From: a virus
Taxonomy: Duplodnaviria > Caudoviricetes
Length of the DNA: 55,792 nt
Virus record (IMG/VR): IMGVR_UViG_3300011339_000921
Coordinates: 1-55,792 of that record
Reading direction: 5' to 3' (one strand)
The translations under genes were made by a program, and so were the position numbers. This document shows, piece by piece, positions 1 through 55,792 of the stretch. The notes under the pieces are model-generated. The model made no database searches. It had not been told where the DNA came from and worked only from the letters and a program-made list of their open reading frames with translations. The stretch's first letter is position 1. Each line of letters starts with the position of its first letter.

Positions 1-328
1 GAAGAGCCTTCGCCTGCAGCGGGAACGACGACTGGTACAGGTTGTCCTTGATCGCCTGACGGGTGATGATGAAGCCGATGCTGGTGTAGCGGTTCACGTA
101 GTTCGTGACGAACCGCTGACCCATTTCACCATAGGCGGTTGAGGCGCCCTCAGCCTTGATCTGGGCCAGACCCAGCAGCTTGACTTCGACTTCGATTTCA
201 ACGGCCTTGTCGGACGTGTGCTTCTCGAAGATCTCCGACCACTGGCCCGGATACATCGGATAGTCGCCGAAAACGGCGGCCAAACCGGGCCGGAGCAGGT
301 CGCGGATTGCGGTGGTATTAATAGCCAT
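1..328 (-). CDS. Major capsid protein (Mu gpT-like family), N-terminal part, truncated by window edge
   Basis: Manual translation MAINTTAIRDLLRPGLAAVFGDY...GFIITRQAIKDNLY; GGGAG RBS upstream; downstream of scaffold and decoration genes. Confidence 0.85.
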   Translation of the reverse strand, partial: MAINTTAIRDLLRPGLAAVFGDYPMYPGQWSEIFEKHTSDKAVEIEVEVKLLGLAQIKAEGASTAYGEMGQRFVTNYVNRYTSIGFIITRQAIKDNLYQSSFPLQAKAL

Positions 329-353
329 TTTTCAAATCTCCCTGCTGGACCGA

Positions 354-950
354 TTAAAGGCCAGTCACCCCACCCTTGTACAGGTGGTTGTTGATGACAA
401 CGAGCCAGTTCGCATAAGCGCCAACAGCGTTACCCGGGGTCGGGTCAAGCTGCAGGATCTTCAGGTTGAGCGTCGAGGTGTCAGCTTCGGTCGCGTTGTT
501 CAGCGACACAGCCGACGTACCCGTCGCCGTTGAACCGGCGGTGTACAGGAAGTTCGCATTCAGGCCGCGGTCGGACAGGGCCAGCGGAGTGCCCGCAGTG
601 CCAGTGCCGCTCGTTTCCTGAATGGTGAACACGGTGTTCGGATCGTCGATCACGAGAGCTTCAACAACCGAGCCGGTGAGAACACCGGGGTTACCCGGCC
701 AGTAGTTCTCGAAACGGACGCGGCCGGTGCTGTCAGTGAACTTGACGCCCCAGAAGACGCCGATGGTGGTTGCACCCGCGACGCCCACGCCAAGCGTGCC
801 ATCGGAGAGAGTGGTGACGGGGTCGCCACGGAAGATCGCAGTCGCATAAGCGTTAGCGATTTGATACGGGTTGGTAGCGCCAGTCCAAGCAGAGCCATCC
901 AGCTTCTTGACGGGGACGAGCCCCTGAGGCGCATTGGTGCCGTAAGCCAT
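354..950 (-). CDS. Putative capsid decoration/minor head protein
   Basis: Start at MAYGTNAPQGLVPV with GGAG RBS; beta-rich Gly/Thr/Ala sequence immediately upstream of the capsid gene. Confidence 0.65.
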   Translation of the reverse strand: MAYGTNAPQGLVPVKKLDGSAWTGATNPYQIANAYATAIFRGDPVTTLSDGTLGVGVAGATTIGVFWGVKFTDSTGRVRFENYWPGNPGVLTGSVVEALVIDDPNTVFTIQETSGTGTAGTPLALSDRGLNANFLYTAGSTATGTSAVSLNNATEADTSTLNLKILQLDPTPGNAVGAYANWLVVINNHLYKGGVTGL

Positions 951-985
951 ACGGTTTCTCCATGCTGAAGTTGAGGGTTGGGTTC

Positions 986-1068
986 TGCCGATACGTAACG
1001 GCAATCGACATTCTATCAGTGGGTACGTGACCACCATCGGGTTGCAGGATACGTGACCTGCGTCGAAT
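986..1068 (-). ncRNA. Structured 5' leader: three tandem stem-loops with conserved UYACGUAY loop
   Basis: GCAGG-UCACGUAU-CCUGC, GUGG-UCACGUAC-CCAC, UGCCG-UUACGUAU-CGGCA, each preceded by YCGAY at the same spacing. Confidence 0.7.
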
Positions 1069-1074
1069 GAGCGT

Positions 1075-1103
1075 AAATTACGCCTACACCGGATAACTGT
1101 CAA
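1075..1103 (-). promoter_or_regulatory. Sigma70-type promoter for the capsid/late operon
   Basis: TTGACA-17 nt-TAATTT. Confidence 0.8.
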
Positions 1104-1111
1104 CAGCACAT

Positions 1112-1145
1112 AAAAAGACCCCCGCCCAGTTTCCCGAGCGGGGGT
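1112..1145 (-). terminator. Intrinsic terminator ending the terminase-portal-scaffold transcript
   Basis: ACCCCCGCUCGG-GAAA-CUGGGCGGGGGU followed by CUUUUU. Confidence 0.85.
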
Positions 1146-1186
1146 AAGTTGCCACAGCGTTGAGAGAACACACTGTGGACCGGAGG

Positions 1187-1666
1187 TTAATCCTTGAAGG
1201 AGGTGACGCGTTCGAACGCCACGCCGCTGTTCTTGTCCTCAAAGCGCGGCAGGTTCGGGTCGTTCTGACCGGTCCATGCCACGTCCTGCAGGGTTTCGAT
1301 GTTTTCCAGATCGCGCTCGCGATTGCGCTCCTCGACTTCGCGAGTCGGGCATTCGCAAAGCATCAGGCCGCCGCGGCGGATGACCATCACTTCGGTGCCC
1401 TCATAGCCCGGAAGCGGAGGCGGAACCATCTCCGGGTGTCGGCCAGCCGGGACAGGCTGCCAGCCGCGGATCATGCGATCGGTCATGTTGTCGGGATCCG
1501 GCTCGTTCAGAGTCGACTCGCGAACCCAAGCGTAGGTCATGCCCGACGGAATTTTATCCTTCGGCACATAGAGCTTGGATTGGAAGTGCGTTTCGGGGCG
1601 CTTGCGCTGCCCGGCTTCACGAGTTTCGGCAGCACGCGTAGTGCTAATGCGAGAAGAACGAGCCAT
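1187..1666 (-). CDS. Head-module hypothetical protein
   Basis: 159-aa ORF with GGAG RBS, between scaffold and capsid genes; YAWVR..GWQPV motif. Confidence 0.7.
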   Translation of the reverse strand: MARSSRISTTRAAETREAGQRKRPETHFQSKLYVPKDKIPSGMTYAWVRESTLNEPDPDNMTDRMIRGWQPVPAGRHPEMVPPPLPGYEGTEVMVIRRGGLMLCECPTREVEERNRERDLENIETLQDVAWTGQNDPNLPRFEDKNSGVAFERVTSFKD

Positions 1667-1668
1667 TG

Positions 1669-2706
1669 TTACGCTCCCTTTCCTGTTTTCATCATGTGAA
1701 TGGCGTAGTATTTTTCAGCTTCCAAGTCGGTCATGCGAGTGCCGTTCGGATTCTTGAACGCGCCTGACTGGCCCATCTGATGCGCCATGCGACGCTGATC
1801 AGCACTCAGGCGAATGCTGGTCGACTTCTTCACCGGCTGCCCCGGAGCGGTACGTTGAACAGGCGCAGCAGTTGAATCACGGCTCATTGGAGGTGCCTTC
1901 TTGGATGGAGTTGACTGTGCCGCGAACGCGTCAGGAAACTCCCGGCGCATATGGCGATCGATCTCCGTGAAGTAGTCGAGGCTGCCAATCTCTTCATCAC
2001 GGCCCTCAGCGCGGAAGCGGCGCTCTACGCGGCGTGCGTAGAGGGTGGCCTCTTCGTGCATCTCAGGATCGAAGTCCTCAGATTTGGGCTGGAACCATGT
2101 GTTCTTCTGGATCCAACCTGCCGTGCGAGGCTCCAACGTCACCTGCTGGCGCTGCGATTCCGCTGGCGCCGCCGGCTGAGCAGGGCGAGCCGCCCTGTTC
2201 TGCTGCTCACGCTCCCAGTTGGTGACCGCTTCAAGGTCGTTCATCGTCTTGTTGAACTGGTACTGAAGATCGTCAATCTTCTCGTTGTCCATCATGGAAC
2301 GAGCTTCGGCGAGCTTCTGCTTCAGGTCCATCGCGGTGACGCTCAGGTTGTTCCTGTAGTGCGTCATCATCGCCTGCTCGGACTGCTCGCGAAGCTGAGC
2401 CTCCTTCTGCAGGCGAGACTCCGCTTCCTGAGCGCGCCGCTCCGCATCGGCCGCCTTGCGGGCAAGCTCGGAAATGCGCTTTTCAGGCGAGCGGCGACGC
2501 TTGGGCGCCTCCTCTTCCTCAGGCTCTTCTTCCTGTTCGGAAGACGCCTCAGGCTCCTCAGGCTGACCTTCCTCAAGCTCGCCTTCCTGCTGCTCGTAGT
2601 CTTCAAGGCTCTCGCCAAGATCGTCTTCCGTGATCTCGATCTCGACGTCCTCAGTGGGGCCGTCGTCGGTATACGGAAGTTCCTGCGATTCTGGATCAAT
2701 AGACAT
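1669..2706 (-). CDS. Putative capsid scaffolding protein
   Basis: Acidic disordered N-terminus, coiled-coil centre, basic C-terminus; GAGGAG RBS before ATG 2706. Confidence 0.7.
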   Translation of the reverse strand: MSIDPESQELPYTDDGPTEDVEIEITEDDLGESLEDYEQQEGELEEGQPEEPEASSEQEEEPEEEEAPKRRRSPEKRISELARKAADAERRAQEAESRLQKEAQLREQSEQAMMTHYRNNLSVTAMDLKQKLAEARSMMDNEKIDDLQYQFNKTMNDLEAVTNWEREQQNRAARPAQPAAPAESQRQQVTLEPRTAGWIQKNTWFQPKSEDFDPEMHEEATLYARRVERRFRAEGRDEEIGSLDYFTEIDRHMRREFPDAFAAQSTPSKKAPPMSRDSTAAPVQRTAPGQPVKKSTSIRLSADQRRMAHQMGQSGAFKNPNGTRMTDLEAEKYYAIHMMKTGKGA

Positions 2707-2716
2707 GCTTAGCTCC

Positions 2717-3175
2717 TCAGAAGTTTCCAGCAAACTTGCCTGACATCACGTCTTCCGGACCGCTGATCACGGCCATCACGCGGTCGTCGGGCAGCAGCGC
2801 CATCGCAACGCCTCGATACGACACCATCGTGGATTCATAGCGCGGGATCAGGATCCAATCGCCGACCTTGCACCAAGGACCGGAACGATCGAACTTTTCG
2901 CCCTGATAGGCTTCGGGCCCGACGGCACACACCAGCGCCGACACCGAACTGTACTTGTCCTCGGCGCGAACGGTGTCCGGCAGGTACAGCGTGACTTCCG
3001 TCCCGTCGTCCTGCTTAATCGTCTTAAGCTCTTCCGGGCGAACGTAAATTTTCACGGCCACGAGATAGCCCGCCGGCTGCATGTCGAACGGCCGCCCCGT
3101 GATGAACGTGAACTCGTCGTCGATCAGCTTCTTGGCCAGAGCCTCTTCATGTGGCTCGATCTTACTCATACTCAT
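2717..3175 (-). CDS. groES: GroES/Cpn10-like co-chaperonin
   Basis: QPAGYLVAV...VCAVGP...CKVGDWILIPRY...DDRVMAVI matches the Cpn10 pattern. Confidence 0.85.
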   Translation of the reverse strand: MSMSKIEPHEEALAKKLIDDEFTFITGRPFDMQPAGYLVAVKIYVRPEELKTIKQDDGTEVTLYLPDTVRAEDKYSSVSALVCAVGPEAYQGEKFDRSGPWCKVGDWILIPRYESTMVSYRGVAMALLPDDRVMAVISGPEDVMSGKFAGNF

Positions 3176-3456
3176 CAGTACATACTCCCTTTTCTGGTCT
3201 CCGGTTTTTTATCGTCGTCTGGCTGCAGCATGCGCTTGTACTCGTCGTTGATGACGCTAATCGCAGCCGTATAAGCGCGCACCAACGCATTACCCTCCAG
3301 AACCTGAAGGGCAATCTCTTCTGCCGTCAGCGCAGGGATGTGCTTCTCCCCGAAGGTTGACGGCCTAAAACGGACATTAAGACTGTATTCGGTCGCGCGA
3401 TCGCGCAGTTCGCCTATGCGTTCAACCACGCGGCGACCGAGTTCCTCGGCTGACAT
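3175..3456 (-). CDS. Hypothetical protein
   Basis: 93-aa ORF coupled to groES, GAGAG RBS. Confidence 0.65.
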   Translation of the reverse strand: MSAEELGRRVVERIGELRDRATEYSLNVRFRPSTFGEKHIPALTAEEIALQVLEGNALVRAYTAAISVINDEYKRMLQPDDDKKPETRKGSMY

Positions 3457-3604
3457 TCACTCTCTCCGGTAGCTTTTTGTAATTCTTGGTCGCAGCGATA
3501 TAGTCTTTGCCAATCTTCTGCGGAATTCTCACGGCCTTCGCAAAGGCAGGGTTGTGCGCGGCTGCACTCATCAAGCGATACTGACGCTTTGATCTTGCTG
3601 GCAC
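3422..3604 (-). CDS. Small basic phage protein
   Basis: MPARSKRQYRLMSAAAHNPAFAK, a type of small basic protein common in head modules; GTG start after GAGGGG. Confidence 0.6.
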   Translation of the reverse strand: MPARSKRQYRLMSAAAHNPAFAKAVRIPQKIGKDYIAATKNYKKLPERVNVSRGTRSPRG

Positions 3605-3618
3605 AGCCGCGCCCCCTC

Positions 3619-5259
3619 TTACTTGCAGCGCATTTTATTCATGGCGTGGGTGATGTTGCCTTCCGGCGTCATCATGCCCTTGCGCACCTTCGCAGCGCCG
3701 CCCTGAGCCTTCTTGATCGGCGCCTGACCCTTGCGCGTCTTGCCAGCGCCGCCAGCCGCGTAGCCCATCGGCTCGCCACCCATAGCCATATCGCGCGTCA
3801 CCTTCGACGCCTCCATGTCCGCTGAGCGCGCAGCCATCGGGCCACCGTTCATCTTCTTGGTGGGCTTCGCCTTGCCGATAGCGATCATGACAGCCAGACC
3901 GTCTTTTGGCTTGGCATCCTTGACCTTGCCGCCCTTGGCGTACTCAGCCCCGGACAAGAAGGAGGCGATCTTGGCCAAGCGAGGGCGGCCCTCTTTCTTG
4001 TACCTATCAACCAGTTCCTGATTGGATTTTTTGTTGGCGGCGCGTTCCCTGTCGAGGACGTTAGCGTACTCGCTGCCAATCTCAGTGTTTCGCAAGCCAA
4101 CACGCGGCGGATTAGGAGGCGGGTTAGACCGAGCGGGCCTTGACGCATCAGCGCCCTTGTCGTTCTCACTCATGAAATTGCGGATCTCAGAGTCCGACAT
4201 GCCTTGGTTAGGCGTGGCAGCCGGGGCAGCGGCGCGAGCCGGTTTAGCCTTTGGCGTTTCGCCCTTCAACTGGGTGCCGTAGCTGCCACCATTCCACGAA
4301 AACGTCTTGTCACCACGCTTCCGCGCTGCAGCAAATGCCTCGCCGAACGACTGCTTCTTCGGAGCGGTTTCCTCGGATTCACGACGGCGCGTGGCCGCGA
4401 GATTGCGGGCCTCCATCACTTTCGTTTCCAGATCAGCCTTCGGCAGCGACATTTTAGGCCGGGACATTTCCTCCAGACCCTTCATGTCGATGTCGACCTG
4501 CTTGACCTTGCCACCCTTCTTGTAGCCGCCCATCTCGGTGGCCAGCTTGCGCGCGGTGTCCGATGACGTCTGGACCTTGCCGCCGTTTTTGAACTGTCGC
4601 GAGTAACCCACGCCAACCGCGCCGCGGCGACCAATGCCGGCGGTCATGCGGCCATCGCCAACGTCAACTGTCGGGCCAGTGTAGCCAGCCGTGCGAGCAA
4701 TCGGCATGCGACCGCGCGGGGCCGGAGCCGGCTCTTCCATCATCGGCGCCGCGCCGCGGCCACCGCCACCGGACGACGGGGCCGGCGGGCCCATGCGGCC
4801 ACCGGTCGTGCCCTGCATGCGGTTCAGATCAACGTCGATGTTCTGCGGGCGACGGCCCTCGACGGTGATTTCTTCAGCCATGCCGCCATCGGCGTACTTG
4901 CCCGCCTTGCCGCCCTTCTTCATCGGCATGCGGCGCATCTCTTCAGCCTCTTGGCGAGACATGCGGTTCCCAGAAGCAGCGCTGGCAGCCGGCGACGGCA
5001 TCGCGCTTTTCTTCTTCTTTTCCATCATGTCCATGAACCGCATCTCGTCGCCTTCCTGCTTCGACATGCGATTCCCAGAAGCAGCACTGGCGGCCGGCGT
5101 GGGCTTCTTCACCGGGCCGCCGACCTTATAGGTCGGGATCGGGCGAGCGTTCGCGCGCTGCTGCAGCGCCTTCGCGCCGTTCGGCTGATTCGGCATGGGC
5201 TCAGCAAACGCCGGGCCGAAAATCGCGCGAGCCTTGGCCCGCAGGTCAGTGTTCTTCAT
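3619..5259 (-). CDS. Basic low-complexity putative internal head protein with repeated xxGG motifs
   Basis: 546 aa, Lys/Met/Gly-rich, about 10 [YFM]xxGG-like motifs; directly after portal with GGAGG RBS. Confidence 0.65.
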   Translation of the reverse strand: MKNTDLRAKARAIFGPAFAEPMPNQPNGAKALQQRANARPIPTYKVGGPVKKPTPAASAASGNRMSKQEGDEMRFMDMMEKKKKSAMPSPAASAASGNRMSRQEAEEMRRMPMKKGGKAGKYADGGMAEEITVEGRRPQNIDVDLNRMQGTTGGRMGPPAPSSGGGGRGAAPMMEEPAPAPRGRMPIARTAGYTGPTVDVGDGRMTAGIGRRGAVGVGYSRQFKNGGKVQTSSDTARKLATEMGGYKKGGKVKQVDIDMKGLEEMSRPKMSLPKADLETKVMEARNLAATRRRESEETAPKKQSFGEAFAAARKRGDKTFSWNGGSYGTQLKGETPKAKPARAAAPAATPNQGMSDSEIRNFMSENDKGADASRPARSNPPPNPPRVGLRNTEIGSEYANVLDRERAANKKSNQELVDRYKKEGRPRLAKIASFLSGAEYAKGGKVKDAKPKDGLAVMIAIGKAKPTKKMNGGPMAARSADMEASKVTRDMAMGGEPMGYAAGGAGKTRKGQAPIKKAQGGAAKVRKGMMTPEGNITHAMNKMRCK

Positions 5260-7604
5260 TGAAAACCTCCAAGGTTCCGCACAGCCTCTGACTGCAGCTT
5301 CATTGCCGCAATCTTCTCTCTCGATGCGCGGTTCGCCGCGTCAGTCTGAGCTTCCATCTGGGCCTTCGCAAGCTCCACCTGAGCATCGCGCTCGTTATCG
5401 GCCTGTTTGATCTGCAGCTTCTGCATCTCGACCTGAGCCATCTGGTCGACCTCAGGCTGCGGCTTATACATCGGCGCCAACTGCTGCATGGCCTGAGCCA
5501 CCATGACGGCCAACTGGTTCTCAATCTCCGGAGGCAGCGGCTGGCCCGGAGGCGGCAGCGGCTGACCCACGATCTGCTCGACCTGCTGACGCATCTTCAG
5601 CGCCAAGTGTTCGTTGATGTGCGCCTGCAAGATCGGGTTGTCCTGTGCAATCGGCGCATGCGCCGCGATGTGCGCGTCGTGATCCTGATACGCGCCCGCT
5701 ATCACCGGCACGCCCACAATCGCGTTCTGGTTCTCCGTCAGCGGATCCAGCGGACGCGGCTTCTCCTTCTCCGGCGCCAGCAGCAATTCAATCTTCTCGT
5801 CCGGGACACCCATCTCGACATACATCTGCCGATACGCTTCCCGCAGATTGTGCTGGTCCGGCTGCTGCGTCGCGAACCGCAGTAATGCCTCGGCCCGCAT
5901 CATCCGCTGGGCCGACGATGAAATGTTCGGATCCGAAACCGGGATCACGTCGATGTTGTTCGCGAAGTCCTCGCGCATGATCGCCGCCATGCCGCCGCGG
6001 ACCGGGAACGGATACGGCTCGTCCGGCAGGTACTTCCCAAACAGATTCGCGATCAGCTTCAGTTCGCGGCTGAACGCCCGGTGGCAACGCTTCAACGTCG
6101 CCGACTGCAGCCGGGTCGCCGCCTCCATCAACGCCACCGTCGTGCCCACAGGCGCGTCCTGACGGCCCTCGCCGACAGCGATCTCAGCCGTGTTTGCCAG
6201 ATTCCGCGCGCCTTCGTAGGTTTCCTTCAGCAGCGCCAGCGAGACCTGCGACGGCTCCTTGTACGGCATCGTCATGATCGCGTTCTGGATCGGTAAGCCG
6301 CCCGTATCGATCTCGCGAAACTCCGTCGGGCCGATCCCGATGTTGTTATCCTCCAGCCGCATGCCCTTCACGCGCAGGCCGCCCGGGAAGTTATTCAGCG
6401 TCCCCGCATCGATCAACTGGCGGCGGATCGACGTGGCCGTCTTCGCCGAATTCCCCAGCAAGTGCGCGTAACCCAGACCGTAGAACCCCACCCCCGGCAT
6501 AAATTTATAGTGCGTAAACATATCTTTACGCTGATACGTCGGATCCGTCTCGTCGTAGTTCCGATAAACCGACAGGACCTTCCGGGTCCCCTCTTCGATC
6601 GTCACAACATACGGCAGCGGGATGCCGTCGTCGTTCTCATACCCCACGAGGTTCAAATCCGCGTACACCTCGTAGATCCGGTACTCTTCCGTGCCCTCAG
6701 CACCCGGTTCCACACCCTGAACGCCGTCCACTTCCGCCTGAATCGGCGTCTGCGAGCTATCATCCGCCTGCGGATCGCCCAGATCGATGTCCCGATACAC
6801 GCCCGCCAACTGCGCCAACCGGAAATTCCGGCGCGTCATCGGCGTTATGTGGCAGAACCGCGGCGATGTCGCCAAATCCGACGTGCCATACGACACCACG
6901 AAGTTATCCGGCAGCACGAAACGGCTCACCGGACGCCCCAACAGCCGATCCTGATACGTCTTCTTAAACGTCGAGCCCACCAGCGGCAGCCAGAACAGCA
7001 TCTGGTCGAATTCTTCGTAGAATTCCGGCGCCAGTTCCGTCAGGTACAGGTTCATGAACTGCTGAACGCGCGACGCCTGTGCATCCAACTGCTCGTTCGC
7101 GACCCCAATCACCTGCGTTTTCACTGGCCCCGACGCCGGCAGCAGTTCACCCGCGGCCACAGCCTGCCAGCGCACCACCGCTTCCGCCATCAGCGGGTCA
7201 TAGACGCCGCACGCACCCTTGAACGGCATCGTGCGCTCTTCAATCTTCAGGCCCATCAGCTTGATGCCCTCAGACATCGTCGCTTCCCAGTCCCCGCGCG
7301 ACTGCTTGTCCTCCTCAACACCACTCAGCAGCGTCTCGCCGAGCGTGTTCAGGTCCATGTCTTTCATGTACAGCGCCAGATTCGCGTCGAACGGCGCAAT
7401 TTCCGGCAGATCGCTCTCAGGCTCGAAATCAATCTCGACCCCGCCGTCGTCCAACTCCGTGAACTCGGCGCCGTCCAGCATCGCCGGGCCCGCATCGTCG
7501 ATCTCAATATCGGCCGCGTCCAACGGCAAATCCACATCCACGCCGCCGATCCCCTCGAACGCAGGGCGGAGCGTATCTTCCAGCGTGGTCGGTCTGCGTG
7601 CCAT
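5256..7604 (-). CDS. Portal protein
   Basis: Size, position after terL, helical composition, GFYGLG motif, Gln-rich C-terminal coiled coil. Confidence 0.85.
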   Translation of the reverse strand: MARRPTTLEDTLRPAFEGIGGVDVDLPLDAADIEIDDAGPAMLDGAEFTELDDGGVEIDFEPESDLPEIAPFDANLALYMKDMDLNTLGETLLSGVEEDKQSRGDWEATMSEGIKLMGLKIEERTMPFKGACGVYDPLMAEAVVRWQAVAAGELLPASGPVKTQVIGVANEQLDAQASRVQQFMNLYLTELAPEFYEEFDQMLFWLPLVGSTFKKTYQDRLLGRPVSRFVLPDNFVVSYGTSDLATSPRFCHITPMTRRNFRLAQLAGVYRDIDLGDPQADDSSQTPIQAEVDGVQGVEPGAEGTEEYRIYEVYADLNLVGYENDDGIPLPYVVTIEEGTRKVLSVYRNYDETDPTYQRKDMFTHYKFMPGVGFYGLGYAHLLGNSAKTATSIRRQLIDAGTLNNFPGGLRVKGMRLEDNNIGIGPTEFREIDTGGLPIQNAIMTMPYKEPSQVSLALLKETYEGARNLANTAEIAVGEGRQDAPVGTTVALMEAATRLQSATLKRCHRAFSRELKLIANLFGKYLPDEPYPFPVRGGMAAIMREDFANNIDVIPVSDPNISSSAQRMMRAEALLRFATQQPDQHNLREAYRQMYVEMGVPDEKIELLLAPEKEKPRPLDPLTENQNAIVGVPVIAGAYQDHDAHIAAHAPIAQDNPILQAHINEHLALKMRQQVEQIVGQPLPPPGQPLPPEIENQLAVMVAQAMQQLAPMYKPQPEVDQMAQVEMQKLQIKQADNERDAQVELAKAQMEAQTDAANRASREKIAAMKLQSEAVRNLGGFQ

Positions 7605-7612
7605 GTCTATCC

Positions 7613-9136
7613 TTACCAATAAAACTCAACACGCTCAAGCGGCGTGTCGTACTTCGCTTCATACGGATCTTCCGTATTCTGCACCCAGCCCGACTGCTTG
7701 ATCCGCAAAAACGCCATCGTCATCGTGTCGACCCAGTCCCGCGAATCCGCCGCAGGAAACTGCACGCACTGCTCCATGAAATCCCGGGCCCACGGCCGCA
7801 ACTGATCATAGCTCGGCTTCATCGCCGGCAGCCATATCCGGCCGTTCTCAATCAGATCCGTCACCAGCCGCACACGCGCAACCTTATCCCCAAACTTATC
7901 CGGGTTAAACGGCGTCGCCACGATCCCCGCACGACCCAGATCCTGTATCAGCATCTGCCCGTTCGCCTTCGCCTCCACCAGCACCGTGTCCGGCGCCCGC
8001 TCCCGCGATGGCTTGATCGGCAGCTTGTAATTGTCGTCCCGGTAATCCGTCGCCATCCGCTGAACCATCCGCCGCAACACCGGCCACTCCGCCCGCTCCC
8101 GCCACGCGCTCAGCAAAATCAGATTCGGAATCCCGTTCTCATCGTCGAACACACCCCACGTCGTCGACGCACTGTACGCCGACGTTTTATTCGCCGTCAG
8201 CGCCGTGTCCCACGCCTGCAGCACATACTTCACATTCGGCGGCTCCGGCGATCGCCACCACTTAAACCACGTCTGATCGATGATTCCACCGCTGTCGACG
8301 ACTGGGTTTTGCTGCCATAGCGATGCCCAGACGCGACTCGTGGTCGCCGGGTTCTTACGGACCCGCTCAAGCTCATCAATTGGAAACGGCTCAGGCCACA
8401 ACGCCTCGCCCGGCTTTCGCCCAATCGCATCATCTTCCCCAGCAATTGCCGGCAGAATTACGCGCTCCCACTTTTCGCCATTGCCATCGCGCTCTGCTTG
8501 ATCCAGCCGCCCCATAAGGTCGCCGAGATGCCAACGTGTGGCTATCAGGATAATAGGCGTGTTTAAGTTCTTCCGCCGAGTGAACATGTCTGCCGCCCAC
8601 CACGCCCACAGCTTGTCACGCTCCCGGTCGCTCTCAGCAGCCTCAATCCCGGAAAGCAAGTCATCACCGATCAGAATATCGCCGCGCCGGCCCGTCACGT
8701 TGGCGCCAGTCGCTGTTGCATGATAGCCGCCGCCTGCCGTCGTCTGCCACTCCCCCGCCGCCGTCTTGTCCCCCGAAACCCGCGAATCCGGGAAGATCCT
8801 CGCGTGCTCATCCGACATGATTGTATTGCGAACCTTACGACCAAAGCTGTCCGACAACTCCTGCTTGTGGGTGGCCGCGATGATCTGCTTCTCAGGGTAT
8901 TTCGCCAGATAATAGGCTGGGAAATAGTGCGATGCGCAATAACTTTTCCCGTGACCGGGAGGCATTGAAATCATTAACCTTTTAATTTCCCCGCGCGCCA
9001 CGGCGTCCAGCTTGTCGCACACGTATTTCATGTGCTTCGGAACCTTCATACCCGAACAATACTCAATGTACTTCTCTAAGGAGACCATCGCCTCCTCACG
9101 GCGCAACAGTTCCTCCAGCAGAGCCTGCTTATCCAT
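7613..9136 (-). CDS. terL: Terminase large subunit
   Basis: Walker A MPPGHGKS, LIGDD Walker B, ATRWH, nuclease AWDTA and DWVD motifs; start MDKQ at 9136 overlaps the HNH stop. Confidence 0.95.
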   Translation of the reverse strand: MDKQALLEELLRREEAMVSLEKYIEYCSGMKVPKHMKYVCDKLDAVARGEIKRLMISMPPGHGKSYCASHYFPAYYLAKYPEKQIIAATHKQELSDSFGRKVRNTIMSDEHARIFPDSRVSGDKTAAGEWQTTAGGGYHATATGANVTGRRGDILIGDDLLSGIEAAESDRERDKLWAWWAADMFTRRKNLNTPIILIATRWHLGDLMGRLDQAERDGNGEKWERVILPAIAGEDDAIGRKPGEALWPEPFPIDELERVRKNPATTSRVWASLWQQNPVVDSGGIIDQTWFKWWRSPEPPNVKYVLQAWDTALTANKTSAYSASTTWGVFDDENGIPNLILLSAWRERAEWPVLRRMVQRMATDYRDDNYKLPIKPSRERAPDTVLVEAKANGQMLIQDLGRAGIVATPFNPDKFGDKVARVRLVTDLIENGRIWLPAMKPSYDQLRPWARDFMEQCVQFPAADSRDWVDTMTMAFLRIKQSGWVQNTEDPYEAKYDTPLERVEFYW

Positions 9137-9647
9137 AACGACGGAACTCTCCGAAATACTCATCAGCGGCGCGGCAATACGCCAGATGCGCCTGATACTC
9201 GTCGTCAAAGCTCCCAAGCCGAATCAGCTGGCCTTCAACCCGAATGGCAGCCCTCCACTTCCGCCAGTTCCGGTCCCACGTCACCCCCTTGTACCCAGAC
9301 GTGCAACCCTCTCGCTTTTTCTGATTGCGGTTATTCTCCATCTTGCTCGCCAACCGCAAATTACAAATCCGATTGTCCGCCGGATCCCCGTTCGCGTGAT
9401 CAATGTCCGCCGTCGGCCACTCCCCATGATGAAGCACCCAGCAGATCCGGTGCGCCTTAAACACCCGCTTCAAAACCTTAACCTGAATCCGACCATCCGG
9501 GCGCGTGCAACCAGCCGGAACATTCATTCGGCCCCTGCCTCCCGGCGGTTTAATCCACCACAGATAACCCGTATCCGCGTCGTAACGCAGCCATTGTCGT
9601 AAATCGGCTGTCGGTATATCACGCTCACTAAGCGTCATCGGAATCAC
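9129..9647 (-). CDS. HNH endonuclease with C-terminal AP2 domain (free-standing homing endonuclease)
   Basis: AHRICW...IDHANGDPADNRICNLR HNH motif; YKGVTW...WRAAI...LGSFDDEYQAHLAY AP2 motif. Confidence 0.9.
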   Translation of the reverse strand: MIPMTLSERDIPTADLRQWLRYDADTGYLWWIKPPGGRGRMNVPAGCTRPDGRIQVKVLKRVFKAHRICWVLHHGEWPTADIDHANGDPADNRICNLRLASKMENNRNQKKREGCTSGYKGVTWDRNWRKWRAAIRVEGQLIRLGSFDDEYQAHLAYCRAADEYFGEFRRYG

Positions 9648-9715
9648 CCTTCCTATGTGCGCTGCTCGCCGGGGCCTGATCTCCCCGGCGGGCGCTCCTC
9701 TGTCGGCGCTCCAGC

Positions 9716-9744
9716 CTTATACGACGGTAAGCACCCAGCCACAA
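9716..9744 (-). promoter_or_regulatory. Putative promoter for HNH-terL
   Basis: TTGTGG-17 nt-TATAAG. Confidence 0.5.
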
Positions 9745-9785
9745 CCTCCGGCCCACAGCAAAACCATTTCGCGATCCGCGGTGCC

Positions 9786-10292
9786 TCACTCGTCACCGTC
9801 GCAACCAATCCCCCTCACAACCTCAGCGTCAATAATCACCGGCGAATTAACCACCTCACGCGCTACCAGCGCACGCAACTCACTCAAACTTAAATCCTTC
9901 GCGCTCACATTGTGGTTCACATTAACCGTCTGATCCAACATCCCCAGCAACTGCGCCTGCGCCTTCACCGCACTGATCGCACTCGGAAACGCGCCCTTGT
10001 CCATCGCCGCCTGAACCACAGCCTGCAACTCATCCAAAAACAAATCCCGCGTGTACTCCCGGCGCTCAGCCTGAACACCCTCAGCCTCAGCCGCCATGAT
10101 CAAACGCTGAACCTCAGCCCGAGCCAACTGCCGCGATGCGACAATCGACATGTTCAACTCAGGACTCGTGATCCCAGCCCGGACACACGCAATCTCAGCC
10201 GCATTCGCCTTCTTCAACGAACGCTGCTCAACATACACGCGAGCGAAAATCGCGTCCCGATCTTCAGCCGATACCGTGTCTAACTCACCCAT
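9786..10292 (-). CDS. terS: Terminase small subunit (putative)
   Basis: N-terminal HTH-like region, AISAVKAQAQLLGM and LSELRAL motifs, upstream of terL; start could instead be 10304 or 10310. Confidence 0.7.
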   Translation of the reverse strand: MGELDTVSAEDRDAIFARVYVEQRSLKKANAAEIACVRAGITSPELNMSIVASRQLARAEVQRLIMAAEAEGVQAERREYTRDLFLDELQAVVQAAMDKGAFPSAISAVKAQAQLLGMLDQTVNVNHNVSAKDLSLSELRALVAREVVNSPVIIDAEVVRGIGCDGDE

Positions 10293-10299
10293 GCCAGCA

Positions 10300-10328
10300 A
10301 ACATAATCATCCAAACCGTTCAGCGCAA
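10300..10328 (-). promoter_or_regulatory. Putative leaderless promoter of terS
   Basis: TTGCGC-17 nt-TATGTT, 7 nt before ATG 10292. Confidence 0.55.
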
Positions 10329-10339
10329 TAAAATAATCT

Positions 10340-10630
10340 CACACTGTAACCTCGCACGTCACCACCCCATTCGGTGCAATAAAATATTATATATGGAACC
10401 ACAGTTAAAAACAAAGGGGGCTGTTTCAGGGGGTGGGGGGTCTGGATATGGCCGGAACGGATTTGGAGGGAAATGTGGGTGAGAGTGGGTATATTTAGGA
10501 TAAAACCCGCCGATCGCCGGGCAAAGTGGGTGGGTGGGGGGTGGAGGGAGCCGCCGGCCCGGCCGCCGGCCGGGAACAGGGCTGCGCCACATCCGCATCT
10601 GGCTGTAACTGCATCCGCTTCTGGCGCTGC
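10340..10630. other. Divergent intergenic region; candidate packaging-initiation (pac) region
   Basis: AT-rich patch, G-tracts and 14-bp imperfect direct repeats immediately upstream of terS. Confidence 0.35.
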
Positions 10631-10718
10631 ATGTTGACGTTTACGGTTGACGCTATTGTTGGTTGCTGTATTGAGGGCGCTGGGCGTTATGCCCGTCTAG
10701 TGGAAAGGAAACAGACGA

Positions 10719-11057
10719 ATGAACAGCCTTAGCAAGTATGCCACCCCCGGCGAAGCCCGCGCAGCCCGTAAACTGGTTCGCGCTGCATTGGCCGACGGTT
10801 GGACAGTTAGCGTCAATGATGGATACGAAACCACCGTTACCCGCTCAAGCAAGGAGCGCGAAATCTTTGACGCTCTCTGCACCACCGGGGAGGACGTTAT
10901 CACAATCCACCTTCCCATCAGCGGCAAGAGCGGTGGCTCGTTCTACCTTATCTATGGGAACAATCCAGACGGGTCTGAACTGTTCAGCGATTACAGCGAC
11001 AATGAAAACTGCGAGCCGCTGGTGAAAGCCGCCTATCGCGTCAAGACAACCATCTAA
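10719..11057 (+). CDS. Early hypothetical protein
   Basis: 112 aa, AAGGA RBS. Confidence 0.75.
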   Translation: MNSLSKYATPGEARAARKLVRAALADGWTVSVNDGYETTVTRSSKEREIFDALCTTGEDVITIHLPISGKSGGSFYLIYGNNPDGSELFSDYSDNENCEPLVKAAYRVKTTI

Positions 11058-11080
11058 CCACATCCCCGGAGGGAATGAAC

Positions 11081-11215
11081 ATGATCGATCGAACCGAAGT
11101 CAGCCGCGCCATGGCGAAGGCCATTGCCTACAAGCAATGCGGGAAACAGAGGGAAGCCGAACAGTGGGCGCGGGAACTGGTGCGCCTGCTGGAGTGTGCG
11201 GATATTCTCCGGTGA
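11081..11215 (+). CDS. Small early protein (44 aa)
   Basis: MIDRTEVSRAMAKAIAYKQCGK...; GGAGG RBS; below ORF-track cutoff. Confidence 0.65.
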   Translation: MIDRTEVSRAMAKAIAYKQCGKQREAEQWARELVRLLECADILR

Positions 11216-11289
11216 TAGAGTCCCGCCTTCACTCCGCGCTGGCGGCTGCCGCGCTCGTTATCGTTCTGGCCGTTCTGGCCGCTATCTGA
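11212..11289 (+). CDS. 25-aa hydrophobic membrane peptide
   Basis: GTGA overlap with previous gene; MIESRLHSALAAAALVIVLAVLAAI. Confidence 0.45.
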   Translation: MIESRLHSALAAAALVIVLAVLAAI

Positions 11290-11300
11290 GAGGACCACCC

Positions 11301-11528
11301 ATGACACGCAAAGACTATGTGATGATCGCTGACGCAATCCGCGGCCTGCTAGCTGATATCGAGCGCGAGTCCGGTCCTATGGCCGTTTGCGATCGTACCC
11401 GCGCTCTCTTGGCCGGGGAGCACCTAGGCGCCCGCCACGCCGCATCGCGCCTCGCTGACACGCTGCGGCAGGATAACCCCCGCTTTGACCGGGTCCGCTT
11501 TATGGCCGCCTGCGGCTTGACCGCTTAA
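11301..11528 (+). CDS. Small early phage protein
   Basis: MTRKDYVMIA...NPRFDRVRFMAACG; GAGGA RBS. Confidence 0.75.
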   Translation: MTRKDYVMIADAIRGLLADIERESGPMAVCDRTRALLAGEHLGARHAASRLADTLRQDNPRFDRVRFMAACGLTA

Positions 11529-11548
11529 TCACACCGGAGGGAACGAGC

Positions 11549-11740
11549 ATGAACACCGCCACCATCACCCTGATACGTCCGCGCTACTGGCAGCATGCCG
11601 CAACGGGCCTGACCATATGGCTGCCATGCGATAAGCGCAGCTTTCGCGTGATAAACCGCGACACTGGCGAGGATTACTCGCCCCGCCGGTTCCGCAGCCT
11701 TAAAACAGCGGCGGCATTCCTAGACCGCTTGACCGCTTAA
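11549..11740 (+). CDS. Early hypothetical protein
   Basis: 63 aa, GGAGG RBS. Confidence 0.65.
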   Translation: MNTATITLIRPRYWQHAATGLTIWLPCDKRSFRVINRDTGEDYSPRRFRSLKTAAAFLDRLTA

Positions 11741-11744
11741 CCCC

Positions 11745-11797
11745 GTGGCGCGTCACATCACATCACATCACGATGTGGCGCGTCACATCCATCACAT
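11745..11797. repeat. Two GTGGCGCGTCACATC copies plus ACATC microrepeats (candidate operator)
   Basis: First copy 11745-11759; second within the dyad GATGTG-GCGCGT-CACATC at 11772-11789. Confidence 0.6.
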
Positions 11798-11816
11798 TAA
11801 AATGGGAGCAACAGAC

Positions 11817-12068
11817 ATGACCACCACCACCACCACCGCCCGCCCGCTTCACGTCATCGCCCGCGATATCCAGCGCGATTGGCTCAAGCCCAACTATGCC
11901 GCTGTCCCCTATCTGGACGCTATGCGGTCGCTGGATAGCATCTCCGATCGCTATTACTACGACTCGGCCGACAGCGTTGTGCGGTATTTCCTATCGAACG
12001 CCACATCATGGCGCGGGGACAAGGCGCGCGAGATTAAGGCGGAGCTTAAGGCCATGCTGGCGCGCTAA
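11817..12068 (+). CDS. Early phage protein
   Basis: RPLHVIARDI...AVPYLDAM...YFLSNATSWRG; GGGAG RBS. Confidence 0.75.
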   Translation: MTTTTTTARPLHVIARDIQRDWLKPNYAAVPYLDAMRSLDSISDRYYYDSADSVVRYFLSNATSWRGDKAREIKAELKAMLAR

Positions 12069-12101
12069 TCCGCACCCCCATCCTTGAAAGGAACTACACC
12101 C

Positions 12102-12359
12102 ATGAAAGCCTATCTTCACTTCGGCGCAGGCACAGAGCCGCGCCAGACCGTCGCCGTCGAACGCAAGGAATCCCCAATGCCGTGGCATGTCGCGGGCCTG
12201 TCCTATACTGCCAGCGGCTACGGAAACCGCATCCCGTCGCGCCATATGGTGCGATGGGAAGGGCGGTGGCGTCGCGTTTATGTCTGCCAGTATAGCAACG
12301 CCGGCACAGCCTATATCGGCAAGCCCGGCGCATGGCTGGCGACTGTCTCTTTCGACTGA
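12102..12359 (+). CDS. Early hypothetical protein
   Basis: ASGYGNRIPS...RWRRVYVCQYSNAGTAYI; AAGGA RBS. Confidence 0.7.
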   Translation: MKAYLHFGAGTEPRQTVAVERKESPMPWHVAGLSYTASGYGNRIPSRHMVRWEGRWRRVYVCQYSNAGTAYIGKPGAWLATVSFD

Positions 12360-12380
12360 TCCACAGCCCCACCCCCACCT

Positions 12381-12410
12381 AGCCCGCCCTAACCCGGCGG
12401 GCTTTTCTTT
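12381..12410 (+). terminator. Intrinsic terminator of the first early operon
   Basis: AGCCCGCC-ctaaccc-GGCGGGCT then TTTCTTT. Confidence 0.8.
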
Positions 12411-12524
12411 GCCCGGCGCCCAGCCGCCACAGCGGCCGCCCAGCGCCGCCCGCGCCTGTCTGGCACCCTGCACACCCCCATTGCCCGGACGCGCTCAGCG
12501 GGCCTTAAAATCGCCCGCCACTAG

Positions 12525-12566
12525 CCCGCCGGAGCCTGTCCCCCGCACCCCGCCGGAGCCTGTCCC
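12525..12566. repeat. 18-bp direct repeat CCCGCCGGAGCCTGTCCC x2
   Basis: 12525-12542 and 12549-12566. Confidence 0.8.
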
Positions 12567-12606
12567 TTGCGTGATTTATCGCCCTGGCCTAATGCTGAAT
12601 ATATCA

Positions 12607-12984
12607 GGCATGAAACACCCTAACCCGCTGATATCACAGTGAAAAAAGGCGTTTTGAAACGGGTTTTTGCGTTTTGAAACAGAGAGTGTTTCACTCCAAG
12701 CCCCTGAAAAATAACGCCTTTTCCTTATATTATTATAAATGAAACGAGATTTAGATATATATAACCCCATGAGGACATGGTGTATTGGTTTTCTAATACA
12801 GGGGGTGTGTGTGTACCCCTATAGGGTTATACCCCTGCGAAAATCGTTTCATTTTCGATTTTGGGCCGAATCCGCCTGTATAATCAATGGCTTAGAGTGA
12901 AACAGCCTCCCGTTTCATCGCCGTTTCACTGTTTCAAAATGCCTGTTTCCTAAATGTTTTCAGGGGCTTAGGCTGTTTCATGCC
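12607..12984. other. Putative replication origin: dyad-symmetric TGAAAC box array around an AT-rich core
   Basis: 11 TGAAAC/GTTTCA boxes; four inverted-repeat pairs share the centre 12795/12796; GC skew switches here. Confidence 0.7.
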
Positions 12985-13137
12985 GTATAAATTAAACCGT
13001 TATATTTTACAGAGCGAAATCAGACACTTAGCCGACGCGACCCGGCTTTGAACCATTTAGTTACGTCCGTTCCGGGCCTATCGGACGAAAGGTCCATTTC
13101 GGTTGTAATTTGGTCCGGATGTGGTGCTGATTTTATG

Positions 13138-13165
13138 TTGCGTAATCGGCTGCTGTATGTATTGT
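13138..13165 (+). promoter_or_regulatory. Putative early promoter
   Basis: TTGCGT-16 nt-TATTGT ahead of the gene cluster starting 13210. Confidence 0.4.
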
Positions 13166-13209
13166 TGCGTGACGGTTCGACGTAAACCGTAGAGGTTAGG
13201 GAGCGTGAT

Positions 13210-13677
13210 ATGTTCACTGGTAACGGGTTCGACACATACGTTTGCGAGGGCGATTCCATCACATGCGAAGTGGACGGGTTCACCGTCACCGCAACTGTGG
13301 TCTGGGACTATGACAAGGGCGCGCCTGATACGGAGATGGACGGCTTTTGGCCGTCACTCGATCCGAAGGACGCGGGCTATATCGGCCCGAAGTCGCCGGC
13401 GACGCTGGCACGGCATATGGCGCGGGCGCGGGCTATCATGGATGCGTGGCTGAACGATGAATGGTTCTGGTGCGGGATTGTGCTGAGCGTATCGCGCGAC
13501 GGCGTTGTGCTGGACAGTCACGCCGCATCGCTCTGGGGCGTTGAGTGCAATTACCCCGTGTTCCGCAAGCGCGACCGGGCAAACGCCTATCTGATCGAAG
13601 TGGCGAATGAACTGTTGGGCGAGGCGCTGGAAGTGGCGCGGGCGCGGGTTCTTAAGATGAGGGAGGCTTTGGCATGA
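13210..13677 (+). CDS. Hypothetical protein
   Basis: 155 aa, GGGAG RBS, ASLWGVE motif. Confidence 0.75.
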   Translation: MFTGNGFDTYVCEGDSITCEVDGFTVTATVVWDYDKGAPDTEMDGFWPSLDPKDAGYIGPKSPATLARHMARARAIMDAWLNDEWFWCGIVLSVSRDGVVLDSHAASLWGVECNYPVFRKRDRANAYLIEVANELLGEALEVARARVLKMREALA

Positions 13678-14405
13678 GCGGGCGCGCAATATCAGGATAC
13701 GTTATCTATGACGGTCCGTCCGCGATTGACGGCGGCCGCATCATTGCAGTGGTCACGGGCATTGCCCGGAGCCGCAACACGAAAACTGGCCACATGGTCC
13801 AGACGTACATCATCCGGCCGGATATGCATCCAGTTGAGGCGGTGCGGACCGGTGCGGATAAATCGATCTGCGGCGACTGTGTGCATCGCGGGGATGGGGC
13901 TGGCAATGGCCGTTCCTGTTACGTGACGTTGGTTCACGGTCCGGCGGTTGTGTTCCGGTCATACCAGCGCGGGATTTATCCAGCGGCAACGCCCGAGACT
14001 GTGGCGGACATTGTCGCGGGCAAGATGGTGCGTCTCGGGACCTACGGTGACCCGGCTGCGGTTCCGATCGCGGTTTGGGAGGCGCTGACTTCGAAGGCTG
14101 CCGGCTGGACCGGGTACACGCACCAGTGGCGGACGGCGGCGGCCGGATGGGCGCGGCTTGTCATGGCCAGTGCGGACACGCTGGCAGACGCCAAGGCGGC
14201 ATGGCTGCGGGGGTATCGGACGTTCCGTGTAGGCCAGACGGCTGAGAAGGGCCGCGAGATTAACTGTCCTGCCAGTGGAGAGGCCGGGAAGCGGACGCAG
14301 TGTGCGGCATGCCGGCTGTGCATGGGAGCGACGAGCGGTTCGCCGGTTTCGATCCAGATAGCACCGCATGGGGCGGGCGCGAAACACTACAACGTAGCAG
14401 TATAA
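13674..14405 (+). CDS. Cys-rich phage protein, possibly metal/Fe-S binding
   Basis: SRNTKTG...CGDC...CYV, VRLGTYGDP, WTGYTHQW, CP...CAACRLC. Confidence 0.75.
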   Translation: MSGRAISGYVIYDGPSAIDGGRIIAVVTGIARSRNTKTGHMVQTYIIRPDMHPVEAVRTGADKSICGDCVHRGDGAGNGRSCYVTLVHGPAVVFRSYQRGIYPAATPETVADIVAGKMVRLGTYGDPAAVPIAVWEALTSKAAGWTGYTHQWRTAAAGWARLVMASADTLADAKAAWLRGYRTFRVGQTAEKGREINCPASGEAGKRTQCAACRLCMGATSGSPVSIQIAPHGAGAKHYNVAV

Positions 14406-14417
14406 GGGAGAATTATC

Positions 14418-14822
14418 ATGGGTAATCGGGCTGTCATCACCACCGCGCCGTTCAGCGAAAGCAGCGTCGGCATCTATGTACATTGGAACGGCGGGCGCGC
14501 CAGTATCGAGGGATTCCTCAAGGCTTGCCGGGAACTGGGCTACCGTGATCCATCGCTTGATGACGGCTACGCTATGGCGCGCCTCACGCAGGTAATTGGC
14601 CAGTTTTTTGGCGGCGGCACGTCGCTGGGGATTGGCGTTGTGCGTGATCTGGACACCGACAATGGGGACAACGGGACCTACGTCATTGGCGAGGGTTGGG
14701 AGATTGTCGGGCGCCTGCACGTCAATCCGCTGGGCGAGGAGGAAGTCGATCCGGCGAAAACCGACGCCATTGCGGCCGATATTATCGCGAAGGTTCGCGC
14801 TGGCGAGGGGTCGGCGGCATGA
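14418..14822 (+). CDS. Hypothetical phage protein
   Basis: MGNRAVI...IYVHWNGG motif; GGGAG RBS. Confidence 0.75.
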   Translation: MGNRAVITTAPFSESSVGIYVHWNGGRASIEGFLKACRELGYRDPSLDDGYAMARLTQVIGQFFGGGTSLGIGVVRDLDTDNGDNGTYVIGEGWEIVGRLHVNPLGEEEVDPAKTDAIAADIIAKVRAGEGSAA

Positions 14823-14974
14823 GTTGGATAATTGTGAGCCGGGAGACTGGCAAGCCGGTGCTGGAGACGTTCTCCGCCCGCGTGGCGGGTGCTGTGGATA
14901 CGGCGCGATATGAGGTGCTAACGGCGCTGCAGTGGCTGCAGCGGTTTAACGCGAGTGTGAGGGAGCAGGCATGA
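14819..14974 (+). CDS. Hypothetical protein
   Basis: ATGA overlap; MSWIIVSRETGKPVLETF. Confidence 0.6.
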   Translation: MSWIIVSRETGKPVLETFSARVAGAVDTARYEVLTALQWLQRFNASVREQA

Positions 14975-15168
14975 GCGGGGAAAACATAGCATGGGTTGAT
15001 CTGGCGCAGCGGCGGCGAGTGCTGTTGGCCGCGCCTGACCTGCTGGCCGCACTGGATCGGGCTGAGGCGTTTATCGCCGGGTTTGAGGATGACGAGACGC
15101 AGGAAGGCGTCACGGAGATGCTGGCGGCTATCAGGGCCGCGATTGCGAAAGCGAAGGAGATTGTCTGA
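14971..15168 (+). CDS. Hypothetical protein
   Basis: LAAPDLLAAL...AAIAKA motif common in early phage genes. Confidence 0.65.
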   Translation: MSGENIAWVDLAQRRRVLLAAPDLLAALDRAEAFIAGFEDDETQEGVTEMLAAIRAAIAKAKEIV

Positions 15169-15326
15169 TGACGGGTAAAGAGGCGCTGGCCGCGCTGGAT
15201 GCGGCGATTGTAGAGCGGGAGCGGCTGCGGTGGATTGAGGCCTGCCGGGTGCGTGATGAGGCTATCGCTGCGGCGCGCGAGGCGTTGGAGCGGTGGACGC
15301 AGGCAGAGAAGGAGCGCAGGAAATGA
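15168..15326 (+). CDS. Small helical protein (52 aa)
   Basis: TGATG overlap, AGGAG RBS. Confidence 0.55.
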   Translation: MTGKEALAALDAAIVERERLRWIEACRVRDEAIAAAREALERWTQAEKERRK

Positions 15327-15469
15327 CGTTCGATAACGATGAACACGGCCAGTGCCGGCACTGCGGGCGGGACAATCGCGGGCATGAGCAGGAGCCATGT
15401 GCGGACGATTGTCCCCAGTATTGGGAGGCGCGGAACATCCCGTACCCGGAGCATGGGGAGCCTGTCTGA
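15323..15469 (+). CDS. Small Cys-containing protein (48 aa)
   Basis: ATGA overlap; CRHC...CADDC. Confidence 0.55.
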   Translation: MTFDNDEHGQCRHCGRDNRGHEQEPCADDCPQYWEARNIPYPEHGEPV

Positions 15470-16125
15470 TGATGACCGTAGATGAACTGTTGGCCCGCTG
15501 GCCGACTGACATTCCGTTTAAGGGAAAACTGATCGACGCTGATGGGTGCATGTGCGCTCAGGGGCAGGTGCTGCACTATATCGGCGGCATGACGCCAGAT
15601 GATTTACGCGAGATTGATCAGGCAGACGCTGACCGAGAAACGGCGGAACTGTTGGGCATCAGCCGCGCGCATGCGGTGCTGTTGCGGCGCGTCAACGACA
15701 GTATGCCGGGGGCGCCAACGTGCGTTCTGACGGAGCCGGAGAAGGTGTTGGGCGATCGGGCGCAGCGTGTGCTGGCGTTCTGGCGTCACCTTGACGGCAT
15801 GACGGCGGATGATTGGCACAGGGTAAGCGCCGCACGGGCCGCCGCAGGGGACGTTACATGGGCCGCACGGGCCGCCGCAGGGGACGCCGCATGTGACGCC
15901 GCACGGGCCGCCGCATGTGACGCCGCACGGGCCGCCGCAGGGGACGTTACATGGGCCGCACGGGACGCCACATGGGACGCCGCACGGGCCGCCGCAGGGG
16001 CCGCCACATGGGACGCCGCATGGGCCAGTAACGAAATACAGGGCGCAACAATTATGCGCGAGCAGGGCCAACCATTCTTTTTCCTGCCGATGTTTGGTTT
16101 TGCTACGCCAGAGGAGATTGTTTGA
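15469..16125 (+). CDS. Hypothetical protein with AA(W/R/C)DAA Ala-rich repeats
   Basis: MMTVDELLARW start; GGGCCGCCGCA-type repeats at about 15829-16026. Confidence 0.7.
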   Translation: MMTVDELLARWPTDIPFKGKLIDADGCMCAQGQVLHYIGGMTPDDLREIDQADADRETAELLGISRAHAVLLRRVNDSMPGAPTCVLTEPEKVLGDRAQRVLAFWRHLDGMTADDWHRVSAARAAAGDVTWAARAAAGDAACDAARAAACDAARAAAGDVTWAARDATWDAARAAAGAATWDAAWASNEIQGATIMREQGQPFFFLPMFGFATPEEIV

Positions 16126-16283
16126 TGATGGCCGAGATACTGGACGTGCTGTCCGAGTGCGCGGAATATCTGGACCGGTACGCGGATTATGAGGATGATG
16201 GTTATGGCGGCATGACGCCGAATCGGGCCGCGCGGTTGCTGTATGACGTGCAGCAGATGATTAACAGAGCAGAGGGGAATTGA
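16125..16283 (+). CDS. Small hypothetical protein
   Basis: GAGGAG RBS, TGATG overlaps on both sides. Confidence 0.6.
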   Translation: MMAEILDVLSECAEYLDRYADYEDDGYGGMTPNRAARLLYDVQQMINRAEGN

Positions 16284-16909
16284 TGATGTCGAGCAGGATC
16301 AGCAGAGCAGTGGCGGAAGAGATGGCGCAGGCCATCATCACCCATGCACACAAGGATGAGGCGATGGACATGCTGCGGCAGGAGCGCGCCCTGTTCCGAA
16401 AAATGTACGACGAGCAGCACCCTGCAGAGCTTCGGGCCAAGATGGCCGAGATGCAGGCCATGCTGGGCGAAGGGCAGTACACCTTTAGCGATGACTGTTC
16501 ATACATCTGGGTCCGCAGCGCAAGCGGGTACACGTCAGACGTGCGCTTGAACCCCTACCTGCACGGCCGCCGACGGATATCGTGGCAACTGGCGATCGAG
16601 AAGTGCCCACTGGCGCTGCGGAGCTTTGATTTCGAGCACCACCGCGTGACAGGCGCTCTGTCGCTGGAGTTCGATGCGCTCGTGATGGCCAAGAGGGCGC
16701 TGCAGGAGGAGCTTTCGTCGTCATACGAAGTGGCTCTCAACGCTGTGCTGGCGTTCGGCACGTACAAGAAGCTGCAGGCCGGCTGGCCCGAGGTGCTGCC
16801 ACTGGTGGAGAAGTTCATCCCCATCGCCGGCCAGACCACCGCGCTGGCTGTGTGCGTGTCTGATCTGAACACGGCGTTCAATCTGCCGCCTGAGAGCGCG
16901 GCGAATTAA
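16283..16909 (+). CDS. Nmad5-like (nucleotide-modification-associated domain 5) protein
   Basis: Helical N-terminus and C-terminal TYKKLQAGWPEVLPL...LNTAFNLP pattern. Confidence 0.65.
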   Translation: MMSSRISRAVAEEMAQAIITHAHKDEAMDMLRQERALFRKMYDEQHPAELRAKMAEMQAMLGEGQYTFSDDCSYIWVRSASGYTSDVRLNPYLHGRRRISWQLAIEKCPLALRSFDFEHHRVTGALSLEFDALVMAKRALQEELSSSYEVALNAVLAFGTYKKLQAGWPEVLPLVEKFIPIAGQTTALAVCVSDLNTAFNLPPESAAN

Positions 16910-16921
16910 TTTAGAGGTGAT

Positions 16922-17107
16922 GTGATGATTGTATTGGCGACGTTGATCCTGCTGGGGCTGTGGGCGCTGGTTGGGTATGGCTGCTATTCGGTGGCCGTGG
17001 GCAAGGGGCGCAGGGGTGGGCTGTGGTTCATTCTGGGCGCGCTGTTTGGGCTGCTGGCGCTGTTGTGGGTGGCGTTGCTGCCGGCCGTTCCGAAGGCCGA
17101 TCAGTGA
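16922..17107 (+). CDS. Small membrane protein
   Basis: Two hydrophobic helices separated by KGRRGG. Confidence 0.7.
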   Translation: MMIVLATLILLGLWALVGYGCYSVAVGKGRRGGLWFILGALFGLLALLWVALLPAVPKADQ

Positions 17108-17535
17108 AGAAGCGCATCATCATCCACGATCGCCGGTTCCAGTGGTGGGACGGCAAGAAGCTGACGCCCGTGCGCCTGTCTGAGAAGGCGCGGGCGCACC
17201 TGTCGCAGGTGAGGTCTATGGCGGTGCGGGGAACCTCCACGCCGCTGGAGGATCGCAGCGACGAGGAGCCGGGGCGGCGGCCGGGCGCGGATCGAAAGGC
17301 TGCCCAGAAGCGGCAACGGGACGCGAATACGCAGCGTTTCCGCGCGTCGAGGGTGCTGCCGGCGCTGGGTCAGTATGACGAGACGCTGAACCTGTCGCAG
17401 TTGGCGCGGGCTTGTGGCTGGGATTCACCATGTCGGTTCAGCACGGCGCTGCGGAAGCACCGCCCGGAGATACACGCGCAGGCTGTGGCGAACGGCATGT
17501 CGCGGAGCAAGCGTAACCTGAAGGAGGGGAAGTGA
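17104..17535 (+). CDS. Putative DNA-binding protein with AraC-like HTH
   Basis: LSQLARACGWDSPCRFSTALRKH; GTG start overlapping previous stop. Confidence 0.55.
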   Translation: MKKRIIIHDRRFQWWDGKKLTPVRLSEKARAHLSQVRSMAVRGTSTPLEDRSDEEPGRRPGADRKAAQKRQRDANTQRFRASRVLPALGQYDETLNLSQLARACGWDSPCRFSTALRKHRPEIHAQAVANGMSRSKRNLKEGK

Positions 17536-17912
17536 TGACGACAGAGGCTGACGAGATCCGCGAGGTGCTGATGGCCCGAGTTCCGGCGACACCAGCGCAG
17601 ATGTGGTGGGCGCGCGAGTATGCGGCGCTTATGTATGGACGCTTGAGCATGCCCGGTATGAGCCATCAGTTTCGTGAGGGCGCGCTTGATAACTCTGTGG
17701 ATGTTAAAATCGTGCTTGCAGCCATCATCGACGGAGACGCGCGCGAGGCTAGGCTGCTGGCTGCGTTAGAGGGATTGGCGCAGCACGCCGAAAACCGCAT
17801 TCAGGACGGCAAGGAAATTGGCGCTTCGGTCTGGCGAATTGCTCTTGAGGACATTGTTCGCGAAGCCCGCGCAGCCATCGCCGCCGCGAAAGGAGGCCGC
17901 GATGCAGGATGA
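17532..17912 (+). CDS. Hypothetical protein
   Basis: GGAGG RBS, in operon. Confidence 0.65.
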   Translation: MMTTEADEIREVLMARVPATPAQMWWAREYAALMYGRLSMPGMSHQFREGALDNSVDVKIVLAAIIDGDAREARLLAALEGLAQHAENRIQDGKEIGASVWRIALEDIVREARAAIAAAKGGRDAG

Positions 17913-18174
17913 TGTGGAACGGGTGGCGCGGGCGCTGTGCCGGCTGAATGGATTGTGTGTCGGGTTTTGCCACACTGAACGATGCCCGACAGCAGTCCGT
18001 GATTACGGCGATCAAGCCCGCGCTGCAATGGTCGCCACGCGCGAAATTGATGCGGAGGCTTTGCGGGGAATTGTCAGTGGCCAAGACGAAACAGAAGGCG
18101 CGGCACAGACAAACATTGCCGACTGGCTGCAACAACGCGCGGACAAGGTGAAGGAGCCGACCGATGAACGCTGA
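17902..18174 (+). CDS. Hypothetical protein
   Basis: MQDDVERVARALC start, AGGAGG RBS. Confidence 0.65.
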   Translation: MQDDVERVARALCRLNGLCVGFCHTERCPTAVRDYGDQARAAMVATREIDAEALRGIVSGQDETEGAAQTNIADWLQQRADKVKEPTDER

Positions 18175-18403
18175 CACGATTGCCGCGCTGGAACGGGCTG
18201 CGGAACTGATAGTCAACGGCGGCATACGCTGCCAGCAAGACGCCGCACTGATACGCGACCTCATCAAACGGGAGCGGGCAGGTGGGGAACGGGCGCAGAT
18301 TGTGCGGATCGACCCGGCAGAATATCAGGACGGGCTGTACCTGAACCCTGTGACTGGTCAAGTCATCCGCATCGCAGCCGACGCGCATCTAGGGGGTGAG
18401 TGA
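18164..18403 (+). CDS. Hypothetical protein
   Basis: AGGAG RBS, in operon. Confidence 0.6.
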   Translation: MNADTIAALERAAELIVNGGIRCQQDAALIRDLIKRERAGGERAQIVRIDPAEYQDGLYLNPVTGQVIRIAADAHLGGE

Positions 18404-18687
18404 TGCCTGACCACACCGACTGCTGTCCCGCGCTGGCGCTGTTCGTTCTGGGCGATGTGGAGCGAGCGCGGATCGCGGCTGAGGTGTGCGAGTGGGGCCG
18501 ACTGCAGAGATTGTTTGACGAGAAAGAGACTGAGATGATGGATTATCAGGAAGGCTACGCTGACGGACTGGCGGGTGCCGGGATGCAGGATCGCGAGGAG
18601 CCGGGAGAATTGCTCACCCCTTTCGTCACGGGGTTTCTGCTCGGCAGCCTTGATCGCAAGGCTATGCTGACGAAGGAGGGGAAGTGA
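18400..18687 (+). CDS. Hypothetical protein
   Basis: Overlaps neighbours; YQEGYADG motif. Confidence 0.55.
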   Translation: MMPDHTDCCPALALFVLGDVERARIAAEVCEWGRLQRLFDEKETEMMDYQEGYADGLAGAGMQDREEPGELLTPFVTGFLLGSLDRKAMLTKEGK

Positions 18688-18929
18688 TGATTGCGACTGC
18701 GACGTACAAGGGCGACGACCTCTGGGTGTCGTTCACCTGCCAGATGGAACGCTGCGACTACGGTGTTCCGCGCTCGCCAGTTTGGTGGGAGCCTGACTCA
18801 GCCACGATCGAGATTGCGGACTTGGAAATGCTGGGTGTGTCGCTGGATCCGAAGGCGCTGCCGAAGGAATTGGTCGACGCCATCTATGATCTGGTGGGCA
18901 ACCTCGAATGGGAATCGGAGATCGAGTGA
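18684..18929 (+). CDS. Acidic hypothetical protein
   Basis: GGAGG RBS; DYGVPRSPVWWE. Confidence 0.65.
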   Translation: MMIATATYKGDDLWVSFTCQMERCDYGVPRSPVWWEPDSATIEIADLEMLGVSLDPKALPKELVDAIYDLVGNLEWESEIE

Positions 18930-19132
18930 TGACTGAGCATGAAGTGATCGAGGCCGCGGAGAAGGTGTTCGAGAGGCGCGATGCGGCGGTGCTGGAGATG
19001 GCTGCGGTTGACGCTGAGATCACCAAGCTGGTGCGGCTGTATGGCGAAGCGATGCGGATGTGGGGCTTCACGCCTACGATGCTGCGCCGCGCGGTAGAGG
19101 CGCGGACAGGGAGAAGGTTCGAGACATGCTGA
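18929..19132 (+). CDS. Hypothetical protein
   Basis: MTEHEVIEAA start, TGATG overlap. Confidence 0.6.
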   Translation: MTEHEVIEAAEKVFERRDAAVLEMAAVDAEITKLVRLYGEAMRMWGFTPTMLRRAVEARTGRRFETC

Positions 19133-19151
19133 CCGCGGTGGCACTTGACCG

Positions 19152-19490
19152 ATGACGATGAAATACGCCAACCGATATACCGACACGGGGACGCTGCCGT
19201 TCGAGGTGGTAGACCCGGTCAGTCCGAGCGAGCTTATCGTTCGCGAGATGTCATGCGAACGCCTTCAGGGCTGGACGCCGAGGTTTGTTATGGGCCACTG
19301 CCTCAATGAATCAGAGCAGCGGTGGGACATAACGTCTGACCTTGAAGCGTTGCCGTTTCGCATTCGGAAGAACAAGCAGGGTGAGTGGTCGGATGTGTCT
19401 GGAAATGTTTACCGGCTCGCCGACATTCCCGTGCGATTTCATAGGTTTAGCTTCGTCGGTGGTGTATATCACGCTGACGGTGATGAATAA
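19152..19490 (+). CDS. Hypothetical protein
   Basis: 112-aa ORF in operon. Confidence 0.6.
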   Translation: MTMKYANRYTDTGTLPFEVVDPVSPSELIVREMSCERLQGWTPRFVMGHCLNESEQRWDITSDLEALPFRIRKNKQGEWSDVSGNVYRLADIPVRFHRFSFVGGVYHADGDE

Positions 19491-19504
19491 TTTCGCGGAT
19501 GGAC

Positions 19505-19532
19505 TTGCAAGTTTAATTTGCAACTGTAACAT
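19505..19532 (+). promoter_or_regulatory. Putative promoter/operator of the primase operon
   Basis: TTGCAA-16 nt-TAACAT, overlapping the dyad TTGCAA-N7-TTGCAA. Confidence 0.45.
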
Positions 19533-19579
19533 CGGCGACCCTGCGTTTGACGGCGCAGATCAAGAGGGATAATATCACT

Positions 19580-19975
19580 ATGACGACCGGGAACTGTGGC
19601 GCTGTCCAAGGCTTGCCTAAAAACCACAGAAGCGGCGGGAGGCATGCTCCCCCCCGTTCACCCGCCGCATCCGTCAATTCCCGGTCGTACTCCATTCAAG
19701 ACATCAAGGATCGTCTGAGCGCGTCTCACATCGAGGCGCTGTGTCGGGACTGGTTGCCCGGCGGCAAGCGTCAGGGCGGCTGGTATCTGGCGTGCGCGCC
19801 GTGGCGGGACGATCGTAACCCATCGCTGGGTGTGTCGTTCAGCACTGGACGCTGGAAGGACTTCGCGACGGGCGACAAGGGCGACATGATCGACCTGTCG
19901 ATGAAGCTGTTCGGAGATAATTTGCAAGATACGATCAAGGGCTTTGCCGAGATGCTGGGCCTGAGCCATGCGTAA
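19580..19975 (+). CDS. Primase N-terminal CHC2-like domain encoded as a separate ORF
   Basis: CAPWRDDRNPSLGV...WKDFATGDKGDMIDL resembles the DnaG zinc-binding domain with most ligands lost. Confidence 0.7.
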   Translation: MTTGNCGAVQGLPKNHRSGGRHAPPRSPAASVNSRSYSIQDIKDRLSASHIEALCRDWLPGGKRQGGWYLACAPWRDDRNPSLGVSFSTGRWKDFATGDKGDMIDLSMKLFGDNLQDTIKGFAEMLGLSHA

Positions 19976-22370
19976 GGTGGACCTGAGCAAGCTGGGCTTG
20001 GAGGACATCACGGCCAAGGCCGAGATCGTCACGCCGATGCCTGAGCCGGTGGTGATTCCGGATTCCCTGCAGAAGTCGTTAGGTTCAGAACCGGACGCAA
20101 TGTGGATCTATCGCATGTCGGACGGTGGTGCGTTCGGCGCGGTGGCGCGGTGGAACCCGGCAGGGAAGCGCAAAGAGATCAGGCCGATCGTCTGGGACGG
20201 GAAGAAGTTTGTCACGTCCGGGTTCGGCAAGGGCCGCCCGCTGTACAATGGCGACCTGCTGGCGGCATCGCCGAGTGCGCCGGTGCTGATCGTCGAGGGC
20301 GAGAAGGCCGCCGATGGTGCGGCGCAGTATGTGCCTGAGGGCTGGGTAATCACGACGTGGCAGGGCGGCTCGAAGGCTGTCGACCAGACCGACTGGAGTC
20401 TGCTGGTTGGCCATACCTGCGTGGTGTGGCCGGACAACGACACGGCGGGGATCGAGGCGGCGCTGGAAATCCAGAAGATACTGGGCGAGCATCGCGTGCC
20501 GGTGTCGATTGTGACGCTGAGTCTGGTGTTCCCGGAACGCTGGGACTTGGCCGATGCGCTGCCGCTGAAGGTGAAGCCGGAGAGCATCACGGATATCCTG
20601 CGCCGGGAACTGAAGCGCGCCGCGGTGCCGGAGATGGTCGTCGTCGAGGCGCCGGTGGAAGATGACCCGGACGAAGAGAAGGCGCGCGAGTGGCGTCCGC
20701 TGGGGCATGACCACAACAAATACATGCTGATGCTGCAGAACCAGCAGCAGGTGATCGTGTTCGAGCCCGACCGTCTCATGAGCCAGAAGGGCTGCATGAA
20801 CGTCTATGGCGATGTCAATCACTGGGGCCGAATTCAGGGCAAGGAAGACGGCAGGGGCGTGGACTGGCTGGCGGCCGGCGTGATGTTGATGGAGCAGTGC
20901 CACAAGGCTGGCGTGTATGACCCGACGAAGCTGCGCGGGCGCGGCGTATGGCTGGATGAGAAGGGCGACGGGCAACGGGCTGTTCTGAATTCGGGGAACA
21001 AGCTGCTGGTGGTACGGCCTGAGCATGAGACGCGAGAGGTGTCGCACGTCCGGCTGAAGAGCGGTTGGATTTATGAGAAGGGCCGCGACCTGATCCTGAA
21101 CGTCGACAACTTTGACGGGCGCGCGACCGACGACGATGGCCGCATGATCCGGGAACTGTGCGGGAAGGTGCGGTGGGATGCGCCAGTGTACGGCGACCTG
21201 CTGGCCGGCTGGATTGCGACGGCGGTGGTGTGTGGCGGGCTGGACTGGCGCACTCACGCATGGGTGACGGGGAACCAAGGGTCGGGGAAGTCCACGGTGG
21301 TGAACACGGTGGCGGGCGCATGCCTTGGCGATCTGGCGATCTATCCGCTGGGCGCGACGACCGAGGCAGGGATCAGGCAGGTGGTGCAGAACGACGCCAT
21401 GCCAGTGGTGTTCGACGAAGCGGAAGGGGACGACAAAGAGAACAAGATGGCGGCGGCGGCGCGGCGCAAGGCCGTGATGGATCTGATGCGGCAGGCGTCG
21501 AGCGAGGGCCGTGGACGCATCCTGAAGGGATCGGCGAACCATCAGGCGCGGGCGTTCACGATGCGGTCTTCGTTCCTGATGTCGTCGATCGGCGTGGGCC
21601 TGAAGGAGGCCGCCGACCTGACGCGCACCGCGGTGCTGACGATCAAGCCGCTGGACTCGTTCACGCCTGAGGAGCGGCGCCAGAAAGAGGAGGAGTTCAA
21701 GGACTTCGTGGCGCTGGCCTCATCGATCCCGAGGGACATGCCGCAGCGACTGCTCGGGCGCCAGTTGCACAACCTGTTCACGCTGCGTCACAACATCTTG
21801 GTCTTCAAGGAAACGATCGCCACCGTGTTGGCGAACCGCCGCATCGGCGACCAGCTTGGGACACTGATGGCCGGATGCTACAGCCTCTACAGCACGAAGC
21901 GTTTGGACATGAAGCAGTGCGAGAAATATCTCGGCACGGTAAACCTCGAAGAGTTCCTGCAGGTGAAAGCGGAGCGCGAGGACAAGGTGCTGCTGGATCA
22001 CATCGTTCAAACGTCGGTGCGGGTCGAGACGATGCACGGTGTGCAGGATCGGACCATCGGGGAACTGTTGGTGATCTGCTTCAACAACGACGAGGAAGGG
22101 GACGTGCGACTGAAGATCGCCGACGACACACTCGCCCGCTACGGCCTCAAGGTCGAGCGCGAGCATGCCATTCCGACCGGGGTGTGGATTGGCCAGAGCA
22201 TCAGTTCACTGAACAAGATCATGCAGACGTCGGTCTATTACGAGGGGTGGTCGGGCGTGCTGCTGCGCCACCCGCATGCGAAGAAGAGCGTGAACGCGAT
22301 CCGCTTCAAAGGGACGATGTCACGCGGGATCTTTCTACCGAAACGCGATTGGCCAGTGGGGTTATGGTGA
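19968..22370 (+). CDS. Toprim primase fused to a P-loop helicase
   Basis: VLIVEGEKAAD and WPDND Toprim motifs; GNQGSGKST Walker A; VFDEAE Walker B. Confidence 0.9.
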   Translation: MRKVDLSKLGLEDITAKAEIVTPMPEPVVIPDSLQKSLGSEPDAMWIYRMSDGGAFGAVARWNPAGKRKEIRPIVWDGKKFVTSGFGKGRPLYNGDLLAASPSAPVLIVEGEKAADGAAQYVPEGWVITTWQGGSKAVDQTDWSLLVGHTCVVWPDNDTAGIEAALEIQKILGEHRVPVSIVTLSLVFPERWDLADALPLKVKPESITDILRRELKRAAVPEMVVVEAPVEDDPDEEKAREWRPLGHDHNKYMLMLQNQQQVIVFEPDRLMSQKGCMNVYGDVNHWGRIQGKEDGRGVDWLAAGVMLMEQCHKAGVYDPTKLRGRGVWLDEKGDGQRAVLNSGNKLLVVRPEHETREVSHVRLKSGWIYEKGRDLILNVDNFDGRATDDDGRMIRELCGKVRWDAPVYGDLLAGWIATAVVCGGLDWRTHAWVTGNQGSGKSTVVNTVAGACLGDLAIYPLGATTEAGIRQVVQNDAMPVVFDEAEGDDKENKMAAAARRKAVMDLMRQASSEGRGRILKGSANHQARAFTMRSSFLMSSIGVGLKEAADLTRTAVLTIKPLDSFTPEERRQKEEEFKDFVALASSIPRDMPQRLLGRQLHNLFTLRHNILVFKETIATVLANRRIGDQLGTLMAGCYSLYSTKRLDMKQCEKYLGTVNLEEFLQVKAEREDKVLLDHIVQTSVRVETMHGVQDRTIGELLVICFNNDEEGDVRLKIADDTLARYGLKVEREHAIPTGVWIGQSISSLNKIMQTSVYYEGWSGVLLRHPHAKKSVNAIRFKGTMSRGIFLPKRDWPVGLW

Positions 22371-22537
22371 TGAAGAGCAAGGTGAGCGGTCTGGAGTTGG
22401 CGATCAAGATGGTGCGCGAATGGCCTGACGATGTGCTGCTGTCGCGCGAGCCCCACGAGTTGGCATATACGTATGGCGTGAGCCGTTCAGACGCTGAAAA
22501 AATCTTCAAGCAAGAGCGCTTGCGCCGTGATTTATGA
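22370..22537 (+). CDS. Small hypothetical protein (possible HTH)
   Basis: TGATG overlap; ELAYTYGVSRSDAEKI. Confidence 0.55.
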   Translation: MKSKVSGLELAIKMVREWPDDVLLSREPHELAYTYGVSRSDAEKIFKQERLRRDL

Positions 22538-22538
22538 G

Positions 22539-22566
22539 TTGAAACTGCAAGCAGAACCCTTAGAAT
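22539..22566 (+). promoter_or_regulatory. Putative promoter
   Basis: TTGAAA-16 nt-TAGAAT. Confidence 0.5.
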
Positions 22567-22586
22567 ATTAAAAACCGGAGGACAGA

Positions 22587-22814
22587 ATGACGTTTAAGAT
22601 TGAAGATAACTACGCGATCCCTGCAGAGCGGCAGCCCCGCACTCGCCGCGCGAAATATCCGTGGAACGAACTGGACGTGGGCCAGAGCTTCTTCGTCGAG
22701 GGTGCGATGTTGCGCTCGATGAGCAGCACCGCCTCGCATGCCGGCCGCCGCACGGGCCGGAAGTTCATCGTGCGTAACGCCGATGGTGGCGTCCGCGTGT
22801 GGCGCCTTGATTGA
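22587..22814 (+). CDS. Small basic phage protein
   Basis: KYPWNELDVGQSFFV...GVRVWRL; GGAGG RBS. Confidence 0.75.
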   Translation: MTFKIEDNYAIPAERQPRTRRAKYPWNELDVGQSFFVEGAMLRSMSSTASHAGRRTGRKFIVRNADGGVRVWRLD

Positions 22815-22825
22815 GGAGAGAGAGC

Positions 22826-23002
22826 GTGAAGAAGATCGTCATCGCCGCCGCACTCGCGGCTGGTATCGCCACCCCGGCCTATGCGCTGGCCAGCTTTCTG
22901 GTGGCTGAGTGGTACGCCAACGGCAATCACTTCTGCCGCTACGACAACGGCACCGTGCTGAACGTCGGCTACCGAGTCTGCCCGTTGAAGATCGAAGGCT
23001 GA
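22826..23002 (+). CDS. Small secreted protein with Sec signal peptide and two Cys
   Basis: MKKIVIAAALAAGIATPAYA-LASF...C...C; GAGGAG RBS. Confidence 0.7.
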   Translation: MKKIVIAAALAAGIATPAYALASFLVAEWYANGNHFCRYDNGTVLNVGYRVCPLKIEG

Positions 23003-23034
23003 CACAAGCGTTCTGATGAAGTGTGATCGCACGA

Positions 23035-23286
23035 ATGACGAAGGTTGTCCTGAACCCCAAGCACTTCCATGTCCGAGCCAAGGCTGAGGACGGCAGTGTC
23101 TGGCTTACCTACGAGAAACACCTGCGCCCGATCGTGCCGATCAAAGACGTGACCAACGACGTCCTGCTTTGCCTGTGCGCTGATTTATCCAGCGACGGGG
23201 ACACCAAGAGGGTCGAGCGATCGGTGCGCTTTAGCGACGGGTTCACCTGTCTAATCACTGTTGAGGTGATAGACTCACCCCATTGA
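23035..23286 (+). CDS. Hypothetical protein
   Basis: ORF filling the gap between flanking genes; start uncertain. Confidence 0.5.
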   Translation: MTKVVLNPKHFHVRAKAEDGSVWLTYEKHLRPIVPIKDVTNDVLLCLCADLSSDGDTKRVERSVRFSDGFTCLITVEVIDSPH

Positions 23287-23382
23287 CTTGGACGCGCCGG
23301 GAAGACTTCCCAATAGTTGGGGAGTCGGTGCGTCGCCACCCGCTGGCAGACCGGGCCAAGAAGTCTGCCACCATGAGGACTC

Positions 23383-24876
23383 ATGATACAGCTTCGAGAC
23401 TACCAAGAATCCGCCGTGCAGGCGGTGCGCGATAGCTTTCGCGCTGGTCACAAGCGCACCCTGCTGGTGAGTCCCACCGGTTCAGGGAAGACGGTGATCT
23501 TCTCATACATCGCCGCCGGCATGGCACGGAACAACAAGCGCATCCTGATCGTGGCGCACCGCCGTGAACTGCTGAAGCAGATCAGCAAGGCGCTGAAGAA
23601 GGTGGGTGTGACGCATGCCGTGATGACCGGGGGATACCGGGGCGTCCCGACAGCGAACGTCGTCGTGGCATCCGTGTTCACGCTCGTGAAGCGGATCAAG
23701 GGGTTCCAGCCGTTCGACCTGATCATCGGCGATGAGGCACATCACTTCACGTCCCAGTCTAGCTGGGGCAAGGTCGTGGCCGGGTTCCCGACAGCGCGCC
23801 TGCTTGGCGTCACAGCCACCCCTGAGCGCCTCGACGGCAAGGGGATGGGCCAGACGTTCGAAGACATGGTGATGGGTCCCACGGTGGCTGAATTGACGGC
23901 TCAGGGGTTCCTCTCGCATGCCGTGGTCTATGCCCCGAGCGCGCCGGATCTGAATGGCGTCGGCACCCGCATGGGCGACTACGTGCAGAAGCAGCTTGAG
24001 GAGGCGATGGTTAAGACCGTCATCACCGGGAGCGCGGTGAAGCACTACGGGAAGTACGCGCCGGGCAAGAAGGCCATCGCGTTCTGTGTGAGCGTGAAGC
24101 ATGCGATGGACGTGGCCCATGACTTTCGGGAGGCAGGGTTCTCGGCCAGCCATATCGACGGAGGCATGGACGATGGTGAGCGCGACGGCGTCCTGAAGGC
24201 GTTCGAGGAGGGGCGGATTCAGGTTCTCACGAGTTGCGATCTGGTCAGCGAGGGGTTCGATCTGCCGGCAGTGGAGGTGGCGATCCTGCTGCGCCCGACG
24301 AAGTCTCTGGGTCTATACCTGCAGCAATGCGGCCGCGCGATCAGGCCTCACCCCGACAAGGAGAGGACGATCATCCTCGATCACGCCGGCAACACGGCGC
24401 GGCATGGGTTCATCGATGACGATCGGGAGTGGTCGCTGGCTGATGGGTTCGTTCAGGGGCGCGGCGGCAAGGGTGACAAGGTGGACACGGTGCGAACCTG
24501 CACCGCCTGCTTCGCCATGCACAAGCCAAGCCCGACCTGCCCGGTGTGCGGCCATGTCTATCCCGTAAAGCCGCGGACCGTGAAGCACGTCGATGGCGAT
24601 CTGGTGATGATGGCCCGAGAAGGCGAGCAGGACATCACGACCACCGAGGGCATGCTCCAGAAGAAGTTCAAGGTGCTGATCAGCGTGGCGCGCAAGCGAG
24701 GGTACAAGAACCCGACGCACTGGGCGTTCAATGTCATCTGCGGGCAGGAGGCTGCACGCATCGCCAAGAAGGTGGGGGCGAGAGACGCTCCGACCACGAA
24801 CGGGCTAACTGAGGAAGAGAGGACGGCGATATGGCAAATGACAATGGGCGCGAACCAGAGTTCGATCCGGTATTGA
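23383..24876 (+). CDS. SF2 DEAH-box helicase with C-terminal zinc ribbon
   Basis: LRDYQ, PTGSGKT, DEAHH, TATP, EGFD, QQCGRAIR; CTAC..CPVC. Confidence 0.95.
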   Translation: MIQLRDYQESAVQAVRDSFRAGHKRTLLVSPTGSGKTVIFSYIAAGMARNNKRILIVAHRRELLKQISKALKKVGVTHAVMTGGYRGVPTANVVVASVFTLVKRIKGFQPFDLIIGDEAHHFTSQSSWGKVVAGFPTARLLGVTATPERLDGKGMGQTFEDMVMGPTVAELTAQGFLSHAVVYAPSAPDLNGVGTRMGDYVQKQLEEAMVKTVITGSAVKHYGKYAPGKKAIAFCVSVKHAMDVAHDFREAGFSASHIDGGMDDGERDGVLKAFEEGRIQVLTSCDLVSEGFDLPAVEVAILLRPTKSLGLYLQQCGRAIRPHPDKERTIILDHAGNTARHGFIDDDREWSLADGFVQGRGGKGDKVDTVRTCTACFAMHKPSPTCPVCGHVYPVKPRTVKHVDGDLVMMAREGEQDITTTEGMLQKKFKVLISVARKRGYKNPTHWAFNVICGQEAARIAKKVGARDAPTTNGLTEEERTAIWQMTMGANQSSIRY

Positions 24877-25055
24877 TTCCTCTGTCCCTGATAGAGGCGC
24901 TCGCGGCGGGGCTCTTTCAAGCGCTGGATAACTGGCAGGAGGAACGCGGCATCGAGTCGATGGATACAGCAAGGTGTTTCGTTGCGATGGCTGCGGCTGT
25001 TGACGCCGTGATGGAACACCTGAGCCGTGAGACCACGGGGGTGACGCTGCAATGA
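24831..25055 (+). CDS. Hypothetical protein
   Basis: GAGGA RBS, overlaps helicase end. Confidence 0.55.
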   Translation: MANDNGREPEFDPVLIPLSLIEALAAGLFQALDNWQEERGIESMDTARCFVAMAAAVDAVMEHLSRETTGVTLQ

Positions 25056-25909
25056 GCGCGGGGTACTTTTCCGATGAGCTTTGCGAGGACCTGACGCGGT
25101 ACATGAAAAAATCTCCTCTGGGGGCCTCGTTTTATGGACGCCTGCGGAAGCGGCTGCAGTCTCATGCGGTTCACTTCAGGCTGCCTGACAACGGCTTCAT
25201 TTTGCCAAGCGACGAGGAGTGCGTGTTTGTAAGCACTGACATTCTCAAGCCACCGTTTCCAGTTACTGTCATAGAGTACGCATCGACTGGAAGTGATCCA
25301 GAGCCCGGTCAGTTCCGATCCTCTAAGCGTCTGGTCATGGCGGTTGAGGAGGGCGACAGCGTCGTGCTGTTCCCTTCCTTCCACAAGGACGACGACGCCG
25401 AATGGATCGTTCCCCTCTGTTATTTCCGCTTTCATTACGGGAAAGAAATTTCGCTTAGTCGCAAGCATGCGCGGGTGATTGGCAACGACGTTCTTTCCTT
25501 TGGAGAGGCATGGGAAGGAGCGGCCAGCAGCATAGTGTCCTTGGATCATTACGCATCTTTTCAGATGGAAAACGTAAGCCAAGAACTGTCCGTCTACATG
25601 GACTTCTGCAAGGCGCTGGCTGAGTACGAGACAGAGTTCGTCAACCACCGCCCCGACGCCGAGACCGCGAGGAAGCGCCGGCTGCGCGGGAAGAAGCCGC
25701 TCTACACCTACAAGGTCATCACGATCACCGGGAAACGCCGCGTGTCTGAGGTCGGCAAGGGCGGCACGCACGCATCACCGGTCGCGCACCTGCGCCGTGG
25801 CCATTGGCGGACATACAAGTCCGGCCGCAAGTCGTGGGTGAGAGCCGCGATGGTAAACGGCACGGATGGCATGGTGGTGAAGGACTACAAGGTGGAGTCG
25901 CGGGCGTGA
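25052..25909 (+). CDS. Hypothetical protein with C-terminal HxRRGHWR motif
   Basis: SPVAHLRRGHWR...WVR; 5' part appears lower in GC. Confidence 0.75.
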   Translation: MSAGYFSDELCEDLTRYMKKSPLGASFYGRLRKRLQSHAVHFRLPDNGFILPSDEECVFVSTDILKPPFPVTVIEYASTGSDPEPGQFRSSKRLVMAVEEGDSVVLFPSFHKDDDAEWIVPLCYFRFHYGKEISLSRKHARVIGNDVLSFGEAWEGAASSIVSLDHYASFQMENVSQELSVYMDFCKALAEYETEFVNHRPDAETARKRRLRGKKPLYTYKVITITGKRRVSEVGKGGTHASPVAHLRRGHWRTYKSGRKSWVRAAMVNGTDGMVVKDYKVESRA

Positions 25910-26226
25910 GAGAGGCCGTAATCCAAGCCGAGATACGGCTCGCGCTGGGCCAGCGCCCTGACGTGATGATGTTCCGCATCAACGTCGGCAAGTTCCGCCC
26001 GCTGGACGGCGGCCCCCGCGTGATCCAGTCGGCGCCAGAAGGGACGCCCGATCTGCTGGGGGTGATCTCGCCCGGGCGGGCGTTCGCCATCGAGGTGAAG
26101 GCGCAGCGTGGCAAGCAGCGCGATGTGCAGCTTGCGTGGCAAAATGCATGGGAAAAACGTGGTGGCATCTACATTCTCGCGCGTTGTTTAGATGATGTAT
26201 ATATGGGGCTTGACATAAAACCGTAG
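25906..26226 (+). CDS. VRR-NUC (PD-(D/E)xK) nuclease
   Basis: EAVIQ...GTPDL...IEVK...Q..W. Confidence 0.9.
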   Translation: MREAVIQAEIRLALGQRPDVMMFRINVGKFRPLDGGPRVIQSAPEGTPDLLGVISPGRAFAIEVKAQRGKQRDVQLAWQNAWEKRGGIYILARCLDDVYMGLDIKP

Positions 26227-26239
26227 ACAGCCGTATGTA
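26210..26239 (+). promoter_or_regulatory. Putative promoter of the recombination operon
   Basis: TTGACA-18 nt-TATGTA. Confidence 0.45.
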
Positions 26240-26272
26240 CGTAGGCCCACAACAACAAGACCGGAGGCATAC

Positions 26273-27211
26273 ATGGCAACGATACCCGTTCGTGACCAGA
26301 TTCACTGGCACGAGATACGATCTCAACACGTTGGCGCGAGCGAAGTCTCGGCGCTGTTCGGGATGTCCCCGTTCACGACGCACTGGCAGCTATGGATGGA
26401 GAAGGCCGGCAAGCTGCCGCCCGAAGATCTGTCTGGCAACAAGTCCATCCAAGCTGGCACGTTCCTCGAAAGCGGCATTGCCAACTGGGCAGCCCATCGC
26501 TGGGACATGAAGATCGAGAAGGTGATGGACTACTACACGGCCGACGACTGCCCCGGCATGGGCGCATCGCTGGATTTCCAGACGGACGGTGGCCACCCGG
26601 TCGAGATCAAGTGGTCGGCCCACGGCGACGGCTGGGAATACGAAGGCGACACGATCACCTGCGCTCCTGACAGTTACGTCATGCAGGTTCTGCACCAGAT
26701 GGCCTGCACGGGTGCTGAGTATGGCTGGCTGATTGCGCTGCTGCGCAACGAGCCCCGCCGCATGAAGATCCCCCGCAGTGTGGAGATAATTTCGAAAATT
26801 AAATCTCATGTCTCTGCCTTCTGGGATAGTGTACGTTCCGGCGAGGAGCCCGCGATCGACTTCGAGAAGGACGGCGACGCCGTCGTGCGCCTGCTGGACT
26901 TCGTGCCCATCTCGGACGTGACGCTGGGCGGTGAGCATGCCCACCTGTTTCAGAAGTATCTGGAGAGCGCCGCCGCCGAGAAGGAGGCGAAGGCCAGCAA
27001 GGAATCGGCCAAGACCGAACTCCTCGCCCTGTGCGTCGAGGAGATGGGCAAGATGAACACGTCGCAGGACAAGGCCGTCGTTAAGTGCGGCGACCACAAG
27101 ATGTCGATCAGCACCATCAAGGCGTCGGTCGGCACGGAGATCACCGCGGAGATGATCGGCAACTTCTACGGCGCCCGCTCCGGCTACAAGAAAGTTACGG
27201 TGTCAAAATGA
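26273..27211 (+). CDS. YqaJ-like (lambda-exonuclease family) recombination nuclease
   Basis: WHEIR...VGASEV...GTFLE...ASLD...EIK...YVMQVLHQM. Confidence 0.9.
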   Translation: MATIPVRDQIHWHEIRSQHVGASEVSALFGMSPFTTHWQLWMEKAGKLPPEDLSGNKSIQAGTFLESGIANWAAHRWDMKIEKVMDYYTADDCPGMGASLDFQTDGGHPVEIKWSAHGDGWEYEGDTITCAPDSYVMQVLHQMACTGAEYGWLIALLRNEPRRMKIPRSVEIISKIKSHVSAFWDSVRSGEEPAIDFEKDGDAVVRLLDFVPISDVTLGGEHAHLFQKYLESAAAEKEAKASKESAKTELLALCVEEMGKMNTSQDKAVVKCGDHKMSISTIKASVGTEITAEMIGNFYGARSGYKKVTVSK

Positions 27212-27393
27212 TGAGGTACACTGTGGTCAAAAGAGACGACGTGATGATGCGGGTCGACCGCGCGTTGCTGGCCAAGCTCCGCTCGATCGCCGGACGCCAC
27301 CCGCTCAAGCCCACCCTGCGCGCCACTGTCGAGCGCGCCATCGAACTCATGATCGAAGATCTCGAAGAGGAACTGAACAATGTCAGCAAGTAA
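27208..27393 (+). CDS. Putative ribbon-helix-helix regulator
   Basis: VMMRVDRALLAKLRSIA...LRATVERAIEL beta-alpha-alpha pattern. Confidence 0.55.
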   Translation: MMRYTVVKRDDVMMRVDRALLAKLRSIAGRHPLKPTLRATVERAIELMIEDLEEELNNVSK

Positions 27394-28420
27394 TCTCCCC
27401 GCCAAACCGATGGACCGGTTCAAGCAGGAACTCGCCATGCGCGAGAGCCACCTGCGTAGCCTCCTGCCGCAGGCGATGACCGTCGATAAGTTCCAAGGCA
27501 TCGTCGTTGCCGCCGTGGCCGACAACATGGACCTGCTGGAGTGCGACCGCGGCTCGCTGCTGAAGGCGTGCCTGAGCGCCGCAGAACTGGGCCTGAGCCT
27601 CAACAAGAGCATGGGTGAGGCCGACATCCTCAAGGTGTGGGACGGCCGCCTGAAGAAGAACGTGGCGCAGTTCCGGCCTCGCTATAAGGGCCTGATGAAG
27701 CTGGCCATGCAGTCGGGCGAAGTGATGAAGATCGAGAGCCGGCTGGTCCACGAGAACGATGTGTTCGAAGTGGAGGAAGGGCTCGACGCCCGCATCGTCC
27801 ACAAGCACGGGCTGTCCGACCGCGGCGCGATGGTTGGCGCCTACTGCGTGTGGAAACTGAAGAACGGCCAGACCCAGTTCGAGGTGATGAACAAGGAGCA
27901 GATCCTTGCCATCCGCGATCGCTCGTCGGCCAAGACCAAGGATGGCAACGTCGTCGGCCCGTGGAAGACGGACGAAGCCGAGATGTGGCGCAAGACCGTG
28001 GTTCGCCGTGCCAGCAAGTACATGCCGCTCTCGACCGAAGCGCAGCGCGCTGTGGCCGTGGACAATCAGGCGGAAGGCGTGATCGAAGGTGATGAGTACA
28101 AGGGCCGAGAGGTCGACATCACCGACTTCGACGAGGTCCCGGCGGCTGAGGTTCAGGTTCAGAGCCTCGAAGAGAAGCTGGCCGCCAAGACAACGGCAGC
28201 ACCGCGCCCGAAGAAGGCGCTCCACATCGACGTTCTAGAGCCTCAGGAAGAGGGCGACATGGTGGACTGGGATGGCTGGTGCGAAGCCGCATGCGACATC
28301 GTCGCGAAGCTGACACCGGAGGAGCGTGGTGAGTGGCGGGAACTGCACAACGGCTATCTCGACGAAGCTGAACTGCTGTCCCCGCGCGGCGCCCTGCAAC
28401 TGCTGAAACTGTTTAACTGA
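27380..28420 (+). CDS. recT: RecT-family single-strand annealing protein
   Basis: LLECDRGSLL..AAELGL, YKGL, GPWKTDEAEMWRKTVVRRASKYMPLS. Confidence 0.92.
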   Translation: MSASNLPAKPMDRFKQELAMRESHLRSLLPQAMTVDKFQGIVVAAVADNMDLLECDRGSLLKACLSAAELGLSLNKSMGEADILKVWDGRLKKNVAQFRPRYKGLMKLAMQSGEVMKIESRLVHENDVFEVEEGLDARIVHKHGLSDRGAMVGAYCVWKLKNGQTQFEVMNKEQILAIRDRSSAKTKDGNVVGPWKTDEAEMWRKTVVRRASKYMPLSTEAQRAVAVDNQAEGVIEGDEYKGREVDITDFDEVPAAEVQVQSLEEKLAAKTTAAPRPKKALHIDVLEPQEEGDMVDWDGWCEAACDIVAKLTPEERGEWRELHNGYLDEAELLSPRGALQLLKLFN

Positions 28421-28431
28421 GGAGAGAGTGA

Positions 28432-28878
28432 ATGGCTGGATATAACCGCGCAATTTTGATCGGCAGGGTGGGCAAAGACCCCGAAGCCCGCACCTTTGCC
28501 AACGGCGGCAAGATCGTCACGTTCAGCGTGGCCACGTCCGAAACGTGGAAGGACAAGGCCAGTGGCGAGCGCAAAGAGCGCACCGAGTGGCACAACATCA
28601 AGATCGAAAACGAGAACGCTGCTGGCGTTGCCGAACGCTTTATCCGCAAAGGCAGCGAGGTCAGCATCGAAGGTAGCATCCAGACCCGCAAGTGGCAGGA
28701 CAAGGACGGCAACGATCGCTACACGACCGAGATCGTGGTCGGCCGCTTCGATGGTAAGCTGACGCTGATCGGCGGTCGTCAGGCGGGAGATGCGGATTCC
28801 GGCGGGAACGGTGGCGGACACCGCCCCGCCAGCGGGAACACGGCGCCGCCCCCGCTGGACGACGATGTCCCGTTCTGA
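28432..28878 (+). CDS. ssb: Single-stranded DNA-binding protein
   Basis: NRAILIGRVGKDPE...ATSETWKD...TEWH, DDDVPF tail. Confidence 0.97.
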   Translation: MAGYNRAILIGRVGKDPEARTFANGGKIVTFSVATSETWKDKASGERKERTEWHNIKIENENAAGVAERFIRKGSEVSIEGSIQTRKWQDKDGNDRYTTEIVVGRFDGKLTLIGGRQAGDADSGGNGGGHRPASGNTAPPPLDDDVPF

Positions 28879-28885
28879 GTGATGA

Positions 28886-28913
28886 AGCAGGCGGCCTTAA
28901 CGGGTCGCCTGCT
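28886..28913. terminator. Hairpin at the convergence of early and late transcripts
   Basis: AGCAGGCGGCC-ttaacg-GGTCGCCTGCT; no clear U-tract. Confidence 0.5.
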
Positions 28914-31900
28914 CCACCTGATTATAGACCCGGTTGAAGCGCACGAACTCACCGTCGGCACGCTCCCGAAGAACCTCAAGGCGCTCAGCCTTCGTCCCCT
29001 CATCGATATCCAGATTCCGGATACGATTGCGTTCTTCGTTCAGTTTCTTAATCGCTGAACGCGCACTGGTCAGGGCTGACTGGACACGCGGGCTGGTTTC
29101 GACCGGGAACTTTTCACGCAACGACGCTCTCTCGGCTCCGGTCAGATCCTTCATCTGCTGGTTCACGACGCGCGCTTTCTCTTCGCGTTCATAATACTCG
29201 CCTACGTTACGGCCCTTGCCGGGCTGCCCTGTAAGGCGACGAACCACAGGAGCGGCCGCGGCATCGCCCTCTGAACCTGTTCGATAAAGCGCCTTGGCCA
29301 GATTGGTCACGCCACCGAAAGCGAACTCCGTGAGGTATTCGAAGCTTTCGGGAGGGAAGTTCATGCCGCCCTTGATCCGGCCTTCGCCGCCGCTGATGTC
29401 GTTCAGAAACTGAGACAGGTCCTTATATCCTTCCCACGTATTGAACCGGGCAGCCGAAGCGTACGACTGCCCCCTGTCGAACGGCTCGTTGTAGATCGGC
29501 TTGCCCATGAAGTTTTCATTGAGCATGAGTTCGACGAACGGCTTGCCCATCGTCGGCGTCGCTGCGCGTGCGATAGAGCTTTGAACGCTCCCCGCGCTGA
29601 ATTGCACCGGGGAGAAGTTCCCGAGACCAGCGGTCGCGATGTCGAGACCGACGGCGCCGAGATCGTCACCGCGGCGTGCGGCATCCATCGTCCGGGTTGC
29701 CAGATACGGGAAGAAGCCAAACCCATAGGGCATCGGGATCTTGGCGTAGGTCTTCCCGTCGAGCGGGTTCATGATGATGAGGTTGCGCTCTTTCTCGTAG
29801 TCCGAGATCTTGTCCCAGAAGAGCTTGCCATCATCGTCCTCGTCAGAGATGGCCGCGTTCGCAGCCGCCAGCGTGGCAGCCGTGGTCATCATGCCAAGCA
29901 GCGCCGCCTGAGTGGTGGACAGCTTGCCCGTCTTGAACGGGTTGTTCGACAGGGCCCGAGCCGTGCGGACGCTGCCCTGAATGCCGGCGTTGAAGAAGGC
30001 GTACAGAGCGTTCAGCAGTGCGCCCGCCTCACCGCGGCGGTTGAAGTCCACGGTGGCCTCACGGGAAAGCATGGCGGCCTGTTCACGGCTCATGCCGGTA
30101 TCGAGCGCGGCCCGGTATGCAGCGAAGCGGATGCCGTTCTCGAAGATGGCGTTGGTGCTTTCAAGCGCGCCGACCATAGCGCGGAAGCCCTTGCCGGTCG
30201 GAGTCCACACCGCGTCAATGGCCTGCTTCGCAGTGCGCGCATCCTTCAGATCCTGCAGACTTTCATTGACCGTCTTCAGGTCTTTCTGGATCCGAGCCGC
30301 AGCCTCTTGCGGGGTGTCGCGCTGCACCCATGACACCGAACCGCCGTCGAGCTTGAACTGCTCGTACAGGTCGCGCATCGCAGGGTCGCTGCCCCTACGG
30401 CCATACTCGAATGCGGCGATGGTGCGGAACGCCTTCTTGTCCTTCACGTTCTTGCCGAACGCCTTCAACAGCCCCGGCGCCTCAGCGCCAAGGTTCAGCG
30501 CGGCGGACTGCAGATCGCGGAAGACATTCGGCACGAAGAAGTCCGGGTTCGCCGTCGTGAACGAGCGGGACAGCATGCGGGTCAGGTTGCTCGAAATCTG
30601 CAGGAGCGAGTTCATCTGCTGCGGATTCAGGTTCTTCGCTGCCTTCGCCAGCAACGGGTCATCGATGCGCAGGTAGAAAATCTCGCCACCCCGCTTCACG
30701 ACCATGAAGTTCGGATCGTAGGGGCCCGGACGCTGGATGTCGCCCTTCTGGTTGCGTGGCGGGTTCCGATAGCTGAACACTTTCCACGAGTCCGACGGGT
30801 TGTCGACGAAGAAGGTCATCAGCTTCTGGCCGACACGGTTGCGCTCGCCGCGGACGATGGATGTGCCTACGTCAGAGATGAACGTGCCCAGAGGGGAGAA
30901 GCCCAAGCTGGTGCGGCCGCGCGTATCATACCATTCGCGGACGCTTACACCGAAGCCGCTGCCGCCGTAGCCCATCACGTCCTCGAAGTCTTCAGCAGGC
31001 TCAGTCAGGTTTTCATCAAGGACAAAGCCCTTCATCGGGACGTAGTCGGGCTCCTCGCGCAGCAGGCGCTCGCCCATCTCACGGGACACGAGGCCGCGCT
31101 GGATGTTGTTCTCCATCCGCTCCTTGTTGGCGCGGTTGAAGATCTCGCCGATGCGCTCAAGGGCCGGGAAATAATCCTGACCCCGGAAGCCGTTCATGAT
31201 GTCGTTGGCTTCGTCCGTCGTCATGCCGGAGCCCGCTTCCGGAATCTTGCCGTCGGCATATGCCTTCGCAATCGCAGCCTTGATGTCGGGGTCAGCCTTC
31301 GCAATGGCCGCTTGGATTTCCGTCTTGCTGGCGCCGTCGGCTTCCAGCTTGGAGCGGATCTTGCCCTCCATCTTGGTACGGATTTCTTTCTCCACCTTGG
31401 CCTGCAGGCGCGCGTTGCGAGCCGGCGCGGCGCGGGCATAGAGGTAGGCGTCGACCGTCTCCAGATTGAGCCCAGCCTCCTTCATGATCTTCTCGATCGG
31501 TAGGAAGTAGTCCCGGTTGAACTTCGCCATTAGTTCGCCGGCGCGGCTGTCAAACTTACGGGCAGCTTCATAGAAACCCTCGATGCCAGCGCGCAACTGG
31601 CCAAGGTTCTGCACCACGCGCAGCCGCTCGAATCGATCGACGATCTTGCGAGACCAAGATTCACCGCGCGTTTCTTTGGTGGGGGTAATGCTGGGCGGCG
31701 GCGCCGGCGGCTGCTGCGGAGGCGGCGACGGGGGCGGCGACGGGGGCGGCGACGGAGGCGGCGACGGAGGCGAAGGCGGCGGGGGCGCCGGAGGTTGCTG
31801 CGGGGGTGGCGAAGGGGGCGCAGGCGAAGGGGGCGGCGCAGGCGAAGGGGGCGATGGCGGAGTGCCGCCACCAGTTCCTCCAATGCCAACCGCAGATGCC

Positions 31901-34668
31901 ACAACGCCAGAGGTCAAATCGTCAATGCCCTGCTGACCTTCAGGAATAATCCTGTCAGAAATCTCAATCAGCCGAGCGAGCGCGTTCTGGTCCTTAGGTC
32001 CGACACCAAGCAGCTTGCCGATGTAGCGCACAAAGTCTGTGAAGGCATTGCCAGTCTTGGTAGTAATGGTCTTGAGGTAGTCCTGAAAGTTGCTGTCAGT
32101 CAGACCCCACGCGAGGATCTCGTTAGGATCCTGACGGTAAATCCTATACTTATTGCTCCATGTAATCTTTCCAGCTTTCTGGTCTTCACGCATCCTCTTT
32201 GCAACGACCCTAGACAGGGCCTTCAATTCTTTAACCGCCTTGACAATTTCAGAATTGGGAGGGAGCCTATTCTCAAAGTCAATCCCGAGCATAGTGACAG
32301 CATGAATAAGCTCGTGCGCAAGAATGCTTTCGGAAACGCCGGGATCGTTAAGGTCCATGCCGCGCAGGGCGACGTTCATCGACGCTTCCCACGGGCGCCA
32401 TGAAGCCACGCCCCGCTCATTCGTCTTCAGCTTAAGGCCGGGGACGCCTTCCTTTCCTGCAGTTTGAACGCCGATGCGAAGCTCCACCCCAGCATTTTCA
32501 AATGCGTCCAGAATGTTTGCAATGCGGGGCATAAAAGCGCGAGTGGTGTCGAGGACCGCAGTCTGGCCCAGTTCCCTCGCCACCTGCGGCATCGTCTTGC
32601 CGGCAATCATCTTCTGGATTTGAGCGGTCGCGGTCTCTGCAGCGGCGAACTGCTCAGGCGTGATCGGCTCGACGTCCTCAATCGGGGTTGCGGATATAGA
32701 CTCCCTAGGAGGCGTTATATCAATCGGACCTGACGGGGTTTCGACTGATGCAAACCTAGACACGGGTTCGGCGGTGGGAGGCGCGGCGGGTGCGGCGCCG
32801 ACGGTCGCCCCCTGCAGAAACGCTTCAGAGAAATTGTCAGCAGACGGGCGACCGTTCTCGCTGGTCAGGTTGGCGGCAAAGGAGCGAATCTTATCGGCGT
32901 TGAGAGACCTTGCGCGCTGGCCATCGGTACCAAAGACGTGAACCGGGACAGGTTGATCACCATTGAGATCCCGAATTACCATCATGCGATGACGACCATC
33001 GTGACTGCTGACCTTGCCCGTCTCGAAATTCACATCCAAGAATGGGGAGCCTACAGGCTTGCCTGAAGAGATTTCCTTGGTGAGATAATCAAGGCTGCTC
33101 TGCTTAGGCGCCTCCAGATCGGCGGCAAGTTCAAGAAACTTTGACGGCTTCATCATCACCGTGAAGCCTCTGTAATCCACTTGCTGATTAAGTGGCACCT
33201 GCCCAATGCCGGATTCCTGATCGAACGTAACAACGCCAACCTGCGAACGCTTCTCCGTGTTATCGGGTCCGGGAGCCAGTTCTGTCGTCGGCTCTAGCGC
33301 AGCGGTGGCCACAGACTCAGCTACAGGCACAGGCTCCGGCACGGGCGCGGGCTCCGGCACGGGCGCGGGCTCAGGCACAGGCTCCGGCACAGGCTCCGGC
33401 ACAGGCTCGACCACCGGAGGGGCCCCCGTCCCCTGTCTCGCTTCCCAGTCAGCGCGGGGGACAACCTCATATGTGCCGTCCGGATTTTCAATAACCACTT
33501 CTTCGTCTTCAACAACGACGAAGGGAGCCGCGGGCGCAACAGGCGCCGGCTCAGGGGCGGGAGGAGCGCCGAAAGGCGTGACCGGGACGCCGGCTTCGGG
33601 CTCAACAGGCGGGGCTGGCGGCGGCGGCTCCGTTCCCGGCTCCGCTTCTGGCCCGCGCAAGCCGCTCAGACCGCCGGCGCCGCCGCCCATAGTGCCGCCT
33701 AGGATCAGACCCGCAGCCGCGCGACCACCAAGATCTTGGGTGAGTTCCACGTTCGGATCGATGGCCTGCGCGCCGATGTTCTCAGCGACACCCTGACCGG
33801 TTTCCTGAACTAGTTCGGTGCCGCCTTCACGAATGACGCCTTCAGCGCCACCGCGGACAACGCCTCGACGCAGGCCGCCAGTGAGAAGCGCAGCTTCAAG
33901 ACCAAGCGGACCAGTGGCAGCCGCAATCGGAGCAGCGACCGCAGCAGCGCGACGAGCAGCAGAGATAGCCGCAGCGTTGCGCGCTTCTTCAGGCGTCGCC
34001 CCTTCCGCGATGGCGGCCTGATACGCGTCTGAGCGCGCCACCACTTCCTGCGGCATCTGGCTCACGCGGTCGTAGGTGGTCTGCGCCGCGTCGCCACCAA
34101 CGATGGCGGCCTCGCCAGTGGCCGCGCCTGCCAGAGCGCCACGCTTCGCTGCCTGTTGACTAATCAGGCGACCAGCCAGAGCGCGGCCAGCGAGGGCGCC
34201 ACCTCCCGTACCCACCATCGCTGGGAGCGTCTGGGCAACGCCAGCAGCCAGCGACAGGGGATCGGTCAACAGTTCCTTCGCCTGCTGTCCAAAGCCAGAG
34301 AGCATCCCCTCCTTCTCAGCTTCAGCCACGCGCTCTGCCTGCTGACGCTGGCGCTCGCGGAATGCCTCTGTCTGCAGACCCTCGCCGAACTCCTCAACGG
34401 CTTTGCCGGCGCGAGTGGAGATGTTGTCCATGTCGCCGGTAACAAGACCGGTAAGCTGGCCCGGAAGGGAAACGGTCTGGCCAGCGCCGCGAACGAGTGC
34501 GCCACCTACGTCGCGGATGATGGAGGTTTCACCCAGCCCGACCCGATCATAGAATTCGTCTTCGGGGATATCGCTGTAAAACTTGGTCCGCAGAGAGTCC
34601 GCAAGCTGCCTATCGCTCAGATCGCTATACTGAGGATACTTCTTGCGGATTTCAGCGATGGTAGCCAT
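28897..34668 (-). CDS. Large polyvalent internal virion/ejection protein with C-terminal LPD38-like domain
   Basis: 1923 aa; DFNRRG..LNALYAFFNAGIQG, KIPMPYGF; internal HDGRHR (ParB-like) and HELIH (zincin) segments; Pro-rich linkers. Confidence 0.8.
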   Translation of the reverse strand: MATIAEIRKKYPQYSDLSDRQLADSLRTKFYSDIPEDEFYDRVGLGETSIIRDVGGALVRGAGQTVSLPGQLTGLVTGDMDNISTRAGKAVEEFGEGLQTEAFRERQRQQAERVAEAEKEGMLSGFGQQAKELLTDPLSLAAGVAQTLPAMVGTGGGALAGRALAGRLISQQAAKRGALAGAATGEAAIVGGDAAQTTYDRVSQMPQEVVARSDAYQAAIAEGATPEEARNAAAISAARRAAAVAAPIAAATGPLGLEAALLTGGLRRGVVRGGAEGVIREGGTELVQETGQGVAENIGAQAIDPNVELTQDLGGRAAAGLILGGTMGGGAGGLSGLRGPEAEPGTEPPPPAPPVEPEAGVPVTPFGAPPAPEPAPVAPAAPFVVVEDEEVVIENPDGTYEVVPRADWEARQGTGAPPVVEPVPEPVPEPVPEPAPVPEPAPVPEPVPVAESVATAALEPTTELAPGPDNTEKRSQVGVVTFDQESGIGQVPLNQQVDYRGFTVMMKPSKFLELAADLEAPKQSSLDYLTKEISSGKPVGSPFLDVNFETGKVSSHDGRHRMMVIRDLNGDQPVPVHVFGTDGQRARSLNADKIRSFAANLTSENGRPSADNFSEAFLQGATVGAAPAAPPTAEPVSRFASVETPSGPIDITPPRESISATPIEDVEPITPEQFAAAETATAQIQKMIAGKTMPQVARELGQTAVLDTTRAFMPRIANILDAFENAGVELRIGVQTAGKEGVPGLKLKTNERGVASWRPWEASMNVALRGMDLNDPGVSESILAHELIHAVTMLGIDFENRLPPNSEIVKAVKELKALSRVVAKRMREDQKAGKITWSNKYRIYRQDPNEILAWGLTDSNFQDYLKTITTKTGNAFTDFVRYIGKLLGVGPKDQNALARLIEISDRIIPEGQQGIDDLTSGVVASAVGIGGTGGGTPPSPPSPAPPPSPAPPSPPPQQPPAPPPPSPPSPPPSPPPSPPPSPPPQQPPAPPPSITPTKETRGESWSRKIVDRFERLRVVQNLGQLRAGIEGFYEAARKFDSRAGELMAKFNRDYFLPIEKIMKEAGLNLETVDAYLYARAAPARNARLQAKVEKEIRTKMEGKIRSKLEADGASKTEIQAAIAKADPDIKAAIAKAYADGKIPEAGSGMTTDEANDIMNGFRGQDYFPALERIGEIFNRANKERMENNIQRGLVSREMGERLLREEPDYVPMKGFVLDENLTEPAEDFEDVMGYGGSGFGVSVREWYDTRGRTSLGFSPLGTFISDVGTSIVRGERNRVGQKLMTFFVDNPSDSWKVFSYRNPPRNQKGDIQRPGPYDPNFMVVKRGGEIFYLRIDDPLLAKAAKNLNPQQMNSLLQISSNLTRMLSRSFTTANPDFFVPNVFRDLQSAALNLGAEAPGLLKAFGKNVKDKKAFRTIAAFEYGRRGSDPAMRDLYEQFKLDGGSVSWVQRDTPQEAAARIQKDLKTVNESLQDLKDARTAKQAIDAVWTPTGKGFRAMVGALESTNAIFENGIRFAAYRAALDTGMSREQAAMLSREATVDFNRRGEAGALLNALYAFFNAGIQGSVRTARALSNNPFKTGKLSTTQAALLGMMTTAATLAAANAAISDEDDDGKLFWDKISDYEKERNLIIMNPLDGKTYAKIPMPYGFGFFPYLATRTMDAARRGDDLGAVGLDIATAGLGNFSPVQFSAGSVQSSIARAATPTMGKPFVELMLNENFMGKPIYNEPFDRGQSYASAARFNTWEGYKDLSQFLNDISGGEGRIKGGMNFPPESFEYLTEFAFGGVTNLAKALYRTGSEGDAAAAPVVRRLTGQPGKGRNVGEYYEREEKARVVNQQMKDLTGAERASLREKFPVETSPRVQSALTSARSAIKKLNEERNRIRNLDIDEGTKAERLEVLRERADGEFVRFNRVYNQVEQATR

Positions 34669-34674
34669 GACGGA

Positions 34675-34703
34675 ACCATACCCCGTTTAGCGGCGGAGAC
34701 CAA
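34675..34703 (-). promoter_or_regulatory. Putative leaderless promoter of the giant gene
   Basis: TTGGTC-17 nt-TATGGT-6 nt-ATG; no SD. Confidence 0.55.
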
Positions 34704-35979
34704 GCGGGTCCGCCGATATCGCCGTCGAAGTGGCACGCTGCGGCTTAGCCCCGATGTAAGGCGAGGATCCATAGCGACGGGCAAATGTGCGCGACAGAGA
34801 TTCCAGTTTTGCGCGAGAGGACAGGTAGGCACTGTTAATTTCAGCCGGAACCGCACTAGCCTTCATACCGTTCTGGCGAAGAGCTTCGTTATAGGCGGCG
34901 CGAGCGCCTTCGTATTCGGCCGCCACCTTGTCCAGTTCGTTGCGGTCCTGCCGGCCTTCAACGTCGGCCTTGCCCCCGCCACCACGATCTTCGCGATCAA
35001 GATCCCTGATTCGGGCTTCTGCAATGCGCCTCTCCAAGGCGGCTGCCGCAGGCGCATTCTGTAAATTAAACTCAGCCGTGCCAACTTCGGCCTTACCCTT
35101 GCGCAGCCGCAGCGGGATCTCTTCATCCCTCACCGCCGCATCGATCGCCTCCCTCTCCATACCCTGCGCACTAGCAACACGCGCGGCAGCGGCCTCGCGA
35201 GCCTTCTCCTGCATGGTGTAACGGTCGATCATCGCCTGTTCGCGGGCTTCAGCGACGCCCTCGACGCCCTGCTCGTTCGCACGACGCGACCGGCCATATT
35301 CCTGAAGACCGGTCTGCAGACCGCGACTCAGTGCCTCGCCGAAGTTCTCGCCGCGACGACCCTGAGCCATAGCCGCGCCGCCAGCCAGCAGCGCCTCCCA
35401 CGGTGAGCGCGATTTGTCTTGAGCCAGCAACTCCTCGCGACGCGCGAGACGCGCCTGACGACCCTCCAGAGCGGACCGAAGCTCCTCTGGGACCGAAGCC
35501 CCTTCTTCCGCCTGCACGCGCGCCTGAAGCTGCTGAGCGCGGTCCTTCAGCGCGCGCATCTCGACCTGAGCCATAATGTCCGGCGGCTGCTTGTTGGCCG
35601 CCGCCTGACGAATCTCACCCTGAAGCGCGCCGATCCGGGCCAGAGTGCCTTCCAACACTGGCCTGAGTTCAGACGGGCGCGGGGCCGCGCGCTGCGGGGC
35701 TTCCGCCTGTGGCTGCGGCTCAGGCTGGGGAGTGGTCTGCGCCGTTGGTTTAGGCGCGACCAGCGGGACACCCGGCTGCATCGGAGCGGGCGTAGCAGGC
35801 GTGACCGTGCGCGGCGGCGGGGCTATCATCAGCCCGGCGCCAGTCGCGGTCTGTGGTGCGCCCGCGGATTCCGTAACGATCTGCCGGACAAGATCTTCCA
35901 GACTCCGACCCTTGTTCTGCCCGGTCCGGATCATCTGCTCTGCAAGAGCGCGAGCCTTTTCAATATCCATAGCGGCCAT
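34687..35979 (-). CDS. Putative internal virion/ejection protein
   Basis: Helical Ala/Arg/Glu-rich; in the ejection-gene position. Confidence 0.6.
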   Translation of the reverse strand: MAAMDIEKARALAEQMIRTGQNKGRSLEDLVRQIVTESAGAPQTATGAGLMIAPPPRTVTPATPAPMQPGVPLVAPKPTAQTTPQPEPQPQAEAPQRAAPRPSELRPVLEGTLARIGALQGEIRQAAANKQPPDIMAQVEMRALKDRAQQLQARVQAEEGASVPEELRSALEGRQARLARREELLAQDKSRSPWEALLAGGAAMAQGRRGENFGEALSRGLQTGLQEYGRSRRANEQGVEGVAEAREQAMIDRYTMQEKAREAAAARVASAQGMEREAIDAAVRDEEIPLRLRKGKAEVGTAEFNLQNAPAAAALERRIAEARIRDLDREDRGGGGKADVEGRQDRNELDKVAAEYEGARAAYNEALRQNGMKASAVPAEINSAYLSSRAKLESLSRTFARRYGSSPYIGAKPQRATSTAISADPLGLRR

Positions 35980-36950
35980 CAGCGCACATCCTTCAGCCAG
36001 CCAAGCCCGTGCATCGGGCTCTTCAGGTTACGCTTTCCATCTTTGACGGGGCTCTCGATCGCGCCGCCTTCTTTTTTGAACAGGCCCGACAGCCAGCCAC
36101 CCTTGCCGAATCCGCCACTCGCACCGATAGCACCAAGGATCGTTGCGCCAGTGCCCAGAGCAGACCCGAAACCAGACGTGCCCGGCTCACTTCGAACTGT
36201 CGTCCCGCCGCCATAGGGCGACACGCCGCCACCGATACCCGCAAACTGACGGACCTGCTCAAGCGGAAAGTCGCGCTGGCGCTGAAAGTCTTCGTAACGT
36301 AGGTCAGCCGAACGCTGGCCCAATTCTTGCCTCTTCTCACCGATGGCTTCAAGCCCGGCCAGTTCACGGAATCGCTGCTGCTGCTCACTCTCGCCGAGAG
36401 CGCCATACTGCTTCGCCCCTTCAAGAGCGCGCCCAGCCTCAGCGCCATAGAGATCGGCGCCAGACTTATAGGCGTCAGACATCGCCTCAATCTGCTTGCT
36501 CAGCGCCTGATTCTGCGTGTCGCGAACGGCGCGCTGCGTGAACTCCGCACTGCGTGACCCGCCGAAAGTGCCCCCGCCCACGAAGGTCCGGTTAAGCTGC
36601 GGCAGGATGTTTTCGGAAAGATTGCGCGCTGCCGTCGAACCGATCCCAGAAATCACGTTCTGGATGTACGGATTCATATAGCGATTGGCGACGCCCGGGT
36701 CCGTGAACGATCCCATCGCGCGGTTGGTCGCTGTGGTGGCGGCGTTCAGGTACGGCTGATAAGAGCCCATTCCCTGCTTGTAGAGGTCGAACGCCTCCAA
36801 CTGTTCCTGCTGGAAGGGGTTGATGCGCGGCTTATCATATTCGATATAGTCGCCCGTCGTTGCAGCGGATGCCCGGCCGAGAACGTCCTTGGCGAACTGC
36901 TCATACCATGCCGGCAGAATGACTTGAGTCTGGGTAGTTTCCGTCGCCAT
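35979..36950 (-). CDS. Putative DNA-ejection (pilot) protein
   Basis: YMNPYIQNV, GTFGGSR motifs, Gly-rich hydrophobic C-terminus. Confidence 0.65.
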   Translation of the reverse strand: MATETTQTQVILPAWYEQFAKDVLGRASAATTGDYIEYDKPRINPFQQEQLEAFDLYKQGMGSYQPYLNAATTATNRAMGSFTDPGVANRYMNPYIQNVISGIGSTAARNLSENILPQLNRTFVGGGTFGGSRSAEFTQRAVRDTQNQALSKQIEAMSDAYKSGADLYGAEAGRALEGAKQYGALGESEQQQRFRELAGLEAIGEKRQELGQRSADLRYEDFQRQRDFPLEQVRQFAGIGGGVSPYGGGTTVRSEPGTSGFGSALGTGATILGAIGASGGFGKGGWLSGLFKKEGGAIESPVKDGKRNLKSPMHGLGWLKDVR

Positions 36951-39900
36951 TACACTGCACCTCCGACAGCCTTCAGCATATCTTCAATTCCACGCTGAGG
37001 CTTCGCAATCTTTTTCACGTCCTTGCGCCCGGCCCCTTTGCGTACCATCTGCCGCATGCGGTCAAGGCGGCGGACGCCTTCATCGGTCGAACCGTCGCCA
37101 AGATCGGCAACATCCTGCGCGCTCCAGACGTATTCGCCGTCAGAAAGCCAAGCGGGGATCTTGTCCTCCTGACCGCTGCCGATTCCGCTAACCCTACCCG
37201 GACCCATGTGGCCGCCGCCCTTACGATACTCAATAAGGTGTCTTACCATATCGTCGTCGACTTCACCACCTTCGGCCATTGTTGGGCCGTCGGTCACGGT
37301 GCGCGTACCATAGAACTGACCCGCGTCGTTTATGCCGTAATCTTCATAACCGGGATTCGCCGCGCGAACCTGATCGAGCGTTGGGAGAGCGCCCGGTGTG
37401 GTCGTGGTTACGTTGCGGAAGCCATAGTACTGGCCATCGGGCCCCTGCTCGATACGAGTAAAGCCCGGATTCGCAGCCTGATAATCAGCAATTGTTGCCG
37501 CGCGCGTCGAGGCAGGCGTCGTGCGCGTGCCAACATACTGCCCGGCCGCGTTTACGCTGTAATTTTCGTAACCGGGATTCGCCGCGCGGATCTGTTCCAG
37601 CGTCATGCCCGGCGCCCCGGGGACGTCAACTGTCCGCGACCCGACATATTGTCCCGCAGCGTTCTGCTCGATGCTCTCAAAGTCTGAGTTGAACGCGCGA
37701 TAGTCTTCAACCGTTGGGTTGAACGTGCCGCCCGCAGTCACGCGCAGGCCTGTAGCTGGTGCGCCGCTTGCCGTGTAGCCCGGGATAGGCTCGCCAAACC
37801 ACCGGCCATCGGCACCCTGACGGATGTTCGTGTAACCGGGGTAGGCAGCTTGAATTTCAGCAGCGGTCGCGGCGGGACCGGGTGTGCCAGCCGTCGTCGT
37901 GCCAGTCGTTGCGGTGCCAGCACCGCCCGCCGTGGTCGTGCCGCCAGTTGTCCCACCGATGCCAGCCGTAGTTCCGGTTGTCGTCCCGGTGGCAGGCAGG
38001 TTGCGGAAGAAACTCAACTCGCCGCTCCGCTGCCCGTAGGTGAACGGATCGTCGTTATAGGAGTTGCGCACACGACCGCCGCCGATTCCCCCTACGGTGT
38101 AGCCGGTGCCGGTGTCCACAGTGCCACCACCACCGCCCCCGCCGCCAACAGTGTCAGCGAGCAAGCCAATCAGAGGGCTTAGACCGGCAATCGTTCTTAG
38201 CGTGGATAGGACTTTCTGCTTCGTAGTTGGGCCCGCTCGGCTGTCACCCAAGATTCGGTTAACAATCTCGGCATCGATCACGCTCTGCGGCAGGATGTTC
38301 AGCGGTTGACGCTGTTCAGTGACATCAGTTCTAGCCGAGGGCGTTTGAACCGGCAGAACAACGGTTTCCGTGCGCCTTGTTGGGGTGCCCGTGCTTGGAG
38401 TCTGTATTGGTACGACGGGCGTGGTCGTGTCGCCGCCGCCCTGCTGGGTGCCCGTGCTTGGAGTCTGTATTGGTACGACGGGCGTGGTCGTGTCGCCGCC
38501 GCCCTGCTGGGTGCCCGTGCTTGGAGTCTGTATTGGCACGACGGGCGTGGTCGTGTCGCCGCCGCCCTGCTGGGTGCCCGTGCTTGGAGTCTGTATTGGC
38601 ACGACGGGCGCGGTCGTGTCGCTGCCGCCCTGCTGGGTGCCCGTGCTTGGAGTCTGTATTGGCACGACGGGCGCGGTCGTGTCGCTGCCGCCCTGCTGGG
38701 TGCCCGTGCTTGGAGTCTGTATTGGCACGACGGGCGTGGTCGTGTCGCCGCCGCCCTGCTGGGTGCCCGTGCTTGGAGTCTGTATTGGTACGACGGGCGC
38801 GGTCGTGTCGCTGCCGCCAGTGTCTGTGTTTACAGTAGACTCGGCGAGCGGTCCCCCAATGCCGGAGACAGTACCAGTGCCTGTGTTTACAGTCGGTGGT
38901 ACAGGCGGCGGTGGCCTGTTGTCGCCACCACCAGTGTCCGTATTTACAGTAGACCCGGCGAGCGCTCCCCCAATGCCGGCGACAGCACCGGTGGCCGCGC
39001 CAGCCCCCGCGTTAGCCAAGGTTGAGGCCGCGCTACCCGCAACGCTACCTGCGGCGCCAGCCTTCAAAGACACTGCGAAGTCTAAAGCCGCCTGACTTCC
39101 GGGAATTAAGCCCTCTTTGATAATGTCCCCGGCGGCGTTGCTAAGCTGCCCAGCATTTGTAAGAAAATACCCTTCAGGGTATCCGTTCATAAACGCGTTA
39201 TATGCAGCGCGACCGCCAAAGTCTTCGGGCCTCAGGCTGTTAAGATAATCTACAGATTTTTGATTAATATCGGCCTGATTGATAACATCCTGACCAATAT
39301 CGCCTATACCCGTGGCCGCGAGGTTTCCAACAATGCTGCCAAGACTTGCACTCAGGCCTGCACCCGCTATCCTAGGACCAAGCACCGTTATAAGGGCGTC
39401 ATCAAGAGCGCTGGAAGCAATGTCGCCGCCAATGCCGGCACCGACGTTGGCAGCGCCCGGTGCGATACTAGACGCGGTCGCTCCGAGATTTTGACCCGCA
39501 ACATTGGTGGCGCCGCCTGCATCCGGCATCACGCCCTTCAAAACGCCAGTGGTTAAACCTGATATGCCCGCGTTTATTAAAGATTGTTCAATATTTCTGC
39601 CAACCGCCAAGTTGCCAGCAAGGGATCCGGCCGCAGAACCAAGACCGGCGCCGAGGGCGGAGGCGCTGCCCGCAACCGCCCCACCTTGAATCAACGGGCC
39701 AAGAGCGCCGGCGCCCATGACAGAAAGAGCAATCGGTATAAGGGTCTCAAGCGCCCCCATGTTATTTTCTTTGTTGGCGTACACGTCTTCAAACGCCGTG
39801 ATCGGTTCTCCCGTGCGCGTCGCGGCCTGCACTTCCTTCTGCAGGCGTACATCGATTGCAGCGCCGCCCTGCGCGGAAATCTCATTCGCAGCATCAACTA

Positions 39901-40333
39901 ATTTAGCAACCTCAGCAGGCGAAGACGCCGTCCCGATTACCTCGCCGCCAATTACAAGCCTGTAGTTCGTTCCCGGCAGCGGCTGAAAATCAAGATTTTC
40001 GTATTCCGTGTTGCCCTTCAAGGACAGGACTGGCGCCGTCTGCGCGTATCCATACAGCGGATCCAGCGGGCTGAGCGTGCCGGCTTGCCCCACCATTAAC
40101 CCGCCGGGCACATTAACCCCGGCCTGCGCCCGAGCCTGCATAAGAGCCGCTGAAGCCTGAAGATCAGCCATCTCCTGCGGAGACAGCGTTGCGGCTGCGT
40201 TCGGCTGAGCTATTGCCGTTGTCGCCGCCGGAGCCCCAATGCCAGACACGGTGCTGGCCGCGTTATCGGGCTCAACAGTCATCTGCCCCGCGGGATCGTA
40301 ATAATATTCTTGATCCTCGAACCCGTAAGCCAT
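36950..40333 (-). CDS. Putative internal virion protein with two repeat families
   Basis: 1127 aa; Gly/Ala hydrophobic segments; C-terminal G.G.GQED.IPA.LSDGEYV domain. Confidence 0.7.
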   Translation of the reverse strand: MAYGFEDQEYYYDPAGQMTVEPDNAASTVSGIGAPAATTAIAQPNAAATLSPQEMADLQASAALMQARAQAGVNVPGGLMVGQAGTLSPLDPLYGYAQTAPVLSLKGNTEYENLDFQPLPGTNYRLVIGGEVIGTASSPAEVAKLVDAANEISAQGGAAIDVRLQKEVQAATRTGEPITAFEDVYANKENNMGALETLIPIALSVMGAGALGPLIQGGAVAGSASALGAGLGSAAGSLAGNLAVGRNIEQSLINAGISGLTTGVLKGVMPDAGGATNVAGQNLGATASSIAPGAANVGAGIGGDIASSALDDALITVLGPRIAGAGLSASLGSIVGNLAATGIGDIGQDVINQADINQKSVDYLNSLRPEDFGGRAAYNAFMNGYPEGYFLTNAGQLSNAAGDIIKEGLIPGSQAALDFAVSLKAGAAGSVAGSAASTLANAGAGAATGAVAGIGGALAGSTVNTDTGGGDNRPPPPVPPTVNTGTGTVSGIGGPLAESTVNTDTGGSDTTAPVVPIQTPSTGTQQGGGDTTTPVVPIQTPSTGTQQGGSDTTAPVVPIQTPSTGTQQGGSDTTAPVVPIQTPSTGTQQGGGDTTTPVVPIQTPSTGTQQGGGDTTTPVVPIQTPSTGTQQGGGDTTTPVVPIQTPSTGTPTRRTETVVLPVQTPSARTDVTEQRQPLNILPQSVIDAEIVNRILGDSRAGPTTKQKVLSTLRTIAGLSPLIGLLADTVGGGGGGGGTVDTGTGYTVGGIGGGRVRNSYNDDPFTYGQRSGELSFFRNLPATGTTTGTTAGIGGTTGGTTTAGGAGTATTGTTTAGTPGPAATAAEIQAAYPGYTNIRQGADGRWFGEPIPGYTASGAPATGLRVTAGGTFNPTVEDYRAFNSDFESIEQNAAGQYVGSRTVDVPGAPGMTLEQIRAANPGYENYSVNAAGQYVGTRTTPASTRAATIADYQAANPGFTRIEQGPDGQYYGFRNVTTTTPGALPTLDQVRAANPGYEDYGINDAGQFYGTRTVTDGPTMAEGGEVDDDMVRHLIEYRKGGGHMGPGRVSGIGSGQEDKIPAWLSDGEYVWSAQDVADLGDGSTDEGVRRLDRMRQMVRKGAGRKDVKKIAKPQRGIEDMLKAVGGAV
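38383..38818. repeat. 63-bp coding tandem repeat, 7 copies
   Basis: Encodes GG(S/G)DTT(A/T)PVVPIQTPSTGTQQ. Confidence 0.95.
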
Positions 40334-40337
40334 GACA

Positions 40338-40595
40338 CTAGGATCCCTGACTAATCACATCATTGAAACGCATGGCCCACTCACGCCAATCGTCGAACTG
40401 GTACGCGTTCGGGACACCCAAACCGGCGAGAGACGCGATACTTGATAACCCAGAGGCCCAGTTTTTCCAATCTCTTTCATCCATCAGCCGGATGGCCACG
40501 CCGAAGTCCTCGATGGAAGGGAACATAAAGTCAGCCCACTCCACCACGTTGTCAACGATGCGGGGGTCGATGGTGGTGGTGATGATCTTTGCCAT
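40338..40595 (-). CDS. Small Trp-rich virion protein
   Basis: MAKIITTTIDPR...WKNWA...FDDWREWA. Confidence 0.65.
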   Translation of the reverse strand: MAKIITTTIDPRIVDNVVEWADFMFPSIEDFGVAIRLMDERDWKNWASGLSSIASLAGLGVPNAYQFDDWREWAMRFNDVISQGS

Positions 40596-40596
40596 C

Positions 40597-42201
40597 TTAA
40601 CTCTGATACCGCCCGTCAGCCGCTTCGATGTGGACAACGATTTGCCCCATCTGATAATTTCCACCCACCGTGTTGGACGCAAAGCGGAAGCGCAGTTCGC
40701 GGCGCTGCTCCTTGAAGAACACCTGCTGCTCGTACTTCTCTGACGCCACCGCGGGGAATGAACGCAGCGGCCCAGAGACCTCAGGCGCCCGCGCGTTGAT
40801 ACGGCCCGTGATCTGCACGGTCATGTCGCCCGACTGAACGAAGTCAGGCTCCATCATCTCGACGTGGATCGATCGATTCTTCGGCGGATCTGAGATGATC
40901 AGCGCGATGTCGCCGGTTTCGAAGAAGCTCTCGACCGCGTTGATCTGAGCGCCATCGATCTCGTCCACGCCGAACTCGTGCTGCCAGATTTTGTAACGCG
41001 TCGGCCCGTTGCTCACCACGCGAGTCTGGTTGCTCTCAGTGATTCGGACATCGTTATTCTGCGCGATGCGGATGTCAGGCACACCGGGGCTGATAGGGTC
41101 GATGCCCGCGAGGATCGGCTCGTTCAGGGAGCCCGAATAGATACCGGCAGAGCGCCCGGAGTTCGGTAGCTGCGTGTCGTACCATGTGTTTTCGCGGAAG
41201 TTATAGATCACCGCATGCGTGCATTCGGTCGCCTCGCCACGCGGATAGCACCACCAGATCTCGCCAAACCGCGGGACCTTGTAGGCGAAAATCTTGTTGG
41301 CGTATGGCCGGTTCAGACCGTCAAAAAAGTAGTTGATATTCAAGTTGTTAGGCACTTCGCGAACGACGCCGTTGTACATCATGAAGCGGCCGTCGCCGAC
41401 CCAGAAGTAGATCCCATCATACTCAATCACGCTGTTCGTTGCGATGATCGACGACGACGAACTGATCGTGTCGAACGCGAAAATGTCGATGCCGCCGGTG
41501 TAGTAGCACCGAATCAGGCTATCCAGCGTCCACAGCAGACCGGCCGGGTTCTGGCCACCACCGCGCAGAGGCAGGCCCTTGACGATCTTCGAGGAGGAGA
41601 TAAAGGCGTCGCCCGCGTCCCCGGTCACGAAGTTCGTCGGGTCATTGGCGTCGGACCACTTCACGTAGCCGTTCGACGAAAACATGAACAGGTAGGGGTG
41701 GAACACCGCGATGCCGCCAGACACGCCAGCCGTGGGGATGGACGTCAGCGGCGCGGTCCCGTCGATGATACCAAGGTAGGCAGAGTAAATGCTGTCAGTC
41801 GAAATGTCGTCAGCGGAATTCGCTGCGTGAGCGATCAGTGCGGTCGCGCTGCCGGCGCCGTCGTAGAGTGCATCAAACTGCCACATGAAACCGTTGCCGC
41901 CGACATAGCCGGCTGGCGTGCGATCGATCACGGAACTCGTGTTGCCCAGAGTGTCGATGGTCATGCGCTGGACGCCGGCGCCGTAGCCCATGTGCGTGTA
42001 GGTAAAATTGTTCGTCTGCTGCAGGTGAAACTGCCGCACGACTCCCTCAGCGTAATTGCTAATCTGGCGGTATCCACCGATCTTACGCGGCAGCCCGCGC
42101 TGAAACCGCACCCACTGCCCATCGACATAGAAGTTGCCTTCGAACTTCGTGCCGTCGCGCTTGATGCCGGCCTCTGATCTGACGTTGACGGGTACGAGCA
42201 T
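40597..42201 (-). CDS. Tail nozzle/stabilisation protein (P22 gp10-like)
   Basis: Beta-propeller-like composition; WVRFQRGLPRKIGG, FGEIWWCYP motifs; position in tail module. Confidence 0.75.
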   Translation of the reverse strand: MLVPVNVRSEAGIKRDGTKFEGNFYVDGQWVRFQRGLPRKIGGYRQISNYAEGVVRQFHLQQTNNFTYTHMGYGAGVQRMTIDTLGNTSSVIDRTPAGYVGGNGFMWQFDALYDGAGSATALIAHAANSADDISTDSIYSAYLGIIDGTAPLTSIPTAGVSGGIAVFHPYLFMFSSNGYVKWSDANDPTNFVTGDAGDAFISSSKIVKGLPLRGGGQNPAGLLWTLDSLIRCYYTGGIDIFAFDTISSSSSIIATNSVIEYDGIYFWVGDGRFMMYNGVVREVPNNLNINYFFDGLNRPYANKIFAYKVPRFGEIWWCYPRGEATECTHAVIYNFRENTWYDTQLPNSGRSAGIYSGSLNEPILAGIDPISPGVPDIRIAQNNDVRITESNQTRVVSNGPTRYKIWQHEFGVDEIDGAQINAVESFFETGDIALIISDPPKNRSIHVEMMEPDFVQSGDMTVQITGRINARAPEVSGPLRSFPAVASEKYEQQVFFKEQRRELRFRFASNTVGGNYQMGQIVVHIEAADGRYQS

Positions 42202-42234
42202 GAAGCGATTTTCCCAGACCGATTAAGCCGGCAT

Positions 42235-42690
42235 TTATAGCGTGTCCGCGAGACGGAAAAGGTCGTCGATCTGCTCGTCGGTCAGACCGAGAGACGCGCC
42301 AAGGCCAGCCACAAGCTCGCTATCTCGGCGCACAGTCGAGCGATACTCCCACTCAATCCGCGCCGTTTCGCGCTGCGCCGCATCCGGGATGGCGTCGATG
42401 GCAGTATCCACCTGAGGCAGTAGGCCAGCTTGGAACAGGGCCAGACGCGCCTGCGCCATCTCAACGCGTTCAGGAACCGGGACAGGCTGAGGCGGGGGTA
42501 AAACGACCTCCACCCACACTTGGCGCCATACCCCGTTATCAAAAACAGGATCTGACTCTACAAGCCCGTACCCCGGCGCGGGATCGTGGCGCGGGGTTGG
42601 CAGCACCATGACGATGCCCTCAGCCTCCAGCACAGACACGTCGACGCCGGGTGGAACGCTGCCGTCAGGATTAAGGAGAAACTGCTTCAT
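42235..42690 (-). CDS. Putative tail-fibre assembly protein
   Basis: QARLAL...IEWEY...LGLTDEQIDDLF; follows fibre gene. Confidence 0.65.
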   Translation of the reverse strand: MKQFLLNPDGSVPPGVDVSVLEAEGIVMVLPTPRHDPAPGYGLVESDPVFDNGVWRQVWVEVVLPPPQPVPVPERVEMAQARLALFQAGLLPQVDTAIDAIPDAAQRETARIEWEYRSTVRRDSELVAGLGASLGLTDEQIDDLFRLADTL

Positions 42691-42699
42691 GACGATGCC

Positions 42700-45351
42700 T
42701 CAGAAGAATGTAATGACAACTACATAGCCGCCGCCGCCATTCCCTCCGGCCCCGCTATTAAAGCTACCAGAAGCCGCGCCACCGCCGCCACCACCCCCTC
42801 CGGGGAACCCACCAGTTGCTCCGTTTACACCGGCTGTGGAAGTGGCGCCGCCACCGCCGCCGCCCGAACCGCCTCCGGTAACAGCGGTAGCCGCGCCGCC
42901 CGCAGTCGCGGCTCCCCCGCTGGCATTGCCGCCGCCGCCTCCGCCGCCAGTATTATCCCTGCCGGTCCCGGCAACGCCACCGCCTTGGCCTCCGGTGCCA
43001 CCGCTCGCACCAGTTGTGACGTTCGCGGCAAAACCTGCGCCCCCACCACCGCCGCCGCCGCGAGATGCCGATTGGCGACCGCTGCTTCCGTTCGTCGTGG
43101 CTCCGTCGCCGCCAGCAGCGGTAAACGCGTTCCCGAAATTATATACGCCTTCATATTTTGCAGCACCGGTAGAGCCGCCCGTGCCGCTGCTAGTAGTCCC
43201 CGCGCTGCCTCCGTTGCTGGTGCTAGAAGCGCTTGCATAATAAATACTAGAGCCGTTCCAAACATAGCTAGAACCACCGGTTCCGCCGGAATTGCCATTC
43301 GTAGCATCAACGGTTTGCGCAACCCCGCCAGTGCCGCCACTGCCAACAACAACGCTAAGAGATGACGGGAGAGCGGTCGCGGCGTACCACGCCTCGTCAA
43401 CGCCGCCCCCTCCGCCACCACCGCCACCGGACGCGGCAGTCGTCGCAATGTTGGCAGCGCCGCGCCTGCGCCCGCTTCCACCGCCACCACCACCTTGGAC
43501 GGCCATCATGTAGACGAGCTTAGCTCCCGACGGCTTCGTCCAAGTAGAAGATCCTGCAATGGAAAACTGCTGAATATTTGCCGTTGCCGCGGCTCCAAGC
43601 GAGACCAATGCCGTCGCTGCCGTTGTCGCGCCAGTGCCGCCGTTGGCAATCGCCAGCGTGCCAGTCACGCCAGTACCCAGCGGCACAAAACTCCAGCTTG
43701 GGTTTGTACCATCGGTGGTAATGAACTTCCCGGCGTTACCAGTCTGGCCCGGAAGGGCTGTAGACAGAGAAGTCGCGGTCACGAAGGCCGTGGTCGCCAG
43801 CTGCGTTGTGCTAGTTCCTAAGGTGGCAGTCGGCGCGGTTGGCGTGCCGGTGAAAGCGGGGCTCTCACTCAGGGCAAGCACCGTTCCGGTGCCATTCGTC
43901 GTATAAGACGTGCCCCACGCAGTTCCAGTGGAATAGGCGATGCCGGCACCCGGGAAGGCATCCGGTCCGGTGTTGGCAATCGTGATCGAGCCCGTGCCGT
44001 TTGTAATCGTGATGCCGGCGCCAGCGGTGAGGGTTGATTTCGCCAGCGTGTTACCGGTCGTGTTACCGATAAGCAGTTGACCATTCGTAAAGGTCGTCTG
44101 ACCAGTCCCGCCCTGCGCTACGCTCAGCGGCGTCGTCAGGGCTGAGAGAGACGTAATGTCAGCATTAGCACCCGCGCCAGCCGCGCCGATGGCGGCACGA
44201 GCAGTGGCAGGGTTTATGGCCGTGAAAAGCCCAATGCCGAGCGACGTGCCGCCCAGATTGATAAGGGCGTTCCCCGCGGTCGTCGCGCCCGTGCCGCCCT
44301 GAGCTATGCCGATCGGCGTCGACAGATTGTTCGTGTCGGCCTCGACGACGTTCGTGCCGTCACAATACAAGATCGCGGCGCCGTTCTGGATAACGGAAAT
44401 ACCGGTGCCGGCCGCGGTCTTCACCGTCAGGCTGTAGGCGCCGGTCGTGACGTTCCGCACCCAGTACTGCTGAATCGTGTTCGGCACGATGATCTGCATG
44501 TTCGCGGTGAGGATGCCGCTGAACTGGTAGGCGATGCGGTTCAGGTTTGTTCCCGACAGCGTGTACGGGCTGGGCAGCCCGGTCAGGCTGATCGACACGT
44601 AGTCGAATGCAAACGTCGCGCTCTGGCCGTAGCCAATGGTGTAGAAATTCGCACCGTCGGTCAGAATCCGCGCGCTGTCACCCGGGTTGAAGGTGAGAGA
44701 AGCCTGCCCGTTGATGAGTTCGCCCCCGGCCGGTGCGATGGTCAGGCCGCCGGATCCGGAGTTGCGCGCGTCGAAGAACCAGTCGTTCCCAACAGAGCCA
44801 GCCGACGGCATCGTGAACGTCCCAGCGCCGCCGTTCCAAACGAGGACGCGAGCGCGGTCCAAGGATGCAAGCGTGTAGTCAGTCGAGAGCAACGTCGTCG
44901 GGGCCGCCTGATTCAACGTCGTCGTGATGGCCTTGAGGCCGGCGCCAGCAAGCGCGCTCGCGGATGGAGCCGACGTTCCCGCGCCGTACTCGATCGAGCG
45001 CCATGTGCCGTTTATGGTCGCGTTGCCGGTGAGATAGACCTGCCACGCCTCGCCAGTTGCAATCGTCTGGATCGTGTTGCCGCCATTGTCAGCGACCGTG
45101 AACGACGACGCACCGACGTTGAAGAACAGCGCAGTCTCGCCAACCGAAGCCTGAGAGGCGTCCGGCATGCGGATCGTGAGGCCAGCCCCTGATGGGGTGA
45201 CATCCATGATCGAGGCGACGACGTTCGTGTCCGTGGCCAGTTCGGTCGGCCACGTCAGGGTCACGTTCGCAGTCAGCGCGACTGCGCGATAGCTGACGTT
45301 TGCGGAATAGACGTTCGTGCCGCCGAAGGTGTTGACAAAGGACGGACTCAT
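42700..45351 (-). CDS. Tail fibre with C-terminal glycine-rich domain
   Basis: IAQGGTG repeats, FTGTPTAPT motif, GGGGGG-rich tip. Confidence 0.85.
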   Translation of the reverse strand: MSPSFVNTFGGTNVYSANVSYRAVALTANVTLTWPTELATDTNVVASIMDVTPSGAGLTIRMPDASQASVGETALFFNVGASSFTVADNGGNTIQTIATGEAWQVYLTGNATINGTWRSIEYGAGTSAPSASALAGAGLKAITTTLNQAAPTTLLSTDYTLASLDRARVLVWNGGAGTFTMPSAGSVGNDWFFDARNSGSGGLTIAPAGGELINGQASLTFNPGDSARILTDGANFYTIGYGQSATFAFDYVSISLTGLPSPYTLSGTNLNRIAYQFSGILTANMQIIVPNTIQQYWVRNVTTGAYSLTVKTAAGTGISVIQNGAAILYCDGTNVVEADTNNLSTPIGIAQGGTGATTAGNALINLGGTSLGIGLFTAINPATARAAIGAAGAGANADITSLSALTTPLSVAQGGTGQTTFTNGQLLIGNTTGNTLAKSTLTAGAGITITNGTGSITIANTGPDAFPGAGIAYSTGTAWGTSYTTNGTGTVLALSESPAFTGTPTAPTATLGTSTTQLATTAFVTATSLSTALPGQTGNAGKFITTDGTNPSWSFVPLGTGVTGTLAIANGGTGATTAATALVSLGAAATANIQQFSIAGSSTWTKPSGAKLVYMMAVQGGGGGGSGRRRGAANIATTAASGGGGGGGGGVDEAWYAATALPSSLSVVVGSGGTGGVAQTVDATNGNSGGTGGSSYVWNGSSIYYASASSTSNGGSAGTTSSGTGGSTGAAKYEGVYNFGNAFTAAGGDGATTNGSSGRQSASRGGGGGGGAGFAANVTTGASGGTGGQGGGVAGTGRDNTGGGGGGGNASGGAATAGGAATAVTGGGSGGGGGGATSTAGVNGATGGFPGGGGGGGGAASGSFNSGAGGNGGGGYVVVITFF

Positions 45352-45968
45352 GACACTCTCTCCACCCGCGACGCTTCCTGAGACGGCTTAGATTTAATCC
45401 TAGCGTCCCTTTGCGCTTGCGTCCAAGGTCTTCCCTTCATAGCTTTCGACATTTTTTGCCGCGCTTCCTCGGAATTCATTCTTCCCTTTTGCGTTTCCGA
45501 CATTTTGCGGCGAGTTTCTTCGCTTCTCTTGGAGCCAAGGTGCTTTGCGGCGACCTTGGCAATATGCTCCGGAGAATGTTTAACTCCCCTTCTGCTGTTG
45601 AAGTAGGCGCGCTGTTTTTCAGTAACAACTCCGAGCTTTCTCCGTCCAGCTTCTTTATGAACTTCGATGGGAACTGGAACTCCATCCCCTCCACTGGTCA
45701 TGTTATAACCATTGGGCAACATAGAATTAAGCTCGGCTATAAATTTAATTTCCTCAGAGCAGGCTTGAGCGTGGGTTTCACATTCAACTAAAAGCTCAAC
45801 TGAAAACGAGTCGTTTCCGTAGGTCCTTATCGCGTCGTACAGCGCGGTTCGTTTACGCCAGCGCGCATTAAGAAGGTGCGCGTTAAAACGCTCTTCGGCG
45901 GTCTTGCCTGTGTAGCCAACATAAATCTTGCCATTCACAGAGCAGGAAATTTTGTACACCCTGTACAT
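45348..45968 (-). CDS. GIY-YIG homing endonuclease with NUMOD3-like repeats
   Basis: VYKI...KIYVGYT...RFNAH...GYNMT; HSPEH/SEETRRKMS/SEEARQKMS; AT-richer than flanks. Confidence 0.9.
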   Translation of the reverse strand: MYRVYKISCSVNGKIYVGYTGKTAEERFNAHLLNARWRKRTALYDAIRTYGNDSFSVELLVECETHAQACSEEIKFIAELNSMLPNGYNMTSGGDGVPVPIEVHKEAGRRKLGVVTEKQRAYFNSRRGVKHSPEHIAKVAAKHLGSKRSEETRRKMSETQKGRMNSEEARQKMSKAMKGRPWTQAQRDARIKSKPSQEASRVERVS

Positions 45969-46621
45969 TAGTCCTCCCTGCGGACGATGCCGCGATCAGC
46001 AATCTGGCGGATGTCTTCGCCGTTCAGCGCGGCGATGGATCGATCGTAGAATCCTTGCCAGATCGGGATGATCTCTTCGTTCTTGAGGAACGGGGCGGCC
46101 TCCAGAAGCGACGCATAGAGCAGCGAATTTGGCGCGTATTCAGTGAACCAGTTCGTTTGCACGTCGTCGCCGAGGAGGGGCGGCAGTTCGTAGTAGATGA
46201 TTTCATACGGGAAATCGTCACTCGGAGTTGGCGCAAAAAACCAATGTGAATAGTCGTAATCAGCGTAAAAACGCGGCGTCCCGGTCAGCGTTTGGTTCGG
46301 CCAGTACTGACGCATATATTCATATGCCCGCGGGAAAATCTCCTGCGTGGTGTTGTAGCCAGCGCCCGTGCCGACCCGGATGCTGACAGTTTCGCGCCAG
46401 CGATCGGGCTTGGGATAGGTGGCCTCTCCCTGCGTCATGGTCGATGACACGACGTTGACGGTGCCCTGAACCTTGAGTTCGCGGGCGAGGCGGCGCTCAG
46501 CGAGGCCGATGAGGCTGGGAAGCTGGAGGTAGACAGAGGGGTCCGTAGCGAGCGTAGCCCCGCGCTCCAGATAGTTCCGGAGGTCGTTGAGCAAGCTGCT
46601 GTAGGTCATCGCTGTGGCCAT
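45968..46621 (-). CDS. Head-tail adaptor / tail tubular protein
   Basis: LAERRLAREL, GTPRFYA, LLYASLLEAAPFLK. Confidence 0.75.
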   Translation of the reverse strand: MATAMTYSSLLNDLRNYLERGATLATDPSVYLQLPSLIGLAERRLARELKVQGTVNVVSSTMTQGEATYPKPDRWRETVSIRVGTGAGYNTTQEIFPRAYEYMRQYWPNQTLTGTPRFYADYDYSHWFFAPTPSDDFPYEIIYYELPPLLGDDVQTNWFTEYAPNSLLYASLLEAAPFLKNEEIIPIWQGFYDRSIAALNGEDIRQIADRGIVRRED

Positions 46622-46628
46622 GATGCGA

Positions 46629-46645
46629 ACCTTATACCACTTTCA
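46629..46645 (-). promoter_or_regulatory. Putative leaderless late promoter
   Basis: TGAAAGTGGTATAAGGT 7 nt before ATG 46621; near-identical to 50572-50587. Confidence 0.5.
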
Positions 46646-46882
46646 GGGCGCTACGCCAGCGGGGCATTCTGATTCGCATAGGCATACCCACTTGCTGTTG
46701 TGGATCTCGATCGACGCTACCGTCTCTCGCGTATCCTTGACGCTATCGTAGGTGATCGGCCGGGCGATCGCGCAGTAACTATTGACGGGCGCGGTCGAAA
46801 CGGTTGCGCAGCCGCTCATCACGGTCAGGGTCAGGCACAGCGACAGCCGCCTCACCCATCTCAATCTGACGCTGCACGGCAT
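46643..46882 (-). CDS. Outer-membrane spanin-like lipoprotein (Rz1-like)
   Basis: Lipobox VMSG-C; overlaps the upstream gene in another frame; start may be GTG 46855. Confidence 0.65.
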   Translation of the reverse strand: MPCSVRLRWVRRLSLCLTLTVMSGCATVSTAPVNSYCAIARPITYDSVKDTRETVASIEIHNSKWVCLCESECPAGVAP

Positions 46883-46994
46883 CTTCCGCCTCCTTTATGG
46901 CCTCTTGCCGCCCCTGCTGTTTCAGTTTCTCGCGGTCAAAATAAGCAAATGCCCGTTCGATCAGAGCCAGCAGGGACGACAGGAAGCGAATCAC
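46779..46994 (-). CDS. Inner-membrane spanin-like protein (Rz-like)
   Basis: Hydrophobic N-terminus plus charged helix, after the holin candidate. Confidence 0.5.
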   Translation of the reverse strand: MIRFLSSLLALIERAFAYFDREKLKQQGRQEAIKEAEDAVQRQIEMGEAAVAVPDPDRDERLRNRFDRARQ

Positions 46995-47170
46995 TTGGCT
47001 TTTTCAGCCAAGACAACGGCGATAAGGCCAGCGATGGCCGCAACCGCAGATGATGCGGCGGCGTAGAGGTCGTTGGAAATGCCGAACGCCATTGCGAGGC
47101 CCGACAGGCCGGCGTAGGTCGATGGCTCCTTAAGCCGAGCCAGAGCGAAGTGAACGATGGGCATGGTCAT
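46991..47170 (-). CDS. Putative holin
   Basis: RLKEPSTYAGL plus two hydrophobic helices; next to endolysin. Confidence 0.65.
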   Translation of the reverse strand: MTMPIVHFALARLKEPSTYAGLSGLAMAFGISNDLYAAASSAVAAIAGLIAVVLAEKAK

Positions 47171-47559
47171 TTTCCTTTCGGATATTGCTTCCAAGGCAGT
47201 TCCCAATGCGGACCATCCTTGAAAGTTCTCCAGTCGCCGCCCCAAGTGATAGGGACGTTTTCGACCGCCGCGGCGGCCTTCACGATCTTGGCCAGCCGGT
47301 GATAGAGCGGCCAGTCCCAAGATACGGTGTTGCCCAGCATGGGCGCCAGATCAACGGCATGACCAGTCAGATGCCGCGAGTTCAGTGTGCGCGTGGCCCC
47401 GTTCGCCATCAGCGTCTGCTGCCGAGCCAGACTGCGCCGGCCTTCCAGCACAGCGAAGTCCAAGTCTGACATGGCCGCCGCACGATGGACGACGCGCACC
47501 AGATCCGGATGCACGTCTTGCAAACGGGACAGCGAGCGAGGGCCAAGAACGATAGACAT
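47167..47559 (-). CDS. Endolysin, M15-family peptidase (T5-type)
   Basis: EGRRSLARQ, SRHLTGHAVD, WGGDW..FKDGPHWEL. Confidence 0.92.
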   Translation of the reverse strand: MSIVLGPRSLSRLQDVHPDLVRVVHRAAAMSDLDFAVLEGRRSLARQQTLMANGATRTLNSRHLTGHAVDLAPMLGNTVSWDWPLYHRLAKIVKAAAAVENVPITWGGDWRTFKDGPHWELPWKQYPKGK

Positions 47560-47726
47560 CAACCGACTTTCAGGATGATCGTCAGGAGCATGGCGATGAT
47601 GAATCCGGCGACCGCAATACCCACGCCCTCAAGGCGTTTCAGTCGCGCGCATAGGCCCTCATAGCGTAACGCACAGACTTCTTCGTGGGTTTGAAGGCGA
47701 GCCTTTGTCTCGTCGATCTCGGCCAT
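47559..47726 (-). CDS. Small membrane protein (coiled coil plus C-terminal TM), holin-like
   Basis: MAEIDETKARLQTHEEVCALRY...GIAVAGFIIAMLLTIILKVG, 55 aa. Confidence 0.65.
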   Translation of the reverse strand: MAEIDETKARLQTHEEVCALRYEGLCARLKRLEGVGIAVAGFIIAMLLTIILKVG

Positions 47727-47737
47727 AAACAATTCCG

Positions 47738-48100
47738 TTACTTAAGGTTTCGCAGCTTATAGATCGCCGCGAGATAGACCGCGGTCAACGTATCAATGAG
47801 GTTCCCGACGGCGCGGTTGCCCTTGCAAATCGCCTCATGATTCTCTTCGATCCACTTCGCATCGGCCTCAAGGCACTTCAGGCTGTCACTGGGGGTCTGC
47901 TTCGGCGTCGGAATTGAGCCGATCAAAGAGAATGCCCCCTGATATGCCTCGACGAGCGGGTCGATCGTGTCGATCACGCCATCATAGAACTCGCCCAGCG
48001 CCATGTGCTTGGCGAAGCTACCTTCGCCCTTCGCGCGCCAGTGTTCGAAATGAGTCAGGTTGCGTGCGTAGAACACGCGGGAGATGAGTTCCTCGATCAT
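47738..48100 (-). CDS. Ferritin/Dps-like four-helix protein (DUF5856-like)
   Basis: HFEHW...HMALGEFYD...DPLVEAYQG...YKL. Confidence 0.7.
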   Translation of the reverse strand: MIEELISRVFYARNLTHFEHWRAKGEGSFAKHMALGEFYDGVIDTIDPLVEAYQGAFSLIGSIPTPKQTPSDSLKCLEADAKWIEENHEAICKGNRAVGNLIDTLTAVYLAAIYKLRNLK

Positions 48101-48915
48101 CAGGCGATCCGGAAGACTGGGCAGATGATGGAGGGGATGGCTGGAGCGATCGCGCCGGCGGCAGCGGTCTCAACCGTGACCGCAATGTTTTCAGGAAGCC
48201 ACATGACTTCAATGTACTGACCAGCCGTTACTGTGTCGAAAAAGCTGATGCTGAGAACCGCCGAGCCACCGTCGCCAACCTTTGGCACCGTGAGAATCGT
48301 GGCAGAGTTTGCGATATTCGTGCCGTTTTTACGGAACCATACGGTGACGTCATGATCGGCCGCAGCGGAGTTTGCAAACTGGATCGATGGCGTGAGCATG
48401 TACGTGCCAGCTACGGCAAACGTAATCTGCGTGCTGGCGACGACGCTGACACCGGTTCCGGTGAGGTCGGTATTGAACGTCACTGCGGTAGCGGCGGACA
48501 CGTTCCCAGTCTGATCCTGAAGACTCAGTGGCTCCGCAAATGCGCGACCAGATATGTCCGCGAATGGCACAGTCGCCGACGCCGTCATCGCAGACGTGCC
48601 GCTACCCTTAACGTAGCCCGTAAGCGTCGCCGCCCCAGTGCCGCCGTTGGCGACTGGCAGCGTGCCAGTCACTTCAGTCGTCAGCGAAACAGTCGCCGAC
48701 GCCGTCATCGCCGACGTGCCGTTACCCTTGACGAAGCCCGTGAGCGTCGCCGCCCCAGTGCCGCCGGTCGCGACCGTTCTCACGTTCGTCGCCGAAGCTG
48801 CGATGTCGGAAGCGGCCACCTTGCGGCTGAAGCTGCTCTGGACGATCTCCAGCAGTTCGGTCCCTGCAAGCGGGGTAGAGGCTGCTGTAAGGTCAGGAAT
48901 CTTTACGTTAGCCAT
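48100..48915 (-). CDS. Short fibre/spike protein
   Basis: KIPDLTAA N-terminal motif, two GGTG repeats, beta-sandwich C-terminus. Confidence 0.65.
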   Translation of the reverse strand: MANVKIPDLTAASTPLAGTELLEIVQSSFSRKVAASDIAASATNVRTVATGGTGAATLTGFVKGNGTSAMTASATVSLTTEVTGTLPVANGGTGAATLTGYVKGSGTSAMTASATVPFADISGRAFAEPLSLQDQTGNVSAATAVTFNTDLTGTGVSVVASTQITFAVAGTYMLTPSIQFANSAAADHDVTVWFRKNGTNIANSATILTVPKVGDGGSAVLSISFFDTVTAGQYIEVMWLPENIAVTVETAAAGAIAPAIPSIICPVFRIA

Positions 48916-49265
48916 TATGCCAATCCGTATAGCTGGTTCAGGTAGAGCGAGAAGGCGTTAGCAGCGACCTCCTGAGCGTCCGTCTGCGCGTCCTGAGAGT
49001 CAGGGCGTGGGTTCCGCACAGGAACAGGATCGGGACGCAGAAGCAGGCGGCTGTAGTAGGGCTGAGGAACGTCATCGCACGAGGCGCAGACATAGAGTTT
49101 CAGGCCCACCGGGGTCGAGCCGCCACGGTAGTCCTTCTTTTCCCGGAGATGCGTGTGCTGCACAAGGAACCCGCAGCCATCGCATATCGCGATAGCTCTC
49201 GGATTCTTTGCGTCGAACTCAGGCCCGGTTCGATGCTTCTTTCCGCGTCCATATGCGTACTGCAT
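48915..49265 (-). CDS. Putative Zn-binding morphogenesis protein
   Basis: AICDGCG...VCASCDD..QP...PRPD. Confidence 0.7.
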   Translation of the reverse strand: MQYAYGRGKKHRTGPEFDAKNPRAIAICDGCGFLVQHTHLREKKDYRGGSTPVGLKLYVCASCDDVPQPYYSRLLLRPDPVPVRNPRPDSQDAQTDAQEVAANAFSLYLNQLYGLA

Positions 49266-49951
49266 CAGTAGCCTCCGGTCGGATCAATGGTGATACGAAG
49301 CGGAACGCGCTCGCGATCCTCCGCGGCCGCGCGAGCGTAGGCGCCATCAGCGAGATCCTGCAGAAACTGCAGACGCTCAGGGGCGAACTTCACAGCGAGC
49401 TTGGCCGCGAGCCCGGCGGCGATCGCTTCCATCCAGCGGTTCGGCGCGTCGAGGCTGTTCGTGAACGAGCCCGCGTCTTCCTGCACCTTCATGCGGTGAT
49501 AGAACAGCGTCACGCCCGCGCTTTCCGGCGCCTGCCAGATGTAGATCCGCGGCGTGATGGTGCGCTGGAAATAATACTGGAACGGGCGCTGGCCAAGCTG
49601 CGCCTTGTACGGGATGGCGTCGTACTCAGCCCGGCTGATCGGCGACATCATGAGGTCGAGGTTCTGGCCCCCGGAAAGGGTGCGCGTGTAGACCTGCAGT
49701 AGCGACACCGTCCGCGGCTCCAGATCGTAGTACAGGACACCCGGCAAGAGCGTGATCGACTGGAGGTCCACAGCCCAGAGGTTGGGTCCGTTATTGGCCC
49801 AGTCGGAGAACATGTAGTTGATCGAACGGCGGGCACTGTCGATGTCGTTGGAAGACAGCGACGACGGGTTACGACCCACGCGCTCATAGGCTTCCGTGAT
49901 GACATCAATCTGTTCGGTGTCGCCGAACGTGTATGTGCCCGAAGTGGTCAT
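49265..49951 (-). CDS. Head-tail adaptor-like protein
   Basis: TSGTYTF, EAYERVG, ARRSIN..WANNG.NLW, ISRAEY. Confidence 0.7.
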   Translation of the reverse strand: MTTSGTYTFGDTEQIDVITEAYERVGRNPSSLSSNDIDSARRSINYMFSDWANNGPNLWAVDLQSITLLPGVLYYDLEPRTVSLLQVYTRTLSGGQNLDLMMSPISRAEYDAIPYKAQLGQRPFQYYFQRTITPRIYIWQAPESAGVTLFYHRMKVQEDAGSFTNSLDAPNRWMEAIAAGLAAKLAVKFAPERLQFLQDLADGAYARAAAEDRERVPLRITIDPTGGY

Positions 49952-50187
49952 CTGAACTTTGCCGCCTTCTTAGCGATGGCCTTTGGCTGGGCGACAAACT
50001 GCTTCCCGGCCTTCTTGCCTTCGCGCTTGGCTTTCGTAGTAGCAGCATATTCACCCGGCGTCAGCGCCTTAATCGCCGCCGCTGGCAGATACCGCTCACC
50101 GGTCTTGCTCGACGGCTTGCCGGATTTAGTTGTCCACTCCTGATCGCCCCAATTCTTGAGGGACTGCTGAGGCTTTCTAATCGGCAT
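49948..50187 (-). CDS. DUF5872-like C-terminal half, basic protein
   Basis: QSLKNW..QEW.T...ERYLP. Confidence 0.6.
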   Translation of the reverse strand: MPIRKPQQSLKNWGDQEWTTKSGKPSSKTGERYLPAAAIKALTPGEYAATTKAKREGKKAGKQFVAQPKAIAKKAAKFR

Positions 50188-50365
50188 AGCCACCGCCTTT
50201 GGCTTTGTACTCCTTGGCCAAAAGCTGCGCCTTGCGCGCGGACCACTGTCCCGCCTTGGTTCCGTGAGTCGCGCGACCCTTGATGCTATTGAACAGGCGC
50301 TCGCGAAGACCGGGCTTGGTGTAGTTCCCCGCCTCATTCACCCGAGACTGCTTGCGCCCGCGCAT
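50177..50365 (-). CDS. DUF5872-like N-terminal half, basic protein
   Basis: YTKPGLRERL...GQWSARKAQLLAKEYKAKGGGY. Confidence 0.6.
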   Translation of the reverse strand: MRGRKQSRVNEAGNYTKPGLRERLFNSIKGRATHGTKAGQWSARKAQLLAKEYKAKGGGYAD

Positions 50366-50544
50366 TACCGGCCCTTGGCTTTCGGCTTGGCCACAACGCG
50401 AGCGGCGACCGGCGCCACCGGCGGCTTCTCCTTGAAGCCCAGCATTTCCTGAAGCTGGTCTTCAGTGAGAGCTTCCCACACAGCGGGGCTCAGTGTCACT
50501 TCCTGACGTTCACCCTTGGCGTTTTGATAGGCGCGAGTGATCAT
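50365..50544 (-). CDS. Small hypothetical protein (59 aa)
   Basis: MITRAYQNAKGERQEV...; GAGGTG RBS. Confidence 0.6.
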   Translation of the reverse strand: MITRAYQNAKGERQEVTLSPAVWEALTEDQLQEMLGFKEKPPVAPVAARVVAKPKAKGR

Positions 50545-50573
50545 GCTGCCACCTCTTTCTAGTTTGCCCTCAC

Positions 50574-50602
50574 CTTATACACTTTCATTTCCATCACATC
50601 AA
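50574..50602 (-). promoter_or_regulatory. Internal late promoter
   Basis: TTGATG-17 nt-TATAAG. Confidence 0.65.
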
Positions 50603-50618
50603 ACCCGGAGGCGTAGCC

Positions 50619-51053
50619 TTACGGTGGCGTAGGCCAGACAATGTTAAACGGATCGGGCTGCAGCGTTATATCGCGCAGTTCCTGTCGATACGTAGCCCAA
50701 GCCGCTCTATCAACCGGCGCATCAGGAAGCTGTGTCCAGTCACACTCGGCCAGCTTCTCATTACGCTCGGCGCGCACCGCGTCCCACTGCGCGTCGATCT
50801 GCTCTTGCGTATACGGCTCAAGCTCCCACTGCTCATACCAAACGCCGTCGATCTGCACTGGCATGATGCGCACAGCAACCATACCGGGTGCTTCAGGCGG
50901 TGTCGTGTCCTGCACTGGGTAGCAATACCAGTCGGAGGTATCAACATTGGTCATGTCGCTGGGAAACGACACTTCTCGGTTGTCGCGCTTCAGGTCGGTC
51001 AGCGTGTAGGGGTAAACCTCCGCCTCGCCCGGCGGTGTCAGGATGTAGAACAT
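50619..51053 (-). CDS. Tail fibre assembly chaperone
   Basis: VRAERNEKLAECDWTQLPDAP...WATYRQELRDI...WP. Confidence 0.85.
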   Translation of the reverse strand: MFYILTPPGEAEVYPYTLTDLKRDNREVSFPSDMTNVDTSDWYCYPVQDTTPPEAPGMVAVRIMPVQIDGVWYEQWELEPYTQEQIDAQWDAVRAERNEKLAECDWTQLPDAPVDRAAWATYRQELRDITLQPDPFNIVWPTPP

Positions 51054-51298
51054 CAGCCGGCCTCCACTTGCCGCGCGATGACATCGCGCATGATGATTTC
51101 CTTGCGCTGCTCAATGACACTGGTCTCTAGCAGGTGCCGCAGCCGCTCGGCAAACTCGGCCATATGCGGGCAGTCAGGATGCTTTTCAGCAATTTCCACC
51201 AGCGCGAGGGTGTAGTTGTCGATGTTGATCTGGTGGTGCAGCACTTCAGCATTGCGATGCTCAAGGGCGGCAATCAGGATGTCGATGCGGTTGGTCAT
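51053..51298 (-). CDS. Hypothetical helical protein
   Basis: HQINIDNY motif; in fibre module. Confidence 0.65.
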   Translation of the reverse strand: MTNRIDILIAALEHRNAEVLHHQINIDNYTLALVEIAEKHPDCPHMAEFAERLRHLLETSVIEQRKEIIMRDVIARQVEAG

Positions 51299-51299
51299 G

Positions 51300-52337
51300 T
51301 CAAATTGCTCCGAAGGCTACGCTGGTGCCTTGGCCTGCTGGCAACGTAGCCGGATTAGCAAATCTTGTGCCAAACCCGCTCCCGCTCCATGCATAAGCCG
51401 TGACAAAAGGCGTTGAAAAGTTGGCCATAGCAACAGCATCGCCAGACGGAGAAAATGCCACCCCCTGACCGTCGCTGGCTGGCAGCGTTGCCGGGTTGGC
51501 AAACTTCGTCCCAAAGCCGCTGACGCTCCACGGGTAAACGCTAATTCTAGGTGAAGAGGCGTGCGATACGGCGATGGCGTCACCGGATGGTGTGAACGCG
51601 ACGCCTGTAGCCGTGGACGCCGGCAACGTCCCCGGATTGGTGAACTTTGTGCCAAACCCGCTCCCGCTCCATGGGTAAGCCGTGATGAAGGGGGTGGTAA
51701 GATGCGCCACAGCAATGGCGTCACCGGATGGCGTAAACGCTACGCCAAAGCCGGTGCCAGTAGGCAACGTGGCCGGATTGGTGAACTTCGTCCCGAAGCC
51801 GGAACCTGACCAAGGGTAGGCAGTCACAAACGGGGTGGTGTTATGCGCCACCGCAATGGCATTTCCCGCTGCTGTAAACGCTACACTGTTACCAGTAAGC
51901 GCCGGCAAAGTCCCCGGATTGGTAAACTTCGTCCCGAAGCCAGAACCTGACCAAGGATAGGCGGTGATGAATGGTGTCGAGACGTGTGCCACCGCAATGG
52001 CATTGCCTGCTGCTGTGAAAGCAACGCCAAAGCCGGTGCCGGCTGGCAATGTCCCCGGATTGGTGAACTTTGTTCCGAAACCGGAACTTGACCATGGATA
52101 TGCAGTCACGAAAGGCGTCGTGGTGTGCCCCACTGCGATTGCATCCCCTGCCGCTGTAAACGCTACGCTTCTGCCAGTCCCTGTTGGCAACGTCCCCGGA
52201 TCGGTAAACTTCGTCCCGAAGCCGCTGACGCTCCAAGGATATGCAGTCACAAAAGGCGTGTTCAAATGCGCCACAGCAATGAACTGCTGCGTGCTAGTCG
52301 CTGCCACCTTGGCCGCTTTAACAAACGTAGCCAGCAT
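51300..52337 (-). CDS. Seven-blade beta-propeller, putative receptor-binding tip
   Basis: Seven near-identical 47-aa repeats AIAVAH..TPF.TAYPWS.SGFGTKF.NP.TLP....VAF. Confidence 0.8.
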   Translation of the reverse strand: MLATFVKAAKVAATSTQQFIAVAHLNTPFVTAYPWSVSGFGTKFTDPGTLPTGTGRSVAFTAAGDAIAVGHTTTPFVTAYPWSSSGFGTKFTNPGTLPAGTGFGVAFTAAGNAIAVAHVSTPFITAYPWSGSGFGTKFTNPGTLPALTGNSVAFTAAGNAIAVAHNTTPFVTAYPWSGSGFGTKFTNPATLPTGTGFGVAFTPSGDAIAVAHLTTPFITAYPWSGSGFGTKFTNPGTLPASTATGVAFTPSGDAIAVSHASSPRISVYPWSVSGFGTKFANPATLPASDGQGVAFSPSGDAVAMANFSTPFVTAYAWSGSGFGTRFANPATLPAGQGTSVAFGAI

Positions 52338-53788
52338 CAGGCGTTACCCACCCGAGCGCCGTAAATGGTTGTGCCAACTTTCCAAAGAACGATGACGGTA
52401 AAGCCGGTCGTTTGCAGTGTCGGCGCGCTGCCACTGTCCGTTTTCCACACCACGGCCAGCGTCGTCCATGTGATTGCAAATGCGCTGCCGTCGTCCACCA
52501 TGAGCGTAATCGACTGCCCGGCGGCCCAGTTCACCTGCCCCGGCGTGCGGCTTGCGCCTAACGTCCAAGTTTGGATGGGCCCATTATTGGGGTCGAGATT
52601 GACCGTCCCGCCGTCGGTGACGGCAAATACCGTCTCAGTGTAGTTGCCAAACGTCTTGGCGGTGATCGTCTGCGTGTCGGTGGTGCCAACGAAGGCGCCT
52701 GACGGGTTGGTCTTCACCGTGAAGGCAGAGGTTCCGTTGCCGATGACGACGCCGGTCAGGGTAGTCGCGCCGGTGCCGCCGTTGGCTACGCCGAGGGTGC
52801 CACCGATGGTCAGCGTGCCGCTGGTGGTAATCGGGCCGCCCGTCAGCGTCAGGCCAGTCGTGCCGCCAGAGCCATCGACGGACGTGACGGTGCCGCTACC
52901 CGTACCAGCCCCAATAGCGGTTCGGAATGTCGCGGCATCCAGCGCGCTCACCGTGTTGTCAGCGTTAAAGCGAGGAAACGTGATCGCGCTGGGGTTGGTC
53001 AGCGTGAACAGATTCCCGCCAACAGTCGTCGCGCCAAGATTGGCACGAGCAGTGGACGCCGTCGTTGCCCCGGTGCCGCCATTAGCGACAGCGAGCGTAC
53101 CGCCTGCCGTAATCGTACCGCTAGTCGTTACAGGGCCACCACTAAACGTGAGCCCGGTTGTCCCGCCTGACACGTCGACGGACGTTACGGTGCCAGTCCC
53201 ACCGCCGGTGGCGGCTATAGTGAAACTTGGATACAGCCCGGTGATGCTGATACCTGAACCAGCCGTCAGTGTGACGGTCTGGTCAGGAGCGCTGTTCGTA
53301 ATGGTGAAAGATGGATAGGCGCCGGACACGTTGATGCCCGTGCCAGCAGCGATCGACACAGTCTGGTCAGGCGCGCTGTTCGTAATAGTGATCCCACCGC
53401 TGGCGTTGGCGATGCTCACCCCGGTGCCGGCCGTCAATGTCGACTTAGCCAAGCCGCCCGCAGTCGTGCCAATCAGCAGTTGGCCATCGGTGTATGTAGT
53501 CTGGCCGGTACCCCCGTTCGATGCGCTCAGCGTTCCAGCGAGCGTCAACGTCCCGGATGTGGTGATAGGGCCGCCGCTGAACGTGAGGCCGGTCGTTCCG
53601 CCGCTGGCGTCGACAGACGAGACCGTGCCAGTGCCACCGCCTACTGCCGCCCAACCACTCGCAGTCAGGACATAAGCGCCTTGCCCGGCAAGCGGCGCGG
53701 GGACCTGACCCTGAATGCCATCCTTTCCGGGCTCCGGCGCGATAAACGTGCCGAAGTCGATAATGCCGGCATTAGGCGCAATGGTCAT
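52337..53788 (-). CDS. Tail fibre protein
   Basis: GTVTSVD.SGGTTGLT and V.NGGTG repeats. Confidence 0.8.
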   Translation of the reverse strand: MTIAPNAGIIDFGTFIAPEPGKDGIQGQVPAPLAGQGAYVLTASGWAAVGGGTGTVSSVDASGGTTGLTFSGGPITTSGTLTLAGTLSASNGGTGQTTYTDGQLLIGTTAGGLAKSTLTAGTGVSIANASGGITITNSAPDQTVSIAAGTGINVSGAYPSFTITNSAPDQTVTLTAGSGISITGLYPSFTIAATGGGTGTVTSVDVSGGTTGLTFSGGPVTTSGTITAGGTLAVANGGTGATTASTARANLGATTVGGNLFTLTNPSAITFPRFNADNTVSALDAATFRTAIGAGTGSGTVTSVDGSGGTTGLTLTGGPITTSGTLTIGGTLGVANGGTGATTLTGVVIGNGTSAFTVKTNPSGAFVGTTDTQTITAKTFGNYTETVFAVTDGGTVNLDPNNGPIQTWTLGASRTPGQVNWAAGQSITLMVDDGSAFAITWTTLAVVWKTDSGSAPTLQTTGFTVIVLWKVGTTIYGARVGNA

Positions 53789-54345
53789 TAGACAAGGCTT
53801 TCGATGAACGCCTCATGCTGCGCGATGATCTTGCTCTTCAGCGCGACGGCTTCGGCCTGTTCAGCCTTTGCGTTCGCCACGGCGACCCTCAGGTTTTCGG
53901 CTAGATTATCGGCGGCTGCGGACTTCTTGTCAGCTTCAGCCTCGCGCGCATTGGCGACGTTGGCGGCATTGATGGCGAAGGCTTCAGCGACCTTGGCAGA
54001 CTTCAAATGAGCCTCAGCCTCAGCGGCGATTCCAGCGGCCTTATCCTGAGCGGCCCTTACCGTCTGAGCAGCCTTCGCCTCAGCATCCGCGATCGTGGCG
54101 GCCGCCTTCTTTTTCGCCTCAGCCAGCGCCTCCTTGGCAGCGGCGCGATCTTCGCCGATCTGAGCGCGCAGGGCGACGATCTCGCTGGCGGGGCCGGCGA
54201 GGGCAATAGCCTCATTGTAGCGCGCCGTGGCGTCCTCAAGCCCCTTCACCTTGGCGGCATAGGCGTCCGGGTTCGCAACAAGGGCCAGCAAGTCCATCAG
54301 CGGGTTTGCTCCGGGAACGGAGCCATCAATGTTTGTCGCAATCAT
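53788..54345 (-). CDS. Ala-rich coiled-coil protein
   Basis: 185 aa, GGAGG RBS. Confidence 0.65.
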   Translation of the reverse strand: MIATNIDGSVPGANPLMDLLALVANPDAYAAKVKGLEDATARYNEAIALAGPASEIVALRAQIGEDRAAAKEALAEAKKKAAATIADAEAKAAQTVRAAQDKAAGIAAEAEAHLKSAKVAEAFAINAANVANAREAEADKKSAAADNLAENLRVAVANAKAEQAEAVALKSKIIAQHEAFIESLV

Positions 54346-54356
54346 TTGCGCCCTCC

Positions 54357-54689
54357 TTAGGTCAGGCCAGCCTGTATCACGGTGAATCGAACTGAGCCCG
54401 CGCCGGAGTTCAGAACGATGCGGACGGCCATAGCCGGATAGGCAAGGTTCGAATCCTTGGTCGTGGTCTGAGTCGTGAGATTAGGGTGATCAACCCAGTT
54501 CCCAGTCGCCGGAGTCCAGTCCGCGGCTTGGACCCGATCGAACGTGTACTGCACGGTGTAGTTCACCGTGCCAGTGACAGTCACGCTAAGGGAGGTGTTG
54601 AACGGCGATATGAAGTGATCCAGCGGGAGCGTGTTGCCGGTGACGGCGCCGCCGCTCGCATCTGAAATGGTTTGTACAATCGGCCTCAT
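54357..54689 (-). CDS. Small beta-rich virion protein
   Basis: YTVQYTFD...YPAMAVRI. Confidence 0.65.
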   Translation of the reverse strand: MRPIVQTISDASGGAVTGNTLPLDHFISPFNTSLSVTVTGTVNYTVQYTFDRVQAADWTPATGNWVDHPNLTTQTTTKDSNLAYPAMAVRIVLNSGAGSVRFTVIQAGLT

Positions 54690-54742
54690 CTCTCAAACCC
54701 CTTGGGCGCAGATAAAATCTGGTTGCAGTGCGTGGTCCGTCA

Positions 54743-54988
54743 TTAACAGTTCCACGCCTTGCGGGCTAGTCGCAACCGAGAATTCGGATCCTTGGCAGCC
54801 TTCGGAAACATCTTCATCTGGCCGGCTGAGCGAGCGCAGAAGCTGTCTCGGCGCTTGCCACCCTCAGGCTGCGGGCGCTTTAGATTGCCGCCAGTGGCCG
54901 AATTATAAGCCTTCCGACCAGCCTCGCTGAGGCCGCCCTTCGGATTCTTATGCTTGGCCTTGAACTGAAAGTCCTTCTTGGCGCGCAT
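54743..54988 (-). CDS. Small basic protein (DUF6321-like)
   Basis: KNPKGGL...RRDSFCAR...DPNSR...WNC; GGAGG RBS. Confidence 0.65.
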   Translation of the reverse strand: MRAKKDFQFKAKHKNPKGGLSEAGRKAYNSATGGNLKRPQPEGGKRRDSFCARSAGQMKMFPKAAKDPNSRLRLARKAWNC

Positions 54989-55004
54989 AAATCCTCCAAG
55001 TGAA

Positions 55005-55026
55005 TGGGGCGACCGAAGCCGCCCCA
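55005..55026 (-). promoter_or_regulatory. C(UUCG)G tetraloop hairpin without U-tail
   Basis: UGGGGCGGC-UUCG-GUCGCCCCA. Confidence 0.65.
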
Positions 55027-55030
55027 AACA

Positions 55031-55693
55031 TCAAGCCTGCGTTACGCCGTAAAGGCCGGTCTGAGTATCGTCATCGAGGACGAACACCCAAGCCGTCAGG
55101 CGCTTCGTACCATCGGCAGCATCGGGAACCGCGTAGGTTCCGCGAACATCGCCAGTGGTGGTGGTTGCGGTGGTAGCGTCAGCAGCCACGAACGTGCCAG
55201 TGGTCACGAACGCGCCGTTCCAAGCGGTCAGCACGTAGTTACGGCTGTTCGCGCGGATCGGAAGGCCAAAGACATCGCCCGTGCCAACGAAAAAATCGGT
55301 GGCCGCAGCCGAAGCTGCGATGCGAGTGATGGTCTTGAATGCCTTCTTGCCGGCAACGGCGGTGGTGCCGTTCAGGGTGATCGCTTCCGACATCGGAACA
55401 CCATAGGCGTCGGTGCCGGTTACGGTCAGAACCGCCGTGGCCGCGCCGGCAGCGTCAATGATGACATTGCGCGGAACGTCGAGAGTGACGGTGCCGCCCG
55501 ACGCCAGAGCGCCATTCAGCAAAGCGTCGCCAGCGGCCCCAAGGGTCTGCTGAGCGCAAATGCCATCGGCATCCAGCACTGCCGGAACCGCGTTGTAAAC
55601 ATTGATCGGCGACATGAAGACGCCGGGTTCACTAGCGGTGCCGTTGTTGGCGAAGTTCCTGCCTGCCCGAACGCCGTCAGAGAAATGAGTCAT
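55031..55693 (-). CDS. Putative head decoration/structural protein
   Basis: MTHFSDGVRAG; Ala/Thr/Gly-rich; directly after the capsid gene. Confidence 0.65.
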   Translation of the reverse strand: MTHFSDGVRAGRNFANNGTASEPGVFMSPINVYNAVPAVLDADGICAQQTLGAAGDALLNGALASGGTVTLDVPRNVIIDAAGAATAVLTVTGTDAYGVPMSEAITLNGTTAVAGKKAFKTITRIAASAAATDFFVGTGDVFGLPIRANSRNYVLTAWNGAFVTTGTFVAADATTATTTTGDVRGTYAVPDAADGTKRLTAWVFVLDDDTQTGLYGVTQA

Positions 55694-55712
55694 GATGTTT
55701 CTCCATAGCTAA

Positions 55713-55734
55713 GGGTGGGGCCGAAGCCCCACCC
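55713..55734 (-). promoter_or_regulatory. C(UUCG)G tetraloop hairpin downstream of the capsid gene
   Basis: GGGUGGGGC-UUCG-GCCCCACCC; no U-tail. Confidence 0.7.
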
Positions 55735-55741
55735 CCGGGAT

Positions 55742-55792
55742 TTAGGAAGCGCCCTGCGAGCCCCAGCCTGCGCGGAAGTTCGAGCAGCCGAA
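55742..55792 (-). CDS. Major capsid protein C-terminus (partial)
   Basis: FGCSNFRAGWGSQGAS* resembles the C-terminus of gpT-like capsid proteins. Confidence 0.75.
   Translation of the reverse strand, partial: FGCSNFRAGWGSQGAS

What the first reader, a model, noticed from the sequence alone, without database searches (positions are those of the whole stretch)
986..1068. Triple stem-loop RNA leader with varying stems and a conserved loop at the start of the capsid operon
Seen: directly after a TTGACA-17-TAATTT promoter, itself just downstream of a strong terminator, the transcript reads UCGAC-GCAGG[UCACGUAU]CCUGC, CCGAU-G-GUGG[UCACGUAC]CCAC and UCGAU-UGCCG[UUACGUAU]CGGCA. The three stems differ in sequence yet all pair. 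The 8-nt loop UYACGUAY and a YCGA 6 nt upstream of the loop are conserved. This pattern points to a structure-dependent motif rather than a simple DNA repeat. Inference: a multivalent RNA site for a protein or RNA polymerase. Options are a put/nut-like antiterminator for the long late region, or a capsid-operon autoregulatory operator. The self-complementary ACGU loop core could also form kissing loops. I do not recognise it as a named motif; it is the best candidate for an undescribed system here.
Basis: partly seen in the sequence, partly recalled or inferred. Interest (0 to 1): 0.85.

Follow-up and report, generated by a model that had tools for sequence, protein, structure and literature searches.

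The report
Conserved triple-hairpin leader of phage capsid mRNA
The first 80 bases of the capsid-gene messenger RNA of a freshwater phage carry three copies of a small hairpin whose stem varies freely while its 8-base loop stays fixed; this looks like a new docking site for an unknown RNA-binding factor that controls capsid production.

Summary
On the minus strand, a strong terminator (1145..1118) is followed by TTGACA-17-TAATTT (1103-1098, 1080-1075). Three units follow (1066-1044, 1040-1018, 1008-986). Each unit is YCGAY, a 5-bp stem and the loop UNACGUAY. They lie upstream of a decoration-like head protein (950..354) and the major capsid gene (328..2).

In 76 distinct units from the window and relatives, 88.8% of stem cells pair, against 53.3% in shuffles (0 of 500 reach it). 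All 6 pairs show changes on both sides, and the loop letters U1, A3, C4, G5 and U6 never change.

A covariance model hits only these three sites in the window. In collection-wide scans it hits almost only leaders of this same gene (orthologues of 69-100% identity). It does not hit the loci of 27-55% homologues.

Metatranscriptome contigs include the hairpins and stop near the predicted start. Rfam 15 has no match.

Function is inferred, not shown. The most likely reading (0.42) is a multivalent RNA operator for a conserved, probably host-encoded, factor. A put/nut-like antiterminator, a passive stabiliser and a DNA site remain as rivals. Autoregulation by the acidic decoration or capsid protein looks unlikely.

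The parts
1112..1145 (-). Intrinsic terminator that ends the upstream terminase-portal-head operon. Stem-loop 1145..1118, then a T-run.
   Evidence: 12 pairs, 9 G-C, tail CTTTTTAT. It has the most pairs of any terminator-like site in the scans of the whole window. It is conserved in relatives.
1075..1103 (-). Sigma-70-type promoter: -35 TTGACA 1103-1098, 17-nt spacer, -10 TAATTT 1080-1075. The predicted start is near A1068.
   Evidence: Read. In the 51 distinct upstream sequences of relatives I read a TTGAC(A/G) box and a TA...T-type -10 at the same spacing wherever the 210 nt reach that far (read by eye, not counted). The consensus scanner did not list it, because TAATTT matches only 3 of 6.
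1044..1066 (-). Hairpin unit 1: TCGAC + GCAGG [TCACGTAT] CCTGC.
   Evidence: R1 gives 36.2 bits, E 8.4e-8. It is a predicted hairpin in the centroid fold and in RNAalifold.
1018..1040 (-). Hairpin unit 2: CCGAT + GGTGG [TCACGTAC] CCACT. The outer pair is G.U.
   Evidence: R1 gives 17.3 bits, E 0.016; this is a partial match because its flanks overlap the neighbouring units. Also.
986..1008 (-). Hairpin unit 3: TCGAT + TGCCG [TTACGTAT] CGGCA.
   Evidence: R1 gives 31.1 bits, E 2.2e-6. Also.
958..970 (-). Weak mini-hairpin CUUCA-GCA-UGGAG that holds the Shine-Dalgarno GGAG (961-958).
   Evidence: It is in the MFE fold. The sequence ACTTCAGCATGGAGA, or variants that keep pairing (TTTTA...TGGAG), recurs in relatives. 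This is my reading and was not tested statistically.
354..950 (-). First gene of the operon: a 198-aa all-beta protein, probably a capsid decoration/cement protein.
   Evidence: PHROG 37556, function unknown. AlphaFold2 pLDDT 95.2. The best PDB fold matches are capsid decoration or stabilising proteins: Sf11 9ocb_H (E 0.011, prob 0.98), TW1 5wk1_K and HFTV1 8qsy. These matches are weak. Its homologues sit directly before the annotated capsid gene in HTVC023P and CRP-901.
2..328 (-). Second gene: the major capsid protein, residues 1-109 only. The record breaks inside the gene.
   Evidence: the 301-aa capsid protein of relative L003 matches 328..2 (residues 1-109, 100%) and 55792..55745 (residues 286-301).

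Best explanation
The three hairpins are a real, conserved RNA structure that forms the 5' leader of the decoration/major-capsid mRNA. The unit is a single-stranded YCGAY, a 5-6 bp stem of any sequence closed by G-C, and the 8-nt loop U-N-A-C-G-U-A-Y. It is repeated 2-4 times in relatives.

Most likely each unit is one docking site for a sequence- and shape-specific RNA-binding factor, and the array binds several copies of it. Binding would set the output of the capsid operon after initiation, by protecting or exposing the 5' end or by changing access to the weakly sequestered ribosome-binding site.

The factor should be conserved across the clade. That points to a host protein or a conserved phage protein, not a product of the hypervariable early region. 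It also makes the acidic decoration and capsid proteins unlikely.

Shown: the structure, its conservation, its exclusive link to this leader, and its presence in RNA contigs. Inferred: that a protein binds, and what the binding does.
For: Structure:
- In 76 distinct units, 88.8% of stem cells pair against 53.3% in shuffles (0 of 500 reach it) and 31-58% when partners are slid. All 6 pairs show changes on both sides.
- There are 26 different 5-bp stem combinations. The loop letters U1, A3, C4, G5 and U6 are invariant, and the closing pair is G-C in 71 of 76.
- RNAalifold finds the three hairpins on its own in 11 orthologous leaders.

Specificity:
- R1 hits only the three sites in the window.
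- In five 78-100% complete relatives, 13 of its 14 hits are leader sites; the other is a weak hit (E 0.03) elsewhere.
- 79 of 80 close loci have hits, all on the gene's strand. The model was built from these loci. The one miss, L046, has only 29 nt of upstream sequence.
- Loci not used in training were also found (L086, L095, L296, L305 and 15 metagenome loci). All lie directly before the same gene.

RNA level:
- The promoter is conserved, and the first YCGAY starts 7-10 nt after the -10 in the 19 leaders I measured by eye.
- G.U outnumbers A.C by 15 to 3 in the inner 5 pairs.
- YCGAY occurs on the 5' side only.
- Metatranscriptome contigs of a relative run from the coding region through the hairpins. 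In 2 of 4 runs they end 71-72 nt past window position 1007, about 16 nt after the -10 if the contig is like L003. Upstream genes appear only as separate contigs.

Constraint on the factor: most early-region ORFs (about 10.6-18.9 kb) have no match in relatives G001-G003, and only the 74-aa ORF at 18908-19132 is well matched in all three, while the loop is invariant.
Against: - No binding protein was identified. Pfam scans of 47 distinct window proteins and PHROG scans of 20 gave no RNA-binding domain.
- The last hairpin ends 23-45 nt before the Shine-Dalgarno and that distance varies (my reading). Simple occlusion of the ribosome site is therefore not evident.
- The leader is not unusually stable (z 0.20).
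- Contigs cannot prove a transcript start, and DNA carry-over in RNA libraries cannot be excluded.
- The G.U excess is modest, and the units are related by descent.
- Sense-strand single-stranded DNA would give the same sequence signals.
Confidence: 0.42

Rival explanations
1. Polymerase-acting leader (put- or nut-like). The nascent hairpins, alone or with host Nus-type factors, modify host RNA polymerase just after promoter escape, so that it transcribes the very long late region without stopping, for example against Rho.
For: - The first unit sits at a nearly fixed distance from the promoter (7-10 nt after the -10), while the distance to the ribosome site varies.
- The element occurs once per genome, at the head of what seems to be a late region of 27 kb or more on the same strand. 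The capsid gene is split across the record ends (ORF list).
- A mechanism that needs no phage-specific protein fits the hypervariable early region.
Against: - No good intrinsic terminator lies on the minus strand of 28.9-55.8 kb. There were 6 terminator-like sites on both strands in 36-55.8 kb against 17.0 expected, and both minus-strand ones are weak. None lies at 28.9-36 kb on the minus strand. Nothing shows a need for antitermination, and Rho sites cannot be judged here.
- As I recall them, put has two larger stems and nut boxB has a 5-nt loop with a boxA. Neither fits.
- No Rfam match.
Confidence: 0.18
2. RNA-only element. The hairpins act passively as 5' stabilisers of the most abundant late mRNA, or their self-complementary ACGU loops kiss within or between molecules to compact or dimerise the leader.
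For: - The hairpins sit at the extreme 5' end of the mRNA.
- The invariant loop core ACGU is a palindrome, and UUACGUAY loops (16 of 76) would give a 6-bp palindrome.
Against: - About 7 unpaired bases precede the first stem if the start is near 1068. As I recall, that is not the architecture of a 5'-terminal protective stem.
- A passive stabiliser would not need an invariant loop or a conserved YCGAY.
- Loop position 2 is C in 50 of 76 units, which limits kissing to 4 bp.
- The leader is not unusually stable.
Confidence: 0.12
3. High-copy decoy. The abundant capsid mRNA uses three sites per molecule to soak up a host RNA-binding protein or nuclease, such as a defence or global regulator, so the benefit goes to the phage as a whole and not to this operon.
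For: - The array is multivalent, and the copy number changes (2-4) through recent duplication of whole units (47-nt repeats in L020 and L035).
- It sits on a transcript whose contigs have the highest depth among those laid. The tool warns that depth cannot rank genes.
- The trans factor seems not to be encoded in the early region.
Against: - There is no direct evidence.
- No similar hairpins were found in bacterial genomes outside phage-like contigs, so no host RNA that it would mimic is known.
- A decoy would not need a fixed position at the mRNA start.
Confidence: 0.08
4. DNA-level element. The inverted repeats act as double-stranded operators at +1 to +80 for a repressor, or as extruded or single-stranded DNA hairpins, as in a hairpin promoter or an origin.
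For: - The units lie from about +3 to +83 of a strong promoter, where repressors can act.
- The loop core is a DNA palindrome.
- Non-template DNA has the same sequence as the RNA, so sequence analysis cannot exclude it.
Against: - A protein that reads duplex DNA does not explain stems that change sequence but keep pairing.
- Wobble pairs favour one strand (15 G.U against 3 A.C).
- The YCGAY flank is on one side only.
- 5-bp stems with 8-nt loops are poor candidates for cruciform extrusion (general knowledge).
- No RNA polymerase domain was found in any of the 47 proteins scanned, including the 1923-aa protein.
Confidence: 0.08

Closest known systems
Lambdoid nut sites (boxA + boxB bound by N and Nus factors); features recalled, not fetched
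   Same: A short linear motif followed by a 5-bp hairpin in the nascent leader just after a promoter. The hairpin is read by its loop and shape, and the stem sequence is free.
   Different: The loop is 8 nt here, not the 5-nt GNRA-like loop. There are three tandem copies, not one. YCGAY is not the boxA consensus. It heads a late structural operon, not an early one. No N-like protein was found. No Rfam match.
HK022 put RNA (cis-acting antiterminator RNA); features recalled
   Same: Tandem stem-loops near a phage promoter that need no phage protein. This would fit the hypervariable early region.
   Different: put is two larger, imperfect stems without a repeated conserved loop. Here there are 2-4 small identical-type units, and no terminators to overcome were seen.
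T4 gene 43 translational operator (hairpin with 5-bp stem and 8-nt loop, bound by T4 DNA polymerase); recalled
   Same: The same hairpin geometry (5-bp stem, 8-nt loop), with sequence-specific reading of the loop by a protein that controls translation of a phage mRNA.
   Different: The T4 operator is a single copy that abuts the Shine-Dalgarno and is autogenous. Here there are three copies, the last one 23-45 nt from the ribosome site, and the operon's first two products are acidic.
N4 early promoters (DNA hairpins read by the virion RNA polymerase); recalled
   Same: Three hairpins with conserved loop features and variable stems at the start of a phage transcription unit.
   Different: N4 hairpins have 3-nt loops, are the promoter itself, and need a phage polymerase. 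Here a sigma-70-type promoter lies upstream and no polymerase gene was detected.
CsrA/RsmA-type multivalent hairpin arrays (GGA loops in leaders and sponge RNAs); recalled
   Same: Several short hairpins present the same loop motif to a protein, in a 5' leader or a decoy RNA.
   Different: The loop motif is UNACGUAY with no GGA, and a 5' YCGAY element is part of the unit.

Membership tests
Any Rfam 15 family | A match to a curated covariance model | tested here: not met
   cmscan at E up to 10 was run on window 1-6000, on window 930-1160 alone and on a longer relative leader, L050 2540-2770. Hits fall only on the upstream terminator; none falls on the hairpins.
Lambdoid nut (boxA-boxB) | boxB: a 5-bp stem with a 5-nt GNRA-like loop | tested here: not met
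   Loops are 8 nt (9 nt in 4 of 76 units) with consensus UNACGUAY. The boxB definition is recalled.
Lambdoid nut (boxA-boxB) | A boxA element upstream of the hairpin and an N-type arginine-rich protein in the phage | tested here: inconclusive
   The linear element is YCGAY, directly against the stem, and it does not resemble boxA as I recall it. No N-like family appeared in Pfam or PHROG scans, but small arginine-rich peptides would be missed.
HK022 put | Two long imperfect stem-loops that act on RNA polymerase, with read-through of downstream terminators | tested here: inconclusive
   The architecture differs (short 5-bp units). No strong downstream terminators were seen. Action on polymerase cannot be tested with these tools.
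Translational operator overlapping the ribosome-binding site (T4 gp43 / MS2 type) | The hairpin includes or abuts the Shine-Dalgarno or the start codon | tested here: not met
   Unit 3 ends at 986 and GGAG is at 961-958. In relatives the gap is 23-45 nt and variable (my reading).
N4-type hairpin promoter | A phage-encoded RNA polymerase and 3-nt-loop hairpins upstream of the start | tested here: not met
   No polymerase domain was found in the 47 proteins scanned. The 1923-aa protein shows only LPD38. The hairpins lie downstream of a sigma-70-type promoter.
Type III toxin-antitoxin RNA repeats (ToxI-like) | Near-identical direct repeats followed by an endoribonuclease toxin gene | tested here: not met
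   Stems differ between units. The downstream gene is a decoration-like head protein followed by the capsid gene.
Intrinsic terminator / attenuator | A G+C-rich stem followed by a U-run | tested here: not met
   No T-run follows any of the three hairpins. The scanner lists only the upstream terminator.

The most novel reading that the evidence does not exclude
The array is a new kind of phage leader RNA that needs no phage-specific protein. Its repeated YCGAY-hairpin units capture a conserved host machine (RNA polymerase with Nus-type factors, or the degradosome or ribosome) at the very 5' end of the late transcript. This would make transcription of the 27-kb-plus late region processive, or shield the transcript. 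It would be a put-like solution with an unrelated, modular architecture that evolves by unit duplication.
Probability: 0.2. Interest if true: 0.8.

Novelty: new variant of a known kind. Interest (0 to 1): 0.6.

Why it matters
Little is known about how phages that lack their own RNA polymerase time and scale capsid production. The relatives of this phage are common in lake metagenomes and metatranscriptomes.

This motif is small and modular, has strong covariation, and has a single clear genomic address. It can be tested directly with reporter fusions, compensatory mutants and RNA pull-downs. Such tests could reveal a new RNA-protein recognition pair or a new way of modifying host polymerase. 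It is also a candidate new entry for RNA family databases.

Tried and rejected
- Energy: the leader folds no better than shuffles, so thermodynamic stability was dropped as an argument.
- Motif count: the count of TYACGTAY in the window is not above chance by itself.
- Pseudoknot: I looked by eye for pairing between YCGAY and the loop. At most 2 bp are possible, so I rejected it.
- Leader peptide: the ATG at 1011 is not conserved in relatives, so I rejected it.
- 16S complementarity, tRNA anticodon-loop mimicry and T-loop mimicry of the loop or of YCGAY: considered from memory only. None fits the invariant positions. Not pursued.
- Restriction-site or DNA-binding-site readings of the ACGT core: no support.
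- Distant homologues: 84 loci with 27-55% identical homologues, plus the HTVC023P and CRP-901 loci, carry no motif. R1 gives only three hits, at E 0.34-0.72, all downstream of the gene. These loci mostly have short intergenic spacers.
- Loose three-loop pattern in viral contigs: mostly chance matches. Only 4 of 78 new loci had R1 hits. Two of these (L138, L159) are contigs already held as L002 and L020, and two (L086, L095) are new.
- Tighter pattern in bacterial genomes: 22 stretches. 2 had strong R1 hits; both are short phage-like contigs in bins labelled Actinomycetota and Alphaproteobacteria, so they give no host clue. L304 and L285 had one weak hit each (E 0.048 and 0.066) and no decoration homologue.
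- Tighter pattern in metagenomes: the one R1 hit without the gene (L389) is a 10-nt tandem repeat.
- Literature: six 8-mer loop strings are held by 1,486 papers; the 15 listed are unrelated by title and abstract start. A concept search found 2 papers, neither relevant by title and abstract start. For the HTVC023P and CRP-901 papers I saw the listing only. I read no paper, and supplements were not consulted.
- Phage collection: blastn of window 1-3500 found nothing.
- Depths are not used to rank genes, and parts of the stretch without cover are not used as evidence.

Full report
WHAT IS THERE. The window is a 55,792-base virus record, classed as linear and estimated complete. All parts of the finding lie on the minus strand.
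- The gene row runs terminase large subunit (9217..7613), portal (7619..5256), a GroES-like protein (3175..2717), a 354-aa protein and a 159-aa protein.
- It ends at a terminator-like stem-loop, 1145..1118, with 12 pairs (9 G-C) and a T-run. No other terminator-like site in the window has as many pairs.
- The promoter follows: TTGACA (1103-1098), 17 nt, TAATTT (1080-1075).
- Three units follow, at 1066-1044, 1040-1018 and 1008-986. Each is YCGAY, a 5-nt stem arm, an 8-nt loop (TCACGTAT, TCACGTAC, TTACGTAT) and the complementary arm.
- GGAG is at 961-958 and the ATG at 950.

THE GENES BEHIND IT.
- The 198-aa product (950..354) belongs to a large family: 2,593 representative clusters at E up to 0.001.
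- It folds with pLDDT 95.2 as an all-beta protein.
- Its best PDB fold matches are capsid decoration or stabilising proteins: Sf11 9ocb_H (E 0.011, prob 0.98, TM 0.38-0.46), TW1 5wk1_K and HFTV1. These matches are weak.
- In Pelagibacter phage HTVC023P and Roseobacter phage CRP-901 its 35-37% identical homologues lie directly before the annotated capsid or head protein, in the same order after a GroES gene.
- The next window gene (328..2) is the first 109 residues of the major capsid protein. Residues 286-301 are at the other end of the record.

'Start of the capsid operon' is therefore right.

MORE THAN CHANCE.
- TYACGTAY occurs three times in the window, all here and all on one strand. The count alone is as expected (2.58).
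- The 131-nt leader is not more stable than shuffles (z 0.20).
- The weight comes from comparison. 80 loci with 81-97% identical decoration genes were fetched.
- 74 of the 80 have two or more exact TYACGTAY within 210 nt upstream. 4 have one, and three of those four hold 122 nt or less of upstream sequence. 2 have none: L046 holds only 29 nt, and L008 has TAACGTAY-type variants.
- I aligned 76 distinct units, 3 from the window and 73 from relatives, without gaps.
- For the 6-pair stem, 88.8% of 456 cells pair, against 53.3% (sd 1.9) in shuffles; 0 of 500 shuffles reach it. When partners are slid by 1-3 columns, 31-58% pair. All 6 pairs show changes on both sides. The covariation score is 0.820 against 0.214.
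- There are 26 different 5-bp stem combinations. The loop letters U1, A3, C4, G5 and U6 never change, A7 is kept in at least 90%, and the closing pair is G-C in 71 of 76.
- RNAalifold on 11 orthologous leaders predicts the three hairpins independently; 4 of its 19 pairs have compensatory changes.

SPECIFICITY AND SPREAD. I built covariance model R1 from the units.
- In the window it finds the three sites (E 8.4e-8, 2.2e-6, 0.016), and the next hit has E 0.69.
- In five relatives that are 78-100% complete, 13 of its 14 hits at E up to 1 are leader sites. The other is one hit at E 0.03 elsewhere.
- In the 80 close loci (417 kb, both strands) all 160 hits are on the gene's strand, and 79 of 80 loci have at least one. 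These loci trained the model, so the hits are expected. The absence of hits elsewhere in them is informative.
- Motif-first scans were independent of the gene. In viral contigs, 4 of 78 new loci had R1 hits. Two (L138, L159) are contigs already held as L002 and L020, and two (L086, L095) are new. I read the new two, and both lie before the same gene.
- In one genome per bacterial species there were 22 stretches. 2 had strong hits, and both are short contigs carrying the same gene at 82-84% identity.
16 had hits, and 15 of these lie directly before the same gene at 69-100% identity. The last one is a simple 10-nt tandem repeat.
- 84 loci with 27-55% identical homologues, plus the HTVC023P and CRP-901 loci, have no credible hit.

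The element is an innovation of one clade, found once per genome, always in this leader.

RNA OR DNA.
- I read TTGAC(A/G), a 17-nt spacer and a TA...T-type -10 in the relatives wherever the 210 nt reach that far. In the 19 leaders I measured by eye, the first YCGAY begins 7-10 nt after the -10, that is at about +1 to +3.
- In the inner five pairs, G.U outnumbers A.C by 15 to 3. This favours the sense strand, but the units are related by descent.
- The conserved YCGAY lies only on the 5' side.
- I laid contigs from four lake metatranscriptome runs at 80% likeness. In each run one relative's contig (2.3-2.9 kb) covers window 1-1007, runs on into its own leader and ends 71-72 nt further (2 runs) or 7 nt further (2 runs). 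The visible loose end is hairpin 2 of the L003-type leader.
- If the unseen part of the contig is like L003, the long contigs end 16 nt after the -10, inside the 5' arm of hairpin 1. The genes upstream appear only as separate short contigs.
- Contigs cannot prove a start, and the four studies may be one campaign. I count this as a weak hint that the hairpins are transcribed with the coding region and that transcripts do not come from upstream.

WHO COULD BIND.
- No phage RNA polymerase or RNA-binding domain was found in 47 distinct window proteins scanned with Pfam or in 20 scanned with PHROGs.
- Most early-region ORFs (about 10.6-18.9 kb) have no match in G001-G003, and only the 74-aa ORF at 18908-19132 is well matched in all three, although the loop is invariant across them.
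- The decoration protein (pI 4.7) and the capsid protein (pI 5.5) are acidic.
- A conserved trans factor is therefore more likely host-encoded, or one of the conserved phage proteins. Alternatively the RNA acts on a host machine by itself.

HOW IT MOST LIKELY WORKS. This part is inference.
- The unit has a free stem, a fixed closing pair, a nearly invariant 8-nt loop and an adjacent single-stranded motif. This is typical of a site read by a protein.
- Repetition (2-4 units, with recent unit duplications in L020 and L035) suggests multivalent or cooperative binding.
- I put 0.42 on a protein-binding operator that sets mRNA stability or translation of the capsid operon. A weak hairpin, CUUCA-GCA-UGGAG, holds the Shine-Dalgarno and could be part of this.
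- The fixed distance to the promoter and the variable distance to the ribosome site also fit a polymerase-acting, put/nut-like element (0.18). However, terminator-like sites are scarce in the late region (6 found against 17.0 expected in 36-55.8 kb).
- A passive stabiliser or kissing-loop reading (0.12) is weakened by the roughly 7 unpaired 5' bases and by C at loop position 2 in 50 of 76 units.
- A decoy for a host RNA-binding protein (0.08) and a DNA-level site (0.08) remain possible.

KNOWN RELATIVES.
- No Rfam 15 family matches.
- From memory, the nearest analogues are lambdoid nut (boxA plus a 5-bp boxB hairpin), HK022 put, the T4 gene 43 operator (5-bp stem, 8-nt loop), the N4 hairpin promoters and CsrA-type hairpin arrays. 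Each shares one aspect, and each fails at least one defining feature (see Membership tests).
- My literature searches showed nothing on this motif, but they covered listings only.

VERDICT. This is a real, strongly supported and apparently undescribed structured leader motif of a clade of freshwater podophage-like viruses distantly related to the HTVC023P and CRP-901 types. Its function is not shown. Interest is moderate to high for RNA biology and phage gene regulation (0.6).

LIMITS. There is no cultured phage-host pair, no raw-read 5' ends and no binding data. The units share ancestry, so the shuffle controls overstate independence; the slid-partner control and the many different stems answer this in part.

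Noticed in passing
window 2-328 and 55745-55792 (minus strand): The major capsid gene is split by the record ends. Residues 1-109 are at 328..2 and residues 286-301 at 55792..55745, and about 176 residues in between are absent. The 'complete linear' record is therefore a permuted assembly with a gap of about 0.5 kb inside the capsid gene.
   Followed up: partly
leaders of relatives, e.g. L002 1614-1640, L036 2840-2860 and 2885-2915, L050 2666-2740: Many relatives carry extra conserved small hairpins between and after the motif units: UGAGC-AUGGNNG-GCUCA, CGGC-GGGUA-GCCG and GGC-RGGUNAMA-GCC. The window lacks them. Leaders range from about 115 to 175 nt. These were read by eye and not tested.
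   Followed up: no
window 958-970 (minus strand): A weak hairpin, CUUCA-GCA-UGGAG, encloses the Shine-Dalgarno. Variants in relatives (UUUUA...UGGAG, CUUUA...UGGAG) keep the pairing through wobbles.
   Followed up: partly
window about 10600-18900 (plus strand): The early region is hypervariable. Most of its ORFs have no match in three relatives that share 72-96% identical head genes.
   Followed up: partly
window 16280-16909 (+): A 209-aa protein carries an Nmad5 domain (nucleotide modification associated, E 2e-10). This hints at DNA or nucleotide modification by this phage.
   Followed up: no
window 9129-9647 (-): An HNH endonuclease gene (PHROG 99, E 1.5e-60) lies directly upstream of, and overlaps, the terminase large subunit gene.
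   Followed up: no
window 28897-34668 (-): A 1923-aa protein has an LPD38 'large polyvalent protein' domain near its C-terminus (E 2.6e-32). No polymerase domain was detected.
   Followed up: no
L296 and L305 (bacterial genome collection): Two short contigs (4.9 and 3.2 kb) carry this phage's leader and decoration gene. They sit in bins labelled Alphaproteobacteria and Actinomycetota. They are probably phage contigs binned with bacteria and give no reliable host clue.
   Followed up: partly
L389 1380-1780 (metagenome contig): A long tandem array of a 10-nt unit (CGTCACGTAC-like) matched the search pattern by chance. It is unrelated to the hairpin motif.
   Followed up: partly
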